From an uncultured Coxiellaceae bacterium (GTDB lineage: Bacteria > Myxococcota_A > Polyangia > Polyangiales > Houyiibacteriaceae): 59,217 bases of DNA. The position numbers were made by a program, and so were the translations under genes. A model generated the notes under the pieces. That model was not told where the DNA came from and did no database searches. It was given only the letters and a program-made list of their open reading frames with translations. Below, piece after piece: positions 1 to 59,217 of the stretch (the first letter of the stretch is position 1; every line of letters begins with the position of its first letter). The stretch is taken from the NCBI GenBank assembly GCA_964194675.1, contig CAXMND010000193.1:1-59217 (forward strand). Reading direction: 5' to 3'.

Positions 1-10
1 ACGCGTTGCG

Positions 11-1018
11 GTGATCGGCACCGGCGCAAGCGCAGTTCAGGTAGTGCCTTCCATTGCACCGAAAGTCGCTAAGCTGACGGTGTTTCAACGAACCGCCGCC
101 TGGGTCGTGCCCCAGTTCGACACGAAGTATTCGCCCCGCGCAAAGCGGCTCGCCGTGCGGTTTCCGTTTCTTCTTCGGCTAAGCCGGTTCTTGAAATATT
201 GGCTCAGCGAGATCCTCGGTCCTATCGTTTTTCTGGATTCGAAGGTCCTGTCGGCGATCGGCAGGCGGGTTTCGATGTGGAATCTGCGACGCCAAGTCAA
301 AGATCCCGAGCTCCGGAAGAAGCTCACGCCCAACTTTCAGTTCGGCTGCAAGCGCGTCCTCATATCGGACAACTACTGGGCCGCCCTCGAGCGCGACAAC
401 GTGGAGCTCGTCACCGAGCCCATCGAAGCCATTCAAAGCGAAGCTATTCGAACGAAGGACGGGACGACCCATCCGGTTGACGTGATCGTTCTTGCGACTG
501 GGTACTTGCTCGGCCTGGCTGCAGTGCCGTTTCGCGTACTTGGCCGCGGGGGGCGCTCATTGGCTGAAGCTTGGGCCAACGGCGCCGTGGCGTACAAGGG
601 CATGACCGTCTCGGGCTTTCCCAACTGGTTCATGATGATGGGCCCCAACACGGGGCCAGGTCACACATCGGTGCTCGTCTTCACCGAAGCGCAGATCGAA
701 CACGCGCTAGGGGCGGTTAAAAAGATGATCGCCGAGGACATCAAGTACTGCGACGTCCGCCAAGACGTCCAAGACCGGTACAACGAAGGGATTCAGGGCC
801 GGATGAAGCACATGGTCTGGGGGTCGGGCTGCCACAGTTGGTATTTGTCGGACGACGGAAGGAACCACTCGCTCTATCCGGGGTTCGCGGTCGAGTACAT
901 CATGCGAACCCGGCGCCTGAACCCAGCGGACTACGAGGTCGCCCTCTTCGAGGGCGAACGCGAAGTCGACGAACCCGACCGCGATTCGCTAGCCGAGCGC
1001 GCCGGTGCAACTCCGTAG
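11..1018 (+). CDS. Flavin-containing monooxygenase, Baeyer-Villiger type (5' truncated by window edge)
   Basis: Starts at the second Rossmann motif VIGTGASAVQ. Also has FQRT, GCKR, VLATG, FPNWFMMMGPN and GCHSWY, typical of the BVMO/EthA family. Confidence 0.9.
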   Translation: MIGTGASAVQVVPSIAPKVAKLTVFQRTAAWVVPQFDTKYSPRAKRLAVRFPFLLRLSRFLKYWLSEILGPIVFLDSKVLSAIGRRVSMWNLRRQVKDPELRKKLTPNFQFGCKRVLISDNYWAALERDNVELVTEPIEAIQSEAIRTKDGTTHPVDVIVLATGYLLGLAAVPFRVLGRGGRSLAEAWANGAVAYKGMTVSGFPNWFMMMGPNTGPGHTSVLVFTEAQIEHALGAVKKMIAEDIKYCDVRQDVQDRYNEGIQGRMKHMVWGSGCHSWYLSDDGRNHSLYPGFAVEYIMRTRRLNPADYEVALFEGEREVDEPDRDSLAERAGATP

Positions 1019-1059
1019 CCGCCTGTGGAGGCGACCCCCGGGAGCCGAACCTGCCGTCC

Positions 1060-2115
1060 TCACTCGTTCGGCGGGAGCCCGATGTTGAAGCCCCCCTCGC
1101 AAGGGATGTCGAACATCCGGATGCCGCCCTCGGGGTCCAGCTCCACCGGCACGTTATCCTCCGGGTACGCAGCGATCGTCAGGTCGGCATCGGTGTAGCC
1201 GAAAAGCACGCACATCTCCTCTTCGCCCTTGTTGCCCCAGTGGAGCTCGCGGTCGGTGGTGTTGTTGTAACCGCACTCGTACTTGATCTTCCCGGTACCG
1301 AGAGAGCTGATGGGGGGGTCGATCGTGTGGCCAAGGTGGTCGCCGACGTTGTCGAGCTCTAGAATCGTTGTCTCGCTCCCGTCGTCATGGACGAAGCTCA
1401 CCCTGAAGTAGTTGCCCCATTGGTGATAGTGGGCGAGCACATAGTGAAAGTTGAACGGTTTGGGGGCCCACTGACCGATATCGCAGGTCTGGATCATTCG
1501 GGACTGTCCCCCCGGAGGGATCACGATGTCGGTGTTCCGCAAGGTGAACAAGCGCAACTTGGTTTCAACCTCTTCTTCTTCGATCGCTTGAATCCCCATC
1601 GTAAGCGTGGTCTCGAGCTGAGACGCCGCAACGTTGAGGAGATGGGCGTTGCCAATGATCTTGCTCCGCGCGGGCACCACGAGTGCGGACCCTTCGGGGA
1701 ACGCCTGGACCTCTTCGGGGGACTGCGTCGACTGCGCGAAGATCACACCGCCCTCGATGCCCGCGGACACTTCCTCGAAACCGCGGTCCCGGCACTTCCA
1801 GAGCCCGTCTTCACCATACTGGTCGTCCGGGACGAAGAACCAGTTGGAGTGGTGCCAGCCGCCATCGTTGAATTGGCGGACCTTGGTGACGTAGAGCGGC
1901 TTGTCATTGTCGAGTGTCCAGCTCTGGCACCAATAGGCGTCCGCACCCGGGTCCACGACGACCGGGTCGAAGGTGTGCTCCAAAGTCGCGACGAAAGCCG
2001 ACGAGTCATCGCCCCCGGTCCCCGCCGAGCCATCACCCCCGGTCCCCGCCGAGCTCGAGCTCCCACAACCGACGACGACCAAAGCCGCCGCCACCAATAA
2101 ACCTATCGTGCGCAT
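1060..2115 (-). CDS. Lipoprotein with copper type II (PHM/DBH-like) monooxygenase domain, copy 1
   Basis: Lipobox VVGC and Gly/Ser linker. WHHSNW, GNAHLLN, AHYHQW and EEEMC match the spacing of PHM CuH (HH...H) and CuM (HxH...M) ligands. Confidence 0.7.
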   Translation of the reverse strand: MRTIGLLVAAALVVVGCGSSSSAGTGGDGSAGTGGDDSSAFVATLEHTFDPVVVDPGADAYWCQSWTLDNDKPLYVTKVRQFNDGGWHHSNWFFVPDDQYGEDGLWKCRDRGFEEVSAGIEGGVIFAQSTQSPEEVQAFPEGSALVVPARSKIIGNAHLLNVAASQLETTLTMGIQAIEEEEVETKLRLFTLRNTDIVIPPGGQSRMIQTCDIGQWAPKPFNFHYVLAHYHQWGNYFRVSFVHDDGSETTILELDNVGDHLGHTIDPPISSLGTGKIKYECGYNNTTDRELHWGNKGEEEMCVLFGYTDADLTIAAYPEDNVPVELDPEGGIRMFDIPCEGGFNIGLPPNE

Positions 2116-2186
2116 ATCGGCCGCAGAATCCCGCAGGAATCGATTCGCGGCAAGCCGAATCTCAGCGGCACTGGCAGGGCCAGAAG

Positions 2187-2238
2187 CAGTGCCAGCGTCG
2201 GTGCCAGCGCCAGTGTCAGTGCCAGTGTCAGTGCCACC
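2187..2238 (+). repeat. Intergenic degenerate hexamer repeat (GYGYCA)n
   Basis: cagtgccagcgtcggtgccagcgccagtgtcagtgccagtgtcagtgccacc, lying between the two paralogues. Confidence 0.85.
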
Positions 2239-2250
2239 GCCCCAGCGTCT

Positions 2251-3309
2251 CTAAAACCCGATCTGCAGGCCGCCTTCACAAGGTGGGTCGAACAGCATCA
2301 TGCCGCCCTCGGTCTCGCCTGTGAGCTCCGGGACGTTGCCCTCTGGGAACACGCCGATCTTTTTATCCGCATCGACGTAGGCAAGGAATTGGCACATTTC
2401 CTCCTCGCCGTTGTTGCCCCAGTGGAGCTCGCGGTCGGTGGTGTTGTTGTAACCACACTCGTACTTGAGGCGCCCCGCTCCTTGCGAGTTGAGAGGAGGG
2501 TCGATCGTGACGCCAAGCGCGTCGCCCGCGGTATTCTCGAGCTCGACGATCGGGCTCTCGTTGCCGTCGTCGTCGACGAAACTCAACTTGAAGTAGTCGC
2601 CCCACTGATGGAAGTGACCGAGCACGTAGTAGATGTTGTACGATTCGCCGACATGCTCGCTGATATCACAGGTCTGTGTCCAGCGTGACCGTCGCTGCGG
2701 GGGGATGGCGATCGCGTAATTGGCGAAGCTCACTTCGCGCAACTTGACCTCGACCTCTTCTTCTTCGAGCGACTGTAGGCCCATCGTCAGCGAGCTTTCG
2801 ATCGGGCCGGCAGCAACGTTGAGCAGGTGGACATTCCCGATGATCTTGCTGTGCGGTGGCACGACGACAGCCGTACCCTCCGGGAACGCTTGGACCTCTT
2901 CGAAGGTCTGGGTCGACTGAGCGAAGATCACACCGCCGTATATCGCCGCTGCCACCTCGTCGAAATCGCGGTCACGACACTTCCACGTCCCGTCTTCGCC
3001 GAACTGTTCCTCGGGAACGAAGAACCAGTTGGAGTGGTGCCAACCGCCATTGTTGACCTGCCGCACCTTGTTGACGTAGAGCGTTTCATCGTTCCCGATC
3101 GTCCAGCTCTGGCACCAATACTCTTCGGCCCCGGACTCGACCGGGATGGGATCGAAGGCGTGCTCCAAAGTCGCGACGAAAGGCGATGTGTCGCCGCCGC
3201 TCCCGCCCGAGCCATCACCCCCGGCCCCCGCCGTGCCGGCGCCCGAGCTCGTGTCCCCACAACCAGCGACGACCAAAGCCGCCGCGACCAATAAGACTAT
3301 TCTATGCAT
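2251..3309 (-). CDS. Lipoprotein with copper type II (PHM/DBH-like) monooxygenase domain, copy 2
   Basis: Tandem paralogue of 1060-2115. Start chosen at MHRIVLLVAAALVVAGC (lipobox). Same WHHSNW, GNVHLLN, GHFHQW and EEEMC motifs. Confidence 0.7.
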   Translation of the reverse strand: MHRIVLLVAAALVVAGCGDTSSGAGTAGAGGDGSGGSGGDTSPFVATLEHAFDPIPVESGAEEYWCQSWTIGNDETLYVNKVRQVNNGGWHHSNWFFVPEEQFGEDGTWKCRDRDFDEVAAAIYGGVIFAQSTQTFEEVQAFPEGTAVVVPPHSKIIGNVHLLNVAAGPIESSLTMGLQSLEEEEVEVKLREVSFANYAIAIPPQRRSRWTQTCDISEHVGESYNIYYVLGHFHQWGDYFKLSFVDDDGNESPIVELENTAGDALGVTIDPPLNSQGAGRLKYECGYNNTTDRELHWGNNGEEEMCQFLAYVDADKKIGVFPEGNVPELTGETEGGMMLFDPPCEGGLQIGF

Positions 3310-3436
3310 ATGGGCGGGCAGGGTTTGCCGTATGCTGGTCCGTGTCAAACCGAAGGTTAGCCAGGGCAAATCAGTAGTCATTTCAATAATTTATCGCAGC
3401 GTTGGGCTCCGGATCGCGTCCCGGTCCACGACCCAC

Positions 3437-3453
3437 TGTGAGTAAAGCTCACA
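3437..3453. promoter_or_regulatory. Candidate palindromic regulator site TGTGAG-taaag-CTCACA
   Basis: Perfect 6-bp inverted repeat upstream of the copper monooxygenase pair. CRP-like half-sites but with an N7 spacer. Confidence 0.35.
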
Positions 3454-3458
3454 TTAGA

Positions 3459-3515
3459 GCTGGCGCTTTCACTGACGCTGACACTGGCGCTGTCGCCGTC
3501 GCTGACGCTGACCCC
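3459..3515 (-). repeat. Intergenic hexamer repeat block (TGRCRC on + strand)
   Basis: gctggcgctttcactgacgctgacactggcgctgtcgccgtcgctgacgctgacc, in reverse orientation to the 2187 block. Confidence 0.8.
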
Positions 3516-3519
3516 GGGG

Positions 3520-3745
3520 CTATTCCTCTGCCTGCTTGCGCAGGACCTCCAGCTCCTTGGACGAAGAACCTTCCGGCAACTGCATAGGCTCGGGGGATTC
3601 CCCGGCAGGGTCCGCCGTGTGCTCCGGGACGACCGCCCCTACGTCCGGGGCCGAGGAAGGCGCCTCACCCTCCACTTCTTCCTTCGGTGCAGCGGGCTGA
3701 CAAGCCAACGGCGAGAGCGACGAGACCGAGCAGCAAACGATTCAT
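3520..3745 (-). pseudogene. Small acidic lipoprotein with a one-base frameshift at the lipobox (or a sequencing error)
   Basis: ATG at 3745 reads MNRLLLGLVALAVG. One extra base separates it from CQPAAPKEEVEG... in the 3520-3708 frame; the span is 226 nt (3n+1). Confidence 0.6.
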
Positions 3746-3783
3746 GGCGCGACTACCAAGGGAAGTCAGGAGGCGGTCAACCT

Positions 3784-3878
3784 GGTGCTGACACTGGCGC
3801 TGGCCCCGGCGCTGTCGGCTGGCGCGGACACCGGCGCTGTCGCTGGCACCGACCCTGTCGCTGGCGCTGGCGCTACTG
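3784..3878 (-). repeat. Intergenic hexamer repeat block (TGRCRC on + strand)
   Basis: ggtgctgacactggcgctggccccggcgctgtcggctggcgcggacaccggcgctgtcgctggcaccgaccctgtcgctggcgctggcgct. Confidence 0.8.
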
Positions 3879-3916
3879 GAGGACCGCGTGGATTCGCTGT
3901 GGTAGGGAGAACTAGT

Positions 3917-4972
3917 GTGTTCCGGAAGTCGACTGACCTCGCGTTCGCGCTTCTAGTTTTGTGCCTGGTGGTCTCCGTGGCTGCCGAGGCCACAGTTGGG
4001 CCCCTCGGACCGGCACCGCGTGACGTGGACGGCCGCTTCGAGAATCTGATCGGCGAGCTTTCGCACGGCAGCTTGGCTGTCCGCTTTCCCTTCTTCTTGA
4101 GACGGATCGCCGGTTCCTTCCGCGACCGCCCGGGCGCACCCGAACGAATCGCCAACGACGGCGCGTTGCTCCGAGAGAACGCCGAACACAGCACGCCCAC
4201 GGTGACCTGGATCGGCCATTCGACGATGCTCGTACAGATGGATAGCGTCACTTTTCTCACCGACCCGATCTGGTCGGACACGCCAAGTCCTGTTTCTTTC
4301 GCAGGGCCACGACGCTTCGTCCCTCCTGGGGTGGCGATGCAGGACTTGCCGCCGATCGACTTCGTCGTGGTCTCCCACAATCACTACGACCATCTCGATC
4401 TTCCGACACTGGTCGCCTTGGCTGAGCGAAACCCGGAAACGCGCTTCTTTGTCCCTCTCGAGAACGGCGAGCTGCTCCGCGACAACGGGATCGACAACGT
4501 GGATGAGCTCGACTGGGGCGGCTCGATCGAATACGCGAGCGTACGCGTGCACTGTCTTCCTGCCCAACACTGGAGCAGGCGGGGGTTGGGCGACTATCGA
4601 AAGGCACTCTGGTCGTCGTGGGCGGTCGTCGGACCGGAGCGACGCTTTTTCTTCGCGGGCGACACGGGCTACTTTGACGGTTTCGCGACGATTGCGGAGG
4701 CGTTGGGGCCCTTCGACCTCGCGGCACTGCCGATCGGCGCGTACGAGCCGCTGGCGATGATGAATAAATCGCACATGAATCCGGAGGAGGCGGTCCAAGC
4801 CGCAATCGACCTGAGGACCCAAAACGCGGTGGCGATGCACTACGGCACCTTCGATCTCTCCGACGAGCCACTCGAAGATCCGCCGCGGCGCTTCCGCAAG
4901 GCGACGGAGGCGAGCCCCCTCGGCAAGAACAGAGGCTGGCTACTCCGCATCGGCGAGACCCGCAAGTTCTAA
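3917..4972 (+). CDS. MBL-fold metallo-hydrolase, NAPE-PLD/RomA-like, exported
   Basis: TWIGHST, TDPIWS, SHNHYDHLD, PAQHWSRR, FAGDTGY, PIGAYEP and MHYGTFDL motifs. GTG start follows AGGGAG; N-terminal hydrophobic signal. Confidence 0.9.
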   Translation: MFRKSTDLAFALLVLCLVVSVAAEATVGPLGPAPRDVDGRFENLIGELSHGSLAVRFPFFLRRIAGSFRDRPGAPERIANDGALLRENAEHSTPTVTWIGHSTMLVQMDSVTFLTDPIWSDTPSPVSFAGPRRFVPPGVAMQDLPPIDFVVVSHNHYDHLDLPTLVALAERNPETRFFVPLENGELLRDNGIDNVDELDWGGSIEYASVRVHCLPAQHWSRRGLGDYRKALWSSWAVVGPERRFFFAGDTGYFDGFATIAEALGPFDLAALPIGAYEPLAMMNKSHMNPEEAVQAAIDLRTQNAVAMHYGTFDLSDEPLEDPPRRFRKATEASPLGKNRGWLLRIGETRKF

Positions 4973-4994
4973 TTGCTGGCCGGTAGGAACGCGT

Positions 4995-6077
4995 CTACCC
5001 CTTCGCATATTCGGAAACGAATGCGGCGATCTTCTCCAGTGCTTCGTTTGCTTCCGGCAATGTGTCGGCAAATGCATGCCAGACATGGAGCATCCCCGGC
5101 CAAGTCTGGAGCCGTGCATCCGAGCCCTGACCTCGAGCCTTGTTGACCCAACGACGCCCATCATCCGCCAGCATCTCCGAGTCACTCACCTGCACGAGCG
5201 TCGGAGGTAGTCGCGATAGATCCCCGAAGATCGGCGAGATCAGTGGGTTTGTTGGGCGCATGCGCGCGGCAAACACCGTAAACAACAAAATGAGTGTGCG
5301 AGGAAGATTCGCTAGTTTGCCGAACGTCGGGCCCAACATCAGGTCAGTGTCGACGTTGTTGCGCATGCTGGGTGACGAGCTCGTACCATCGGAGGGCGGC
5401 GACAGCGCGACTGCGGCATCGACCTGCCTGAGGCCCTCGTCTCGAATCCAGGCGATCAACATCAAGGTAAGATTGCCACCCGCCGAATCACCGGCAACGA
5501 AGAGCTCGCCTGGCGCACCGGGTCCTTCGGGCCCGTTATCGAGGATCCAGCGGTACGCACTTTGGCAATCGAGTATCCCAGCGATCCGGGGATTCTCGGG
5601 CATCAAGCGATAGTCGATCGCCAGTACAGCCACGCCCGCCAGTTTGCTGAGGCGCGCGGTAATAGGGCGATGACTTCGAGGGCTTCCGGCGGCGAACGCC
5701 CCTCCGTGCAAGTACAGAAGTCGTCGAGACGCGTCGGCATTGGGCGCGATCACCCACTCCGCGGGTATGCCCCCGGCATCGGCGTCACTGATCGCAACGC
5801 CAAGCCCGTCGGCAGACATCGCAGCACCTGGGATTCCACGATCGAGCACTTCGCGCATCTGCGCGACCCTTCCGCGAAAGGAAGTTGAATTCACCCCCTT
5901 CTGCATTTGCCGAAGTAGTCGCCTCGCTTCTTCGTTCTCTCGGCTGACTCGATCGAGCGAGGTACCGCGTTCCCCGGCCGGAGAATCGTACTGAGATAGA
6001 TCGGGGCCGCGCAGGAGTAGGCCGATAGCAAACCAAAGGACTACGAGACCGCCGATGATCGAAACGAGGATTTCCAT
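4995..6077 (-). CDS. Alpha/beta hydrolase, HSL-family esterase/lipase with N-terminal membrane anchor
   Basis: YLHGGAF, DYRLMPE, GDSAGG nucleophile motif and catalytic His in MLHVW. Confidence 0.9.
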   Translation of the reverse strand: MEILVSIIGGLVVLWFAIGLLLRGPDLSQYDSPAGERGTSLDRVSRENEEARRLLRQMQKGVNSTSFRGRVAQMREVLDRGIPGAAMSADGLGVAISDADAGGIPAEWVIAPNADASRRLLYLHGGAFAAGSPRSHRPITARLSKLAGVAVLAIDYRLMPENPRIAGILDCQSAYRWILDNGPEGPGAPGELFVAGDSAGGNLTLMLIAWIRDEGLRQVDAAVALSPPSDGTSSSPSMRNNVDTDLMLGPTFGKLANLPRTLILLFTVFAARMRPTNPLISPIFGDLSRLPPTLVQVSDSEMLADDGRRWVNKARGQGSDARLQTWPGMLHVWHAFADTLPEANEALEKIAAFVSEYAKG

Positions 6078-6163
6078 TTGAGATTACCAGTTGGAGTACC
6101 GTGCGGTGCTCGAAGCGTCCACCCAATCGCCGAATGGCTCAAACGCGACTCCAAGGTACGCTG

Positions 6164-6769
6164 TTATGAAAGCCCTATCCCCGACTGAAGCAGCTGGGTT
6201 GCCGCGAGGGCGAGCTTTCTTGCGTCCTCTGACGACAGTGATGCCACGCGCGGGTGGCCATCGACGATCATTCTCGCGAGGCCGTGGGTGAGGGCTTCGC
6301 TGGTCAGCGCGATCAGTTCCGGATCGGCTTCCGGGATGAGGCCGGCGTTCTGGCCCTCGTAGATGAGCGCGATCAACTTCAGGCGGCGCTCATCTTTGAG
6401 GTCGCCCAGAAATCGGCCTCCGACCGACCCGTGACTGTGGATCAAATCGAAAAGGGTCGGATGCTCGGCTGCGAATCGTACGTACGCGACGGTCATCGCG
6501 CGGAACTGGGTGAGTGCGTCGGCGCACTGTGCTGTCGCCTCATCGAGCTTTCGGTCGAGCTCGGCGACAGCCCGCTCGGCCACGGTGTCGAGTAGAACCT
6601 GCTTGTCTGAGAAGTGCCGGAAGGGCGCTGCAGACGAAACACCCGCCTCCCGCGCAAGCGCCCGCATGCTGACGGCGTCGGGGCCTTGGGAATCGACCAG
6701 GCGAAAAGCAGCCTCGACGAGCACCTCGCGGAGATTTCCGTGGTGATAGGCTTTGCGTGCCGCGGTCAC
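6164..6769 (-). CDS. TetR/AcrR family transcriptional regulator
   Basis: YHHGNLREVLVEAA...SMRALAREAGVSSAAPFRHF helix-turn-helix. Confidence 0.92.
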   Translation of the reverse strand: MTAARKAYHHGNLREVLVEAAFRLVDSQGPDAVSMRALAREAGVSSAAPFRHFSDKQVLLDTVAERAVAELDRKLDEATAQCADALTQFRAMTVAYVRFAAEHPTLFDLIHSHGSVGGRFLGDLKDERRLKLIALIYEGQNAGLIPEADPELIALTSEALTHGLARMIVDGHPRVASLSSEDARKLALAATQLLQSGIGLS

Positions 6770-6789
6770 GGGCCCGATTCTACCAGAAT

Positions 6790-6873
6790 ATGTTACCGCT
6801 GCTTACTTTCCTTGGACATCCAATGTTAGCGGCGCTTACATCTGCTACCTAAATATGTTATCAACGCTTACAT
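6790..6873. promoter_or_regulatory. Three 19-bp semi-palindromic operators, consensus ATGTTANC-N3-GCTTACAT
   Basis: ATGTTACCGCTGCTTACTT (6790), ATGTTAGCGGCGCTTACAT (6823) and ATGTTATCAACGCTTACAT (6855), directly upstream of the TetR gene. Confidence 0.8.
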
Positions 6874-6919
6874 CTGGAACGAGCTGCCTGTCGTGCCTCT
6901 GCTCGCGGCTAAGCCGAAC

Positions 6920-7219
6920 CTAACGACAGACGTTGAGCGAGAAGTCGCACTTGTAGTCGTAGGGGCAGTCCTTCTTCGCCTTGCAGGGCAGCATCTCGCA
7001 GACGCCACTTTCCTCATTACAAAAATAGGGTGGCGAGCAGCTGTGCAGACGACACGCGATCACTGTCCTAGACCGAGGCGGGCGCTCTGTCTCTTCGCCG
7101 CTCGACGGCTCGGCGGTGCTCGTATCCTGGGCGCCCTTGGAGCTTGCGCAGCCCACGATGAGAAACGCGAGAAGAAACCCGATCGTCACAGTCCCTTGGC
7201 CTGCTCGAATGCCGTCCAT
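6920..7219 (-). CDS. Small Cys-rich lipoprotein
   Basis: Hydrophobic FLLAFLIVGC lipobox; C-terminal 8 Cys in two similar four-Cys units. Start uncertain. Confidence 0.65.
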   Translation of the reverse strand: MDGIRAGQGTVTIGFLLAFLIVGCASSKGAQDTSTAEPSSGEETERPPRSRTVIACRLHSCSPPYFCNEESGVCEMLPCKAKKDCPYDYKCDFSLNVCR

Positions 7220-7383
7220 AAACGAAAGATGATAGGTTTCTCGCATGGCGGCAAAGCACATTCTCGTCGGCGCCGACTTCTCCGAGCAATCCAAGCGCGG
7301 GACCGCGGCGGTGGGTGAATATGCAAAGGTAAATGACAGCAAGGTGACTTCAAGGGGCGGCGTTAGCCTGATACGCTTGCAGC

Positions 7384-8253
7384 ATGGGGAGTAAGCGGGT
7401 CTGGTCGATCCTCGGGAACTCACAACGTCTCGATGGCGGTGCGATGTTTGGCAACGTTCCGCGCGCGATGTGGGCACAGTGGATCGAGCCAGATGAGCGA
7501 AACCGGATCCCGTTGGCCTGCCGCGCGATGCTCGTCGAAGAGGGGGACCGGCTCATCTTGTTCGAAACGGGCATCGGCGCTTTCTTCCCCCCGCAGCTAC
7601 GTGATCGCTACGGAGTACAGGAAGAGCGCCACGTCTTGCTGGAGAGCCTCGAGGCCGCTGGGTTTTCGCACGGCGACGTCGATGTGGTCGTCCTGTCCCA
7701 TCTTCACTTCGACCATGCAGGGGGGCTCCTGAGCCGATACCAGCCCGAAGAGCCGATGCACCTTCTGTTTCCGAGGGCCACCTACATCGTGAGCTGGGAT
7801 GCTTGGCAGCGCGCTCGGCATCCGCACCTCCGCGGTCGCCGTTCGTTCATCCCCGAGCTTCCGGCCCTGCTCGAAGAGAGCGGACGACTCGAAGTGGTGA
7901 AGGGAAATAGGTCCGACGTGTTGGGGGGCGCGTACAAACTGTGGCTCTCCAATGGACACACGCCGGGGTTGATGTTGACGGAGCTCCCGAGCGATGACGG
8001 CCCGGTAGTCTACGCCGCCGACCTAATCCCCGGACGCGCGTGGATGCACCTGCCGATCACCATGGGATACGACCGTTACCCGGAGCAGTTGGTCGACGAG
8101 AAATCCGAGCTCCTCGGGCGGCTGGTCGAACAACGAGGCCGGATCTTCTTCACCCACGACCACGAGATCGCCCTCGGACGCGTTGCGAAAGACGCAAAAG
8201 GCCGCTTTTTCGTGCAGGAAAGCTGGGCGGAGCTGCAGGGCGCGCCTCTTTGA
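7384..8253 (+). CDS. MBL-fold metallo-hydrolase, YtnP-like
   Basis: [33 protein letters not shown] and FTHD motifs. Confidence 0.9.
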
Positions 8254-8288
8254 TCCGTATGGTAAGCTAGGTGTCTTAGGAGGTCGTC

Positions 8289-9776
8289 ATGCCACGCGGA
8301 AATGGCGAGACCCCAGCGCGAATCGTAAGCGGGGAAGACTACATCAACAGCCTACGGGGCCGGAGCCTCAAGGTGTTCCTGTTCGGTGAGCTGGTCGACG
8401 AACCGGTGGACCATCCCCTGATTCGACCGTCGATCAACGCCGTTGCGGAGACTTACGACTTGGCAGTCCGCGAGCCGGAAGTTGCAACCGTCGAGTCCAC
8501 GCTCATCGACGGGCGCGTCAACCGCTTTCTACACATCGTGCAGAGCCCAGAAGACCTGGTCGCGCAAAACATGATGCAGCGCAAGCTCGGACAGAACACG
8601 GGCACTTGCTTTCAGCGCTGCGTCGGAATGGACGCGTTCAACTCGCTCTACTCGGTAACCTACGAGATCGACGAGAAACACGGCACGCCTTACCATGAGC
8701 GTCTCAAGGCGTTCTTGACGACGATGCAGCGGCATAACTACGTGGTCGGCGGGGCCATGACCGACGTCAAAGGTGATCGTAGCAAGGCTCCGCACGAGCA
8801 AGACGACCCTGACCTCTTCGTCCATATCACCAAGCGCAACGACGACGGCATCTGGCTGCGCGGCGCCAAAGCGCACCAAACCGGTTGCATCAACTCGCAT
8901 TGGATCATCGCCATGCCGACGATGCGCCTGGGGCCGAAGGACAAAGACTACTCGGTAGTGGCAGCCTTCCCGGTCGACGCACCCGGGATCACCTACATCT
9001 ACGGGAGACAGTCCTGCGATACGCGAAGCATGGAGGGCGGCTCGATCGATGTTGGGAACGCGTCGTTCTCGGGACAAGAAGCGATGGTAATCCTCGAGGA
9101 CGTGTTCGTCCCGTGGAGCCACGTCTTCATGGATGGCGAGTACGAGTTTGCATCGATGCTCGTCGAGCGCTTCACCTGTTATCACCGCCGGAGCTACGTC
9201 TGCAAGACCGGCGTCGGCGACGTATTGATCGGAGCCGCAGCTCAAGCTGCCGAGCACAACGGGGTCGAAAAGGCTTCGCATATCAAAGACAAACTCGTGC
9301 AAATGACACATTTGAACGAGACGATGTACGCTGCTGGCATTGCCTCGTCACATCAGGCGAAGCCCACTAAATCCGGCTGCTACTTGAACGACGACATGCT
9401 TGCCAATGTGTGCAAGCACCACGTAACGAAGATGCCGTTCGAGATCGGGCGGCTTGCCCAAGACCTAGCGGGCGGGCTGGTGAGCACTGCACCTTCTGAG
9501 AAAGAGCTCAAGCACCCCGAGCTCAAGGCGTTGCTCGAAAAGTACCTTAAAGGACGGGCGGACGTGCCCACCGAGGCGCGGATTCGCGTGCTCCGCTTGA
9601 TCGAGAACATGACGATGGGTCGCAACGCGGTGGGGTATCTGACCGAGTCGATGCATGGCGCCGGGTCTCCGCAGGCACAGCGTATTCAGATCGGACGCCT
9701 GATGAACCTCGAGTTCAAAAAGGGGCTCGCACGCAAGCTGGCTGGTATCGAGGGTCGCGACCAGGACGAAGAGTAG
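8289..9776 (+). CDS. abfD: 4-hydroxybutyryl-CoA dehydratase / vinylacetyl-CoA isomerase family (FAD, 4Fe-4S)
   Basis: TCFQRCVGMD (CxxxC) plus YHRRSYVC (H-x5-C) cluster ligands; GAMTDVKGDRS and ESMHGAGSPQAQ. Confidence 0.8.
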   Translation: MPRGNGETPARIVSGEDYINSLRGRSLKVFLFGELVDEPVDHPLIRPSINAVAETYDLAVREPEVATVESTLIDGRVNRFLHIVQSPEDLVAQNMMQRKLGQNTGTCFQRCVGMDAFNSLYSVTYEIDEKHGTPYHERLKAFLTTMQRHNYVVGGAMTDVKGDRSKAPHEQDDPDLFVHITKRNDDGIWLRGAKAHQTGCINSHWIIAMPTMRLGPKDKDYSVVAAFPVDAPGITYIYGRQSCDTRSMEGGSIDVGNASFSGQEAMVILEDVFVPWSHVFMDGEYEFASMLVERFTCYHRRSYVCKTGVGDVLIGAAAQAAEHNGVEKASHIKDKLVQMTHLNETMYAAGIASSHQAKPTKSGCYLNDDMLANVCKHHVTKMPFEIGRLAQDLAGGLVSTAPSEKELKHPELKALLEKYLKGRADVPTEARIRVLRLIENMTMGRNAVGYLTESMHGAGSPQAQRIQIGRLMNLEFKKGLARKLAGIEGRDQDEE

Positions 9777-9800
9777 CCAGCTCTGCGCAGATCCCATACG

Positions 9801-10934
9801 GTGGTGTCGATGCCAGTGAGGGGCCACACCGAGTTTGTCGTCATCTGGGCGTGTCTGGCGATGTTCGGTTGCGAACGGGACGCCACGGCGGAGGCCCATG
9901 GCAAACCAATCGGAGCCCTCGAGACCGGTCGGGTCGCCGATCCTGTCACCAAAAACGAAGAGCCTGCCGAGCCGGTGCGGGGAGGGCTGGTCATCGGAGA
10001 GTACCGGCTCGCGCCTCGTGCCGTAGTCGACGGAGACACGATTCGTGTGGAGAATCTCAAAAACTCCATTCGTCTACTCTCGATCGATACCGAGGAGAAG
10101 GTACGCGGTAAACGGGACCGGGCTGCGATCGAGGCAGACTTCGAAAAGTATTTGAAAAGGAGGCGTGGCGATGCCGTGCGTCCAAAGAAAGCCGGTACGC
10201 CGATGGGCAGCCGAGCCACCGAGTTCGCGGAAGAGTTCTTCGGCGGCGTCGAAACCGTGCGACTCGAACGAGACGACCCCAAAGCTCTTCGTGGGCGGTA
10301 CGGCCGGCTTCTCGCGTACGCGTTCGTGAAGAAAGACGGCAAGTGGACCAGCTACAATGTCGAGGCTGTCCGCGCAGGGATGAGCCCCTATTTCACGAAG
10401 TACGGATACTCTCATCGTTTTCACAACCAGTTCGCGCGCGCGGAGGGCGAGGCGCTGCGCGCTCGACGCGGCATCTGGGACCCGGACGCCAAGGGCTACG
10501 GCGATTATGCCGAGCGTAAGGAGTGGTGGGACGCGCGGGCCAACTTCATCCAAGCGTTCGAGCACCAGGCAGCCGGGCGCGACGATTTCATCATGCTCAC
10601 CGAGTGGGATGCAAACGCGCGGCTCGAAGAAAAGCTGGGCAACGAAGTGACCGTCCTTGGGACGGTCGGTAGGGTGCAGCATTTCAAGAGACTGGTGCGC
10701 GTGCTGCTGGGCGGCGAGCAAGGCAAGGACTTTCCGATCATTTTTTTCGATAAAGAGGCTTTTCGACGAAGCGGCCTCGAGCGTTACGCGGGCGAACCTG
10801 TGACGGTACGGGGTCCGATCGAACGCTACAAACGCGGCGACTATGCGACGCTTCAGATCGTGGTCGGTGACCCCGAACAGATCGGCCTTCCCTCGCTCCC
10901 GTGGCCGGATGAACCCGCTCGGGCGGCCGAGTAG
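9801..10934 (+). CDS. Thermonuclease (SNase-like) lipoprotein with C-terminal OB-fold-like domain
   Basis: Lipobox MFGC; VVDGDTIRV, IRLLSIDTEE, RYGRLLAY and ARRGIW. C-terminal VTVLGTV...VTVRGPIERYK...LQIVVGDPEQI. Confidence 0.85.
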   Translation: MVSMPVRGHTEFVVIWACLAMFGCERDATAEAHGKPIGALETGRVADPVTKNEEPAEPVRGGLVIGEYRLAPRAVVDGDTIRVENLKNSIRLLSIDTEEKVRGKRDRAAIEADFEKYLKRRRGDAVRPKKAGTPMGSRATEFAEEFFGGVETVRLERDDPKALRGRYGRLLAYAFVKKDGKWTSYNVEAVRAGMSPYFTKYGYSHRFHNQFARAEGEALRARRGIWDPDAKGYGDYAERKEWWDARANFIQAFEHQAAGRDDFIMLTEWDANARLEEKLGNEVTVLGTVGRVQHFKRLVRVLLGGEQGKDFPIIFFDKEAFRRSGLERYAGEPVTVRGPIERYKRGDYATLQIVVGDPEQIGLPSLPWPDEPARAAE

Positions 10935-10994
10935 CACGAAACCAAACGACGCTTCGACCGATAACCCGCCAAGCCCGAGAGGCAGGAGGTCGAG

Positions 10995-12623
10995 ATGGCG
11001 GGAGTGTGCGGTTGGGTGCGCGGGTGCGTATGCCTGGTGTTGGTGGTCTGCGGTTGCGGGAGGGATCCAGTCGCGGCGCAAGCGAGGTGCGAAGAAGTCT
11101 TGCCCGGCGACGTCGTCATTACGGAGATTCACGCGAACCCAGATGGAAACGATGGCGACGACGAGTACATCGAGCTCTTCAATGCGAGTGGACGGGCGCT
11201 CGAGCTCCAGGGCTTGACGCTGGTTTCGAGCCGCGAAGACGGGACGGGGGCGTCGGAGCATCGATTTGGCGAAAGCCTAGTCGACGCGGACGACTACTTC
11301 GTGTTGGGAAGCGCGACATCCGAGTCGTGGTCTGCGCATGTCGACTACAGCTACGGCAATACGCTGGGCAGGCTTCGCAACTCCGACGCTGCGCTGTTGA
11401 TCCGATGTAGCGAGGCGGTCATCGACCGGGTGAGCTACACGAGCACGCGAGACGGGCGCGCCCTAGAGCTCGACGGCCGGCTCGTCCCAGACAGCGAGTT
11501 GAACGACGACGCAGGTCACTGGTGCTTTGCGCCAGAAACAGCGTCCGAGGTCTCCCCACACAACTTTGGCACCCCGGGCGCCCGAAACAGCGTTTGCGAA
11601 GAGCCACCAGTCGATGGGACTTGCGGCGAGGGTGGGGCGAGGCGCGCCATCGATCGACCGGCGTCCGGCGAAGTTCAGATCACCGAATGGATGGCCAATC
11701 CGGATGGGCCGGACGGCGAGCTCGAGTGGCTAGAATTGCTCTTTACCGAACAGGCCGATCTCAACGGCATTCGGCTCGGTGCACAGAGTGACTCGCTTGG
11801 CACACCTGTCCTCGGGGATGCGTGTTTCCCCGTCGACGCGGACACACGGGTTGTCTTCGGAGCGAGTCCGGCGGCAGCCTCCCGCGTCGACGCGGATCTC
11901 GGTTTCAGCCTCGGCAATTCTGGAGAGCGCAGCATCGTGGTCGTAATCGAGGATACCGTCCTCGACCGCGTCGAGTACCTGGGTTCGGAAGAAGGTGTCG
12001 CGTGGCAGGTGGACGCCGACGGAGTGCTGTGCCTGGTCGAGGCCGTGACGGACTACGAGTACCGCGATGCCAACTTCGGGACGCCGGGTGAGTCGAACCC
12101 AGTGTGTCCCCCCGTTCTCGAAGAGGGGATGTGCTTCGATGGGAGCACCCCGCGGTTGATTCGGAGCCCGTCCGCGGCACAGACGCAGATCACGGAGTGG
12201 TTGGCGAACCCTTCGATGGTTGGCAACCGGGACGGCGAGTGGGTCGAAGTTCATTTCACGGCCGGCGCCGACCTCAATGGCCTAGTGTGGTCCGACCTCA
12301 CCGGGGCGAGCACGAGTATCGAACGAGACGAGTGCGTGTCGGTACCAGCCGGAGCGTTCGCGGTGTTCGCACGAAACTCGAACGGTGACGCAAACGGAGG
12401 CGTGCCGTTCGTAGACGCCGAGCTCGGCGTCTCGCTCAACAACACCAACGAAATGATCTCGATCAGCATCGACGGTCAGGTCCTGGATTCGGTTTCGTAC
12501 AAAGGGTCGCATCCGGGAATCGCGACGCAGATCGACGAATCAGGCCTCCGGTGTGACGCGATCACGCCGTATGGCGATGGAGACCTGGGGACACCCGGTG
12601 CGCCAAACCGATCGTGCCCCTGA
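10995..12623 (+). CDS. Lipoprotein with three lamin-tail (LTD) domains
   Basis: Lipobox VCGC. Three repeats begin ITE(I/W)xANP..E(Y/W)xE and end GTPG..N, with Cys-containing linkers. Confidence 0.82.
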   Translation: MAGVCGWVRGCVCLVLVVCGCGRDPVAAQARCEEVLPGDVVITEIHANPDGNDGDDEYIELFNASGRALELQGLTLVSSREDGTGASEHRFGESLVDADDYFVLGSATSESWSAHVDYSYGNTLGRLRNSDAALLIRCSEAVIDRVSYTSTRDGRALELDGRLVPDSELNDDAGHWCFAPETASEVSPHNFGTPGARNSVCEEPPVDGTCGEGGARRAIDRPASGEVQITEWMANPDGPDGELEWLELLFTEQADLNGIRLGAQSDSLGTPVLGDACFPVDADTRVVFGASPAAASRVDADLGFSLGNSGERSIVVVIEDTVLDRVEYLGSEEGVAWQVDADGVLCLVEAVTDYEYRDANFGTPGESNPVCPPVLEEGMCFDGSTPRLIRSPSAAQTQITEWLANPSMVGNRDGEWVEVHFTAGADLNGLVWSDLTGASTSIERDECVSVPAGAFAVFARNSNGDANGGVPFVDAELGVSLNNTNEMISISIDGQVLDSVSYKGSHPGIATQIDESGLRCDAITPYGDGDLGTPGAPNRSCP

Positions 12624-14695
12624 GGCCCGCGCAGTACGTCGCTTTGGTGTTCGCATGGCTCGTCGCGTGGTTTCCGAGGGATACCGGCGCCGTTCAATAC
12701 GAGGTGTTCGTGCATGTCGAGGCCGAGGAAGACCTATACCACTTGCTGGTGTCCGGGCAGATCTCGGAGCGTTCGTTCGGCGCGCTTCTGCTCCTCTACC
12801 AAACGAAAGTCGACCTCAACCGGGCAGATCGGGAACGGCTCTACGCCTTGCCAAACCTCAACCTCGCGCACGTGGATCGAATTCTCCACTATCGAAATGA
12901 GGTCAAAAGCATCGGTGCGTTCGACGATCTCGTGGCGGCTGGGGCGCTCGATGCCGACCTGGCTGACACGATTCGCGCTTTCGTCGTCGTGCGTTCTCCC
13001 GAAACACCTAAAACCGAAACCGATGGGTTCCTGCGGGTGCAAGCGCGCTGGAGCGGGCCTTACGACAGGCTTCCACCGGCGGCGGCGATTCAGGCACGGG
13101 TCAAGACCCTCCGTAACCTCGACGTCGGAGCTGTCGGAGTGCTCACCCGCAACGATGTTCACCGGGTGCGCTGGGACCTAGGTCGCCAAGCGCTCACCGC
13201 AGAACCAGAGCGGGTCCGATTCGTGGTCCCCAAGCTCTACGCAGAATGGCAAGATGAGAAGTGGGAAGTCGTCGTAGGGACTTTTCGCATCGGCTTCGGT
13301 CAACGGTTGACCTTCGATGTGACCGACCAGGTCAGCCCGAATGGTTTCTTTGGCGACTACGAGCTTCGGAGAACAAACGACCTCGCCCTACGATGCAGGC
13401 GGAGAGCGGGGGAGCTGATCGAATCTCCGTGCTCGACCGATCGGGTCCCGCGGGTCACGCCCGACTACAAATGGACGAACCGCCTGGCAGGCGCTGCGGT
13501 CGGCCTACGCAAAGCGGATGTGGGACGCGGCTGGTTGCAGGCTTACGGGTGGGGTTCCTACCAAGTACACCGAGTCCCACGAATCGAGGTGGCAAACGCA
13601 GGCAGCTGCGTAGACCCCCGACTGGACGAGGATCCCGCTTGCAAGGCCCCGCCCGTATACGTACGGGGCGCCGACCCCGCGAAGCCGACGAGCGAGCTCA
13701 GCTCCGTCACCCTACCCGCCATGGTCGTCGAGGGTCTCGGCGGAGCGAACATCGGCTACTTTTGGAGTTCCCGAGCGCACGTGGGAATGACCGGATACGG
13801 GTCGGTTCCGAAATGGCTCGTCAATGGTGTCGAGCTTGGCTTCCAAGAATTCGCGCGAAGGCCGTTTGGTGGTCCGTTCGGTGCACTTGGGATAAACGCG
13901 GCGTACGGGTTCGGCGTACAAGACTTCTTTATCGAGCTCGCGCGTAGCTTCGACTCGCAGCCGGGGGGCGGAGGCGGCTATGGCGCGATCCTGCGGAGCG
14001 TCACCGTGCTTCAAACGACCGAGTTCGACACCTCGGTTCGCTACTACGGCGAGGACTACGCGAACCCATATGCGAGGCCGGTGTCTGCACCCGACGAGCT
14101 CGATGGGCTTCGAGCGCGCAACGAAACTGGTGTCCGCATGAGAACGACCAGCAGCTTCGGGCGGAAGCTGGGCTTACGGACCGTGGCCGACGTCTGGCGC
14201 AGGCTGTCCGAACGTGGGATCGAAGCGGCGCTCTTTGCGCGCATGGACGTGGGCATGCGCGGACCATGGAGCTGGTCGTTCTGGGCATCCTACCGAAGCA
14301 GCAACGGTCAGGGTCTCGTCACCGCGACACGGTTTGCCTACGAGCCGAGCAGGCGGCTGACGATCTCTGCGCAATACCAACACAAATGGGTGGAGCTCGT
14401 CGCGGGGCACGGGCCTCGACAAGACATCGCGACGCTGCTTCAGATCATCTCGCGGCCGATCGACCGACTCCGCATCCGGGCTCGTGTGCGATACGATTTC
14501 GAGGACATCGCCAACAACCATCGGCTCGCGCAAGTGCTGTGGAACTACCTGGAGGCCGCAGTCACGATTCGCCAGCGCGACACACTGCGAACACGATACG
14601 ACTTTCGCGTATTCCTCGATCGGCGTGAATCCACCGTGGCGCGCCTTCCGAACCCCGAGCATTGGCTTTGGTTGGAGTACGTATTTCGGTTTTAG
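12614..14695 (+). CDS. ComEA-type helix-hairpin-helix domain fused to a probable outer-membrane beta-barrel
   Basis: Signal peptide; VDLNRADRERLYALPNL...ILHYR HhH motif; amphipathic beta-strand pattern; terminal WLEYVFRF (C-terminal Phe). Overlaps the upstream stop. Confidence 0.75.
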   Translation: MPLRPAQYVALVFAWLVAWFPRDTGAVQYEVFVHVEAEEDLYHLLVSGQISERSFGALLLLYQTKVDLNRADRERLYALPNLNLAHVDRILHYRNEVKSIGAFDDLVAAGALDADLADTIRAFVVVRSPETPKTETDGFLRVQARWSGPYDRLPPAAAIQARVKTLRNLDVGAVGVLTRNDVHRVRWDLGRQALTAEPERVRFVVPKLYAEWQDEKWEVVVGTFRIGFGQRLTFDVTDQVSPNGFFGDYELRRTNDLALRCRRRAGELIESPCSTDRVPRVTPDYKWTNRLAGAAVGLRKADVGRGWLQAYGWGSYQVHRVPRIEVANAGSCVDPRLDEDPACKAPPVYVRGADPAKPTSELSSVTLPAMVVEGLGGANIGYFWSSRAHVGMTGYGSVPKWLVNGVELGFQEFARRPFGGPFGALGINAAYGFGVQDFFIELARSFDSQPGGGGGYGAILRSVTVLQTTEFDTSVRYYGEDYANPYARPVSAPDELDGLRARNETGVRMRTTSSFGRKLGLRTVADVWRRLSERGIEAALFARMDVGMRGPWSWSFWASYRSSNGQGLVTATRFAYEPSRRLTISAQYQHKWVELVAGHGPRQDIATLLQIISRPIDRLRIRARVRYDFEDIANNHRLAQVLWNYLEAAVTIRQRDTLRTRYDFRVFLDRRESTVARLPNPEHWLWLEYVFRF

Positions 14696-14730
14696 GGCTC
14701 GGCACGAGCACGTGGTACGCTCTGCGGTCC

Positions 14731-15996
14731 ATGATTGACGAGCAAGCGATCGTCGACGAAGCAGGGGACCAATCGTTCCCCGCAAGCGATCCACCGAGCT
14801 GGACTTTGGGTCGCCGGTCATCGGCGCCCATCCGAGTGGGGCACCCGGAGTGGGAACCAATGACCGCGTACGTGGCGGAAATGTCGTACTTCAGTGGCAA
14901 GATGGAAGCGTATCTTCGGTACAAGGAGATCCCATTCGAGCGCCGCGTAGTCGGCATGAAGGTGATGCGCGACGAAGTGCTCGCGGCTACCGGCTTGATG
15001 AAGGTCCCGGTCATCCGAATGGCCAACGGGCAGTGGCTCAAGGACACGACGCCGATGATCGAATGGTTGGATTCGCAATATCCGGATCCACCGGTGATCC
15101 CAAAAAACTCGGCCCTTCGTTTCTTGTCGAAGTTAGTCGAAGACTATGCCGACGAATGGTGTTGGCGTGCTGCGCTCTATTGGCGGTGGCGGCCGACCGA
15201 GTCGCGAAAGCTCCTCATGTCACGAATCGGCAGTGAAGTGTTGGGTGACTTCCCCGCGCCGAATTGGTTGGCCGGCTGGTACTTCGGCCGACGCCAGATC
15301 GCGACGTATCTCACGGGCGACGGCATGACCGCCGAGACCGCGCCACACATCAAGCAGCACTACCTCGACCTCCTCGACAACATGAGCGCCATCCTGGAGA
15401 ACCAGCCGTTTCTGTTGGGCAGCCACCCGACACTGGTCGATATCGGCCTCTTCGGACCGATGTTCCGCCACTACGCGGAAGATCCGACGCCGAGCCGCGT
15501 GATGCAGGAACGCGCGCCCGCCGTGTCCGCATGGGTTGGGCGAGTTTGGAACGCGCGCGCAAGCCAACTTCCCGCGGAGCGGACGCTATCCGATTTTTCA
15601 CATCGTGGTTGGGAGTACTTCCTGAAAGAGATTGTGCAGACCTATTGGCCGTTTCTTCTGCGTTCAGCGGAGGCCTGGAAGGCTGGCAACAAGCGAGTCG
15701 ACCACCACGCCCACGGCGTCACCTACAAGGGGCTCAGGGTGGTGCACTACCGCGTGTATTGCCTCGAGGTGCTTCAACACGAGTACGAGACGCTCTCACC
15801 CTCCGACCGCAAGGCCGTCGATGACGCGCTTGCACCCTACGGAAGGCTCGAGTTGATGCCTGGGCTTCGCTCGGGTCTCATGAAGGAGCACGAGCTCCCG
15901 CTTCCCTCGACTCGTCCGCAGCCGTCGACGCTTCAGCGGCTCGTCCTCGGGTTGACCGGCACGCCTTGGGACATGCCGAGGACTCCCGAAGAGTAA
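14731..15996 (+). CDS. Glutathione S-transferase-like protein with N-terminal SFPASDPP extension
   Basis: SYFSGKMEAYLRYK, KVPVI, DTTPMIEWLD, EDYADEW and PFLLGSHPTLVDIGL motifs. Confidence 0.8.
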   Translation: MIDEQAIVDEAGDQSFPASDPPSWTLGRRSSAPIRVGHPEWEPMTAYVAEMSYFSGKMEAYLRYKEIPFERRVVGMKVMRDEVLAATGLMKVPVIRMANGQWLKDTTPMIEWLDSQYPDPPVIPKNSALRFLSKLVEDYADEWCWRAALYWRWRPTESRKLLMSRIGSEVLGDFPAPNWLAGWYFGRRQIATYLTGDGMTAETAPHIKQHYLDLLDNMSAILENQPFLLGSHPTLVDIGLFGPMFRHYAEDPTPSRVMQERAPAVSAWVGRVWNARASQLPAERTLSDFSHRGWEYFLKEIVQTYWPFLLRSAEAWKAGNKRVDHHAHGVTYKGLRVVHYRVYCLEVLQHEYETLSPSDRKAVDDALAPYGRLELMPGLRSGLMKEHELPLPSTRPQPSTLQRLVLGLTGTPWDMPRTPEE

Positions 15997-16099
15997 GCGA
16001 CGGAGTGATGCGATAGAGTGGCTTCAATGAGCTTCGACGAACCGAAGATCGCGGCTTCATCGACGTGCTCAACTCAGCGTACCGCCGAGCGCCAACGGC

Positions 16100-17002
16100 C
16101 TACGAGTAGGACTCCTCTGCCTTTAGCGTGGCGCGCAGCGCCTCCACGACGGCTTCGGTTCGTCCCGCGATGGTGAGCGTGGGGCGATGCAAAAGATAGA
16201 GTGGGATCGTCGCTCCCAGCGATAGGCGCAGTCGCGCCAAGCCTAGCGATTTGGCGAATACGTCCGGCAGCACGGTGACGGCACCGCGGCGCTTGCAAAT
16301 CAGTGCGGCGGTCTCTGGGTCATCGACATGGACCCTCGGCATGATGCTACCCAGCTGCCAGACCCCATCACCGTAGTGGGCGATGGCGATGTACTCGCTC
16401 GCCGCGATATCCTTCCAAGATGGTCGGTTCTGCCTGGTGAGGGGATGCCGATTCGAAGCATAGACCCCGAGCGAACATTCGCGCACGAGCTCGCAGGCCA
16501 GCTGTTCACTGGGCGTCGCCACGTCCACGAGGCCGACGTCGACGACCCCTTGTCGAAGCGCGATGGGTACCTCGGATGCGGTCAGGGAGACAGCTTCGAG
16601 CACGAGCTTTGGGTAGCGCGACGCCAGATCGTCGGCTGCCGATGGGACGACGAAGCGTAGCCATTGCAAGGGCACGGACACCCGGGCAGGCCCCACGAAA
16701 AGCTCTTCATCGATGAACTCGAGCGCAGAGTGCACGCCGCGCATCGCATCCCGAACGCTTTCCAGCAAAACCGAGCCACGGTCGTTGAGCACGATTCTTC
16801 TGCCAGTGCGCTCAAACAGCGAGCACCCTACTGCATCCTCCAGCAGCCCGACGGCGCGTGAAAGCGCGGAGGGACTAACCCGCATCGCAACGGCGGCAGT
16901 CGGGAGATGCTCCGTTTCCGCAACCGCCCGAAACGCGGGAAGCCAATCCCAGAGCTGCGCGACCAGTCGCGCGCGTTCCATAGGCGGGTGGTCATCGATC
17001 AT
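16100..17002 (-). CDS. LysR family transcriptional regulator
   Basis: FRAVAETEHLPTAAVAMRVSPSALSRAVGLLEDAVGCSLFERTGRRIVLNDRG. True start may be 16981. Confidence 0.92.
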   Translation of the reverse strand: MIDDHPPMERARLVAQLWDWLPAFRAVAETEHLPTAAVAMRVSPSALSRAVGLLEDAVGCSLFERTGRRIVLNDRGSVLLESVRDAMRGVHSALEFIDEELFVGPARVSVPLQWLRFVVPSAADDLASRYPKLVLEAVSLTASEVPIALRQGVVDVGLVDVATPSEQLACELVRECSLGVYASNRHPLTRQNRPSWKDIAASEYIAIAHYGDGVWQLGSIMPRVHVDDPETAALICKRRGAVTVLPDVFAKSLGLARLRLSLGATIPLYLLHRPTLTIAGRTEAVVEALRATLKAEESYS

Positions 17003-17051
17003 TCTAGAATATCGAATATATTATTATAATAGTTCTATCAATTGAAACATT
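17001..17051. promoter_or_regulatory. AT-rich divergent promoter region with LysR-type T-N11-A dyad
   Basis: ATTCTAGAATATCGAAT dyad followed by TATTATTATAAT in otherwise GC-rich DNA, between lysR and the divergent gene. Confidence 0.55.
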
Positions 17052-17141
17052 ACGAGACGCTCCTCATAGGGCCATTTGCACGCCGGGCGGCAATTTTAGC
17101 GAGCGGAAGCCTGCTCGCTCACAGAATGAGGAGACGGAGCT

Positions 17142-18056
17142 ATGACACGCAAAGCAACTTTGTTTGGAGCGGCGATCCTGGCTGCATTCGCATCGGCATG
17201 CGCAGAAGACGGCGCCGCGGCCGGCGGAGCCGGAGGAGCCGGAGGAGAGGGAGGCGCGACCGGTATGGCAGAGCTATCGCTGGCTTTCACCGATCTTCCC
17301 GAGCTTGGATCGGACTTCGTGTACGAGGGTTGGCTGATTACGGGCGACGGACCCGTCTCGACGGGACGGTTCACCGTGGACGGCGACGGCGCACTGAGCG
17401 AATCACTCTTCGCAGTGGATCCGACGGACGCCGACGCTGCCAGTACCTTTGTACTAACGATCGAGCCAGCCACGGGAGACGACCCGGCACCAAGCGAAAC
17501 ACACATCCTCGCAGGCGATCTCACCGAGAATTCCGCCGACCTGAGCATGGCACACCCAGCGGCGTTGAGGGACGACTTCACGGCCGCTGCTGGGGAATAC
17601 ATCCTTGCGGCCCCCACAGGTGGCGAAGGCACACCGTTCCAATACGGGATCTGGTGGTTGGTCCCTGGTGACCCACGTTCAGCTGGCCTCGCGTTGCCGA
17701 CACTCCCGGCCGGCTGGGCGTACGAGGGTTGGGTCGCGAGCGCAGATGCGGTGTCCACCGGCCGATTCACCGATTTCGGCAACGCAGACTCCGACGGCGC
17801 GGGCCCCGATGCCGGGTCAGAAACCAGTGCAGCGCCGCCGTTCCCGGGGCAAGATTTCGTCGATCCTCCGCGAGATCTCACCGCTGAGTACACCGCGGTG
17901 ATCAGTGTGGAGCCGGATCCTGATGACGGCTCCGGCCCCTTCTTCATCAAACCGCTGGTTCATCCGATCGCTTCGATCGAGCCGCCCACCACGCAGGTCA
18001 TGGACAACAACGCCGCCGCTACTTCACCAAGCGGCACCGCCAGCATCACCCCTTAG
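17142..18056 (+). CDS. Secreted lipoprotein with duplicated YEGW domain (RskA/anti-sigma-like annotation family)
   Basis: Lipobox ASAC and Gly linker. Two repeats: LPELGSDFVYEGWL..VSTGRFT and LPTLPAGWAYEGWV..VSTGRFT. Confidence 0.65.
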   Translation: MTRKATLFGAAILAAFASACAEDGAAAGGAGGAGGEGGATGMAELSLAFTDLPELGSDFVYEGWLITGDGPVSTGRFTVDGDGALSESLFAVDPTDADAASTFVLTIEPATGDDPAPSETHILAGDLTENSADLSMAHPAALRDDFTAAAGEYILAAPTGGEGTPFQYGIWWLVPGDPRSAGLALPTLPAGWAYEGWVASADAVSTGRFTDFGNADSDGAGPDAGSETSAAPPFPGQDFVDPPRDLTAEYTAVISVEPDPDDGSGPFFIKPLVHPIASIEPPTTQVMDNNAAATSPSGTASITP

Positions 18057-18084
18057 TCCTCCTCTGCACCAGGCAGCATCCCCC

Positions 18085-18306
18085 CTATTCGTAGAGCTTT
18101 ACGACGCGGACGCCTTCGGGGGAGGCTTGCATGCACAGGTCGCATAGCGTGCACTCGTCGACGTTGTCCTCCACGACCTCGACCGCGTTCGCCTGGGAGG
18201 TGAGCTTGAAGATCTTGACGGGGCAGACTTCGACGAGCTTGTCGGCCAGGCTGGGAGTCTTTTCGATGACGCTGTTGTCGACATCTACGCGTATGAACAT
18301 AGCCAT
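18085..18306 (-). CDS. Single-cluster 4Fe-4S ferredoxin
   Basis: VCPV plus CTLCDLC; 73 aa; last gene of the operon. Confidence 0.85.
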   Translation of the reverse strand: MAMFIRVDVDNSVIEKTPSLADKLVEVCPVKIFKLTSQANAVEVVEDNVDECTLCDLCMQASPEGVRVVKLYE

Positions 18307-18323
18307 GATGGTTCCTCTGCCGC

Positions 18324-19223
18324 TCAGTTCCCGATGCGCTCTCGGACGAGGTCTGGAATGTCGCCGATCTCTTCTGCCACGGAGATCCCGGCCTCTTGCA
18401 TCCGGCGCATTTTGTCGGCGGGCGAATCAACCTTCTTGTTTACGACCGTCCCCGCGTGGCCGAAGCTCATGCCGGGCATCTCATCCATGAAGCGACCCGC
18501 CACGAATGCCACGATGGGAAGACGGCTGTTGTTCTCCTGGGTCCAGCGTGCGAGCTCCGCTTCCGCAGTGCCGCCGGGCTCGGCGTAGATCACCACGGCC
18601 TTCGTGTCTTCGTCCGCCTCGAACAGCGGAATCAGGTCGACGTACGTCGACCCGATCACGGGGTCACCACCGATCGAAATCGCCGTGCTCACGCCAAGCC
18701 CGGATAGGGTTAGCGCGTTGCAGATCTCGGTGGTCATTCCGCCTGAACGCGACATCACACCGACGACCCCAGGTTTGAAGGCCTTGCGGCAGTCGACCGC
18801 GGGCCCACCGAGGCTTCCAAAACGGCACACGTCAGGCACGATGAGACCGAGGCAGTTTGGACCGATGACTCGAGCGCCATGGAGCCCCGCGTATTCGACG
18901 ATGGCGGAGGCATCTTTGCGCGGAATGCCTTCGGTGATGATGATCACCTCCTTGACGCCCGCGTCGATCGCCTCGTACGCGGCATCCGGCGCAAAGGCGA
19001 GAGGCACCGTGATGACGGTTCCATCGACCCTTTCCTTCTCAGTGATCTCACGGACGGTGTCGTAGACCGGAACCCCGTACACCTCACGGCCACCCTTGCC
19101 GGGCGTGACGCCGCCGATGATCTTCGAGCCGTACTGCAAGCATTCACGAGTGAAGTTCAGTGCTTCACGCCCAGTGATGCCTTGGACGATGAATTGGAAG
19201 TCTTGATGAACGATGACGGCCAT
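18324..19223 (-). CDS. Succinyl-CoA-ligase-alpha-like acyl-CoA synthetase subunit
   Basis: VQGITG, GGVTPGKGG, IGPNCLG, SRSGG and IGGDP; phospho-His motif FGHAG retained. Confidence 0.88.
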   Translation of the reverse strand: MAVIVHQDFQFIVQGITGREALNFTRECLQYGSKIIGGVTPGKGGREVYGVPVYDTVREITEKERVDGTVITVPLAFAPDAAYEAIDAGVKEVIIITEGIPRKDASAIVEYAGLHGARVIGPNCLGLIVPDVCRFGSLGGPAVDCRKAFKPGVVGVMSRSGGMTTEICNALTLSGLGVSTAISIGGDPVIGSTYVDLIPLFEADEDTKAVVIYAEPGGTAEAELARWTQENNSRLPIVAFVAGRFMDEMPGMSFGHAGTVVNKKVDSPADKMRRMQEAGISVAEEIGDIPDLVRERIGN

Positions 19224-19234
19224 TGCTGATCCCT

Positions 19235-20428
19235 CTAGCCAACTTTCTCGACGGCGCGTCTCGCCGCTTCGCTGATCGAAACCGTGCGATCGCAGTACTC
19301 GACGCCGTACTTCTGGAGAATCTTGGCTGCGTCGGCCTCCCAAGCCCCCGGGACCCGAAAGATCAAGATCTTGTCTGCTGGCTCAAACCCCAATTCGGTG
19401 ATTCCCTTGATGACGCCGCGTGCGACGAGGTCAGCGCGGGTGTTGGAAACTACGTTGGACATCACGGCGATCTTGTCGACGCCCGGCTTGCTCAGCACCA
19501 GCTTGGTGAGCCTGCGAGCCTTGTCCACACTTGGGTTCCCGCCCATCGCCGCGTAGTTGGCCGGTCGGCCACCGTGCTTTCGCACCGCATCGGTCAACGT
19601 CAGCGACCCTCCACCGGCACCGATGACCAAGCCGATGTTGCCGTCGAACTCGGCGATGGGGCTAATGATGCCTCGAGGATCTTCCGCGTCGATCCGAGCG
19701 CCTTCGAGCTCGAACTCCGTAGGTTCACGTACCTGCCGAAGGTCGTCCTTCGCAAGACCGAGCTCGTCGAGCATCGGCCGTTGCCGATGACGTGCTTCGA
19801 TTTCGAGATCGGCCTCGACGTCGAGCACCACGAAGTTGCCGTCCCCAAGCTTGACCAGTGACGTGATGTCGAGGTCCGCCAAGTCGTACTCGAGGAAAAG
19901 CCGCGCGAGCCCAGACACGATGCGGGTCATCCGTTTGAGATCGTTGCCCTCGAGGGCCAGTGACTTGGCGAGCTCTTTGGCGATGTAATCGGAGAACGGA
20001 TAGAGCGCCGAGAAGTGCCGACGGACGATGCGTTCAGGGTGGGTATCCCCGAGATCGTCGATCTTGCCAGCCATGTCGGCCGCGGCGACGACTGGACGCT
20101 TGGTGGTCCCGTCATAGGTGAAGCTCAGACTGTATGCCGCTTCGCCAGTCGGTCTCGCCTCGACGAGAATGCCGTTAGGCTTGCGACCACCATCATCGAG
20201 TCCGAGGAGCTCGGCCGCGACGGCTTTTGCTCCGGCAGGATCGGCTGCCTCTCTCACCGACGTAGCGGCGAGCCCGGGCGCGATGGCCTGGGCCTTCAAG
20301 ATGACGGGGCCGCCGATGTTCGAGGCGACCTTTTGTGCCTCATCGGCGGTCTTTGCAACCTCGCTCTGAACGAGCGGAATCCGGTGCTTTTTGAGGAGTT
20401 GTTTCGCTTCGAATTCGTAAAAGCGCAT
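19235..20428 (-). CDS. Succinyl-CoA-ligase-beta-like subunit with degenerate ATP-grasp motifs
   Basis: MRFYEFEAKQLL, DGNIGLV, GAGG and PANYAAMGGNP present; GGRGK and EINPL motifs replaced. Confidence 0.8.
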   Translation of the reverse strand: MRFYEFEAKQLLKKHRIPLVQSEVAKTADEAQKVASNIGGPVILKAQAIAPGLAATSVREAADPAGAKAVAAELLGLDDGGRKPNGILVEARPTGEAAYSLSFTYDGTTKRPVVAAADMAGKIDDLGDTHPERIVRRHFSALYPFSDYIAKELAKSLALEGNDLKRMTRIVSGLARLFLEYDLADLDITSLVKLGDGNFVVLDVEADLEIEARHRQRPMLDELGLAKDDLRQVREPTEFELEGARIDAEDPRGIISPIAEFDGNIGLVIGAGGGSLTLTDAVRKHGGRPANYAAMGGNPSVDKARRLTKLVLSKPGVDKIAVMSNVVSNTRADLVARGVIKGITELGFEPADKILIFRVPGAWEADAAKILQKYGVEYCDRTVSISEAARRAVEKVG

Positions 20429-20466
20429 AGTGGAACGGGGAGGTTAGCCCCTCTTCTCATTCGAGT

Positions 20467-21333
20467 CTACGTCGCAATCGCTTCGGCGAGCGCGACCACA
20501 CGCTTGGCATGATCGACGTGTAGCTTCTCGATCAGTTTGCCGTCCACCAGGACCACGCCCCTGCCCTGGGCTTCGGCCTCGGCGTAGGCTTCGATGATGC
20601 GTCGGGAAAGCTTGAGCTCGTCGTCGGAGGGTGTGAACACCTCGTTCGCCGCCTCGAGCTGCTTCGGATGGATCAGCGTCTTCCCGTCGAAGCCGAGCTC
20701 GGCTCCCTGGCGACAAGAATCGACGAACCCTTCGTGGTCGTTCAGATCGAGATAGACCCCATCGAGGATCGCAATCCGCGCCGCGCGCGCGGCAAGCATG
20801 CACAACCCCAACGCTGTGATGAGCGGCAGCCGCATCGCAGTGTGCTGCGCCTGAAGATCCTTGGCGAGATCAGACGTGCCCATCACCAGGCCCCCAAGGC
20901 GCGGGCTCGCATCCGCAATTTCCTCCGCGTGTAGCATCGAGCGTGGGGTTTCCATCATGCACCAAATCGCCAAGTCCGGTGACGCGCCATGAGACACCAA
21001 GACCGACTCGGCCTGCCGCACCGTTTCCGCGCTTTCGACTTTTGGAAGCAAGACTGCATCCGCGCCGACCGTCGCGACGGCAACCAGGTCATCGTAGCCC
21101 CAAGGTGTATTCAAACCGTTCGTGCGAATCAGGATCTCGCGTTTCCCGTAGCCTCCAGCCTCGACGGTTTGGACGACCTGGGTGCGGGCGGTCAGCTTCG
21201 CGTCAGGCGCGACGGCATCTTCGAGATCGAAAATCAAAGCGTCTGCAGGAAGCGTACGGCTCTTGTCGAGGGCCCGGGCGTTCGCGCCAGGCATGTACAA
21301 GACACTTCGACGAGGTCGATGCTTCGCGGTCAT
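20467..21333 (-). CDS. CitE/HpcH family CoA-ester lyase/thioesterase (Mcl2-like)
   Basis: RPRRSVLYMPG, DLEDAVAP, PKVE, MMETP, GTSDL and GFDGKTLIHPKQ motifs. Confidence 0.88.
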   Translation of the reverse strand: MTAKHRPRRSVLYMPGANARALDKSRTLPADALIFDLEDAVAPDAKLTARTQVVQTVEAGGYGKREILIRTNGLNTPWGYDDLVAVATVGADAVLLPKVESAETVRQAESVLVSHGASPDLAIWCMMETPRSMLHAEEIADASPRLGGLVMGTSDLAKDLQAQHTAMRLPLITALGLCMLAARAARIAILDGVYLDLNDHEGFVDSCRQGAELGFDGKTLIHPKQLEAANEVFTPSDDELKLSRRIIEAYAEAEAQGRGVVLVDGKLIEKLHVDHAKRVVALAEAIAT

Positions 21334-21341
21334 TTCGGCTC

Positions 21342-22391
21342 CTAGAACTGGTACGCCTGCTTCAGGTCAGGGTCTTTCTCTGCGAGCTTGCGGGCGAGCC
21401 CGACCATCACCTTGCACTGCTTGTACGTGGCGTCGTCCTGCATTTTTCCATCGATCATGACGGCGCCCGTCCCGTCGCCCATCTCTTCGATCACCTTCTT
21501 CGCCCAAAGCACTTCGTCGACGGGCGGGCTGAATACCTTCTTTGCGATGTCGATCTGCACGGGGTGAAGGGACCAAGTGCCCACGCAACCCAGCAAGAAG
21601 GCGTTCCGAAACTGGTCTTCGCAAGCAACCGTGTCACGGATGTCTCCGAAGGGGCCGTAGTACGCGAAGATGCCGCTCGACACACACGCATCGACCATGC
21701 GTGCGATCGTGTAGTGCCAAAGATCCTGCTGCGCAGTGGTTCGCGGCGCGTCGGGATTGTCCAGGTCTGGATCCGCACGCACCAAGTAGCCGGGGTGACC
21801 GCCGCCGACGCGCGTCGTCTTCATGCGACGTGACGCCGCAAGGTCCGCGGGGCCCAAGCTCATTCCCTGCATGCGAGGGCTCGCGGCTGCAATCTCTTCG
21901 ACGTTCACCACGCCAAGCGCGGTCTCGAGGATTGCGTGCACCAAGATCGGACGCTTCAGCCCGGCCCTCGCCTCGAGCTGTGCAAGCAAACGGTCGACGT
22001 AATGAATGTCCCACGGCCCTTCGACCTTCGGCACCATGATCACGTCGACCTTGTCGCCAACTTCTTGCACGATCTGCCACATGTCATCGAGGAACCAGGG
22101 GCTGTCGAGACTGTTGACGCGGGTCCAAAGCTGACAGTCGCCGAAGTCGGTTTCCTTGGCGATCTTCACGAATCCCTCGCGCGCCGCGATCTTATTGTCG
22201 GCTTGGATCGCGTCTTCGAGATTCCCGAGGAGCACGTCGCACTTCTCGACCATGCTGGGAACCTTCGCCGCCATCTTCGGATTGCTCGGGTCGAAGAAGT
22301 GGATCATCCGTGACGGCCGAAACGGGATCTCCCGCAGGGGTTCCGGGGCTCCGATAGCCATGGGTTCGAAGAAGTCCTTCGCGTTGCGCAT
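21342..22391 (-). CDS. mcl: Malyl-CoA/beta-methylmalyl-CoA/citramalyl-CoA lyase, Chloroflexus-type
   Basis: N-terminus [62 protein letters not shown] and GKMQDDAT resemble the Chloroflexus Mcl as recalled. Confidence 0.8.
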
Positions 22392-22479
22392 GGTGTACCC
22401 TAGCATATGGAAATTGGGCTGAACCTTCCGGTCATGTGGCAACCGCGTGCTATAAGCGGCGATCTAAGGAGGTGTAGAG

Positions 22480-22734
22480 ATGAGAGGTATCATCGTCATG
22501 GCATTCGTGATCGGCGCGTTCTTTGCTGGGCTGTTCGCTACCCAAGTCGGCCCGGCCGCCGCGGACCATAACGCCAAGAGCCAGTGGCAGTACCAGTGCT
22601 TCGAGGCGTCCGGTGTGGCGCAAGTGACGGAGCGCTCGAACAAGATGGGGCAACAGGGTTGGGAGCTCGTGACCTCAGCCGGCAGCGCCAACTCGACCCT
22701 GTGGTGCTTCAAGCGACCACTCTGGAAGAAGTAG
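22480..22734 (+). CDS. Small exported protein, DUF4177-like
   Basis: Signal peptide, then WQYQC...MGQQGWELV...FKRP. AGGAGG RBS. Confidence 0.7.
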   Translation: MRGIIVMAFVIGAFFAGLFATQVGPAAADHNAKSQWQYQCFEASGVAQVTERSNKMGQQGWELVTSAGSANSTLWCFKRPLWKK

Positions 22735-22749
22735 GCAGCGAGTTCGACC

Positions 22750-23646
22750 ATGGGCCAATCCCGTCGTCGAGGGTGGCTGAAGGGGCTTCTGATCTTCGCC
22801 GTGGTGGCGCTGATCGGCGGGACCGCATTCAACTACTTGTATCTCGCTGATTTGCGCCGGGACTCGCTCTCCGAAGACACCCCTGAGGCGCGTGAAGCCG
22901 GTGCCAGACGGCTCGATACGCTAGCCGCGGCGCACGGACTATATGCCTGGCAGGGTTATCAGGTCATGGACGTCACCTTCGAAGACGTTTGGTACGGCGA
23001 CATGATCAAGCGCTTCATGATGCACTGGGAAGAGTCGCCGCAAGCGCTCCGTGGTCGTTTCATCCGGGGCGGGTGGACCGGTGACCTCGAGCTTCTCAGC
23101 GGCCCCGACAAGGGTAAACGCTGGGGGATTCAGAGCTGGAAAGCGTGGACCGCCGAACCCGGCGAGGAGCCGGTGTTCGAGCAGAATGACACGGTAGAGT
23201 TCGTCGTCCCAACGACGCAATACTTCCTCGAGCTGCCGCTTCGCATGAGGTCGGCCACGGTCGCGCTCGATGCGGGGCAAGCTGTTTGGGAAGGGAAGAC
23301 GTATGACCTGGTCTTCACGAGCTGGGGCGTCCCCGAACCCATGCCCGAGGCAGACCAATACCTTCTTTGGATCGATCCAGAAACGGGACTTCTGGCGCGC
23401 GTGGACTTCACCGTTCGAGAGCAAGGGGGCGCGGCGGCCGCCTCGGCGCGCTATCGACACTACGCAGACGTTGGGGGCGTCCAGATCGCAAAGGAGATCG
23501 CGATCTTCGGCTTGATGCCAGGTGGAGCGCAAATACCGATCCACACATTCGTCACCGAGAAGGTCGAATGGGACACGGTGTCACCGGACGACTTGCGCCC
23601 CGACCCTTCGCTTGCAAACGAAGGGGAATCGAAGCCGGGGTCTTGA
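22750..23646 (+). CDS. Exported hypothetical protein (beta-rich, lipoprotein-carrier-like)
   Basis: N-terminal TM segment; DQYLLWIDPETGLLARVDFT; operonic spacing. Confidence 0.6.
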   Translation: MGQSRRRGWLKGLLIFAVVALIGGTAFNYLYLADLRRDSLSEDTPEAREAGARRLDTLAAAHGLYAWQGYQVMDVTFEDVWYGDMIKRFMMHWEESPQALRGRFIRGGWTGDLELLSGPDKGKRWGIQSWKAWTAEPGEEPVFEQNDTVEFVVPTTQYFLELPLRMRSATVALDAGQAVWEGKTYDLVFTSWGVPEPMPEADQYLLWIDPETGLLARVDFTVREQGGAAAASARYRHYADVGGVQIAKEIAIFGLMPGGAQIPIHTFVTEKVEWDTVSPDDLRPDPSLANEGESKPGS

Positions 23647-23658
23647 ATCAAGGAGCCA

Positions 23659-24507
23659 ATGTCGCTTTTCGATGATAAACAAGTTCGCCTCAACGTCGAC
23701 CGGCTTCCGATCGAGTTCGACGACTACGGTTTCGATCGATTCGGCCTGTCGAAAAAGGCGTTGATCCGCGCCTATTCGCCGATGGCGTACTTCTATCGGC
23801 ACTACCTCAAGGTGACTGCGTTCGGGATGGAGTTCATCCCGCAGGAGGGGCGCGCACTCATCGTTGCGAACCACTCTGGAGGCATCGGCGCCGACGCGGC
23901 CATGATCTTCACGTCGCTCATACTCAACGACGAAGCGCCTCGCCTCGGTCAGGGGATGGCCGAGTATTTCCTCACGCGATCCCCATTCGCGTCGGTCGCA
24001 CTCGGCAGGCTTGGGCATCTCACCGGGCTTCCAGAGCACGGCGAGCAGCTGCTCGACGACGAACGTCTCGTCATCGTGTTTCCTGAGGGCGCGCGCGGGG
24101 CCGGCAAGCTCTACAAGGATCGGTACAAGCTCGTTCGGTTCGGCACCGGTTTCATGCGACTCGCGCTCAAGACCGGCTCGCCCATCATTCCGTGCGCCTT
24201 CATCGGCGGCGAAGAAGCGTTCCCGCAGCTCTTTCACATCAAGTGGCTCGCCAAGCTGTTGAACGGGCCGTTCGTACCGGTTGCGCCTCAGCTCATCTTC
24301 TTTCCACTGCCCGTCGCGTGTCAGGTGTACTACGGGTCACCCATGAGCTTCGAGGGAGATGGGTCCGAACCGGATCACATCATTGAAGAGTACATCGACC
24401 AGGTCCGGGACTCGATGGAGCGTTTGATCAGCACGGGACTCGATGCACGACCCCGATCGTTCATGTTCGAGAAGATGCGCGGTCCAGAGGAAGATGGCCC
24501 ACCATGA
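23659..24507 (+). CDS. Lysophospholipid/glycerolipid acyltransferase (PlsC family)
   Basis: [10 protein letters not shown] (HX4-6D), VFPEGARG and GFMRLAL motifs. Confidence 0.9.
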
Positions 24508-25415
24508 AGATCTTGATCACCGGAATTAGTGGAACATTGGCCCGAGGAGTTGCGTACCGACTCGTGCAACGCGGTCACAAAGTAATCGGCATCGATCGCC
24601 GTCCATGGCCCGATGTTCCCGAGGGCGTCGAGATGCACCAAGCCGACATTCGCAAACGTCCAGCCGAAGACGTGTTTCGAACGGCAAGACCCGACGCGCT
24701 GGTTCACATGGCGACCGTGACGCATTTCACGACGAGCACCGAGGAACGCTACCGAATCAACTTGGGCGGCACCCGCAAGCTGTTCGAGTACTGCCACGAG
24801 TACGGCGTGGGCCAGGCGGTATTCGTGGGCCGACACACAGTGTACGGGGCAACTCCCGACTCGCCACTCTACCACACCGAAGACGAGCCCCCTCTGGCTG
24901 GTGCGGCTTTCAAAGAGCTCGCCGATTTGGTGGCTGCCGATCTGTACGCCGGCAGTGCGCTCTGGCGATGGCCCGAGATCGATACCGCGGTCCTCCGCCT
25001 TTGTTACTTCCTCGGCCCAAGCCGTGGCGGCACCCTCGCAGGTTTCCTCTCGAAGAACCGCGTACCTATGGTCATGGGCTTCGATCCCCTCTACCAACTC
25101 ATGCACGAGTGGGACGCCGAGGAGGCGATCACCTTGGCTGTGGAGAAACAACTCCGAGGCGTGTTCAATGTCGCTGGCCCCCCGCCAGTCCCGCTATCGA
25201 CTGTCGTATCGGCCACCGGCAAACGCGGCATCCCGATCCCCGGGCCCCTCTACTCGACCGTCCTCGGCCGCTTCGGCTTCCCCTACCTACCCAACGACGC
25301 GATCGCACACGTGAAGTACCCCATCGTCATCGATACCAAAGCCTTCGTCGAAGCCACAGGCTTCGAGCCCCGCTACTCCGCGAAGCAGACGATGGAAGGG
25401 TTTAGGTGGAATTAG
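24504..25415 (+). CDS. NAD-dependent epimerase/dehydratase family protein
   Basis: [10 protein letters not shown] Rossmann motif; ATGA overlap with the acyltransferase. Confidence 0.85.
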
Positions 25416-25419
25416 AGCG

Positions 25420-26295
25420 ATGGAGCCGTCCGTAATCGAACCGCAACCATCCGAGCCCGCTTTTGCGCTCACGCGCGAAACCGTGACCGTGGGCGATTTA
25501 GTTTCGAAGGCTTCCGAGGCGTGGCAACGCGATGTCGGCACTTGGGTGCTTGCGACCGTGCTCATGGTGCTGATCGGGTTCGGGATTCCGTTCGTGCTCG
25601 GCTTGGTCGTCGGCATTCTCGGAGCACTGCTCTCCGGAGGCGATCCCCATCCCGCCGCCCAGGCGATCATGACCGGCCTTCAGGTTGGGGTTCAGATTCT
25701 GCAAACGGTCGTTCAGGGTGTCCTTGGGCTCGGGTTTTGGGCGATGGCGATCCACACCTTGCACGGAAAGCCGGCACCGATCGGTGCGCTATTCGGCCAG
25801 ATCAACAAGGCCCTCAAGTACATCCTCCAAGTGCTTGCGATTTGGCTCCCGCTCGGCGTCTTGTTCGCCGCGATCGGCGCGGCGGTGTTCTTCATCTCCG
25901 TGGGATCGATCGACCTCGACATGCCGCTCGACGAAGCGTTCGAGACCGCCGCACCCGCACTCGGGGTCTTCTTTCTGGTCAGCATCCCGATCTACGTCTA
26001 CATCTTCCTCGGGATTCTATTCGCGCAGCTCGAGCTCGCCTACAACGACAGCGCGGGTCCCATCGATGCGGTCGTGTACTCGTGGCGAATTGCTCGCAAG
26101 CGGCGCTGGTTGGTGCTGGGCGTCACCCTCATTTCGAGTCTGATCGCCATAGGCTCGATGCTACTGTGCGGCGTCGGCTTTCTGTTTGGCGGACCGCTGG
26201 CGACCCTCATCGTCGCCGCGCTCTATTTGGCACTTCGAAACGGCGCGGACGTTCCGGCACCCGCCACCCGCTCCACACTCGACCGAGTCTATTAA
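25420..26295 (+). CDS. Integral membrane protein, unknown function
   Basis: About six hydrophobic segments; LLCGVGFLFGGP motif. Confidence 0.7.
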   Translation: MEPSVIEPQPSEPAFALTRETVTVGDLVSKASEAWQRDVGTWVLATVLMVLIGFGIPFVLGLVVGILGALLSGGDPHPAAQAIMTGLQVGVQILQTVVQGVLGLGFWAMAIHTLHGKPAPIGALFGQINKALKYILQVLAIWLPLGVLFAAIGAAVFFISVGSIDLDMPLDEAFETAAPALGVFFLVSIPIYVYIFLGILFAQLELAYNDSAGPIDAVVYSWRIARKRRWLVLGVTLISSLIAIGSMLLCGVGFLFGGPLATLIVAALYLALRNGADVPAPATRSTLDRVY

Positions 26296-28325
26296 CGTGG
26301 GGCCGCGGCGATGTTCCCACCATCGACGGTGATGACACACCCCGTAGTGCTCGGCGCAAGAGCCAGGCTGACAAACGCATCGGCTACGTTCTCCGCAGTG
26401 ACCTCACGATTGAGCAGATTCGATCGGTAGTAGGCATCGGCGTCGAGGCCGCGGGCCTCGGCACGCCGCCGGACGTCCTCCGAGGCGAGCAACGCGGTTC
26501 GAATGCGGTCGGCGTTCACAGCGTTGCTGCGCACCCCGATGCTCCCGCCCTCGATCGCGTATTGCTTCATCAGAGCAACGACCGCTGCCTTGGGAATCGC
26601 GTATGGGCCAAAGCCCTTGCCAGGATTAAACGCCGCTTTCGAGGCATTGAAGAGAAGAAAACCGCCCATCCCTTGCGCGCGCATCACCCGCAGCGCCGAA
26701 GAGGCGAGGTATTGATGCGAAAAGAAGTTTACCTCGAAGCTCTTTTTGAGATCGCGGGTAGCAATCTCGTCGATCGCGCCCTGCGGAGCGATGCCAGCGT
26801 TAGACACGACTCCGTCGATGCCGCCGAAAGCGCGAACGCAGCGTTCGACACTCTTTCGGACGGCGGACTCGTTCGACACGTCCAGGACTTCGCAACGCGC
26901 TCCTAGTGGCTTCGCGACACCGACCAGTGTCTCCTCGTCGCGGTCGGTCAGATAGAGCGACGCCCCCGCGTTGGCGAATGCCCGAGCGCAAGCGGCGCCA
27001 ATGCCCCTACCCGCCCCCGAGACGTACACGACACGGCCCTGCAAGGGCTTGGGTCTTGATTTCCCGAGCTTCGCCTGCTCTAGCGACCAGTACTCCATAT
27101 CGAAGAGGTCGGCTGTTGGCAGCACCTCGTACCGGCCTATCGCTTCCGCAGATTCGATCACGCCGAGTGTGTGCTCATAGATGTCGCCCGCAATCGCCGC
27201 CGCCTTTTCCGTCGCCCCGATCGAAATCAGGCCGATCCCGGGCATGAGGACGATTTTCGGGTCGGGATCGAGTTGGGCTACCTCGCGTCCCTTGGCGCTG
27301 GACTCGCGTGTGACATAGGCCCGATAGTCCTCGCGATAGCTCCGCAGCCTTTCGTCGATGTGCGATGCGATCATCGACGGGTCCATCTGGGGAGACAGGT
27401 CGAGGAGCAAGGGCACACGCTTGGTCCGAATCACGTGGTCGGGCGTGGCCGTCCCACGCTGCGTAATCGTCGCAAGATCCGCGCGGGCCAAGAACCGTTC
27501 GATCGCGTCGTCGTGCCGGAGACTCAAGAGGTAGCGCCTCTCACCTTCCCCGACCTTTCCACGCAAAATCGGCGCGACGGTCGCGTAGTCCATGTTCTCC
27601 CGGGGAACCCGAGCCACCGCTGCGTTCGCGGCAGCGTTCTGTCCGAACCGCTCTGCCTTGTCCACGGCAGCGATGTGCCGTTCGTAGCTCTCCTTCGCGG
27701 TTTGCCCAAACGTAAACAGCCCATGGCGAAGCAACAGAAGGCCCTCGACATCCGGATTCTGTTCGTAGGTTTCGGCCGCAAGCTTTGCGAGCGCGAACCC
27801 TGGCATGATGTAGGGAACGATCGCCAACGTGTTGCCGAAGACGGCGCGACAGACGTCTTCGGCGCTGGGTTGATCGACGAGCGCCAGGATCGCATCGGCG
27901 TGTGAGTGGTCGATGAATTTGTGGGGGAGAAACGCATGCAGGAGCGTTTCGACCGAAGGATTCGGCGAGCTCGAGTCGATCAATCGAGTTCGCTGAGCGT
28001 TCACCATCTCTTCGTCCGAAAGTGCATCGCGGTTGCGCAGCGCCCCTAGGCTCTCGAGGCGCACGGCTGGAAGCCCAGCAGGCTCGATATCGCCAAGGTC
28101 CCAACCACTTCCTTTGACACAAAGGACGGCGACTTCTCGTCCTGTGTCATCGCACGCCGTCGTCTTGACCGAGGTGTTGCCACCGCCATGCAACACGAGC
28201 GCCGGGTCCTGTCCGATCAAACGCGACGTGTACACGCGGAGCGCGATGTCCTCGTTGATGCCGGGATCATCGCGATAGCGTTCGATCGTCGCTCGCGCGT
28301 CTGCGTCGGACCATCGGCTCACCAC
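26292..28325 (-). CDS. Bifunctional class II aldolase / short-chain dehydrogenase (RhaD/YuxG-like)
   Basis: LVLHGGGNTSVK, PSVETLLH, HSHAD and PDHVIRTK; SDR motifs GAGRGIG, NAG and YAIPK. Confidence 0.9.
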   Translation of the reverse strand: MVSRWSDADARATIERYRDDPGINEDIALRVYTSRLIGQDPALVLHGGGNTSVKTTACDDTGREVAVLCVKGSGWDLGDIEPAGLPAVRLESLGALRNRDALSDEEMVNAQRTRLIDSSSPNPSVETLLHAFLPHKFIDHSHADAILALVDQPSAEDVCRAVFGNTLAIVPYIMPGFALAKLAAETYEQNPDVEGLLLLRHGLFTFGQTAKESYERHIAAVDKAERFGQNAAANAAVARVPRENMDYATVAPILRGKVGEGERRYLLSLRHDDAIERFLARADLATITQRGTATPDHVIRTKRVPLLLDLSPQMDPSMIASHIDERLRSYREDYRAYVTRESSAKGREVAQLDPDPKIVLMPGIGLISIGATEKAAAIAGDIYEHTLGVIESAEAIGRYEVLPTADLFDMEYWSLEQAKLGKSRPKPLQGRVVYVSGAGRGIGAACARAFANAGASLYLTDRDEETLVGVAKPLGARCEVLDVSNESAVRKSVERCVRAFGGIDGVVSNAGIAPQGAIDEIATRDLKKSFEVNFFSHQYLASSALRVMRAQGMGGFLLFNASKAAFNPGKGFGPYAIPKAAVVALMKQYAIEGGSIGVRSNAVNADRIRTALLASEDVRRRAEARGLDADAYYRSNLLNREVTAENVADAFVSLALAPSTTGCVITVDGGNIAAAPR

Positions 28326-28339
28326 GTAGCCGACGTAGC

Positions 28340-28683
28340 ATGATCGTCGCCGGGTCGGCACGCGGTCTCAGCGAGGCGCCGTCACGTTTCGAGCTGGAGG
28401 ACGGCCGCGTGGTCCGCGTCGCAGCGGGGGAGCCATGGCCGTTTACGGTCGGTGACGAAGATGCGCCGCCCGCGAACGCATCGGTATTGGAGCTATCGAC
28501 CAGCGGTCCGGGAACCGTCGTCACCGACAACGGCGCCGAGATCGACGAAGTGTTGGCACGGCACAATGCCACCGTCGCCTCTCCGGGCTGCGGCTGCACC
28601 GTGTCCGGCGAGTCGACTCACGTGGCCGCTTGGGGCGGCTTGGCGTTGTTCGCGTTTCTGATGAGCGACGGCGAAGGCGCTAG
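28340..28683 (+). pseudogene. 3' remnant of a surface protein with a MYXO-CTERM-like tail, frameshifted
   Basis: GCGCTV followed by a TM segment. The poly-Arg codons CGA CGG CGA AGG CGC TAG are one base out of frame; no signal peptide. Confidence 0.6.
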
Positions 28684-28731
28684 TCGCTCTAACGGCTCGC
28701 GTATCCCCAAAAAGGGACAGCTTTCGAGCGG

Positions 28732-28804
28732 TGCCCAGACCTGGAATCGAACCAGGGACACGAGGATTTTCAGTCCACTGCTCTACCAACTGAGCTATCT
28801 GGGC
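28732..28804 (-). tRNA. tRNA-Phe (GAA)
   Basis: GCCCAGA acceptor stem pairs with TCTGGGC; D-arm AGCTCAGTTGGTAGAGC; anticodon loop CTGAAAA; T-loop GGTTCGATTCC. Followed by CCG, so CCA is not encoded. Confidence 0.97.
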
Positions 28805-28821
28805 CCGAAAAGCAGGCGCGG

Positions 28822-28849
28822 AGCCTAGCCGCCGACCGTGGCCTGTCAA
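28822..28849 (-). promoter_or_regulatory. Sigma70-type promoter of tRNA-Phe
   Basis: TTGACA-N16-TAGGCT followed by GC-rich discriminator CCGCGCC. Confidence 0.7.
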
Positions 28850-28917
28850 GCGCGAGAGAAAACTTGCGTTCCGGTAGTCCTTCAGGATTACAATAGTAGG
28901 TGGATGGTGTAGGCAGG

Positions 28918-30279
28918 ATGGCGAGCCCTGTGGATGATCGTGGTGTCGAGACATTCCTTCGATTGCTGACCGAAGGTGCAAGCGGCCCCCGTGCGAAGTT
29001 CGAAGCCCTCGAAGGCCTGGTGACACGCAAGGTGTGGCTAGCGACCTGGGAACCACGAGCCGAAGGCTTCCGGACGTTGATCAACAGCGACGGCGAAGAA
29101 GCGCTCGCCGTGTTCAGCTCCGAGAAGGAATTGATCAATGCGGCGGGCCGATTCAGCTGGCTCGAGTCGGACGGCAACGTCGCCGTGCACGAAAGCATGG
29201 GCGCGGACATTCTGAGGCACGCGTGGACTCGCGAATACGCATTCGTGGTCGTGGACATCGCCGCTGATCATTCGCTCGAATACGACCGGGAAGAGATTAG
29301 GATGGCGCTTCGGGAGTTGGATACTACGGGGCCTTTCCGAACTTCGCGTCCGCCTGCACCATCGGCGTCCGAGGTGCCCGAACCGAAAAGCTCTTTTCCG
29401 CCGCCGGTCGAGAAAATTTCGACGATGTACAGCATGGCACCCTCACGCGTCGAGAAGCTCGATCGCTTGAGCGACCTCCCGACCGAGCCACACGAGATTC
29501 CGCCAGAGAGCGACCTCCCGACTAGGCCCCATGCCAAGCCGGCTGGGGAGTCGCGGGACCCCACGACCGGCAACCGACCGAGCTCTCGCCCGGCCGCGAA
29601 ACCGGACAGCAACCCGCCGCCGAAGATCGAAGAGGTCGTGTCCGAATCCGCAAAGGTCGAGGTCGCGGGAACGTATGGTGCCGCCACCATTGTTCCGCCG
29701 ACGGCGGGATCGTCGAAGCCCGGATCTGAAGCCGCACCCAGGCTCAACTCCGATGCGCCGACAGCCCCAGCAGCACGGGCGTCTGACTTGGGGCCACGGG
29801 GTAAGTTCGCGCTTCCCCCGGTCGGGCCGATCGGGAAGCCTCGGGTCGACCCGCCGCCGCTGGTAGAGCCGCCGTCTTCGGTTGACGAGGCGTCGTCGGA
29901 CACCGGCGCCAACCGTCCGTCGCGTCTCGCGCCACCTTCGATCGGAGACGCGATCGAGATGGTGAAGTTGCTGTACGCGCCCCACGAGGAGTTGTTGGAA
30001 GCCCTAGATAAAGTGCTTCGACGGTACCCCGAGATCGAATGGGCGTCTTATTGTCAGGTCGCGCGCCCTGCCGGCGACCCGAGCCCGGCCGTCGGTCTCC
30101 GCATCACCGACACCTATCGTGACAACGTGACGGCCATCATCAAAGAGCTTTGCGACGCGGGCCGAATCCACGACGTAGAAATCGACGTCCTGCTCATCGA
30201 TGGCCACGACCTCCTCCGCAAGGCCCGCGAGCACGCTTTCGTGTTCTTCCCCTGGAAGCCCAAGCCCTTTGGCGGTTGA
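28918..30279 (+). CDS. SseB-like protein with long Pro-rich linker
   Basis: N-domain DGEEALAVFSSEKEL (SseB-like); about 190 aa Pro/Ser-rich low-complexity linker; globular C-domain ending FFPWK. Confidence 0.6.
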   Translation: MASPVDDRGVETFLRLLTEGASGPRAKFEALEGLVTRKVWLATWEPRAEGFRTLINSDGEEALAVFSSEKELINAAGRFSWLESDGNVAVHESMGADILRHAWTREYAFVVVDIAADHSLEYDREEIRMALRELDTTGPFRTSRPPAPSASEVPEPKSSFPPPVEKISTMYSMAPSRVEKLDRLSDLPTEPHEIPPESDLPTRPHAKPAGESRDPTTGNRPSSRPAAKPDSNPPPKIEEVVSESAKVEVAGTYGAATIVPPTAGSSKPGSEAAPRLNSDAPTAPAARASDLGPRGKFALPPVGPIGKPRVDPPPLVEPPSSVDEASSDTGANRPSRLAPPSIGDAIEMVKLLYAPHEELLEALDKVLRRYPEIEWASYCQVARPAGDPSPAVGLRITDTYRDNVTAIIKELCDAGRIHDVEIDVLLIDGHDLLRKAREHAFVFFPWKPKPFGG

Positions 30280-30305
30280 CTGCGGCACCGGCAGGGCGCT
30301 AGCCA

Positions 30306-31628
30306 GTGCTGGTGACCCTTGGTGATGCACCGCCTGCCATCCGAAGCCCCATTCCAGCGGGCGCTGGCCAAGCATGGGTGGAGCGCTTGGCGGCGAGCGA
30401 ATGCCCTGCGCTGACGACGCGACGCAAGCGGCGCGCTGAGCGCACGGGGGCGAATCACGATCCGATCGTGTGGGTAGAGGCCCAAGGAACCAACGTGGTC
30501 GACGCCGATGGCAACCGGTATGTTGACCTCACCTCAGGCTTTGGAGTCGCGTTGATCGGGCACGGACACCCCGCGGTCGTCGGGGCCGTCAAGGGACAGG
30601 CCGACGCGCTCCTGCACGCGCTCGGTGACCTCTACCCGTCCTCGGTGAAGATCGAGCTTCTCGAAAAGCTGTGCGCCCTGTCGCCATGGCCCGAAGCGCG
30701 CGCGATGCTGTCGCTTAGCGGTGCGGACGCAGTCACAGCAGCGTTGAAGACAGCCGTGATGGCGACTGGGCGACCCGGGGTCGTCGCTTTCGAGGGCAGC
30801 TACCATGGCCTGTCCTATGGGCCCTTGGCGGTATCCGGCTTTGCGGGGCGCTTCCGCGCACCGTTCAAACGACAATTGGGTTCGCACGTGCACTTCGCAC
30901 AGTGGCCAAGCACCGACGACGCGGTCGATCGAGCACTCAGTAGCCTGCCCACCGACTGGAGCGAGATCGGTGCCCTGATCGTCGAACCGATCCAAGGGAG
31001 GGCAGGAGTGCGCGTGCCGCCGCAAGGATTCCTGAACAAGCTCGGCAAGACGTGTGAGCAGCACGGCGTAGTGTTGATCGCCGATGAGATCTTCACTGGG
31101 CTCGGCCGATGTGGAGCGTGGTGGCGCTCGGTGCGTGACGAGGTGGTACCCGATGTCATTTGCGTCGGGAAAGCGCTCGGAGGTGGGCTGCCAGTCAGCG
31201 CGTGCATTGCCCGCGAGGAGGTGATGCGCGCTTGGGGCGACCCCGACCACGAGGCCATTCATACCGGCACGTTCTTCGGCGACCCGCTCGGCGCGGCGGC
31301 CGCCCTGGCGACTCTCGGGGTGATCGAGAAAGAAGGGCTCGTCGCGCTGTCCGAAGAGCGAGGCGCTGCGTTCGCGAAAACGCTCCACGGGGCATCCCTT
31401 CGAGGGGTCTCTGAGGTCCGGCATGCGGGCACGATGCTCGGTGTTCAATTGGAAGCAGAGCTTCGGGCCTTGTCGGTGTCCCGCGCGCTTCTCGAAAAGG
31501 GATATCTGATCCTTCCGGCGGGGGAGCGCGCCGACGTCATTCAGCTCGTGCCCCCGGTCTCGCTGAGCCAAGCGCGATTCGACGGGTTCGTGGATGCCCT
31601 CGACGAAGTCCTGGAGACGGTCCCGTGA
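30306..31628 (+). CDS. Class III PLP-dependent aminotransferase
   Basis: DADGNRYVDLTSGFGV, GSYHG, EPIQGRAG, LIADEIFTGLGRCG, GKALGGG and HTGTFFGDP motifs. Confidence 0.92.
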   Translation: MLVTLGDAPPAIRSPIPAGAGQAWVERLAASECPALTTRRKRRAERTGANHDPIVWVEAQGTNVVDADGNRYVDLTSGFGVALIGHGHPAVVGAVKGQADALLHALGDLYPSSVKIELLEKLCALSPWPEARAMLSLSGADAVTAALKTAVMATGRPGVVAFEGSYHGLSYGPLAVSGFAGRFRAPFKRQLGSHVHFAQWPSTDDAVDRALSSLPTDWSEIGALIVEPIQGRAGVRVPPQGFLNKLGKTCEQHGVVLIADEIFTGLGRCGAWWRSVRDEVVPDVICVGKALGGGLPVSACIAREEVMRAWGDPDHEAIHTGTFFGDPLGAAAALATLGVIEKEGLVALSEERGAAFAKTLHGASLRGVSEVRHAGTMLGVQLEAELRALSVSRALLEKGYLILPAGERADVIQLVPPVSLSQARFDGFVDALDEVLETVP

Positions 31629-32680
31629 GCGTTCGGGCCAAGCTCGAGCGGCGAGTCGAGGGGCTCATCGCCGACCCCGACGCGCGCAAGGACGAAGTAC
31701 GGGATCAACTGATCGCAGATGTCGCCAAGTGGCAGGCCGCGCGCGTTCCCGAGTACGGTCGCTTGCATCGACAGAGCGCCTGGCCCCCTGCCCTGCCGAC
31801 AGACGTGTTTCGCGTTCGGCGAATCGCCTCGCATCCCCCCGAAGAGGACATCCGCGTCTTTAATAGCTCCGGTACGACGTCGTCGAACCGCAGCACCCAC
31901 GTTTTCAAGGACCTCAGGCTCTACGACGCGGCAGCGAGGGCAGCCGCGAAGCACATGCTGTTCCCCGATGTCGATCGGATGTGCCTGGTGTTGTTGGCGC
32001 CTCACGAAGATGAGGCCCCACACTCGTCACTCAGCTACATGCTGACGCGGTTCACGGAATGGTTTAGCGCCGAGCACACCTGGGTCTGGCACGATGATTC
32101 GCTCGACATCGATCGCTTCCAAACCGCGCTCGGCGAGGCGGTCGCCGACGGACAAGCGGTCGCTTTGCTCGGCACGTCGTTTGCTTTCGTGCATGCGGAA
32201 GATCAGCTTGCCGACCTGCGCGTCGCACTCCCCCGGGGGAGCCGCATCATGCACACCGGCGGCTACAAGGGCCGTTCGCGTGAGGTCGAGCCAACCGTGC
32301 TTCGCCGTACGATGGGTGTGCGCTACGGTATCCCAGAACCTTGGATTATCGCCGAATACGGTATGACCGAGCTCAGCTCCCAGCTGTACGAGACTACGCT
32401 GCGCGACGTTCTAGAGAGCATCTCATCACCGAGACGGCTCTGGGTCCCTCCGTGGGTGCGCGCAATACCGGTCGACCCAGACACGTTGGAGCCCGTCCAA
32501 AACAACGCGCGCGGCGTGCTTCGCATCGACGACTGCGCGAACTTGGATTCGGTGTGCTGCATCCAAACGGCCGACCTCGCGATGAGGATCGAGGATGGAA
32601 TCGTAGTCGAGGGCCGTGCACCCGGAGCCGTCTCACGAGGCTGCTCACTGGCAGCAGACCAGGCTCTGGGGTTGAGCTGA
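31625..32680 (+). CDS. LuxE-like acyl-protein synthetase
   Basis: FNSSGTT, HTGGYKGR, EYGMTELSSQ, DCANLDS, IQTADL and C-terminal GRA...RGCSL (acyl-accepting Cys). GTGA overlap with the upstream gene. Confidence 0.85.
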   Translation: MSVRAKLERRVEGLIADPDARKDEVRDQLIADVAKWQAARVPEYGRLHRQSAWPPALPTDVFRVRRIASHPPEEDIRVFNSSGTTSSNRSTHVFKDLRLYDAAARAAAKHMLFPDVDRMCLVLLAPHEDEAPHSSLSYMLTRFTEWFSAEHTWVWHDDSLDIDRFQTALGEAVADGQAVALLGTSFAFVHAEDQLADLRVALPRGSRIMHTGGYKGRSREVEPTVLRRTMGVRYGIPEPWIIAEYGMTELSSQLYETTLRDVLESISSPRRLWVPPWVRAIPVDPDTLEPVQNNARGVLRIDDCANLDSVCCIQTADLAMRIEDGIVVEGRAPGAVSRGCSLAADQALGLS

Positions 32681-32681
32681 C

Positions 32682-33908
32682 ATGGCGGACGAGCCCTCGG
32701 TCATCCGGAAGCGGGCCAAAGCCGTTCTCGAAGCCGGGGGGATGCTCCGGAGTCGCTCGATCGAGGAGCGTGCGCAGTGGCTCGCTGCGTCCGCGAAGGC
32801 CCTGGGTGACGACACGCCCTTAGGACGCGAAGCCTGCGAGACGCTTCCAAAAGAGACCGGGTTGAGCGACGCGATGGTGGCCTGGGCCCTTCGGACGACC
32901 CTCGACACCGTGCATCGGGACGCGCTTCTCGGGGTCGCCGAGGAGGCGTTCGCGATCGTCGGTAGAAGGCCCGACCCGATTTCGTTCTTGTCCGTCGTCC
33001 TGGCGGGCAACGTGTTCACGGCTTCGGTCCGTGGAATCGTCGTGCCGCTCCTCTTCGGTGTTCCGATCCTGGTCAAAGCCTCCTCGAACGAAACGCGGTT
33101 TCCGTCCCTCATGCGGAAGGCGCTCCGGCGCTCGGATGCCGAGCTCGGCCTGGCGATGGACATGGTGGTGTTCCCTGGCGGTGATATCGATCGCGAGACC
33201 GCATTGCTCGAGCTTGCCGAAGCGGTGGGTGTTTATGGAACCGACGAAACGGTGCGCGCGATCGAACAGCGAATCGACAAACGCATTCCGGTCATCGCGC
33301 ATGGGCACGGAGTCAGCGTCGTTTACTGCAGCGCCCGATCACTTGCCACCGAATCGATCGACGACACCACCGCACGCATGGCTCTCGACCTCGCCGCATA
33401 CGACCAGCGTGGCTGTTTGTCCCCCCAGGTGATCTACGTGAAGGAGACCCTCCGGACACCTGCGGAGAGCCTCGTTGCTCGACTTTCGGAAGCGCTCGAG
33501 GCCGTCGCTGAGACCTTACCGCGGGGTCCGCTTCCCGAGGCCGTTGGCGTAGCGCAAACACAATGGCGTGGCCTCGCGGAGGTCGAAGGAACGCTCGTTC
33601 GCGGTCGTGCGCATGCGCTTGCAATCAATCGCAGCAGCGCGATTCGCTGGAGCCCGGGTTATCGAAACGTCACGGTCGTGCCAGTTCGGAGCCTCGACGA
33701 CGCTTTTGATTCGATGACCGCCTTCGTCGCGCATATCAAGTGCGTGGGAACGGACGCGTGGACACTGCGTGAGCTTGATACGCGATTCGCTGAAAGCGCG
33801 TCATGGAAAGCTTACGTTACCGAGATAGGCACGATGCAAACGCCCGCACTCGGAGCCCCCGCAGACGGCCGCCCCATCTGGGAAGGCCTCTTCCGAACCA
33901 ATGTTTGA
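32682..33908 (+). CDS. LuxC-like acyl-CoA/acyl-protein reductase
   Basis: VLAGNV, LVKASS, VYGTDET, AHGHGVS and catalytic YDQRGCLSPQ. Confidence 0.85.
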   Translation: MADEPSVIRKRAKAVLEAGGMLRSRSIEERAQWLAASAKALGDDTPLGREACETLPKETGLSDAMVAWALRTTLDTVHRDALLGVAEEAFAIVGRRPDPISFLSVVLAGNVFTASVRGIVVPLLFGVPILVKASSNETRFPSLMRKALRRSDAELGLAMDMVVFPGGDIDRETALLELAEAVGVYGTDETVRAIEQRIDKRIPVIAHGHGVSVVYCSARSLATESIDDTTARMALDLAAYDQRGCLSPQVIYVKETLRTPAESLVARLSEALEAVAETLPRGPLPEAVGVAQTQWRGLAEVEGTLVRGRAHALAINRSSAIRWSPGYRNVTVVPVRSLDDAFDSMTAFVAHIKCVGTDAWTLRELDTRFAESASWKAYVTEIGTMQTPALGAPADGRPIWEGLFRTNV

Positions 33909-33916
33909 TTTACAAA

Positions 33917-34044
33917 CTAGCGTGCGAGAGATTTTCGTTTGTGGTCGAGCGCGCCCGCAGAGAGCGACTGAGAGGTACGTCTGTACCTCGCAGGGAGCGA
34001 ACGAGGACGTAAGCCGACCACAAGCGAAAAGATCCGCACGCTAG
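33917..34044. mobile_element. 128-bp imperfect palindromic MITE/REP-like element
   Basis: Terminal IR CTAGCGTGCG/CGCACGCTAG; inner IR TTTTCGTTTGTGGTCG/CGACCACAAGCGAAAA; central hairpin GAGGTAC-gtct-GTACCTC. Confidence 0.7.
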
Positions 34045-34778
34045 ACGCCGATGAAGAGGCGCTGACCAAAGTTCCGCTCGAGTCGTGCTTCGAAAATCCT
34101 CGAAGCTGCGCCCTCGATGTCGTACTCGATGCGCTTGAAGAGGAACGTCTTGGTGTCGCTATCGTAGACCGTGTAGCTCGCACGATTGTCGTAGTCACGA
34201 GGCTGACCGACCGAGCCAACACTGACGATGTACTTCGTACCCTCTTCCAAAGTGAAATCCTCCGGCGGAAGCTCCTCCACCTCGCCGGGCCGAAGGGCGA
34301 ACACCTTGCACAAGTGCGAGTGGCCGATGAGGGTGATGTGGCCGAGATCGTTCCAAATTGGGAGGCACTCCGCCGCCTGGTCGGGCGCGAAGATGTACTC
34401 GAACTCCTCGAGACGTACCGGGGATCCGTGACACAGGTCGACGCCGACGCCTTCGAGACGATGCTTGTAGGGGAGCCCCTTGAGCCACTGCATGTTCTCG
34501 CTGGTAAGCTCCGAAGCGTGCCAGTCGAGCGCCTCGCGTGCCGCCTCATAGTAGTACGAGTAGTCCATCCGTCCCGCGACCGCAGCGTCATGATTTCCAA
34601 GAATCGTGACTTCGGCGACCTCCCTCACCAAGTCCGAGCACTCGTTGGGGCTGCCGCCGTACCCCACCACGTCGCCTAGGCAATGGTAGACGTCGATCTG
34701 CTCGCTGGCGTAGGCGTCCATAACGGCCGACATCGCCTCGATATTCGCATGTACGTCGCTAAATATACCGATCCGCAT
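34041..34778 (-). CDS. Metallophosphoesterase (calcineurin-like, YfcE/MJ0936 family)
   Basis: SDVHAN, LGDVVGYG, GNHD, CHGSP, GHSH and GSVGQPRD motifs. Confidence 0.92.
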   Translation of the reverse strand: MRIGIFSDVHANIEAMSAVMDAYASEQIDVYHCLGDVVGYGGSPNECSDLVREVAEVTILGNHDAAVAGRMDYSYYYEAAREALDWHASELTSENMQWLKGLPYKHRLEGVGVDLCHGSPVRLEEFEYIFAPDQAAECLPIWNDLGHITLIGHSHLCKVFALRPGEVEELPPEDFTLEEGTKYIVSVGSVGQPRDYDNRASYTVYDSDTKTFLFKRIEYDIEGAASRIFEARLERNFGQRLFIGV

Positions 34779-34877
34779 GATTGGGGGGTCAGCTACCTTG
34801 GAACCTGCATGTTACACGAAACCACTCGCCTGGTCGAAGTACCGTGCCGATTGGAACCACGTTATCCTGACGACGAG

Positions 34878-35393
34878 ATGGACACCCAACCTGCCATCAC
34901 GGACCTCACGGTGGCATGCGTGACCTCGGTAAAGAACGCGACGGACCTCGAACTCGATTTGACCCAGGACACCTTGCCGATCCTCGATCACTACGCCGAG
35001 CTGGTGGACTCGCCGCGCGACGAAGTGGTTTCGCTGCTGGCACCGATGTGCGGCGCCTATTTCGGTGAGGTCTTGCGACGGCATCTCGAAGACGGCGACT
35101 GGGATTGCACGTCAGAAGAGCACAAGGATTGGCGACTCAGGTTCGAGCGCTGCTCTCTCGAGCTCAACCCGATCGGCGTCGCCCTCGAGGTGCTCACCGG
35201 CCGGGAGGCCGGGGGGTGGGGCTCGCATCTACAAATGGCGCCGCCTGATCGCGCCAAGGTCGACCGCGCACTCTCGGTCTTCGGCGATGTGCGTGAGGAC
35301 GATTTCGATCGGTTCAGCGTGCGCTTTGAAGGGGTCGAACAGGCGTATCGGGCTTTGCTCAATAATCCCGGAGGGATGGCTGCGGACCCTTGA
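34878..35393 (+). CDS. Hypothetical protein
   Basis: Protein-like ORF with LDLTQDTLPILDHY...GAYFGEVLRRHL. Start uncertain. Confidence 0.65.
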   Translation: MDTQPAITDLTVACVTSVKNATDLELDLTQDTLPILDHYAELVDSPRDEVVSLLAPMCGAYFGEVLRRHLEDGDWDCTSEEHKDWRLRFERCSLELNPIGVALEVLTGREAGGWGSHLQMAPPDRAKVDRALSVFGDVREDDFDRFSVRFEGVEQAYRALLNNPGGMAADP

Positions 35394-35460
35394 CACCTTG
35401 CACCCGGCCTCCATATTTGCACAAACTCCTGGAAACACACATCTTTTCGGAATCTGAGAC

Positions 35461-35970
35461 GTGACGGATTCATCAATACCAACTATCGAGACCGGGTGCG
35501 CCGACCTGCTCACCACGGGCGATATGGCCCGCCTGAGCGACAGCACGCTTCGAACCGTGCGCTTCTACCAGCAGGAAGGGTTGATCGAGCCGGAACGACG
35601 AAGCAACTGCGGTCACCGCCTATTCTCAGATCGCGAGCTCATGAGGCTCCAGTTGGCCCTAGACCTCCGCGAAGCGGGGCTTTCGCTTCAGGGCATCAAA
35701 GACCTGTTCTGCCTTAAGTCGGGCTGCGAGTGTCCCGAGGAGGCGAGCGAGCGAATGTCCAACGTGTTGAAGCAGCAGATCGACGCCATGCAACAGAAGA
35801 TCGCCAAGCTCAGGAAGCTGCGCGAAGAGCTGACCGCGATGGTCTCGGTGCTGACGGAATGCCAGTCCTGCGAAGAAGAAAGCTTCCCATTGTCCTGCGA
35901 GAAATGCGATGTAGTCGACAATCCGAACCTGCCGCGAGCACTGCGTGTGCTCTGGCACGACTGCGGGTAG
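35461..35970 (+). CDS. MerR family regulator with Cys-rich C-terminus
   Basis: LTTGDMARLSDSTLRTVRFYQQEGLI HTH, coiled coil, and CEC, CQSC, CEKC motifs. Confidence 0.9.
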   Translation: MTDSSIPTIETGCADLLTTGDMARLSDSTLRTVRFYQQEGLIEPERRSNCGHRLFSDRELMRLQLALDLREAGLSLQGIKDLFCLKSGCECPEEASERMSNVLKQQIDAMQQKIAKLRKLREELTAMVSVLTECQSCEEESFPLSCEKCDVVDNPNLPRALRVLWHDCG

Positions 35971-35979
35971 AATCGCCAA

Positions 35980-36642
35980 ATGGATTGGCTCCCGAGTACT
36001 CCCCTCATCGCGGAAGAGCTCGCATGCCTGCCAGTCTTTCCACTTCCTAGGGTCGTATTCTTTCCCGGCACGGCGCTGCCTCTTCACCTTTTCGAGCCGC
36101 GCTACCGACGCTTGGCTGAGGACTGCATCGAGAACGGTCCGAAGGCGATGGCCATCACTCTTCTCGCCCCAGGCTGGGAGGAAGACTACGAAGGCAATCC
36201 GCCGATCCACGAGATCGCCGGGGCCGGACGAATCGTGGGCCATCAGCTTCGGGCGGACGGGACCCATGACATCATCTTGCACGGGCTTCATCGCGTGCGA
36301 CTCGATGAGCTTCCGAGCGACGATGTACCCTACAGGCTAGCGCGGGCGGTGCCGATCACCGACGCAGGCTCGGCGGCGTCTACTGATGTGATCGCGATGA
36401 TGGCCGTGGCGATGAGCGTCGCATCGCACGTCCGTGAGCGCCAACCGGATTTTTCGCTGCAGGTGTCGGCCGAGCTTCCAGCGGGGCGGGCGGCGGATGT
36501 CGTTGCAGATCAACTCGTCGTGAGCCCCGAGGATCGGCAACGGATCTTGCAAACCGTCGACGTGAAGGAGCGGGTCGGGCTCGTGACCGCGGCAGTGGCG
36601 TCGCTTCTGGCACAACTATCCGAAGCAAGCGCCCCCTCCTGA
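35980..36642 (+). CDS. Lon peptidase substrate-binding (N-terminal) domain protein
   Basis: LPVFPLPRVVFFPGTALPLHLFEPRYR motif. Confidence 0.9.
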   Translation: MDWLPSTPLIAEELACLPVFPLPRVVFFPGTALPLHLFEPRYRRLAEDCIENGPKAMAITLLAPGWEEDYEGNPPIHEIAGAGRIVGHQLRADGTHDIILHGLHRVRLDELPSDDVPYRLARAVPITDAGSAASTDVIAMMAVAMSVASHVRERQPDFSLQVSAELPAGRAADVVADQLVVSPEDRQRILQTVDVKERVGLVTAAVASLLAQLSEASAPS

Positions 36643-36652
36643 CGCTTGACCC

Positions 36653-36768
36653 TCGTGGTCGTGATCGTGGTCGTTGCCGTGGTCGTGATCGTGGGTCGTG
36701 CTCGTGCTCGGTTCCCTGGTCGCATGAATTCGAGCACGAGCACGAAAACGAAGACGAAAACGAGGAGC
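36653..36768. repeat. Hexamer repeats (TCGTGN)n with inverted (NNACGA)n arm, forming a hairpin between convergent genes
   Basis: TCGTGCTCGTGCTCG (36696-36710) and CGAGCACGAGCACGA (36731-36745) form a perfect 15-bp IR, flanked by degenerate units. Confidence 0.85.
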
Positions 36769-36783
36769 AAACTAGAGACAGTT

Positions 36784-37404
36784 CTAGTCGTCGTTGTTGC
36801 CTAGGTGGCCTAAGCGGGCTTGCTTGGTTTTGAGGTAGTCGCGATTGTGCTCGTGAGCCTCGACTTCGTGCGGCTCGCGTCGCGTGACCTTGATTCCATC
36901 GGCCTCCAAACCCGCAACCTTACGAGGGTTGTTCGTCATGAGCGCAACCGATTCCACGCCTAGGTCGCGAAGCATGTCCGCGGCCACGTGATAGCCGCGC
37001 TGGTCGTCTTCGAATCCGAGAGCCAGGTTTGCATCTACCGTATCGAGCCCTTGGTCCTGGATCGCATAGGCGCGGATCTTGTTGCCGAGGCCGATGCCGC
37101 GACCCTCCTGACGGAGGTAGAGCACGGCACCGGTGCCAACCTGCTGAACACGCTCGAGCGCCAGGTCGAGCTGGTCTCGACAGTCGCACTTCAACGAATG
37201 CAACACCTCGCCTGTGAGACACTCGCTGTGCACCCGAACGAGAACGTCCTGAGCGCCTTCGACCTCGCCAACGATCACCGCGACATGTTCCTTGTCGTCG
37301 TCGAGCTCCTTGTATACGACGACTCGAAACGGCCCAAAGCGCGTCGGGAGCTTCGCCTCCGAATAGCGTTCGACGGTCGGCTGGTGATCACTGCGGTTGC
37401 CCAT
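36784..37404 (-). CDS. ribA: GTP cyclohydrolase II
   Basis: VRVHSECLTGEVLHSLKCDCRDQL, YLRQEGRGIGLGNK and MTNNPRK motifs. Confidence 0.96.
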   Translation of the reverse strand: MGNRSDHQPTVERYSEAKLPTRFGPFRVVVYKELDDDKEHVAVIVGEVEGAQDVLVRVHSECLTGEVLHSLKCDCRDQLDLALERVQQVGTGAVLYLRQEGRGIGLGNKIRAYAIQDQGLDTVDANLALGFEDDQRGYHVAADMLRDLGVESVALMTNNPRKVAGLEADGIKVTRREPHEVEAHEHNRDYLKTKQARLGHLGNNDD

Positions 37405-37432
37405 TTGCCCAGTGCGCGGTACCACAACCGGC

Positions 37433-38983
37433 GTGCTTGTTCCATCCGCCGAGGCTCAGTCGCTCCGCAAGGATCTCGCGGACCTGGTGAGCGGAGGCCG
37501 CGCCTCCACGGACCCCGCAGACCGAGCAGCGTACGCACGAGACATGTGGCCGCGGCAACAGATCCGGACGCGAGACGGCGAGGCGGCAATCGCTCCACCC
37601 GCCGTGATCGTATGGCCTGCAGATGTGCAAGAGATAGCTGAGGTTCTGCGATTCGCGGCCGAGCGTGGAATCCCAGCGGTTCCCTATGGCGCGGGGAGTG
37701 GGGTCTGCGGCGGCATCTTGCCCGACGACCGTACGATCCTGATCGATGTCAAACGGTTGGACGGAATCCGAAACGTCGATCCGGACACGCTAACCTGCAG
37801 CGCCGGCGCCGGCATCGTGGGGCAAAACCTCGAAGACCAGCTGAACGCCAAAGGGTACACCTTCGGACACTTTCCCTCCTCGATCTACTGCTCGACGTTG
37901 GGTGGATGGATCGCCTGTCGTGCCGCCGGGCAAACCTCGGGGCGTTACGGAAAGATCGAAGATCGAGTGCTTGGGCTCACATTCGTCGACGGTACGGGAA
38001 AGATTTGGCGCGCCGACCGGGAAGGCGAGAACGAGGTGCTGTTGCCATTGTTCATCGGGAGCGAGGGGATCTACGGCGTCGTCACCGAAGCGAAGCTCCG
38101 CCTCGATCCGGCGCCGACCGAGCGACTGTTTTCGTCATGGCTGTTTCGCCACACCGAAGACGGCCTAGATGCGATCCGGCAGATCTATCAGGCAGGGCTC
38201 CGTCCTGCAGTCGCGCGTTTGTACGACCCGTTCGACTCGATGATCTCGAGGAGCTTCAAGAGCAAAGACAAAGGAGAGACCCGTGACCCGTCGGACAAGA
38301 GCAAGGGGCCCGGAATCGGAACGCGGTCGCTGGTTCGGTTGATCCGTCGCCCGAGAACGATCAACCGCCTGATCGATTTCGCGGATCCCGCCATGGGAGG
38401 CGCGAAGCTAGTGCTCGTGTGGGAGGACAACCCCGAGATCGGCCGCGCGGAGCACGACGAGGCCGAGCGTATCTGCAACAGCTTTCGCGCCCGCAACACC
38501 GGCGAGGGGCCAGCGCGCCAGTGGTTCGCTCACCGACACGCGATCAGCTACCGGCAGTCCGCCTTCTTCACGGCCGGGGCGTTCATCGACACCATGGAGG
38601 TGGCGGCGACCTGGTCTCGTATGTGGCCGATGTACGAAGCCGTTCGTAAGGCGCTTTCCCCGAACGTATTCGTGATGGCGCATTTCAGTCACGCGTACCC
38701 CGAAGGAGCGTCGATCTACTTTACGTTTGCAGGAGCGGCCGCCAACGATGCGGCAGCCCTCGAGCGCTATGACGAAACTTGGCGCTCAGCGCTCCTCGCG
38801 GTGGTCGACGTCGGCGGAACGTTGAGCCACCACCACGGAGTTGGGCGCTCGAAGGCGCCAATGATGCGGCGGGAGCAAGGGGCGGCCATCGATGTCGTGC
38901 GGGGCATCAAACGCGCGCTCGATCCGCGAGGGATTCTCAACCCTGGGTCGTTGATCCCACTCGGTGAGGCCGAAGATGCTTGA
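37433..38983 (+). CDS. FAD-binding oxidoreductase, alkyl-DHAP-synthase-like (VAO family)
   Basis: PYGAGSGVCGG, GHFPSS, STLGGWIACRAAGQTSGRYGKIED, GSEGIYGV, HFSHAY and SHHHGVG motifs. Confidence 0.85.
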   Translation: MLVPSAEAQSLRKDLADLVSGGRASTDPADRAAYARDMWPRQQIRTRDGEAAIAPPAVIVWPADVQEIAEVLRFAAERGIPAVPYGAGSGVCGGILPDDRTILIDVKRLDGIRNVDPDTLTCSAGAGIVGQNLEDQLNAKGYTFGHFPSSIYCSTLGGWIACRAAGQTSGRYGKIEDRVLGLTFVDGTGKIWRADREGENEVLLPLFIGSEGIYGVVTEAKLRLDPAPTERLFSSWLFRHTEDGLDAIRQIYQAGLRPAVARLYDPFDSMISRSFKSKDKGETRDPSDKSKGPGIGTRSLVRLIRRPRTINRLIDFADPAMGGAKLVLVWEDNPEIGRAEHDEAERICNSFRARNTGEGPARQWFAHRHAISYRQSAFFTAGAFIDTMEVAATWSRMWPMYEAVRKALSPNVFVMAHFSHAYPEGASIYFTFAGAAANDAAALERYDETWRSALLAVVDVGGTLSHHHGVGRSKAPMMRREQGAAIDVVRGIKRALDPRGILNPGSLIPLGEAEDA

Positions 38984-39851
38984 GTTCTTCGACGAGATCC
39001 AGCTTAGTCTCCCCGGCACCCTCGACAAGAGCGGAGAGCAACCGACGATCAGCCCGGGTTCGGCCCGCGCCGTCACGCACTTGATGCAGCTGGCCAACAA
39101 GACCGGCGTCGCGCTGCAGGTGCCGGGTGGCGAGCCGCATCCCGACCGACCGGCGCTACGACTGGATCGACTCGACGGGATCATCTCCGTCGACGAAATC
39201 TCGAGGATTATACACGTCCAGGCTGGGATCGCCCTTGGTGTGGTCGAGGAGAGGGCAAACGATCACGGGTGGACGCTTGGTGTGTCTAAAGCGCTGCACC
39301 GGGAACAGGTTGGCGCCTGGCTCGCGCGAGGCGCGCCGGGTCGAGCCGACAAGGCCAACGACCCTGTCATGCAAAACGTCGCGGGCCTCGAGCTCGTACT
39401 GCCTTCGGGAGCCGAGTTCTCGATCCGACCGGCGCCTCGTCGAGCGGTGGGCCCGGACTTGATTCGTGCGGCCATCGGTGCACACGGACGCCTCGGCGTC
39501 ATCGTCGGAGCACACCTGGTTGCCCACGCCAAGCTGGTCGAATCGCTGTTCGCATTTTCGTTCCCCGATTCCCGAGCCGCAAACCGAGCGCTCGCCTGGA
39601 TCCGCGGAAACGGAGTGCGTCCCCTTCGAGCAGCCGTCCAGCGAGACCAACTCCAAGTCGTCCTCGAAGCGGAGGGCCCACGATACGAAGCGGCGACCAA
39701 GGTGATGAGGCGGGTCATAGCAGAAAACGGGGGAACGGAGCTTGCGAATCAGCCGAAGATCGACGTCTCACAAGAACGACTCCCCGCAAGCGGAGAGGTC
39801 TTCGACCGACTGGCAAGCGAGCTGGACCCCAACGGAGTCCTGCAGCCCTGA
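38976..39851 (+). CDS. Shortened FAD-binding oxidoreductase partner (GlcE-like)
   Basis: PRRAVGPDL..GAHGRLGVI and terminal LDPNGVL; overlaps the upstream gene. Confidence 0.7.
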   Translation: MLEFFDEIQLSLPGTLDKSGEQPTISPGSARAVTHLMQLANKTGVALQVPGGEPHPDRPALRLDRLDGIISVDEISRIIHVQAGIALGVVEERANDHGWTLGVSKALHREQVGAWLARGAPGRADKANDPVMQNVAGLELVLPSGAEFSIRPAPRRAVGPDLIRAAIGAHGRLGVIVGAHLVAHAKLVESLFAFSFPDSRAANRALAWIRGNGVRPLRAAVQRDQLQVVLEAEGPRYEAATKVMRRVIAENGGTELANQPKIDVSQERLPASGEVFDRLASELDPNGVLQP

Positions 39852-39885
39852 GCAGTGCCAGCGTCAGCGCCAGTGGTGCCAGCGC
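39851..39885 (+). repeat. Intergenic hexamer repeat block (GYGYCA family)
   Basis: agcagtgccagcgtcagcgccagtggtgccagcgc; the first 15 nt are identical to 2185-2199. Confidence 0.75.
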
Positions 39886-40959
39886 TTAGCTTTCCCCCTG
39901 CTGCTTCATCAGCTCCGCCTGATGGTGACTTCGCAACGCGGTCAGGAGCTCTTCCACATTGCCTTCCATCATCCGATCGAGGCTGTGGAGGGTGAGTTGG
40001 ATGCGGTGGTCGGTGAGGCGGTTTTGCGGGAAGTTGTAGGTGCGGATCTTTTCGGAGCGTTCGCCTGTCCCGACCATGCTTCGACGTTCTGAGCTGATCG
40101 CACTCGCCTGCGCCTCGCGTTCGAGGTCGAGGAGCTTGGCCGAGAGGATCTGCATCGCCTTGGCCTTGTTCTGATGCTGCGAACGCTGTTGCTCCGAGCG
40201 CACCATGATGCCGCTCGGTAGGTGCTTGATCTGCACGGCAGACATCGTTCGGTTGACGTGCTGGCCCCCGGGCCCGCCGGCGGCGGTCGTGGAGATCTCG
40301 AGATCACTCGGGTCGATCTTGACTTCGTCTATTTCGTCGACTTCGGGCATGACCGCCACAGTGGCCGTCGATGTATGGATACGACCCTGCGACTCGGTCG
40401 TCGGAATCCGTTGCACCCGGTGTACCCCGCCCTCGAACCGGAGCTTCGAATAGACGTTCTTGCCGGAGACCTCGGCGATGACCTCCTTGATGCCTCCCGC
40501 GGATGCCTCACTGAGCGACGACACCTCGACCTTCCAGCCTTGCGTCTCCGCATAGCGTGAGTACATGCGAAAGAGATCCGCAGCGAAGAGCGCTGCTTCT
40601 TCCCCTCCGGTACCGCTTCGAATCTCGAGGATCGTGTTGCGTTCGTCGCTCGGGTCCTTCGGAAGGAGCAACAGGTTGATACCCGCCTCGAGCGCTTGCC
40701 GTTCCTTTTCGAGGCCCGGGATCTCCTCTTCGGCAAGCTCGCGAAGATCAGGATCGGAGAGCGCTTCCTTGTGGCCCGCGATGTCCTCGACGACCTGGCA
40801 GTATCGCGTCCACGTCTCGACAACCTCCTGCAAGTCAGCACGCTCCCTGGTGAGCTGCGTGTACCTCTTCGGATCCGACACCACATTGGGCTGGCAAAGG
40901 CGCTCTTCGATCTCGCCATAGCGAGCCGTCAGCGACTCGAGCTTGTCTTTCGGAAGCAT
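39886..40959 (-). CDS. prfA: Peptide chain release factor 1
   Basis: GTGGEEAALFA, GVHRVQRIPTT (PxT), GGQ and IRTYNFPQNRLTDHRI motifs. Confidence 0.97.
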   Translation of the reverse strand: MLPKDKLESLTARYGEIEERLCQPNVVSDPKRYTQLTRERADLQEVVETWTRYCQVVEDIAGHKEALSDPDLRELAEEEIPGLEKERQALEAGINLLLLPKDPSDERNTILEIRSGTGGEEAALFAADLFRMYSRYAETQGWKVEVSSLSEASAGGIKEVIAEVSGKNVYSKLRFEGGVHRVQRIPTTESQGRIHTSTATVAVMPEVDEIDEVKIDPSDLEISTTAAGGPGGQHVNRTMSAVQIKHLPSGIMVRSEQQRSQHQNKAKAMQILSAKLLDLEREAQASAISSERRSMVGTGERSEKIRTYNFPQNRLTDHRIQLTLHSLDRMMEGNVEELLTALRSHHQAELMKQQGES

Positions 40960-40962
40960 CGT

Positions 40963-41976
40963 TTAGGCCGCGTGGGAAGCACGGAGGGAGCCGTCCCCGC
41001 TCAATACTTCCCTAAAGCGCTCAAAACTGGAAAAAACGATCGGTTCGTCGCCGCTCGGCGCCGACTCTTGGATGCGATCTCGCCACGCAGCGGCCTCCAT
41101 CGCGGCAATCGCGATTTCGACTTGGTCGTCCTCGGGCTCACGTGTCGTGATTTTCTGAAACAAGAAGCCTGGGTAGAGGACCACGCGTTTCCAGCCGGTC
41201 GTACAAAAACGGGCACTCAGTCGTTGAAGCTCATAGGAGATGGCGGCGATGATCGGAAGAAGCGCGATCCGCATCGTGAGAAGCGCTAACTGACCGATCC
41301 AGCCCCCCACGTCTGGCATCAAGAGCGGAGCCGCAAGCGAGCCGAGGATGATCGACACCACGATCACCACGATCAGAAACGTCGTACCACATCGCGGGTG
41401 AAGCGTGCTTTGCATCTGAACGTTCTCTATCGTGAGCGGCAAATTCTTCTCGTACGCGTGGATCGTCTTGTGCTCGGCTCCGTGGTACTGAAAGAGCCTC
41501 CGCACCTCTGGAATCCGGCTGATCGCAAGAAGATAGGCGACAAAGATCAAGAGCTTGAAGCCACCGATCAGCACATGAAATGGGGTGTCGGTGAGGCCCA
41601 GCTCCCATCCGACGCCCTTGGCGGTCAGGCTCGCCAGGAACTGCGGAAGGGCAATGAACAGTCCAAGCGCGAGCAATGTTGAAATCACCACCGCCAACTT
41701 GCCGGAATCGCCTTCTTGGGCGAGCTCCTCTTCGGTCATCTGCTGCTCGGCAGAGAACTGAAGCGCCGAAAAGCCCATCGTCATCGACTCGACCAGCATC
41801 GCAACCCCGCGGAACCCGGGAAGCTTCCAAAGTTTCTTCGACCATCGAGAACGATAGGGGCCCTCCCGGAGCGCGATCTTGCCGTCCGGCCGGCGCACCG
41901 CGACGGTCAAGCATGCCGGAGCGCGCATCATCACGCCCTCGATGACTGCTTGTCCACCGATGTAGGGTTGGGCCAT
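40963..41976 (-). CDS. DUF1385 membrane protein
   Basis: [19 protein letters not shown] and HPRCGT motifs; usual rpmE-prfA context. Confidence 0.9.
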
Positions 41977-42012
41977 GGTGACCAGTATAGAGCCCTTGCG
42001 GGGCACGTCCGC

Positions 42013-42273
42013 CTAGTTGTCCGTGGAAGCTTCTGGGGAGGCTTCTGGCGTCGCCTCGGCCTTCTTCGCCTTGTCGGACTTCGCGTACTTCCTGCGGAAA
42101 CGCTCGACTCGGCCGGCAGTGTCGACGAGCTTCTGCTTGCCGGTGTAGAAGGGGTGGCAAGCCGAGCAGATATCCACCTGTTCGATGGGCTTCGTCGATC
42201 GGGTCACGAATGAGTTCCCGCATGCGCAATGCACGGTGATCACGTTGTATTCAGGATGAATGTCCGGTTTCAT
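42013..42273 (-). CDS. rpmE: 50S ribosomal protein L31 (Zn-ribbon type)
   Basis: [13 protein letters not shown] and [13 protein letters not shown] motifs. Confidence 0.97.
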
Positions 42274-42389
42274 GCTCTTGTGCTCCCTCGTTGAGCGAGG
42301 CCGCCGTATGTAGCCTAGGTGGCAAGCCCTGGCAAATCATCGGGCGGCGGCGCGCGAAACGCAACCTTGATCGCACAATTATGCCTTGA

Positions 42390-42402
42390 TATCAAAAGGT
42401 TA
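42390..42402 (+). promoter_or_regulatory. IHF consensus match
   Basis: TATCAAAAGGTTA fits WATCAANNNNTTR, in the rpmE/phosphatase divergent region. Confidence 0.4.
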
Positions 42403-42500
42403 CAAGAATGTGGGTCGAGCTTCGGCGTGCGGTGTGCAGACGGTGCTAAGGCTCGAAAGTCTTTTCGTTTCGGCGGCCGTCCAAGTTAGGGTTTCGTTTC

Positions 42501-44144
42501 ATGCTCAGAACCTTCGTCGCGCTGCTGATCACCGCTTCGATCGGCTTTTCTGGATGCTCCAACAAGACGCCCCAGGCGGAGCCCACCATCGAACCAGCGG
42601 AACGCCCCGGAAAGGCTGAGGTGGCACCGAGGCTCGTCGTGCTGATCGTCATGGATCAACTCGCGACGTGGGTGTTGGACGCATATTTGCCGATCCTTCC
42701 TTCGGATAGTGTGCTTCGGCGCGCGTACGAAGGTGGCGCATACCACCGGGCCGCCTTCCCCTTCGCCGTGACCCAGACCGCTCCGGGCCACGCCTCGCTC
42801 ACCACAGGTGTTCCGCCTGCGGTGCACGGTATCGTGGCCAATGCGATCTTCGATTTTGAGCATGGACCCCACAAAACGGTCGACGACCACCAGCATGCCG
42901 TCATTGGAAACGCGGAGCGGTTCGTGAGCCCGACCGGCCTGCAGGCACCGACCGTCGCCGACGCGCTCCATCAACACAGCGGCGGAAAGGCGCGGATCGT
43001 GGGCATCTCGATGAAGGGTCGTTCAGCGGTTCTTCCTGTAGGCCAGAAGGCGAACGCGGCGGTCTTCTACGATTCGAAAGCGCGGGCGATGACTACGTCG
43101 ACGTTCTACGCACCAAACGGCAGACTCCCCGCTTGGTTGAGCGCGTTCGTCAAAGCCAACCCGGTCGGCCCACTTCTGCAGGTCTGGAAGCCTGAAAACC
43201 CGGATTGGCTCCAAGCCAACTTTGGCCCCGATGCGTGGGCCGGCGAAATGTACCCGAACTTTCCGCATGACCCGAAGGAAGCGATCGACCCGTGGTATGC
43301 GTTCGCGGGCACGCCCGAGTCGACCGAATACCTGATCGCGGCAGCGTTCGCGGCAGTCAAAGCCGAAGACATGGGCATGGACGAGGTGCCCGACTTTCTC
43401 GTGCTCGGGATCTCGGGAACCGACACCGTCGGGCACATTTGGGGGCCTCGATCCTGGGAGTACGCCGACAATCTGCGTCGAACCGACCGGGCGTTGGGCC
43501 GATTCGTCAGGGTTCTGGAGGCGCGGGGACCCGTGGCATTTGTGCTCACCGCGGATCACGGTGTTGCCGCCATGCCCGAGCGCGTGCGAGCCGATGGCGG
43601 CACAGCGGGACGGATCAGACATACCGAGGTAATGGTCCATGCGGAACGGGCAGCCGACGCGGCGCTTGGTGAAGGCGATTGGATCGCTGCCTACGTTCCG
43701 CCCCTCATCACCTACACTGAAGCCGGCAAACGGCACCGCAAGGACCTCCACAAGGCTCTCAAGAAAGCGATGCCGGCGCTCGAGGGCATCAAGGCAGTTT
43801 ACGACGCACACGCTGGCGCAAAGTTGCGGGCAAGCAACCGCGACATCGAACGACTCGTGGGCGCGTCGCTACCGAAGGATGCGCCCGGCGACCTGTACCT
43901 GGTCACGAGCGAGGGCTGGTTCGATGCGCTCTCCGAGACGGGCGGCACCAATCACGGCTCGCCGTGGCCGTACGACCGAGAAGTGCCGATCTTGATGTGG
44001 GGTGCGGGAATCGAGCGCCGAACGAGTAAGAAGGTGCATAGCGTGCTACAGGTCGCCACTACCCTCTGCGTCCTCCTCGACATTCCTCCGCTGACGCTCG
44101 CGCCCCAAAGCCCACTTCCAGGTGTCATGCGGCTCCACGATTGA
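42501..44144 (+). CDS. Alkaline phosphatase family lipoprotein (PafA-like)
   Basis: Lipobox FSGC; MDQL, TQTAPGHA (Thr nucleophile), DTVGHIWGP, TADHG and HGSP motifs. Confidence 0.88.
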   Translation: MLRTFVALLITASIGFSGCSNKTPQAEPTIEPAERPGKAEVAPRLVVLIVMDQLATWVLDAYLPILPSDSVLRRAYEGGAYHRAAFPFAVTQTAPGHASLTTGVPPAVHGIVANAIFDFEHGPHKTVDDHQHAVIGNAERFVSPTGLQAPTVADALHQHSGGKARIVGISMKGRSAVLPVGQKANAAVFYDSKARAMTTSTFYAPNGRLPAWLSAFVKANPVGPLLQVWKPENPDWLQANFGPDAWAGEMYPNFPHDPKEAIDPWYAFAGTPESTEYLIAAAFAAVKAEDMGMDEVPDFLVLGISGTDTVGHIWGPRSWEYADNLRRTDRALGRFVRVLEARGPVAFVLTADHGVAAMPERVRADGGTAGRIRHTEVMVHAERAADAALGEGDWIAAYVPPLITYTEAGKRHRKDLHKALKKAMPALEGIKAVYDAHAGAKLRASNRDIERLVGASLPKDAPGDLYLVTSEGWFDALSETGGTNHGSPWPYDREVPILMWGAGIERRTSKKVHSVLQVATTLCVLLDIPPLTLAPQSPLPGVMRLHD

Positions 44145-44157
44145 GTATGCTCCGAGC

Positions 44158-44421
44158 ATGAAACTCGTTGTCGCACTTGGGAAAGTCATCGTGCTTGCCG
44201 GTTGGGCTTGGGGGCTCTCGTCATTTCTGACCCCAACGATGGTGCCCGCGCCCGATATCGGTCGCATGGTCCTTCTCGGTCTGCTCGCCATCCACGTCGC
44301 GGAGGCCTTTGCATTCGCCAAGGGCCTCGCCGCGGAAACCGGCGGGTCGGTCGGGAGCCACGTGTGGCAACTCCTGATTTTCGGCTACTTCCACGTCATG
44401 GGCGTGCGCTACAATAGCTGA
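44158..44421 (+). CDS. Small membrane protein (DUF1145-like)
   Basis: Hydrophobic; LLAIHVAEA...QLLIFGYFH. Confidence 0.65.
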   Translation: MKLVVALGKVIVLAGWAWGLSSFLTPTMVPAPDIGRMVLLGLLAIHVAEAFAFAKGLAAETGGSVGSHVWQLLIFGYFHVMGVRYNS

Positions 44422-44424
44422 GCC

Positions 44425-44703
44425 ATGGGCCAGAAACGAATCCACCTCGTCGTTCGCGGCCGAGTACAGGGCGTGTACTTCCGCGCCACCGCACAGCGCG
44501 AGGCTCGCCAACATGGGCTGAGTGGATGGATCAAAAACCGTCCCGACGGCGCCGTAGAGATCGTTGCCGAAGGGGAAGAGGACGACGTGAAAGACTTCCT
44601 CTCCTGGTCACAGAAAGGCCCATCGACAGCGCGCGTAGACGACGTGCACGTGCGTTGGCGGAGCTATACTGGCGAGTACACCGACTTTCGGATCACGCGG
44701 TAG
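44425..44703 (+). CDS. acyP: Acylphosphatase
   Basis: GRVQGVYFR and GWIKNRPDGAVE motifs. Confidence 0.95.
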   Translation: MGQKRIHLVVRGRVQGVYFRATAQREARQHGLSGWIKNRPDGAVEIVAEGEEDDVKDFLSWSQKGPSTARVDDVHVRWRSYTGEYTDFRITR

Positions 44704-44705
44704 CG

Positions 44706-45110
44706 CTAGTCGCCATACCGACTTACTCGCGCGCGCGACCGCTTCTTCTCTGCTTTATGGCGCTTGTCTTCGAGACGACGCCATTTGGATGCACGTGTCG
44801 GCTTGGTAGCGACTCGGCGCTTGGGTGCAGGGAGTGCCCGCAAGATCAGACGTCGGAGCCCGTCGCGAGCACGCTCGAGATTCTGTCGCTGCGATCGCTC
44901 GGCTTGGGCACTGACGAGCACGCCGCCCTCCGCGTCCAGGCGTCTGCCGGCAAGCTTTCGCAGCCTACTCTTCTGGGCTCTGCCCAAGGCTTCCGTCCCC
45001 CGGAGGTCAAAACGAAGGGTTATCTTGGTAGCCACCTTGTTGACGTTCTGCCCGCCCGGTCCAGAAGACCGGCTGGCACTCCACGAGAGGTCGGACCCAG
45101 GAATCGTCAC
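44706..45110 (-). CDS. arfB: Alternative ribosome rescue peptidyl-tRNA hydrolase
   Basis: [20 protein letters not shown] and basic tail [10 protein letters not shown]. Start may extend to CTG at 45155. Confidence 0.93.
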
Positions 45111-45163
45111 CCGCCCATCGACGACTAGGTCCTTGTGCTGTCGCGGAGACGGCAGCGTGTCCC

Positions 45164-45640
45164 CTATGTGAGGAACTCGATCAAGGACATTGGGGCGTTG
45201 TCGCCGCGGCGGTGGTTGACCTTAATGATGCGGGTGTAGCCGCCACCCTTGTTCTCTTTCGCGCGATCCATGTAGCGGGGAGCGATGTCGGTGAAGAGCT
45301 TGTGGATCAGGTCCACCTCCTCGACCGTGCCGTCGGGATTGGTCTTCGCGAGCTGCTTCGGGAGGAAGCGGGCCACTTGGCGGCGAGCGTGAAGGCGTCG
45401 GGCGAGGATCCGCTGGCGCTCTTCCTCGTCTTTGATCTTCGCCACGTCGACGGTGAGGTCATCACCGAGCCGAATGGCTCTCGTGACCAGCCGCTCCGCG
45501 ATGCGCCGAAGCTCCTTCGCTTTAGCGTCTGTCGTCTTGATCTGGCCGTGCAGAATCAGATTCCCCGCCATGTTTCTGAACATGGCGCGGCGATGGCTCG
45601 TATTGCGTCCGAACTTTCTGCCTGCCTTTTGATGTCTCAT
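45164..45640 (-). CDS. rplQ: 50S ribosomal protein L17
   Basis: [20 protein letters not shown] and GGYTRIIK motifs. Confidence 0.97.
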
Positions 45641-45663
45641 GACGACCTACCCGCAACCCATCG

Positions 45664-46686
45664 CTACTGGCTGGCCTGCTGGGTCTTCCAGCGCTCGAGC
45701 ATCTGCGACCAGTTGTCGATCTGCATGCCGAGCGAAAGCCCCATATCAGCCAGGATTTCTTTGATTTCCTTGAGCGACTTGCGCCCGAAGTTCTTTGTCT
45801 TGAGCATCTCGCCCTCGCTCTTCTGCACGAGCTCGCCTATCAGTTTGATACTGGCGTTCTGTAGGCAGTTGGCAGAGCGAACCGAGAGCTCCAGCTCGTC
45901 GACCGAGCGGAAGAGGTTCTCGTTGAGGGGCTCTTCGCTGCTCTCCTCTTCGATCGGCTCATCATGCTCTTCGAAGTTGATGAAGATCGCGAGCTGGTCC
46001 TTGAGGATCTTCGCGGCATACGCCACCGCATCGGCCGGCTTCACCGCGGCATCGGTCCAAACCTCGAGGGTGAGCTTGTCGTAGTCGGTGATCTGCCCGA
46101 CACGAGCGTTGGTCACCGCGTAGTTCACTTTGCGGATCGGCGAGAAGAGCGAGTCGATCGCGATCGTGCCGATCGGAATGCCGGCCGTCTTGTTGCGCTC
46201 CGCGGGCACATAGCCGTGGCCCACGTTGATGGTGAGCTCGGCAGCGAAACGGCCGCCCTTGGCTATGGTGCAGATCGTGTGGTCTGGATTGAGGATCTCG
46301 ATCTGGTCGCTGACCTGGATGTCGCCTGCGGTCACCACACCGGCGCCTTCCTTCTCGATCCGTACCGTCTGGACGCGGGCCGTGTGGGATCGGACGACCA
46401 CTTCCTTGAAGTTGAGCACTATCTCGGTGATATCCTCGACAACTTCCGGAACCGACGTGAACTCGTGCAGCGCACCGTCGATTTTCACGGCCGTGATCGC
46501 GGCACCCTGAAGCGAAGAAAGAAGCACTCGGCGAAGCGAGTTGCCCAACGTGATGCCGAAACCGCGCTCGAGCGGCTCCACCACGAACTTGCCATAGATG
46601 TCACTCAAGCTTTCCTTATCGACCGGGACACTTCTCGGCCGGATAAGCTCTCGCCAATTACGCGTAACCAGATTTGCGCTCGTCAT
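45664..46686 (-). CDS. rpoA: RNA polymerase alpha subunit
   Basis: [23 protein letters not shown] and [11 protein letters not shown] motifs. Confidence 0.98.
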
Positions 46687-46704
46687 TCGTTGCCTCCGCA
46701 GCCT

Positions 46705-47100
46705 TTAGACGCGCCGCCGCTTCGGCGGGCGGCAGCCATTGTGTGGGATCGGGGTAACATCGCGCAGCAGGGTGACCCGCATGCCGATGTGCTGAAATGC
46801 GCGCAGCGCCGATTCACGGCCTGAGCCAGGACCTTTGACGAAGATCGCGACGGTCTTCATGCCCGCGTCTTGTGCCTTGCGAGCCGCATCCTCAGCGGCG
46901 AGCTGAGCGGCAAATGGCGTGCTCTTACGCGAGCCCTTGAAGCCCCGCGAACCGGCGGACGACCATGAAACCACCTCACCCTGGAGATCCGTGATGGTCA
47001 CGATGGTGTTGTTGAAGGTGGACTGGATGTGCGCAATGCCGTTCGTAACGACCTTCTTCGTCTTACGCTTCTTGCCCTTGGCCGTTTTTGCTTTCGCCAT
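46705..47100 (-). CDS. rpsK: 30S ribosomal protein S11
   Basis: [12 protein letters not shown] and [18 protein letters not shown] motifs. Confidence 0.98.
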
Positions 47101-47101
47101 T

Positions 47102-47473
47102 CTAAGATCGCTTCCTTGCCATGGCGCCGCGCTTCGGACCCTTACGCGTGCGGGCATTGGTGTGAGTGCGCTGGCCGCGACACGGCAAGCCACGCCGATG
47201 ACGAAGCCCTCTGTAGCATCCGAGGTCCATCAGCCGCTTGATGTTCATGTTCACTTCGCGACGAAGGTCACCTTCGACCTTGTAGTTCTGGTCAATGCAC
47301 TCGCGGATCGACTTGACGTCGTTCTCGTCGAGCTCTTCCGCCCGCTTGTTCGCCGGAACCCCGGTCTTCTCGCAAATGTATTTCGCGTGATGCGGGCCGA
47401 TTCCGTAGATGTACTGCAGTGCAATCACCGTATGTTTGCGACCCGGAAGGTCGACGCCTGCGATACGTGCCAT
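47102..47473 (-). CDS. rpsM: 30S ribosomal protein S13
   Basis: [10 protein letters not shown] and [14 protein letters not shown] motifs. Confidence 0.98.
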
Positions 47474-47478
47474 GCTCG

Positions 47479-47592
47479 TTATCCTTGCCTTTGCTTGTGG
47501 CGGGGGTTCTCACACAAGACACGCACGACACCTTTGCGGCGTACGATCTTGCACTTCTCACAAATCTTTCTGACGCTCGGTCGAACCTTCAT
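47479..47592 (-). CDS. rpmJ: 50S ribosomal protein L36 (not in the ORF track)
   Basis: Manual translation: [37 protein letters not shown]. Confidence 0.97.
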
Positions 47593-47593
47593 G

Positions 47594-48238
47594 TCAGCCA
47601 ATCGCTTCCTTAATACGTTCCGTGATTTCTTCCAGAGAACCGACCCCTTGCACGCCCTTCACGACACCCTTGGCTGCGTAGTGGGCTAGCACCGGCTCGG
47701 TCTTAGCTTTGTATTCCTCGTACCGCTTCCGCACGACTTCCTCGGTGTCGTCCGATCGCTGTACAATTTTCGACCCACCGCAGGAGACACACACCCCGTT
47801 TTGGGGCGGCGGACTATAGCGGACATGGTAGGTCTGTCCACAGTCGAGGCAAACCCTCCGACCGGTCACCCGATCGACGACATCCTCGAGAGGAACCTCG
47901 AGCGACACCACCCGATCGATCTTCCGGGCGAGCGTCTCGAGGAGCTGATCCAAGGCTTCGGCCTGGGCGACGGTCCTTGGATAACCATCGAAGATCGCAC
48001 CGTTTTTCGCGTCGTCCTGAGTGAGGCGCTTCTTGATCAGGTCCAGAACCAAGCTGTCAGGCACCAACTTTCCAGCTGACATGTACTCGTCGAACTTCTG
48101 CCCGAGCTCCGAACCCGACTTCCGTTCGGCGCGCATCATGTCACCGGTCGAAATCTGGGGAATACCCAAGAACTCGATCAGGAACTTGGCCTGGGTGCCC
48201 TTGCCTGCGCCGGGCGGTCCGAACAGAAGCAGATCCAT
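47594..48238 (-). CDS. adk: Adenylate kinase
   Basis: [17 protein letters not shown] and a Zn-lid CxxC pair. Confidence 0.97.
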
Positions 48239-49563
48239 CAGGCGTTCCTCGCGCGAATTCGGGAACCCTTGCTCCCGGTGAGGCCCTCGTAGTGACGGGT
48301 GATCAAATGGCTCTCGACCTGCTGGGCGAAGTCGAGGGCCACGCCGACCACGATCATCAGCGAGGTGCCGCCGAGATAGAAGGGCACGTTCCAGCGTGAT
48401 TGAAGAAGCGTTGGGATCGTGACGACCGCGGCGACGTAAAGGGCGCCGCCGACCGTAATTCTGGTGAGGACTGCATCGATGTATTCGGCAGTCGCTTTGC
48501 CGGGGCGTACACCCGGGATGAAGGCGCTTTGCTTCTTCAAGTTCTCCGCAACGTCCACCGGTTGGAAGGTGATCGCCGTGTAGAAGAAACAGAAGAAGAT
48601 CGTCATCGTGGCGAAGACGACGATGTATACCCAGCCACCGGGCACCAAGTTGTTACTGATCCAACGCATCGCATCCGAAACGTACGGGATGTTGGTAGCC
48701 GCCAGGGTGATCGGAAACATCAACAGCGACGACGTGAAGATCGGTGGAATGACGCCGGCCATGTTGACGCGAAGCGGTAGATGAGACTGCTGCCCTCCGT
48801 ACATCTTTCTCCCCACCATGCGTTTCGCATAGGTGATCGGCAGCCGCCTCTGAGCGCGCTCGAAAAACACGATGAACGCCGTGGTGCCGAGGGCGATCAC
48901 GATCAGCAGCATCAGGTCGATCGGCAGAAGCTCCCCGAGTTGGAATTGCTCGGCGGTCATGAAGATGGCGTCGGGAAGATTGGAGACGATACCGGCGAAA
49001 ATAATCAAGGAAATACCATTGCCGAGGCCGCGCTCGGTGATCTGCTCACCAAGCCACATCAAGAAAGAAGTGCCGGTCGTGAGCGCCAACACCGTCATCA
49101 AACGGAAGCTCCAGCCCGGATTGGAGACGATATCGCCAGCGGTCGAGCTCTCGTTCCAGCCCTCCCACAACATGGCAAGACCCATGCTCTGAAAGATACT
49201 GAGCCCAACGGTGCCGTAACGCGTGTACTGATTGATCTTCCGCTGCCCAGCTTCGCCTTCTTTCCGGAGCTCCATGAGCGAAGGCACCACGACCGTCATC
49301 AGCGACAAGATGATGCTCGCAGAGACGTAGGGCATGATGTTGAGCGCGAAAATCGACGCCTGCTCGAGCGCACCGCCGGAAAACAAGTTGAACAGGCTCA
49401 AGAACCCGCCCGACTGACCGGCCACGTACTTACGCATGGCCGCACGGTCCACGCCCGGGGTCGTGACGAAGATCCCGATCCGGTAGACAGCCAGCATACC
49501 CAGCGTGAAGAGGATTCGGCGCCGGAGCTCGGGGATTCGGAAGATGTTCGCGATGCTGCTCAT
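48238..49563 (-). CDS. secY: Preprotein translocase SecY
   Basis: [36 protein letters not shown] and FIPGVRPG motifs. Confidence 0.98.
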
Positions 49564-49578
49564 GGATCCGTTGCAGGG

Positions 49579-50058
49579 TTAGGTAGCGCTCTTTTGCACT
49601 AGCTCGACGGTACCGCCGGCCTTTTCGATCTTTGCCGCTGCACTCGCGCTAGCCGCTTGGACCTTCACGGTGAGAGCTTTGTCCAGCTCTCCATCGCCCA
49701 GAACTTTGATGACGTCCACTTTGCGCTTGATGAGGCCTGCCTCACGGAGAGCCGCTTCGTCCACCGTGGCGCCGCTGTCAAAGCGCGCGAGATCCTTCAC
49801 GTTGATGGTGGCCACCTTCTTGGTGAAGGGGTTGGTGAACCCACGCTTTGGGACACGCCGGTAGAGCGGCATTTGCCCGCCTTCGAAGCCAAGCTTGCTG
49901 AAGTTACCGGGATGCCTTGCTTTCTGGCCCTTCTGACCATGGCCAGCCGTCTTGCCGAGGCCAGAGCCGGGGCCGCGACCTTTGCGTCGCTTACCTCGGA
50001 CTGCGCCCTCTGCCGGCCGGAGCCGCGAGAGAATGGGCGTTTCGTTTTGGTCACTCAT
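49579..50058 (-). CDS. rplO: 50S ribosomal protein L15
   Basis: GRGPGSGLGKTAG and GFEGGQMPLYRR motifs. Confidence 0.97.
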   Translation of the reverse strand: MSDQNETPILSRLRPAEGAVRGKRRKGRGPGSGLGKTAGHGQKGQKARHPGNFSKLGFEGGQMPLYRRVPKRGFTNPFTKKVATINVKDLARFDSGATVDEAALREAGLIKRKVDVIKVLGDGELDKALTVKVQAASASAAAKIEKAGGTVELVQKSAT

Positions 50059-50242
50059 TGACTTCCTCAACTTGGACGAGGTGGAGCACCTTTTTGATCA
50101 TCCCGCGGAACGACGGGGTGTTGTCGACCACGACTTCGGTGTGAGGTCCGCGGAGACCGAGGCCTTTCAGGACTCGCCGCTGCTTGTCCATCCGACCAAT
50201 CCCGCTCCGAATCTGGGTGCCTTTGAGTTTGTTCGCGCTCAT
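50051..50242 (-). CDS. rpmD: 50S ribosomal protein L30
   Basis: QIRSGIG...LGLR...NTPSFRGMIKKVLHLV. Confidence 0.95.
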   Translation of the reverse strand: MSANKLKGTQIRSGIGRMDKQRRVLKGLGLRGPHTEVVVDNTPSFRGMIKKVLHLVQVEEVNE

Positions 50243-50252
50243 GACTGCTCTC

Positions 50253-50834
50253 CTACGACTCGCTCGCCTCCGTGGAAGCCTCAGGCTCCGAAGGCCCTTG
50301 CGATTTGGGGCCATGCTCGAACTGCGTGATGTCGCCGGCGCGCCGACCGCGACGTCGAGACACGTCCTCCGGAGACTCGAGCTCCCGAAGCGCGGCAACC
50401 GTAGCATTTACGACGTTGTGCGGGTTCGTGGTGCCGAGGATCTTGGCCAGGACGTCTTTGACGCCAGCCGCCTCGAGCACGGGCCGCATCGCGCCACCCG
50501 CGATGACACCGGTACCCTCGGAAGCAGGGCGCAGAATGATGCGACCGGCACCCGCGTGGCCCACGACTCGATGGGGAATCGTACGACCGGTGAGGCGCAC
50601 TCGGAAAATATTTTTCTTCGCGCTGTCGGTACCCTTTCGGATCGACTCGGGAACTTCGTTCGCCTTGCCCATGCCGACGCCGACGTGGCCCTTGCCATCG
50701 CCAACGACGACCAAGGCGCTGAAGCTGAATCTCCTGCCACCCTTCACGACCTTTGCGACGCGGTTGATGAAGATAACGCGGTCGGTCAAGTCGTCGAGCG
50801 ACGCTGGATCAATGATTTCGTCTTTGTATGCCAT
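50253..50834 (-). CDS. rpsE: 30S ribosomal protein S5
   Basis: [24 protein letters not shown] motif. Confidence 0.98.
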
Positions 50835-50841
50835 GCGATCC

Positions 50842-51186
50842 TCAGAACTTCAGGCCTGCTTCGCGCGCCGATTCGGCCAACGCACGAACACGTCCATGAT
50901 ATCGATACCCGCCACGATCGAAGACAACCTGCTCGACCCCTTTGTCGATGCATGCCTTGGCGACGAGGCTGCCAACTGACTTTGCGGCATCGACTTTGCT
51001 TCCGTCCGCAGCCACCGCAACGCTGGACGCAGCAGCGATGGTACGGCCGCCAACGTCGTCGATGACCTGCGCGTAAATGTGCTTCGCGCTCCGAAAGACG
51101 GACAGACGCGGACGCTCGGAGGTACCGTGTACCTTTTTGCGAATCCGCAATCTGCGCCGTGCGCGCCCTCTGAGATTTTTCCGCAT
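50842..51186 (-). CDS. rplR: 50S ribosomal protein L18
   Basis: RPRLSVFRS and [13 protein letters not shown] motifs. Confidence 0.97.
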
Positions 51187-51188
51187 GA

Positions 51189-51782
51189 TCAGCCTGCGGC
51201 CTTTCCGGCCTTGCCTGCCTTCTCTTTGACGTGCTCGCCGGTGTATCGAATCCCTTTACCGTTGTAGGGCTCTGGCGGTCGAATCTGTCGAATGCGCGCT
51301 GCAACTCGCCCGACGAGTTGCTTATCTGCCGACTCGAGATGGACGCGCGGAAACTTGGTGCCGGCCTCGTCGATCGTCTCGACCTTGACGGTAACCGTCT
51401 GCGGGATGTCGAGAAGCGGCTGGTGCGAGAGACCGACCGTCATCTTGAGTTGGCCGTTCTTGAACTCCGCACGATAACCGACCCCACGAAAATCAAGGGA
51501 CCGCTTGTACCCAGAAGCCACGCCCTCGACCATGTTGTTGAGGATGGCGCGCGTGAGGCCTTGATACTGAAGGCCGAGCTTACCGGCGCCGACCGCGGGG
51601 ATCACGGTGATCTTCCCTTCCTGCTGCTCGACCACCACCTCCGAGGGAACGATGTGCTTGAGCTCGCCTTTGGGCCCCTTCGCGGTGACTTCCTTGCCAC
51701 TGATCGTGACCTGGACCCCTTGTACGACCTCGACGGGCTTCTTGCCGTTTCGGGACTGTTTTCCTGTATGCGTTTCGGTCAT
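51189..51782 (-). CDS. rplF: 50S ribosomal protein L6
   Basis: KGPKGEL, GVGYRA and [13 protein letters not shown] motifs. Confidence 0.97.
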
Positions 51783-52174
51783 CACCAAACCTCGCACAAC
51801 ACCTCGCCGCCCACGCGCTTAGTGCGCGCGTCGCGGTCGGTCATGATGCCGGCGGACGTCGATAAGATCGCAACGCCCATGCCGTTTTGCACGCGTGGAA
51901 TGTTTCTGTGACCTACGTAGAAGCGTCGCCCCGGACGGCTCGCTCGGCGCATCCCTACGAATGCGCTTTCGCGATCACGACTGTACTTGAGGACGATGGT
52001 AAGACTTTTCTGCACGCCATCTTCCACGCTGTAATCGTCGATGAAGCCCTCCTGCTTCAGAATCTCGGCAAGCTGCTGCTTCAGATTCGAAGAGGGGAGT
52101 ATTGTTTTCTCATGCTGGGCCTGAGCGGCATTTCGGATGCGCGTCAGCATGTCAGCGATTGGATCGGTCATCAT
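51782..52174 (-). CDS. rpsH: 30S ribosomal protein S8
   Basis: MTDPIADMLTRIRNA and GGEVLCEVW motifs. Confidence 0.98.
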   Translation of the reverse strand: MMTDPIADMLTRIRNAAQAQHEKTILPSSNLKQQLAEILKQEGFIDDYSVEDGVQKSLTIVLKYSRDRESAFVGMRRASRPGRRFYVGHRNIPRVQNGMGVAILSTSAGIMTDRDARTKRVGGEVLCEVW

Positions 52175-52185
52175 GACTGCACCTC

Positions 52186-52371
52186 CTACCAGCTCGACTT
52201 CGTGACCCCGGGGATATCCCCGGAGAGAGCGTATTTACGCAGACAGATGCGGCACATCTCGAACTTGCGGTAGTACCCTCGCGGCCGCCCGCAGACTTTG
52301 CACCGGTTACGGTGTCGCACCGAAAACTTCGGTGTCTTTTCCATTTTGGCAAATGCTCGCTTGCTAGCCAT
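52186..52371 (-). CDS. rpsN: 30S ribosomal protein S14 (short, Zn-binding type)
   Basis: [24 protein letters not shown]. Confidence 0.97.
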
Positions 52372-52379
52372 CTGCGTCC

Positions 52380-52931
52380 TCAGTTCCTGAAGGGCATGCC
52401 GAGCGATCGGAGCAAGGCACGTCCCTGGTCATCGTTTTGTGCTGTCGTTACAAAGGTCACGTTCATACCTTTGATACGGTCGATTCTGTCGTAGTTGATC
52501 TCTGGGAAGACGATCTGCTCTTTGATGCCGAGCGTGTAGTTGCCTCGGCCGTCGAACGCCTTCGGGCTGGCTCCCTTGAAGTCGCGTGTGCGTGGAAGCG
52601 CGATGGACACCAAGCGATCCAGGAACTCGTACATCTGGTCGCCGCGGAGAGTCACCATCACGCCGATCGGCATGCCCTCGCGCAACTTGAAGTTAGCGAT
52701 CGACTTCTTGGCCCGGGTCGCGACCGGCTTGCGACCGGTGATTGCGGTCAGCTCCTCGGTGGCCGACTCGATCACCTTGGCGTTTTGCACCGCCTCGCCG
52801 AGCCCCATGTTGACGACGATCCGGTCGAGCTTCGGAACCTGCATGACGTTGCTGAAGCCGAAGTCCTTCATCAGCCGAGGGACGACCTCGTCTTTGTATT
52901 TCTTTTTGAGTCGGGCTTCGTATTCACTCAT
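52380..52931 (-). CDS. rplE: 50S ribosomal protein L5
   Basis: [18 protein letters not shown] and [10 protein letters not shown] motifs. Confidence 0.98.
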
Positions 52932-52944
52932 GACAACACTCCGA

Positions 52945-53265
52945 TCAATCCAGGACCGAGCCGCTCTTCACGGCTACGCGGACGCGCTTGTTTGGGTCCT
53001 TTTTGTCGGCTTCGATGCGGACGCGGGTGCGTTGCTCGGTTTTCGGGTCGACCAGCATTACGTTCGACGCGTGGATCGGCATTTCTTTCTCGATGATGCC
53101 CGCTTCGCGAAACTTCCGTGCACTCTGATGACGCTTTGCTCGGTTGACGCCTTCGACCAGGAGCAGATCGGCGCGGACTACCTGGAGGACACGGCCTTTT
53201 TCGCCTCTGTCCTTGCCAGCAATGACCTGCACGAGATCGCCCTTCTTGATGCGCGCCGTCATCAC
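52945..53265 (-). CDS. rplX: 50S ribosomal protein L24
   Basis: [16 protein letters not shown] and EMPIHASNV motifs. Confidence 0.97.
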
Positions 53266-53630
53266 ACCACCTCCGGCGCTAGCGAAACGATCTTCATGAA
53301 GCGCTTCGCCCGAAGCTCACGAGCGACGGGGCCGAAGATACGGGTGCCGATCGGCTCGTTTTCCTTGGTGATCAGCACGGCGCTGTTCGTGTCGAACTTG
53401 ATGTATGTGCCGTCGGGGCGCTGATATTCGCGCTTGGTGCGCACGACAACCGCACGGGCCACCTCGCCCTTCTTCACGCGAGCGGTCGGGAGGGCCTCCT
53501 TGATGGACACGACGATGACGTCGCCCAGTCCGGCATACCGACGGCGCGATCCACCGAGCACCTTGATGCAGGCCACTCGCTTGGCGCCGCTGTTGTCGGC
53601 CACATCCAGCTGTGTTTCGGCCTGAATCAT
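53262..53630 (-). CDS. rplN: 50S ribosomal protein L14
   Basis: [17 protein letters not shown] and [13 protein letters not shown] motifs. Confidence 0.98.
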
Positions 53631-53632
53631 CG

Positions 53633-53986
53633 TTACACCTCCGGCGGCCGTTCGACTAAGCGCACGACCTCCCAACGCTTCGTCTTCGAACGCGGCCTAC
53701 AGGCGCGGATCTCGACGACGTCGTTCTTGCGATACTCGTTGTTCTCGTCGTGCGCGTGGAACTTCTTCTTGTGCTTGACGTACTTCGTGTAGAAGGGGTC
53801 TCGCGCGCGGCGGATGACCTCCACCACGACCGTCTGCTTCGCGCGTCCCTCGGACTGCGTCTCGTTGACGACACGTCCGACCAAACGACGACGACGGGCT
53901 CGCTCTTTGACGACCTTAGGCGTTCGTGTGGGGGCGGTGGGGTGAGACATGTCACTGGCGGGCGTCGACGTGTTCTGACTGGTCAT
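53633..53986 (-). CDS. rpsQ: 30S ribosomal protein S17
   Basis: [10 protein letters not shown] and [10 protein letters not shown] motifs; N-terminal extension. Confidence 0.93.
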
Positions 53987-53991
53987 GGCCC

Positions 53992-54207
53992 TTACTCCTT
54001 GCTCCCGGCGGCTGCCCCGGTGGCGTGACGCTCGGTAAGAATGGTTTTCACGCGAGCGAGATCTCGGCGAAGCTTCTGAATCGAGCTCGTGTTATCGAGC
54101 TGACTCGAGTGGTTGTCGAACTGCGCCTTCCAAAGTTGGCGGCGAAGGTCCCCTTCCATGGTCGAGAGCTCCTCGGTGCTGCTCTCACGAATGTCGGCGG
54201 CCTTCAT
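53992..54207 (-). CDS. rpmC: 50S ribosomal protein L29
   Basis: MKAADIRE...[13 protein letters not shown]; expected position in the cluster. Confidence 0.95.
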
Positions 54208-54620
54208 AGTTCGGCATCCCTCGACCGGAAGGTCGTCTTGACCGACAGTTTGTGTGCCGCTAGTTGGAAGGCCTCGCGCGCGAGATCCTCAGGGACACCC
54301 TGGATCTCGTACAACATCCGGCCCGGCTTGATGACTGCGACCCAGCCTTCGATGGGGCCCTTGCCCTTGCCCATTCGAGTTTCGAGCGGCTTCTTGGTGA
54401 TCGGCTTGTCTGGGAAGATGCGAATGAAGAGCTTGCCCTGACGCTTGACCTTACGCTGAATCGTCATACGAGCAGCTTCGATCTGACGCTGGCTAATCCG
54501 ACCTGGCTCCAATGCCTGAAGCCCGAAGTCGCCGAACGAGACCTTGCTACCGCGATAGGCCTTTCCGCGCATGCGGCCTTTCATCATCTTGCGGAATTTG
54601 GTTTTCTTTGGTTGAAGCAT
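54204..54620 (-). CDS. rplP: 50S ribosomal protein L16
   Basis: [11 protein letters not shown] and RMGKGKG motifs. Confidence 0.98.
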
Positions 54621-54629
54621 GACTCGTCC

Positions 54630-55292
54630 TTAGGCCCGAGCTCCCGGCGCCCCGGCACCCGGACGTTGCGGCAGTTGCTCGCCCTTGAAGATCCAGCACT
54701 TGATACCGACAGTTCCTGCCTTCGTGTGCGCGGTCACCTCGCCGTAGTCGATGTCCGCACGGAGCGTGTGGAGAGGCACGCGCCCCTCGCGGTACCACTC
54801 GGTACGAGCGATCTCGGAACCACCAAGACGACCTCCAGCCGTGACTCGGATGCCCTTCACACCGAACTTCATCGCGGTCGACACAGCCTTCTTCATGGCC
54901 CGACGGAACGCGACGCGACGCTCGAGTTGAGTCGCGATGTTCTCGGCCACCAGCTGCGCGTTGGTTTCGGCCTTACGCACCTCTTGGATGTCGAGGAAGA
55001 GCTCGTTGTCGGTGAGCTTCTGAAGCTCGGCCTTGAGCTGCTCGACCCCGGCGCCACGCTTTCCGATGATGATCCCCGGACGCGAGGTGTAAATGACCAC
55101 CTTGGCCTTGTTGGCCGCACGCTCCATTTCGATCTCGGCAATGCCCGCATGCGCAAACTTCTTCCGAATGGCGCGCTTGAGTTTCAGGTCTTCATGAAGC
55201 CACTTGGCGTAGTTCTTGTCCTCGTACCATTTGGACTTCCACGTCTTCACGACGCCGAGACGGAAACCATAAGGATGTACTTTCTGGCCCAC
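54630..55292 (-). CDS. rpsC: 30S ribosomal protein S3
   Basis: [13 protein letters not shown] and [14 protein letters not shown] motifs. Confidence 0.98.
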
Positions 55293-55295
55293 GAT

Positions 55296-55646
55296 CTAGC
55301 TCTCTTCCCCATCACTCACGACGACGGTGATGTGACTTAATCCCTTGACGATGCGCGTAGCGCGGCCCTGTGCGCGAGGTCGCCAACGACGCATATGCTG
55401 GTTCGGCGCCATGTCGGCGAAAGCCGTCCTGACGAAGAGCTCATCGAGATTGACCTCTTCGTCTTTTTGCCTGGCGTTCGCAATCGCGCTCCCAATGACC
55501 TTCGCCACGATGGGTGCGGCGGACTTGGTCGTGAAGCGAAGCTCGTTGAGCGCCTCGGCCACGTTCTTGCCACGCACCATGTTGAGCACCACGCGGGCCT
55601 TACGAGGCGAAATCCTCTGAAACCGTGCTTTTGCGACCGCTTCCAT
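55296..55646 (-). CDS. rplV: 50S ribosomal protein L22
   Basis: RISPRKAR, SAIANA and RPRAQGRA motifs. Confidence 0.97.
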   Translation of the reverse strand: MEAVAKARFQRISPRKARVVLNMVRGKNVAEALNELRFTTKSAAPIVAKVIGSAIANARQKDEEVNLDELFVRTAFADMAPNQHMRRWRPRAQGRATRIVKGLSHITVVVSDGEES

Positions 55647-55648
55647 GG

Positions 55649-55951
55649 TCACCTCTTACCCGTCTGCGGGTTGATCTTGCGACCGCCCTTCTTGTCAGAA
55701 GCGTGACCGCCGAACGTCCTCGTCGGTGCGAACTCTCCGAGCTTGTGGCCGACCATGTTTTCTGTGACGAACACGGTCACGAACTTGCGCCCATTGTGGA
55801 CGGCGAACGTCTGTCCGACGAAATCAGGAGTCACAGTCGAACGGCGTGACCACGTGCGGATCATCTTCCTGTCGCCCGACTTGTTCGCCGCCTCGACTTT
55901 GGCCTCGAGGCCTTCGTCGATGAACGGTCCCTTTCTTACTGAACGCGCCAT
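55649..55951 (-). CDS. rpsS: 30S ribosomal protein S19
   Basis: [14 protein letters not shown] and [13 protein letters not shown] motifs. Confidence 0.98.
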
Positions 55952-56781
55952 TACTTCTTCTTCCGCCGGCGAACGATGTACTTGTCAGTCGCCTTGTTCT
56001 TTCTTGTCTTCAAACCTTTGGCAAGCTGTCCCCATGGGGAGCACGGGTGACGTCCACCTGCCGTGCGACCCTCACCACCACCCATGGGGTGGTCGACCGG
56101 GTTCATGGTCGTGCCGCGGTTGTGTGGACGACGACCGAGCCAACGATTGCGGCCCGCCTTCCCGAGCGTGAGTCGGGCGTGAAGCGAATTGCTCACTTGA
56201 CCCACGGTGGCGCGGCAGTTGAGGTGCACCATCCGGACCTCGCCGGAAGGCAAACGAAGCTGGGCATAGTCGCCGTCCTTCGCCATCAGCTGAGCTGCAG
56301 TGCCCGCCGAACGGACTAGCTGGGCGCCCTTGCCGATCTTGAGCTCGATGGCGTGAATCATCGTGCCAAGCGGCATGTGACGAAGCGGCATCGCATTGCC
56401 GGGCTTCACGTCGGCGTAGCGAGAAGAAAGCACCTGCTGGCCAACCTCGAGCCCATCTGGAGCGAGGATATAGGCCTTTTCGCCGTCCGCGTACCAGACC
56501 AGCGCGATGCGGGCCGAGCGGTTGGGGTCGTACTCGATCGTCCTCACGGTGCCGGGCACGCCGATCTTGCTCCGCTTGAAGTCGATCTTGCGGTACCGCC
56601 GCTTATGACCGCCACCGCGAAAGCGCGATGTGATGCGGCCCTGGTTGTTTCGGCCCGCTGTCTGCTTCTTCGAGTCGAGGAGCTTCTTCTCGGGCTTGTT
56701 GCCCCGAGTGATCATATCGAAGTCGGGTGCTTCGTAGAAGCGGCGCGACGGCGAGGTCGGTTTGGACTTACGGATGGCCAT
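55951..56781 (-). CDS. rplB: 50S ribosomal protein L2
   Basis: IEYDPNRSA and [13 protein letters not shown] motifs. Confidence 0.98.
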
Positions 56782-56783
56782 GA

Positions 56784-57074
56784 TCAGGCTCCCTCGAAGA
56801 AGTCGATCGTTTCGCCCTCACGGAGCGTCACGACGGCTTTCTTCCAGTTGCGGGTTTTGGCGTAACCCTTGCCCATGCGACGCATGTGACCGCGCATGAT
56901 CAGCGTGTGCACATTATCGACGGTCACCTTGAACAGGGTCTCGATTGCAGCCTTGATTTGCATCTTGTTCGCGTCGAGATCGACCTCGAACGTGTACTTG
57001 TTCTGCTCCTCGCGGAGCTTCGCGCCCTTCTCGGTGAGGTAGAGGGGTCGCTTGACTACGTCTTCGACGTGCAT
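56784..57074 (-). CDS. rplW: 50S ribosomal protein L23
   Basis: LTEKG, YTFEV and WKKAVVTL motifs. Confidence 0.97.
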
Positions 57075-57697
57075 CACTGACACCTCGCTTCCAGAGCCTC
57101 GACCGCCGTCTCGGTGAGCACGAGATGCTCGTGACGAAGCAGATCGTAGAGGTTCACGCCCTCAGGCGGAAGAACCGAGTAGTTCTGCAGGTTTCGTGCA
57201 CTCAGGCGCAGCTTCTCGTTTTCCTTGCCGTCGACGATGAGCGCACCGCTATCCACCTGCAGTTTGGCCAAGACTTCGGCAAGCTTCTTGGTCTTGACTT
57301 CTTTGAGCTTGAAATCTTTGACGACCAAGAGTCGGCCTTCACGAAGTTTGAGGCTCAAGGCACCCTTGAGCGCACCGAGTCGCATCTTCCGAGGCGGCCG
57401 GTAGCTAAAATCACGTGGTTTCGGGCCATGGACCGTACCGCCACCGACGAAGATTGGCGCGCGGCGGGAGCCGTGACGCGCGTTACCGGTACCCTTCTGC
57501 TTGTACATCTTGCGGTTCGTCGCCGTAACCTCGGCCCGTGTCTGGGCCGAAGCGGCGCCCTTGCGATGGCTCGCAAGCTGCGCTTTCAGAACATCATAGA
57601 AGAGGTTCTCGTTCACCTTGGCATCGAAGACATGGTCCGAGAGATCGATCTCCCCGACACCCTTCTTACTCAAGTTGTAAACCTTTACCTTGGGCAT
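57074..57697 (-). CDS. rplD: 50S ribosomal protein L4
   Basis: QKGTGNARHGS and GGGTVHGPKPR motifs. Confidence 0.97.
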   Translation of the reverse strand: MPKVKVYNLSKKGVGEIDLSDHVFDAKVNENLFYDVLKAQLASHRKGAASAQTRAEVTATNRKMYKQKGTGNARHGSRRAPIFVGGGTVHGPKPRDFSYRPPRKMRLGALKGALSLKLREGRLLVVKDFKLKEVKTKKLAEVLAKLQVDSGALIVDGKENEKLRLSARNLQNYSVLPPEGVNLYDLLRHEHLVLTETAVEALEARCQ

Positions 57698-57709
57698 GAA
57701 CCTACCGCC

Positions 57710-58018
57710 TTACGACTTGATCTCCACGTCGACGCCCGCCGAAAGATCGAGCTTCATGAGGGCGTCGAGGGTTTGCTGAGTGGGGTCCAAGATGTCCAAT
57801 AGCCGCTTGTGAGTCCTAATCTCGAATTGTTCCCGTGACTTTTTGTCGACGTGGGGCCCACGCAGCACGGTGTACTTGTTGATGCGCGTAGGCAGCGGAA
57901 TCGGACCCGCGACCCGCGCACCAGTGCGCTTCGCTGTGTCGACGATTTCTGTCGCCGATTGGTCTAGCAACCGGTGATCGTAAGCCTTGAGTCGAATCCG
58001 AATCTTGTTCGATGCCAT
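57710..58018 (-). CDS. rpsJ: 30S ribosomal protein S10
   Basis: [15 protein letters not shown] and [13 protein letters not shown] motifs. Confidence 0.98.
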
Positions 58019-58022
58019 TGTT

Positions 58023-59213
<1,191 letters not shown>

Positions 59214-59217
59214 CGTT

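Follow-up and report, generated by a model that had tools for sequence, protein, structure and literature searches.

The locus consists of three co-oriented genes for exported proteins, with a 60-bp gap between genes 1 and 2 and a 10-bp overlap between genes 2 and 3 (Table 1). Within the window, the whole 59,217-nt stretch of DNA that we analysed, these genes form one run of six co-oriented genes together with genes for MBL-fold, HpaB-like and GST-like proteins, and an AGGAGG-like ribosome-binding site lies upstream of gene 2. A six-frame profile search of the whole assembly (3.54 Mb, 95.6% complete) returned one match to the lamin-tail domain (LTD) and one to SNase. These sole matches adjoin each other here, beside the barrel gene. 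The grouping of the trio is not due to chance, and the three are more than coincidental neighbours. The preliminary description of this locus had named an SNase lipoprotein with an OB-like C-terminal domain, a lipoprotein of three LTDs, and a protein with an N-terminal ComEA-type HhH domain and a barrel-type C-terminal Phe. The ORF positions, orientation and spacing are exactly as it gave them, and its domain assignments agree with the results that follow.

Table 1. Positions in the window of the three genes and of the features assigned within them.
Feature	Position	Strand	Description and basis
Gene 1 (nuclease)	9801-10934	+	SNase + OB-like putative lipoprotein, 377 aa; ORF and Pfam SNase
Gene 1 signal peptide with lipobox Cys24	9801-9872	+	Cys after hydrophobic stretch
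SNase catalytic domain, residues 90-227	10068-10481	+	Pfam SNase; alignment to PDB thermonuclease
OB-like C-terminal domain of gene 1, residues ~238-377	10512-10931	+	OB-fold matches of orthologues
Gene 2 (LTD lipoprotein)	10995-12623	+	Three lamin-tail domains, 542 aa; ORF and Pfam LTD
LTD1	11127-11504	+	Pfam LTD and iterated profile
LTD2	11691-12044	+	Iterated profile; weak in Pfam
LTD3	12201-12566	+	Iterated profile
Gene 3 (barrel)	12614-14695	+	Exported protein, 693 aa; ORF and predicted model
Gene 3 signal peptide, residues 1-26	12614-12691	+	Model: helix 4-19, low confidence 20-26
ComEA-type (HhH)2 domain, residues 63-124	12800-12985	+	HHH_3 and ComEA structure matches; probably periplasmic
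24-strand outer-membrane beta-barrel, residues 137-692	13022-14689	+	AF2 model and structural matches

Gene 1 matches Pfam SNase (PF00565) with an E-value of 3.3e-10 and 40.8 bits (cut-off 21), and scored 43.2 bits in the six-frame genome search. Aligned to the PDB thermonuclease, it keeps the DGDT, R-L-L-x-x-D-T-x-E and Y-G-R stretches of staphylococcal nuclease, which we take to be the catalytic and Ca2+-binding residues (Asp/Asp/Thr, Arg, Glu, Arg), but it differs from that enzyme in having a lipobox, an insertion of about 25 residues within the SNase domain and an extra OB-like domain. Its scores against the NucI and EcnA thermonuclease equivalogs of NCBIfam were 43.3 bits versus 250 and 43.1 versus 180, respectively. 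Judged by these matches, gene 1 is a distant member of the SNase superfamily and not an equivalog. The C-terminal domain of the window's own gene 1 had no match in the Pfam scan. We call it OB-like because orthologous domains match OB-fold families in Pfam: among 40 C-domains scanned, the window's own and 39 orthologous ones, 14 matched tRNA_anti-codon (an OB fold) and 9 matched tRNA_anti-like, the best at E 6.9e-8. An Atlas match for this domain is a lead only. Read by eye, a Cys directly follows the hydrophobic stretch in each of the 33 orthologues from the genus whose N-terminus is intact; the window's lipobox, AMFGC, is atypical, with M-F-G at positions -3 to -1.

Gene 2 carries one LTD that is evident from Pfam and two more putative ones that emerge with an iterated profile. 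LTD1 matches PF00932 at E 1.9e-21 and 76.9 bits (cut-off 34.3); LTD2 spans the full profile weakly, at 16.3 bits and E 0.013, below the cut-off; and LTD3 had no match in the Pfam scan. A profile seeded with LTD1 and iterated on related loci places domains at residues 45-170, 233-350 and 403-524, and the three segments align on common motifs. The lipobox Cys21 is shared by all 45 aligned orthologues.

The N-terminal part of gene 3 is a helical domain spanning residues 38-123, with the HhH region inside it. Its match to Pfam HHH_3 (PF12836) lies just below the cut-off in hmmscan (25.5 bits against 27) and reached 30.3 bits in the six-frame genome search; PF12836 is present in 34 of 120 among the gene 3 homologues listed. 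A profile of the barrel family matches the solved ComEA structures 8dss (E 3.9e-12), 8dfk and 2duy as well as the HhH of EEPD1 (9yi2, E 8.8e-17). At the profile level the domain is thus a ComEA-like (HhH)2 domain, and like ComEA it would be periplasmic; it differs in being fused to an outer-membrane barrel, whereas ComEA is free or membrane-anchored. Two free-standing ComEA-like genes also lie elsewhere in this genome.

The preliminary description had cited non-specific DNA binding by HhH domains as established, but this cannot simply be carried over to gene 3. The Gly-hydrophobic-Gly hairpins of HhH domains contact the DNA backbone, and the Gly-x-Gly hairpins of ComEA are mostly replaced here. 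In the first hairpin, the ComEA-type PGIG reads P-N-L-T; Gly occurs at its first position in 23 of 78 family members and at its second in 3 of 78, and both are N and N in the window. The second hairpin retains one Gly, in 56 of 78 members. Since the hairpin glycines are mostly lost and the window's N-terminal domain is acidic (net charge -5), DNA binding by this degenerate domain is uncertain.

The remainder of the 693-residue protein, which had been expected to model as a barrel, does so in an AF2 model of 24 long strands (pLDDT 92.1, pTM 0.88). Its structural matches are large outer-membrane barrels only (Foldseek, VIA-align 2; Z 10-17), from which we infer that the predicted barrel is closed. 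The chain ends in the C-terminal signal YVFRF, and the terminal residue is Phe in 57 of 78 family members and Tyr in 5 of 78. Connections between strands alternate, the even ones having 2-5 residues and the odd ones up to 63, as is typical when short turns face the periplasm and long loops face outward. This alternation, together with the standard topology of an even-stranded outer-membrane barrel, would place the N-terminal domain in the periplasm. Three of the conserved external loops are long: L3 (residues 228-290), L4 (323-365) and L7 (479-503). Conservation is 0.47 in external loops, 0.47 in strands and 0.28 in turns, and for a porin it is unusual that loops are conserved as strongly as strands. 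The conserved external loops therefore suggest a conserved partner or a fold within the pore. These loops are not basic, with a net charge of -2 over 230 residues.

No Pfam or NCBIfam model covers the barrel family, and it has no close solved structure. A TonB-dependent transporter is a poor fit: gene 3 lacks a Plug or TonB_dep_Rec match in Pfam and NCBIfam, its N-terminal domain is a helical HhH domain, it has 24 strands versus 22, and TonB-dependent transporters match it as generic barrels only (Z 10-14). Gene 3 has neither a TonB box nor a plug nor other energy coupling, and any import would therefore have to be passive or ratchet-driven. A chaperone-usher pore fits no better, as no usher family appeared in the Pfam scans and the structural likeness is confined to the barrel. 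The best barrel match is the usher FimD (Foldseek E 4.2e-12, TM 0.41), which shares the 24 strands and aligns (6e14_D) over 366 residues at 3.9 Å, but identity to FimD and PapC is 8-10%, and the plug, the N- and C-terminal usher domains and an usher Pfam match are absent here. In these models the likeness to ushers is one of fold class only. MtrB and LptD, large barrels that pair with lipoproteins, are also among the nearest known systems.

Across genomes, the genes stay together, as the preliminary description had predicted they should if they form a system. All 24 of the 24 congeneric genomes carry the three genes, and the order is always SNase, LTD, barrel where the contigs are long enough to show it. 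A barrel-length match occurs in about 77 of 301 genomes (rows with best E at or below 1e-60). We looked at 61 loci from across the phylum, namely the window and 60 retrieved ones; in 55 of them the barrel gene has an LTD-repeat gene as its neighbour. In two of the six exceptions (L050 and L055) the barrel gene sits at the end of a contig; the other four (L040, L042, L046 and L072) have full flanks and a barrel without any LTD gene or nuclease, so the barrel family is not tied exclusively to an LTD partner. A second sample, of 80 named GTDB loci, has an adjacent LTD gene in 74, and its six misses have at most 208 bp of upstream flank; where both flanks reach 4 kb or more (44 loci), LTD is present in 44 and SNase in 42. 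Because the two samples draw on overlapping, related genomes, these counts overstate the number of independent events. The position of the LTD gene relative to the barrel varies by clade (upstream, downstream or divergent), and the pairing of the two has thus survived rearrangement. One genome (G292) has three separate modules (L053, L059 and L074), and every one of them has an LTD gene and a nuclease to itself. The partner protein has from 2 to 8 LTDs.

The nuclease is the part that changes. SNase is found in 32 of the 61 loci, PLD/Nuc-type genes in 18, and at least one of these in 47. In other clades, a PLDc_2 lipoprotein of 165-200 aa, akin to the Nuc-type single-HKD PLD nucleases, stands in the place of gene 1; Pfam confirmed PLDc_2 in all six cluster members tested (E 1e-27 to 1e-33), and confirmed SNase in all four small SNase genes tested. 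Nine loci have an MBL-like gene after the LTD gene, and five of these lack both SNase and PLD. To judge from these family matches, the partner nuclease has been swapped between unrelated folds, which is expected if the common substrate is nucleic acid. When 392 unannotated neighbour proteins were clustered, only the PLD and MBL-like genes recurred widely, and no conserved nucleotidase, phosphatase or inner-membrane transporter beside the module was among them. The MBL-fold, HpaB-like and GST-like genes that flank the trio in the window are not kept outside the genus.

Lipobox-like signals were found in 77 of 124 LTD-repeat ORFs, 40 of 68 SN-OB proteins, 41 of 54 small SNases and 10 of 14 PLD proteins; the control set of barrels gave 2 of 97. 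By this rule about 40% of LTD-repeat ORFs are without a lipobox, and some have a signal-peptidase-I type signal. Cultured carriers of the module include Plesiocystis pacifica SIR-1 (L168) and Enhygromyxa salina (L170). In a habitat search, eight runs from at least six studies contained half or more of the sampled words; most are labelled as marine sediment or seawater metagenomes and two carry no organism label, and the best-matching run may be the source sample itself.

Taken together, the trio is probably one module acting on nucleic acid. The earlier reading of a nucleic-acid system is strengthened in this respect by the exchange of SNase, PLD/Nuc-type and MBL-like partners. Our full reading is that of an outer-membrane module that acts on extracellular nucleic acid and imports it through the barrel for nutrition, to which we assign a probability of about 0.5. 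The Ca2+-type SNase + OB lipoprotein would cut DNA or RNA at the cell envelope. The LTD-repeat lipoprotein, as the obligate partner of the barrel, could serve as an arm or lid that holds the substrate, or as a plug. The 24-strand barrel would then be the passage through the outer membrane for oligonucleotides or DNA, and the ComEA-like domain at its periplasmic mouth may hold the incoming substrate. In other Myxococcota, the barrel and LTD core is joined by a different nuclease, which is either a small SNase, a lipoprotein of the PLD/Nuc type or an MBL-like protein. The purpose of such a module would most likely be to feed the cell, with DNA and RNA from the environment or from prey as the source of phosphorus, nitrogen or nucleotides. 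A more ambitious form of the proposal, which we consider doubtful, is a conduit for long DNA without pilus, secretin or TonB, in which the LTD chain holds the DNA, the nuclease nicks or trims it, the pore threads it and the ComEA-like domain ratchets it.

The closest functional parallel lies in another phylum. The ddbABCDEF locus of B. thetaiotaomicron (PNAS 2025) is required for depletion of exogenous DNA; besides nucleases, it encodes DdbC, a transporter of the outer membrane, and DdbD, a lipoprotein that binds DNA at the surface (PMC12478041). This locus is related to one essential for transformation in Riemerella anatipestifer (RA0C_RS04915/04920, with the HhH protein RA0C_RS02645) (PMC12478041; PMC8459023). 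In logic both resemble the present module: one locus combines an outer-membrane barrel with secreted or periplasmic nucleases and with a dedicated neighbouring partner, exported or lipid-anchored, that is proposed to hold DNA. Independence of a pilus, the involvement of an HhH protein and a nuclease content that varies between subtypes are further common points. However, DdbC belongs to the plug-bearing TonB-dependent transporters, whereas the barrel here has 24 strands and no Plug or TonB_dep_Rec match; the HhH domain is fused to the barrel; the partner is an LTD chain and not DUF5689; and the host belongs to Myxococcota. We found no homology between these loci and ours, and the module is best read as analogous, not homologous, to the Ddb DNA-utilization loci and the Riemerella transformation locus.

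A second parallel is provided by single-chain nucleases. ExeM of Shewanella and Xds of Vibrio are likewise cell-envelope proteins in which LTDs, an OB fold and a nuclease come together, and they degrade extracellular DNA (PMC6085458). They carry everything in one polypeptide with an EEP catalytic domain, and we know of no dedicated barrel for them. Here, in contrast, the LTDs make up a repeat-only protein of their own, an SNase, PLD or MBL-like protein stands as the nuclease, and the partner that stays the same is a barrel gene. The module is conserved across Myxococcota, and its parts differ from those of every characterised system that we know of. The preliminary description had stated that no characterised system has this design; this stands for the architecture but not for the concept, because the pilus-independent analogue in Bacteroidota, and with it the Riemerella locus, has been characterised.

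The leading alternative reverses the direction of transport. In an export or display machine, a usher-like or Slam-like barrel would move the Ig-like LTD repeats and nuclease lipoproteins to the surface or release them; nucleic acid would be degraded outside the cell, and its products would enter by other routes. The best full-barrel matches are indeed those to FimD and PapC, 24-strand ushers that have Ig-like subunits as their substrates and align over 366-385 residues at 3.9-5.2 Å; the partner of the barrel is always a chain of 2 to 8 beta-sandwich domains; no importer or nucleotidase is conserved near the module; and an N-terminal domain with degenerate hairpins could dock a protein instead of DNA. 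But the resemblance says only 'large barrel', at the low identity given above and with neither a plug nor chaperone-binding domains, and export explains neither the retention of a ComEA-type domain in the barrel family nor the presence of one dedicated LTD partner per module while nucleases swap. We regard export as possible though unlikely. Somewhat less probable still is a natural-transformation translocon, in which long DNA passes through the barrel, is drawn in by the fused ComEA-like ratchet and is handed over to ComEC, with no pilus or secretin. The ComEA-type domain at the presumed periplasmic mouth suits this idea, as does a barrel of a size class with a lumen potentially wide enough for a DNA duplex, an argument that uses generally known usher pore dimensions. 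Among other genomes of the genus, 35 of 40 encode ComEC, but this gene is widespread regardless of competence, never lies beside the module and was not found in this assembly. Riemerella offers a precedent, since a pilus-independent outer-membrane barrel, a surface protein and an HhH protein are each essential for transformation there (PMC8459023), and the DNA-catabolic Ddb locus is related to that system (PMC12478041). On the other side, non-specific nucleases are the most constant companions of the module, which fits degradation better; the hairpin glycines are lost in the gene 3 family, free-standing ComEA-like genes exist elsewhere in the genome, and the papers searched report no competence for these taxa.

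Two further readings dispense with transport altogether. If the LTD chain anchors the cell to eDNA of biofilm or sediment and the nucleases remodel the matrix, nutrition and uptake would be incidental. LTD-bearing nucleases such as ExeM do affect biofilm formation, and their source leaves the role of LTDs unresolved (PMC6085458); the mostly marine sediment or seawater labels are compatible with such a life. This reading nevertheless leaves a 24-strand barrel, with its periplasmic domain of a DNA-binding type, without a function and does not explain why barrel and LTD are coupled in 55 of the 61 phylum loci, and we consider it improbable. Least probable is that the genes share no function and are operon neighbours by descent with unrelated roles. 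The six-gene run in the window would allow this, but its flanking genes are not retained outside the genus while barrel, LTD and nuclease are kept through three gene orders, and the genome's single LTD and single SNase matches are adjacent.

If the barrel is the conduit for long DNA sketched above, Myxococcota would have a dedicated means of taking up DNA as food, and perhaps for transformation as well. Bacterial lamin-tail domains would then have a defined role for the first time, as partners of a pore in the outer membrane.

The preliminary description had recognized, in three genes of the window, an SNase lipoprotein with an OB-like C-domain (gene 1), a lipoprotein of three lamin-tail domains (LTDs; gene 2) and a protein that joins a helix-hairpin-helix (HhH) domain to an outer-membrane barrel (gene 3). 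Pfam, profile searches and a structure model confirmed this description, from the open reading frames to the SNase, first-LTD, HhH and barrel assignments, and supported the OB-like domain and the two further LTDs. The genes share one orientation, with a gap of 60 bp between genes 1 and 2 and an overlap of 10 bp between genes 2 and 3.

The three genes are part of six co-oriented, closely packed genes in the window. The upstream pair, encoding the MBL-fold and HpaB-family proteins, is also found at the congeneric loci L091 and L092. Among the fetched loci, the MBL-fold, HpaB-family and GST-like flanking genes showed no recurrence outside the genus. A scan of positions 6800-16300 found no promoter-like sites, and its 7 terminator-like sites equal the expected number (7.0).

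Features of the window, of its assembly (G000) and of related loci
Feature	Location	Strand	Description
Gene 1	9801-10934	+	ORF, 377 aa
Gene 2	10995-12623	+	ORF, 542 aa
Gene 3	12614-14695	+	ORF, 693 aa
MBL-fold protein	7384-8253	+	289 aa, no evident signal peptide
HpaB-family protein	8289-9776	+	495 aa, HpaB_N E 1.4e-88
GST-like protein	14662-15996	+	444 aa; TTG start, 34-bp overlap with end of gene 3
Candidate lipoprotein ORF	17142-18056	+	304 aa; Ala/Gly-rich signal-like N-terminus with Cys at its end; from ORF list only
Free-standing ComEA-type HHH_3 gene	G000 C85:2575-2757	-	71.6 bits
Free-standing ComEA-type HHH_3 gene	G000 C143:10110-10292	-	61.7 bits
ECF-sigma/CarboxypepD_reg fusions	L040:251-6191	+	two large genes upstream of LTD-less barrel
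MBL-like protein beside LTD gene	L075, L082, L083, L084, L085, L051, L052, L062, L067		nine loci

Gene 1 scores 40.8 bits with Pfam SNase over residues 90-227 (E 3.3e-10; cut-off 21), and its NCBIfam scores are a long way short of the thermonuclease equivalog thresholds. The DGDT, R..DT.E and YGR stretches are retained in its alignment to structures of staphylococcal nuclease, in which gene 1 shows an insertion of ~25 residues. A Pfam scan of its last ~140 residues gave no match. When the C-domains of 40 aligned members (the window's own and 39 orthologous) were scanned, 14 matched tRNA_anti-codon, an OB-fold family, and 9 matched tRNA_anti-like, with a best E of 6.9e-8. A PDB search with the OB-like domain profile found nothing meaningful (best E 0.26), and the ESM Atlas leads that came with a family were all below 0.9. 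A cysteine stands behind the hydrophobic N-terminal stretch in all 33 genus orthologues whose N-terminus is intact.

For gene 2, Pfam detects the first LTD clearly (E 1.9e-21), the second weakly (E 0.013) and the third not at all. A search profile started from the first LTD and refined by iteration through related loci places the three domains at residues 45-170, 233-350 and 403-524, and an alignment reveals motifs common to all three segments. All 45 of the 45 aligned orthologues keep the lipobox cysteine, and several other cysteines are equally invariant.

Gene 3 has a signal peptide and ends in YVFRF. Its HHH_3 match lies just below the cut-off of 27 in the Pfam scan (25.5 bits) and above it in a six-frame search (30.3 bits), and the remaining 550 residues match no Pfam or NCBIfam model. 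An early structure model built on 22 close homologues (pLDDT 59.9, weak Foldseek matches) was superseded by one from 78 diverse family members, with a pLDDT of 92.1 and a pTM of 0.88. The expectation that the 693-aa protein would model as a barrel was thereby borne out: in the model, a signal helix and a helical domain (38-123) precede 24 long strands (137-692). Foldseek returned 363 PDB matches (E <= 0.001), headed by FimD, a 24-strand usher (E 4.2e-12, TM 0.41), MtrB, PapC, LptD and TonB-dependent transporters, and VIA-align 2 against 48,161 chains gave Z of 10-17 for outer-membrane barrels only, no family being prominent. The predicted fold class, a large outer-membrane barrel, is thus certain, and the family is none of those known.

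Even strand connections of the barrel span 2-5 residues, and odd ones reach 63 (L3), 43 (L4) and 25 (L7) residues; this is how periplasmic turns and external loops usually alternate. From this alternation and the even strand number, established barrel topology would place the N-terminal HhH domain in the periplasm. Mean conservation across the family is 0.47 for external loops, 0.47 for strands and 0.28 for turns, with L7 the most conserved segment (0.63), and a terminal Phe is present in 57 of 78 members. Conserved cysteine pairs occur in L3 (C261, C273) and L4 (C332, C343). In the family alignment, between residues ~560 and 600 of the window's barrel protein, most non-genus members carry an insertion with two conserved cysteines (...G...C..........G....C.G...) that this protein lacks.

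With the barrel protein alone, a PDB sequence search found only the HhH of EEPD1 (E 0.0027). The family profile matched EEPD1 (E 8.8e-17), ComEA 8dss (E 3.9e-12), 8dfk and 2duy, and also Tex; at the level of sequence profiles, homology of the N-domain to a DNA-binding domain is thus established. The domain is nevertheless atypical. The Gly-x-Gly hairpins of ComEA are mostly substituted: in the first, the two positions hold Gly in 23 of 78 and 3 of 78 members respectively, and the second retains one Gly (56 of 78). In the window's protein the N-domain carries an acidic net charge of -5.

The preliminary description had proposed that synteny of the trio be examined across Myxococcota, and here its genes do travel together. 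Within the assembly (3.54 Mb, 238 contigs, 95.6% complete), the single Pfam LTD match and the single Pfam SNase match adjoin each other beside the barrel gene, and HHH_3 has three matches, one in the barrel protein and one each in two small ComEA-like genes that stand alone on other contigs. All three proteins were found in 24 of 24 other genus genomes, at identities of 44-63% (SNase), 41-60% (LTD) and 53-65% (barrel), in the constant order SNase, LTD, barrel wherever contigs permit. In 5 of the genus genomes a contig end cuts the module, the remainder still being consistent, and one congeneric genome (G008) has a two-LTD version with 1.1 kb of additional DNA. The grouping of the trio is not due to chance.

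Across the phylum, a barrel profile search of 301 genomes gave 123 at E <= 1e-10, about 77 of them with barrel-length matches (best E <= 1e-60) and the others with matches to the HhH part only. We fetched 60 loci, of which 3 lie in the genus and 57 are near-full-length matches from outside it, called genes as profile-seeded ORFs and scanned them with profiles made for this analysis; other in-genus matches and the fragmentary or split matches of G255, G286, G078, G294, G309, G070, G105, G067 and G266 were left out. Together with the window, 55 of these 61 loci have a gene of 2 to 6 LTDs adjoining the barrel gene, placed upstream, downstream or divergently according to clade. In two of the six loci without one (L050, L055) the barrel gene lies at the end of a contig, and four (L040, L042, L046, L072) have full flanks with other neighbours, among which no nuclease was found. 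The two fusion genes at L040 combine ECF-sigma regions (Sigma70_r2/r4) with 6-7 CarboxypepD_reg repeats, an unusual fusion.

Genomes differ greatly in their LTD content (1 to 61 domain matches per genome in 50 genomes, among the matches listed), and the probability of chance LTD-barrel adjacency is negligible even where LTD genes abound. In a second sample of 80 named loci, which overlaps the first, an LTD gene is adjacent in 74, and the six misses have at most 208 bp of upstream flank; among loci with at least 4 kb of flank on both sides, an LTD gene is present in 44 of 44 and an SNase gene in 42 of 44. Carriers are titled as Myxococcales, Polyangiales, Sandaracinaceae, Kofleriaceae, Nannocystaceae and Haliangiales MAGs, and include the cultured Plesiocystis pacifica SIR-1 and Enhygromyxa salina SWB005. 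An ESM Atlas search with the barrel returned Myxococcota clusters with HHH_3 and one 681-aa 'HhH domain-containing' cluster labelled Bacteroidota, a label based on just 2 members of known phylum.

What varies around the barrel-LTD pair is the nuclease. SNase genes accompany it at 32 of 61 loci, L063 among them. Sister clades have two, of which one resembles gene 1 in its SNase + OB make-up and the other, lying between the LTD gene and the barrel, encodes a small SNase lipoprotein of 165-190 aa; Pfam confirms the small gene in 4 of 4 tested (E 2.4e-10 to 1.4e-19). At 18 of 61 loci, a 165-200-aa lipoprotein immediately upstream of the barrel takes the place of the SNase; 6 of 6 tested are PLDc_2 proteins (E 1e-27 to 1e-33) of single-HKD, Nuc-type architecture. 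At 9 of 61 loci the LTD gene is followed by a candidate nuclease, a conserved exported 435-490-aa protein with a weak N-terminal metallo-beta-lactamase match that exceeds the cut-off in 2 of 3 tested, and 5 of these 9 have no SNase or PLD gene. Just 3 LTD-bearing loci lack all three gene types, 2 of them at a contig edge. Lipobox-like signals were found in 77 of 124 LTD, 40 of 68 SNase + OB, 41 of 54 small SNase and 10 of 14 PLD proteins, and in 2 of 97 barrels; some LTD proteins have a signal-peptidase-I type signal instead.

Several arrangements were seen. In the sister clades (L033-L041, L139-L172; for example L168 of P. pacifica SIR-1) the module takes a larger form. A single-LTD ORF comes first, followed by an SNase + OB gene, a gene for 3-8 chained LTDs, the small SNase lipoprotein and finally the barrel; the window's genus is without the small SNase. 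One genome (G292) has three separate paralogous modules (L053, L059, L074), one with a PLD-type nuclease in the order barrel-LTD and two with a small SNase in the order LTD-barrel-SNase.

Since clustering of 392 other neighbouring proteins yielded nothing else widely common to the loci, the module consists of a core, barrel plus LTD chain, and a variable part, a nuclease of differing folds. That nuclease folds are exchanged while the core stays constant argues more strongly than anything else for nucleic acid as the common substrate, and this argument is independent of the HhH domain. We put the probability that the module is one unit acting on nucleic acid at about 0.8, and it is most likely an outer-membrane apparatus for the use of extracellular nucleic acid. 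The full reading, import for nutrition, has in our judgement about an even chance. Building on the domains, fold, genetic coupling and nuclease exchange demonstrated here, we envisage that the nuclease lipoproteins would cut DNA or RNA at the envelope, on whichever membrane side they face. The LTD chain, genetically coupled to the barrel, would be its dedicated partner and may contact it directly; the barrel would pass oligonucleotides or DNA; and the periplasmic ComEA-like domain would bind and hold back what comes in. The capture and import system of the preliminary description is partly supported: the conserved synteny and the barrel model agree with it, and the nuclease exchange lends it independent weight. 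Its HhH domain is atypical, and its complex, direction of transport and purpose are proposals.

Other uses of such a barrel have to be weighed. The module may serve transformation. ComEC is present in 35 of 40 other genus genomes and is never near the module, and a search of this assembly with Pfam 'Competence' (ComEC) did not find it, an absence that is probably an assembly gap and has no bearing either way. A serious rival is that the barrel is an export or display device: structurally it most resembles ushers, whose passengers are Ig-like subunits, and its LTD partner is itself a chain of Ig-like domains. A complex prediction for the G008 barrel (125-694) and two-LTD lipoprotein (20-371) from alignments A4/A5 scored 0.00, a value obtained without controls and with an imperfect alignment of two-LTD to three-LTD proteins, and it carries no weight for or against binding. 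On the side of scavenging, 8 sequencing runs from at least 6 studies contain at least half of the sampled words, mostly under marine sediment or seawater labels and two without an organism label. These matches concern sampled words only and the best run may be the source sample; the labels are weak evidence that fits a scavenging role. None of the 23 runs listed is an RNA run.

By analogy, the closest functional relative of an apparatus for using extracellular nucleic acid is ddbABCDEF of Bacteroidota, which PMC12478041 describes as three nucleases, the TonB-dependent transporter DdbC and an adjacent DUF5689 protein, DdbD, modelled as a DNA-binding subunit. In the same account, ddb deletion abolishes depletion of exogenous DNA, and the Riemerella homologues of DdbC and DdbD are indispensable for natural transformation, a process that also needs an HhH protein (PMC8459023). 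The two systems would have a logic in common and none of the parts: in contrast to DdbC, the module's 24-strand barrel has no plug or TonB-dependent receptor match, its HhH is fused to the barrel and its partner is an LTD chain. LTD, OB and nuclease are combined in single proteins in ExeM and Xds, and the ExeM LTD is dispensable for DNA degradation on plates, its role being left open in PMC6085458. Full-text literature searches, with subscription journals outside their coverage, found no paper on the barrel family, on the LTD-barrel pairing or on the lamin tail domain in myxobacteria. The earlier statement that no characterised system with this architecture is known holds, the architecture being new together with the barrel family, but the type of system has precedent.

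The module defines an uncharacterised barrel family of 469 clusters at 50% identity (E <= 0.001; 167 of them at E <= 1e-30), and neither Pfam nor NCBIfam has a model that covers its barrel. The role of the bacterial LTD 'has not yet been elucidated' in the words of PMC6085458, and the module puts it in a testable setting, as the fixed partner of a pore. In marine sediments, extracellular DNA is described as a major source of phosphorus, nitrogen and carbon (PMC8289736). The three nuclease folds swapped around a constant core make a clean natural experiment, and the question is open to genetics because two cultured marine myxobacteria carry the module. To our knowledge, the crossing of the outer membrane by DNA or its fragments independently of a type IV pilus is understood for Bacteroidota alone, since 2021-2025. 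If our reading is true, the module would be a second, independently evolved pilus-free route across the outer membrane, in a phylum of predators and sediment dwellers.

Follow-up and report, generated by a model that had tools for sequence, protein, structure and literature searches.

A class III aminotransferase gene and two genes for LuxE-like and LuxC-like proteins, coupled to one another in the window (the whole stretch of 59,217 nucleotides analysed here, from an uncultured myxobacterium), probably encode the conversion of 7-carboxy-7-deazaguanine (CDG) via 7-formyl-7-deazaguanine to preQ1 (7-aminomethyl-7-deazaguanine), replacing QueC and QueF in queuosine synthesis, as judged from sequence comparison. 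CDG and preQ1 correspond to each other as carboxylic acid and aminomethyl compound. The heteroaromatic acid CDG is the more likely substrate, and preQ1 the more likely product, because lipid or metabolite genes are missing from the locus, because the relatives of the trio are found in queuosine and thiamine operons, and because the distribution of the trio is complementary to that of QueC and QueF.

The gene trio and its catalytic residues

The features of the locus are listed in Table 1. Both gene junctions that the initial annotation had taken for translational coupling were confirmed in the sequence, and the two cysteine motifs to which it had pointed are retained, RGCSL holding Cys340 of the LuxE-like protein and DQRGCLSP holding Cys245 of the LuxC-like protein. 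It had also noted the absence of luxAB and luxD, and this holds beyond the window: no member of the LuxD family was detected in the whole genome (95.6% complete), and the seven generic matches to luciferase-like monooxygenases are all located on other contigs, with none on the contig of the window, indicating that the locus is not a bioluminescence (lux) operon.

Table 1. Positions of genes and gene junctions at the aminotransferase-LuxE-LuxC locus
Feature	Position	Strand	Length	Basis
tRNA-Phe(GAA), upstream boundary of the unit	28730..28804	-		ARAGORN; Rfam tRNA 69.7 bits
SseB-like two-domain protein with long Pro/Ser-rich linker	28900..30279	+		Pfam SseB N-terminal domain
Class III (PLP) aminotransferase ORF	30306..31628	+	440 aa	Pfam Aminotran_3
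GTGA start/stop overlap coupling aminotransferase and LuxE-like genes	31625..31628	+		sequence read
LuxE-like adenylate-forming acyl-protein synthetase ORF	31625..32680	+	351 aa	PF04443
TGA-c-ATG junction with one-base gap coupling LuxE-like and LuxC-like genes	32678..32684	+		sequence read
LuxC-like NAD(P)H thioester reductase ORF	32682..33908	+	408 aa	PF05893
Metallophosphoesterase gene, convergent, downstream boundary	34041..34778	-		Pfam Metallophos 58.2 bits

The SseB-like gene (N-terminal domain, 23.7 bits against the Pfam cut-off of 21) ends 26 bases upstream of the aminotransferase gene and is a conserved partner in Polyangiales, with 34 loci having it ahead of the aminotransferase gene (at least 90% coverage); its homologues in divergent loci are shorter. 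The metallophosphoesterase is 68-94% identical across related loci and is not adjacent to the trio in loci from other Myxococcota classes; it is syntenic and probably unrelated to the trio.

The aminotransferase is a member of the class III family (PF00202, 301.7 bits). After alignment of 60 orthologues with ArgD and BioA of the same genome, the PLP-binding Lys289 (VGKALGGG, codon 31170-31172) coincided with the Lys of both enzymes, while Arg232 occupied the position of a Glu in ArgD, and Gln413, which is Cys or Ser in divergent orthologues, replaced an Arg of ArgD. In ArgD/GabT-type enzymes this Glu and the C-terminal Arg handle the dicarboxylate substrate. Among the 25 NCBIfam matches listed none reached its cut-off, the best being acetylornithine transaminase (288.7 against 457) and another scoring 240.3 against 506.65. 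From these scores and the two replacements, the protein is not an ArgD/GabT-type transaminase; the lack of the conserved C-terminal Arg also counts against the preQ1 reading. We propose it as the putative enzyme for the conversion of 7-formyl-7-deazaguanine to preQ1.

Since the aminotransferase resembles ArgD/GabT-type enzymes more than any others, and since ArgB/ArgC/ArgD follow the same logic, the trio could also serve as a second way into a semialdehyde pathway for an amino acid or cofactor (ornithine, proline, lysine, GABA, beta-alanine or 5-aminolevulinate). The genome, however, encodes the canonical LysC, ArgB, ProB, ArgA, Asd and ArgC as well as ArgD (beside argB), BioA, HemL and HemA, and PanD is present in 18 of the 21 genomes of the genus. 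With the canonical genes in place there is no gap to fill, and this explanation, already largely refuted, is hardly credible.

The LuxE-like protein matched PF04443 over residues 55-347 (38.2 bits, cut-off 24.9), and its sole relative in PDB was LuxE of 7xc6 (E 8.5e-8); it is also the single LuxE homologue in the genome. Cys340, within the RGCS motif (codon 32642-32644), sits 11 residues before the C-terminus, and the RGCS motif does not vary among the distant members that were aligned. The acyl-carrying Cys of LuxE, Cys364 of 373, likewise lies close to the C-terminus according to the description in PMC12041015; the HMMER alignment to LuxE ends at residue 319, and the two cysteines are paired by position only. 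With 31.9 bits against 550, the protein is not assigned to the LuxE equivalog (long-chain-fatty-acid--protein ligase, NF052244). We propose that it is a putative ATP-dependent activator of CDG, which moves the acyl group onto its own Cys340.

The LuxC-like protein matched PF05893 with 113 bits (cut-off 21) and carries the catalytic Cys. A profile built from 12 sequences of the family (profile A1) matched LuxC of 7xc6 (E 1.7e-7), with YDQRGC aligned to YDQQAC, both conforming to the reductase Cys motif YDQxxC; Cys245 (codon 33414-33416) is invariant in the 12 sequences. For this family, the operon copy gave 108 bits in the genome search and the next matches 27 and 22 bits. With 26.3 bits against 750, the protein is not assigned to the LuxC equivalog (long-chain-fatty-acyl-CoA reductase, NF052251). 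The protein is proposed as the putative reductase of acyl-Cys245 to 7-formyl-7-deazaguanine.

Taken as a pair, these proteins resemble the LuxC-LuxE fatty acid reductase of Photobacterium phosphoreum (PDB 7XC6) in both protein families, in the adjacency and occasional fusion of the genes, in the aligned reductase Cys and in having a Cys close to the C-terminus of the LuxE-type protein. ATP-dependent activation, acyl transfer and NAD(P)H-dependent reduction to an aldehyde are presumably shared. In contrast, the pair is very remote in sequence (LuxE at 38 bits, both NCBIfam equivalogs far below cut-off), lacks luxAB and luxD, is coupled to an aminotransferase and is found in a queuosine context instead of one of light production, and its proposed substrate is a deazapurine carboxylate instead of myristate.

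The queuosine pathway gap and the distribution of QueC and QueF

The genome of the window encodes QueD (TIGR03367, 106.6 bits against 89.25), Tgt (TIGR00430, 458 against 307), QueA (NF001140, 435 against 324) and a full-length QueE (TIGR04349, profile positions 1-206 of 210), the last scoring 280 bits, slightly below the model cut-off of 300, which counts against the preQ1 reading. Neither QueC nor QueF was detected in this genome with the Pfam models or by tblastn with the myxobacterial proteins. The same gap is seen in the genus, where Tgt is present in 20 and QueD in 19 of the 21 genomes, QueF in none, and QueC only as partial matches of 27-41 bits in seven genomes, none of them full-length.

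Within a single sample of 401 Myxococcota genomes, for which the lists of LuxE, QueF and QueC were matched by eye, the LuxE-like gene was present in 319 and QueF in 85, with a strong match (E <= 3e-30) in 51. Comparison of the two tables indicated that none of these 51 carries the LuxE-like gene. QueC was found in 61 of the 82 LuxE-negative genomes vs 10 of the 319 LuxE-positive ones. The same pattern was observed at the level of families: LuxE predominates over QueF in f1 (23/23 vs 0/23), f2 (28/29 vs 0/29), f20 (29/34 vs 0/34) and f23 (25/29 vs 0/29), and the reverse holds in f11 (0/6 vs 6/6) and f13 (0/4 vs 4/4). In family f6, the sole genome without LuxE (G285) is the one carrying QueF and QueC. 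The complementarity is imperfect: 14 LuxE-positive genomes (f37, f42 and f49) have a QueF-like ORF of 54-72 bits, eight have a strong QueC, and strong QueF is also missing from 31 of the 82 LuxE-negative genomes. These counts exaggerate how many evolutionary events took place, since related genomes do not represent independent cases. Outside Myxococcota, QueF above cut-off was found in none of five genomes carrying the LuxE-LuxC pair.

Gene neighbourhoods and alternative substrates

A survey of gene neighbourhoods, as suggested in the initial annotation, showed that the linkage is conserved across Myxococcota and in other phyla, with the order aminotransferase-LuxE-LuxC maintained. Among the loci with sufficient flanking sequence, 35 of 36 close ones and 19 of 25 from other classes of Myxococcota have the aminotransferase gene no more than 3 kb from LuxE. 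In genomes without this adjacency, an orthologue was encoded at another site (5/5 genomes tested). Three separate clusters of aminotransferase-LuxE fusions (their aminotransferase part 52, 49 and 43% identical to that of the window) and five natural LuxE-LuxC fusions were also detected. Linkage and fusions uphold the earlier view of a functional unit outside bioluminescence, expected to lead from an acid through a thioester and an aldehyde to a primary amine.

Genes for queuosine synthesis are associated with the family in several lineages. Two Verrucomicrobia loci (L324 and L340) have QueE, aminotransferase, LuxE and LuxC on a single strand, a further locus (L319) has LuxE-LuxC-aminotransferase with QueE downstream, and at L069/L247, a row inside the Polyangiales clade containing the protein of the window, QueE (best PDB match 4njg, E 6.5e-31) directly adjoins LuxE-LuxC. 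The order LuxE-LuxC-QueD occurs in 13 Verrucomicrobiota-type loci. Within 6 kb of LuxE, neither QueC nor QueF was found in the 323 loci with a LuxE match. Three observations count against the preQ1 reading: the 13 QueD-linked loci have no adjacent class III aminotransferase; no queuosine gene adjoins the trio in the window, nor in any close Polyangiales locus apart from L069/L247 (1 of 68 in set A); and no preQ1 riboswitch was detected in the window or in the 43 loci scanned.

The pair might instead reduce another acid of the queuosine pathway, such as 6-carboxy-5,6,7,8-tetrahydropterin (the QueD product), or form some amine of the 7-deazapurine or pterin type that is not preQ1, in line with QueD being a commoner neighbour (13 loci) than QueE (4 loci) and with the missing aminotransferase of the QueD-linked loci. 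This is nevertheless unlikely, since the genomes retain QueE, Tgt and QueA, enzymes that depend on CDG and preQ1, since the complementarity is to QueC and QueF, the enzymes downstream of CDG, and since operons of QueE-aminotransferase-LuxE-LuxC occur.

A sister clade of the LuxE/LuxC family was found behind TPP riboswitches in thiamine operons. Here LuxE-LuxC and an OarX-like SDR lie beside ThiM, ThiD, ThiE, ThiW and a THI5-type transporter, with the riboswitch ahead of the genes in 9 of the 11 loci scanned; of the 80 loci in set C, 60 have an SDR no more than 6 kb away. These modules share with the trio the invariant YGMTELSSQ and RGCS and probably also a heteroaromatic acid substrate. They differ from it in forming a separate clade beside thiamine genes and precursor transporters, and in having an SDR in place of the aminotransferase, so that an alcohol is the expected product. 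The sister clade is well supported and tied to thiamine, not queuosine, indicating that substrates shift within the family, which argues against the preQ1 reading. The paper on OarX proposes reduction of thiamine-derived acids and describes the function of OarX as still unknown (PMC11223231); for the steps of activation and reduction that this work was looking for, the thiamine-operon genes are a concrete candidate.

The protein of the window lies outside this clade, with no TPP riboswitch and no adjacent SDR or thi gene. Salvage by the trio of a thiamine-derived acid, for instance 4-amino-2-methylpyrimidine-5-carboxylate, to an aminomethyl pyrimidine (and by TenA to HMP) would agree with the sister clade and with the OarX proposal, yet is quite improbable: the thiamine loci group in a single clade (SH-aLRT 99-100) without any aminotransferase-linked locus, no TPP riboswitch was detected in six aminotransferase-linked or related loci, ThiC in 20 of the 21 genomes of the genus provides a de novo HMP route, and no real TenA was found, the TENA-family matches being PqqC or a weak CADD-like protein.

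The initial annotation had favoured a fatty or other primary amine as the product. In this version, the trio would reduce a fatty or other aliphatic acid and aminate the aldehyde, and the resulting amine would enter a lipid or natural product. Such a substrate would fit the homology to the LuxC-LuxE reductase and the precedent of tambjamine BE-18591, for which a LuxC-like reductase followed by transamination is described in a preprint (bioRxiv 10.1101/2025.08.11.669332). It is unsupported by the neighbourhood, since no LuxD, ACP, fatty-acid or secondary-metabolite gene lies beside the trio, the neighbours being housekeeping genes (Suf system, dnaN/recF, GltBD). Together with the remoteness from true LuxE and LuxC, the genome-wide absence of LuxD, the wide occurrence of the LuxE-like gene in Myxococcota, which resembles that of a core function, the complementarity to QueC and QueF, and the relatives in queuosine (in the sister clade, thiamine) operons, this makes a fatty amine very unlikely.

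The proposed route to preQ1 and its meaning

For the preQ1 route we envisage the following steps. QueD and QueE, whose genes lie at other sites of the genome, would yield CDG. The LuxE-like enzyme would adenylate the carboxylate of CDG with ATP and load it onto Cys340 of the same protein. As in 7XC6, for which the roles of LuxE Cys364 and the active-site Cys of LuxC have been described (PMC12041015), the two proteins may form a complex, in which the flexible LuxE-like tail would pass the acyl group on to the LuxC-like reductase at Cys245; reduction of the thioester with NAD(P)H would give 7-formyl-7-deazaguanine, a known, releasable compound from QueF variants (PMC13740343). The aminotransferase would then form preQ1 with an amino donor, and Tgt, which inserts preQ1 into tRNA toward queuosine, and QueA would act as usual. 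We found no description in the literature of such a LuxE/LuxC and aminotransferase route to preQ1.

The proposed route would share its start and end compounds, and its place between QueE and Tgt, with canonical QueC (CDG to the nitrile preQ0) and QueF (preQ0 to preQ1), and the distribution of the two sets is nearly exclusive. The trio has no homology to QueC or QueF, and its route would bypass the nitrile intermediate at the cost of one ATP, one NAD(P)H and one amino donor. In the canonical route, amidation and dehydration at the expense of ATP are followed by the use of two NADPH.

The sequence from acid to activated acid, aldehyde and amine is also followed by TabE with a transaminase (tambjamine BE-18591), by ArgB/ArgC/ArgD and by carboxylic acid reductase cascades, and the Tab pathway includes a LuxC-like reductase as reported in the above preprint. 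These systems act on fatty acids or amino acids through ACP or CoA thioesters or acyl phosphates, unlike the trio with its thioester from a LuxE-type acyl-protein synthetase and its context of tRNA modification. The tambjamine and myxochelin analogies drawn earlier thus capture the logic and do not describe the pathway.

The queuosine pathway is regarded as solved (FolE, QueD, QueE, QueC, QueF, Tgt, QueA and QueG/H), and the genome-based calling of "Q makers" and "Q salvagers" depends on the presence of QueC and QueF. On balance we favour a wider reading, in which LuxE/LuxC with an aminotransferase would form a nitrile-free queuosine route in most Myxococcota and in lineages of Verrucomicrobiota, Planctomycetota and several candidate phyla, QueC and QueF being dispensable de novo and the aldehyde a natural intermediate, while the SDR-paired relatives under TPP riboswitches would serve to recycle an oxidised part of thiamine, explaining the long-unsolved association of OarX. 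Should preQ1 be the product of the trio, large bacterial groups resembling precursor-dependent salvagers would be prototrophs, and synthesis would not have to pass through the nitrile preQ0, with a bearing on preQ0-based DNA modification and riboswitch logic in the lineages carrying the trio; a LuxCE-type reductase for a heteroaromatic acid and its matching transaminase would also be usable as biocatalysts.

Structure and conservation of the operon

The three open reading frames of the initial annotation, for the aminotransferase, the LuxE-like and the LuxC-like protein, were present at the positions claimed (see table), and their translational coupling was confirmed by reading the sequence, as a GTGA overlap followed by a TGA-c-ATG junction. 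The cysteine motifs described there were also in place, Cys340 in RGCSL of the LuxE-like protein, 11 residues before its C-terminus, and Cys245 in DQRGCLSP of the LuxC-like protein. Among solved structures, the LuxE-like protein has a single relative, the LuxE of 7xc6, a LuxC-LuxE complex (E 8.5e-8). A 12-sequence LuxC-like profile matches LuxC of the same complex (E 1.7e-7), and the Cys motifs line up at YDQxxC. Both proteins are remote from true lux enzymes, scoring 31.9 (cut-off 550) and 26.3 (cut-off 750) against the NCBIfam equivalogs. The PLP aminotransferase, with Lys289 within VGKALGGG, is a paralogue in its own right, and its active site is unusual compared with that of the genome's own ArgD: Arg232 is located at the position of the conserved Glu of ArgD/GabT-type enzymes (EPIQGR), and Gln413, replaced by Cys or Ser in divergent orthologues, at that of their C-terminal Arg. 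This swapped pattern at residues 232 and 413 is kept in about 60 aminotransferase orthologues.

Features of the window and of related loci
Sequence	Position	Strand	Feature	Score
Window	26292-28361	-	Bifunctional aldolase/short-chain dehydrogenase	868 bits
Window	28900-30279		SseB-like gene
Window	30306-31628	+	Class III aminotransferase	Aminotran_3 (Pfam), 301.7 bits
Window	31625-32680	+	LuxE-like	LuxE (Pfam), 38.2 bits (cut-off 24.9)
Window	32682-33908	+	LuxC-like	LuxC (Pfam), 113 bits (cut-off 21)
Window	36784-37425	-	GTP cyclohydrolase II
Window	37397-39851	+	GlcD/GlcE-like FAD oxidases
Window	39886-40959	-	Peptide chain release factor
L110 (G249:C2)	4801-8883		LuxE-LuxC without adjacent aminotransferase
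L148 (Neobacillus)	1280-9337		Thiamine-type operon
L240 (G405:C3)	1968-2702		244-aa ORF, weak partial QueC match	TIGR00364, 33 bits (cut-off 150)
L245 (G000:C231)	1402-3031		QueE, one 220-aa ORF, YjbQ-family gene	142 bits (YjbQ family)
G152:C1	1990216-1990437		QueF-like ORF

The window comes from a MAG of Polyangiales-type Myxococcota, 3.5 Mb in size and 95.6% complete. The reported lack of luxD extends to this whole genome at its 95.6% completeness, in which no LuxD family member was found, and that of luxAB in the window also holds, the luciferase-like monooxygenases all being on other contigs. The LuxE homologue is the only one in the genome; the operon LuxC scores 108 bits for its family, the next best proteins 27 and 22 bits. 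By consensus scans of 28300-34300, no promoter-like site was detected; the one terminator-like site lies on the minus strand, and shuffled sequences gave more such sites.

The supposed linkage of the three genes proved to be conserved. A scan for the LuxC-like family with one genome per species gave 80 loci, with titles nearly all of Myxococcota-type MAGs. Among close loci of the window-type family, the aminotransferase lies within 3 kb of LuxE in 35 of the 36 where LuxE has 3.2 kb or more on each side, and LuxC follows LuxE in 60 of the 61 with room downstream. The LuxE-like gene is carried by 319 of 401 sampled Myxococcota genomes (283 of the 340 high-quality ones). In other Myxococcota classes the aminotransferase is adjacent in 19/25 loci; for non-adjacent cases, a full-length orthologue was found elsewhere in 5/5 genomes, 45-48% identical as against 33-37% for the next paralogue. 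Among 1.8 billion representatives, 2339 LuxE-like relatives were found, including three clusters of aminotransferase-LuxE fusions (P0130/P0274, P0143/P0275 and P0271), which share 52, 49 and 43% identity with the window's aminotransferase over that part; the P0275 fusion was seen on three contigs. The long relatives also include five LuxE-LuxC fusions.

Two variants were observed apart from this arrangement. One long relative, P0210 (759 aa, an ENA metagenome protein), is a natural fusion of a zinc alcohol dehydrogenase with a LuxE-like domain, the one such case among the long relatives, and suggests an acid-to-aldehyde-to-alcohol variant of the module. In one Myxococcota family (L110), genes for homocitrate-synthase-like, aconitase-family and pyridine-nucleotide-disulphide oxidoreductase proteins lie upstream of LuxE-LuxC, and the aminotransferase orthologue is on another contig.

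Immediately before the aminotransferase, Polyangiales retain the SseB-like gene, whose product has an N-terminal SseB domain, a Pro/Ser-rich low-complexity linker of about 200 residues and a conserved C-terminal domain with FFPWK at its end. None of the ordinary neighbours in the window is kept beside the trio at larger evolutionary distance. No functional lead came from GltB/GltD, thioredoxin-reductase-like and alpha/beta hydrolase neighbours in Planctomycetia, or from the Suf system and dnaN/recF in other Myxococcota. In three Verrucomicrobia or Acidobacteriota loci a Gfo/Idh/MocA oxidoreductase lies upstream and appears unconnected; for its 206-aa neighbour no solved relative was found.

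Queuosine genes and the trio

Replacement of ArgB/ArgC/ArgD, ProB/ProA, LysC/Asd or HemA/HemL by the trio was rejected, the genome containing canonical LysC, ArgB, ProB, ArgA, Asd and ArgC, ArgD beside argB, and also BioA, HemL and HemA. Synthesis of beta-alanine was rejected likewise, since 18/21 genomes of the genus have PanD. Since the canonical genes are present, the trio fills no arginine, proline, lysine, haem or beta-alanine gap.

The queuosine pathway, in which QueC and QueF normally convert 7-carboxy-7-deazaguanine (CDG) via preQ0 to 7-aminomethyl-7-deazaguanine (preQ1), shows such a gap. The genome carries QueD, Tgt and QueA above the equivalog cut-offs and a full-length QueE (280 bits, cut-off 300), and neither QueC nor QueF was detected in it by Pfam or by tblastn with the myxobacterial proteins. 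Throughout the genus, Tgt (20/21) and QueD (19/21) are nearly general, QueF was found in none (0/21), and no full-length QueC was found in the 21 genomes. A weak partial match to QueC was noted in L240 and in four other genomes of the genus, adjoining QueD in some of them; this ORF is absent from the window's genome. In L245, the locus of the genome's own QueE, the YjbQ-family gene that comes after QueE and an unassigned 220-aa ORF is annotated as secondary thiamine-phosphate synthase.

When the QueD, QueE, Tgt and QueA of this genome were used to search all collected loci, physical clustering was detected. QueE directly adjoins LuxE-LuxC in L069/L247, a row that falls in the tree within the same Polyangiales clade as the window's protein. 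LuxE-LuxC-QueD operons were found in 13 Verrucomicrobiota-type loci and QueE-aminotransferase-LuxE-LuxC operons in two Verrucomicrobia loci, and in a Zhuqueibacter MAG QueE is located downstream of LuxE-LuxC-aminotransferase. In none of the 323 loci where LuxE was hit did QueC or QueF lie within 6 kb of it, and QueF was above the cut-off in none of five pair-bearing genomes of Verrucomicrobiota and Planctomycetia.

The lists of LuxE, QueF and QueC for the 401-genome Myxococcota sample were compared by eye, taking E <= 3e-30 as strong QueF, and the distributions of LuxE-like and QueC/QueF genes were nearly exclusive. Strong QueF occurs in 51 of the 401 genomes, none with a LuxE-like gene, and QueC in 61 of 82 LuxE-negative genomes as against 10 of 319 LuxE-positive ones. 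The switch is seen even within one family (f6), where G285 has QueC and QueF without LuxE and its two relatives show the reverse. The exceptions are 14 LuxE-positive genomes with a QueF-like ORF (54-72 bits), eight LuxE-positive genomes with strong QueC, and 31 genomes with neither LuxE nor strong QueF. The QueF-like ORFs of 200-250 aa (54-72 bits) in families f37, f42 and f49, mostly without QueC, could represent another T-fold enzyme or a divergent QueF that acts on salvaged preQ0.

A sister clade in thiamine operons

In a scan centred on distant members, the LuxE-LuxC pair was found in Bacillota, Bifidobacterium, Burkholderiales, Pantoea, Bosea and others. Thiamine-type operons (L148; also L143, L145, L154, L156, L162, L172, L175 and L187) carry LuxE-LuxC followed by an OarX-like SDR (NF006393, 298 bits), flanked by ThiM, ThiD, ThiE, ThiW, a nucleobase-type (Xan_ur) permease or an ABC transporter whose binding protein is of THI5/NMT1 type. 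Of 11 loci scanned, 9 have a TPP riboswitch ahead of the operon; within 6 kb, the OarX-like SDR is found in 60 and ThiD/M/E in 26 of the 80 loci in this set of distant members. The OarX paper proposes recycling of oxidised thiamine moieties by activation and reduction, and LuxC and LuxE go unmentioned in the passages searched (PMC11223231). LuxE-LuxC-SDR is a candidate system to activate and reduce an oxidised thiamine moiety.

Thiamine salvage by the window's trio was considered and rejected. In two trees (SH-aLRT 99 and 100) the thiamine loci group as a single clade, which contains no aminotransferase-linked locus, and neither a TPP nor a preQ1 riboswitch was found in the window or in 43 aminotransferase- or queuosine-linked loci scanned. 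The genus possesses ThiC (20/21), ThiD (21/21) and ThiE (21/21); true TenA was not found in it, the TENA-family matches being PqqC or a weak CADD-like protein.

Proposed route from CDG to preQ1

The acid-to-aldehyde-to-amine chemistry put forward in the initial annotation is judged right; its fatty-acid substrate is probably wrong, and the queuosine reading is preferred. An acid on a heteroaromatic ring becoming an aminomethyl group suggests the conversion of CDG to preQ1. CDG would be adenylated by the LuxE-like enzyme, which would then carry the acyl group on its own Cys340, and its tail would hand this group to Cys245 of the LuxC-like reductase, where reduction by NAD(P)H would release 7-formyl-7-deazaguanine, which the aminotransferase would turn into preQ1. 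The LuxE and LuxC steps are modelled on 7XC6 (PMC12041015), and QueF variants are already known to yield 7-formyl-7-deazaguanine through hydrolysis (PMC13740343). We infer the whole mechanism, including substrate, cofactor, amino donor and complex formation. An undescribed preQ1 route is the best explanation of the trio, and we hold it to be fairly probable.

A literature search, with supplementary material outside its reach, found no report linking LuxC or LuxE to preQ1 and no description of a preQ1 route free of QueC and QueF; for 7-formyl-7-deazaguanine, the searches made gave work on QueF variants only. LuxC/LuxE homologues are also present among the rfb tetronate genes of Vibrio cholerae O1. 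Non-bioluminescent homologues occur in flagellin glycosylation islands (PMC4875605). The novelty lies in the proposed pathway role, the enzyme families and reaction types being already known. If true, the preQ1 route would alter a pathway that is considered complete, and it is directly testable.
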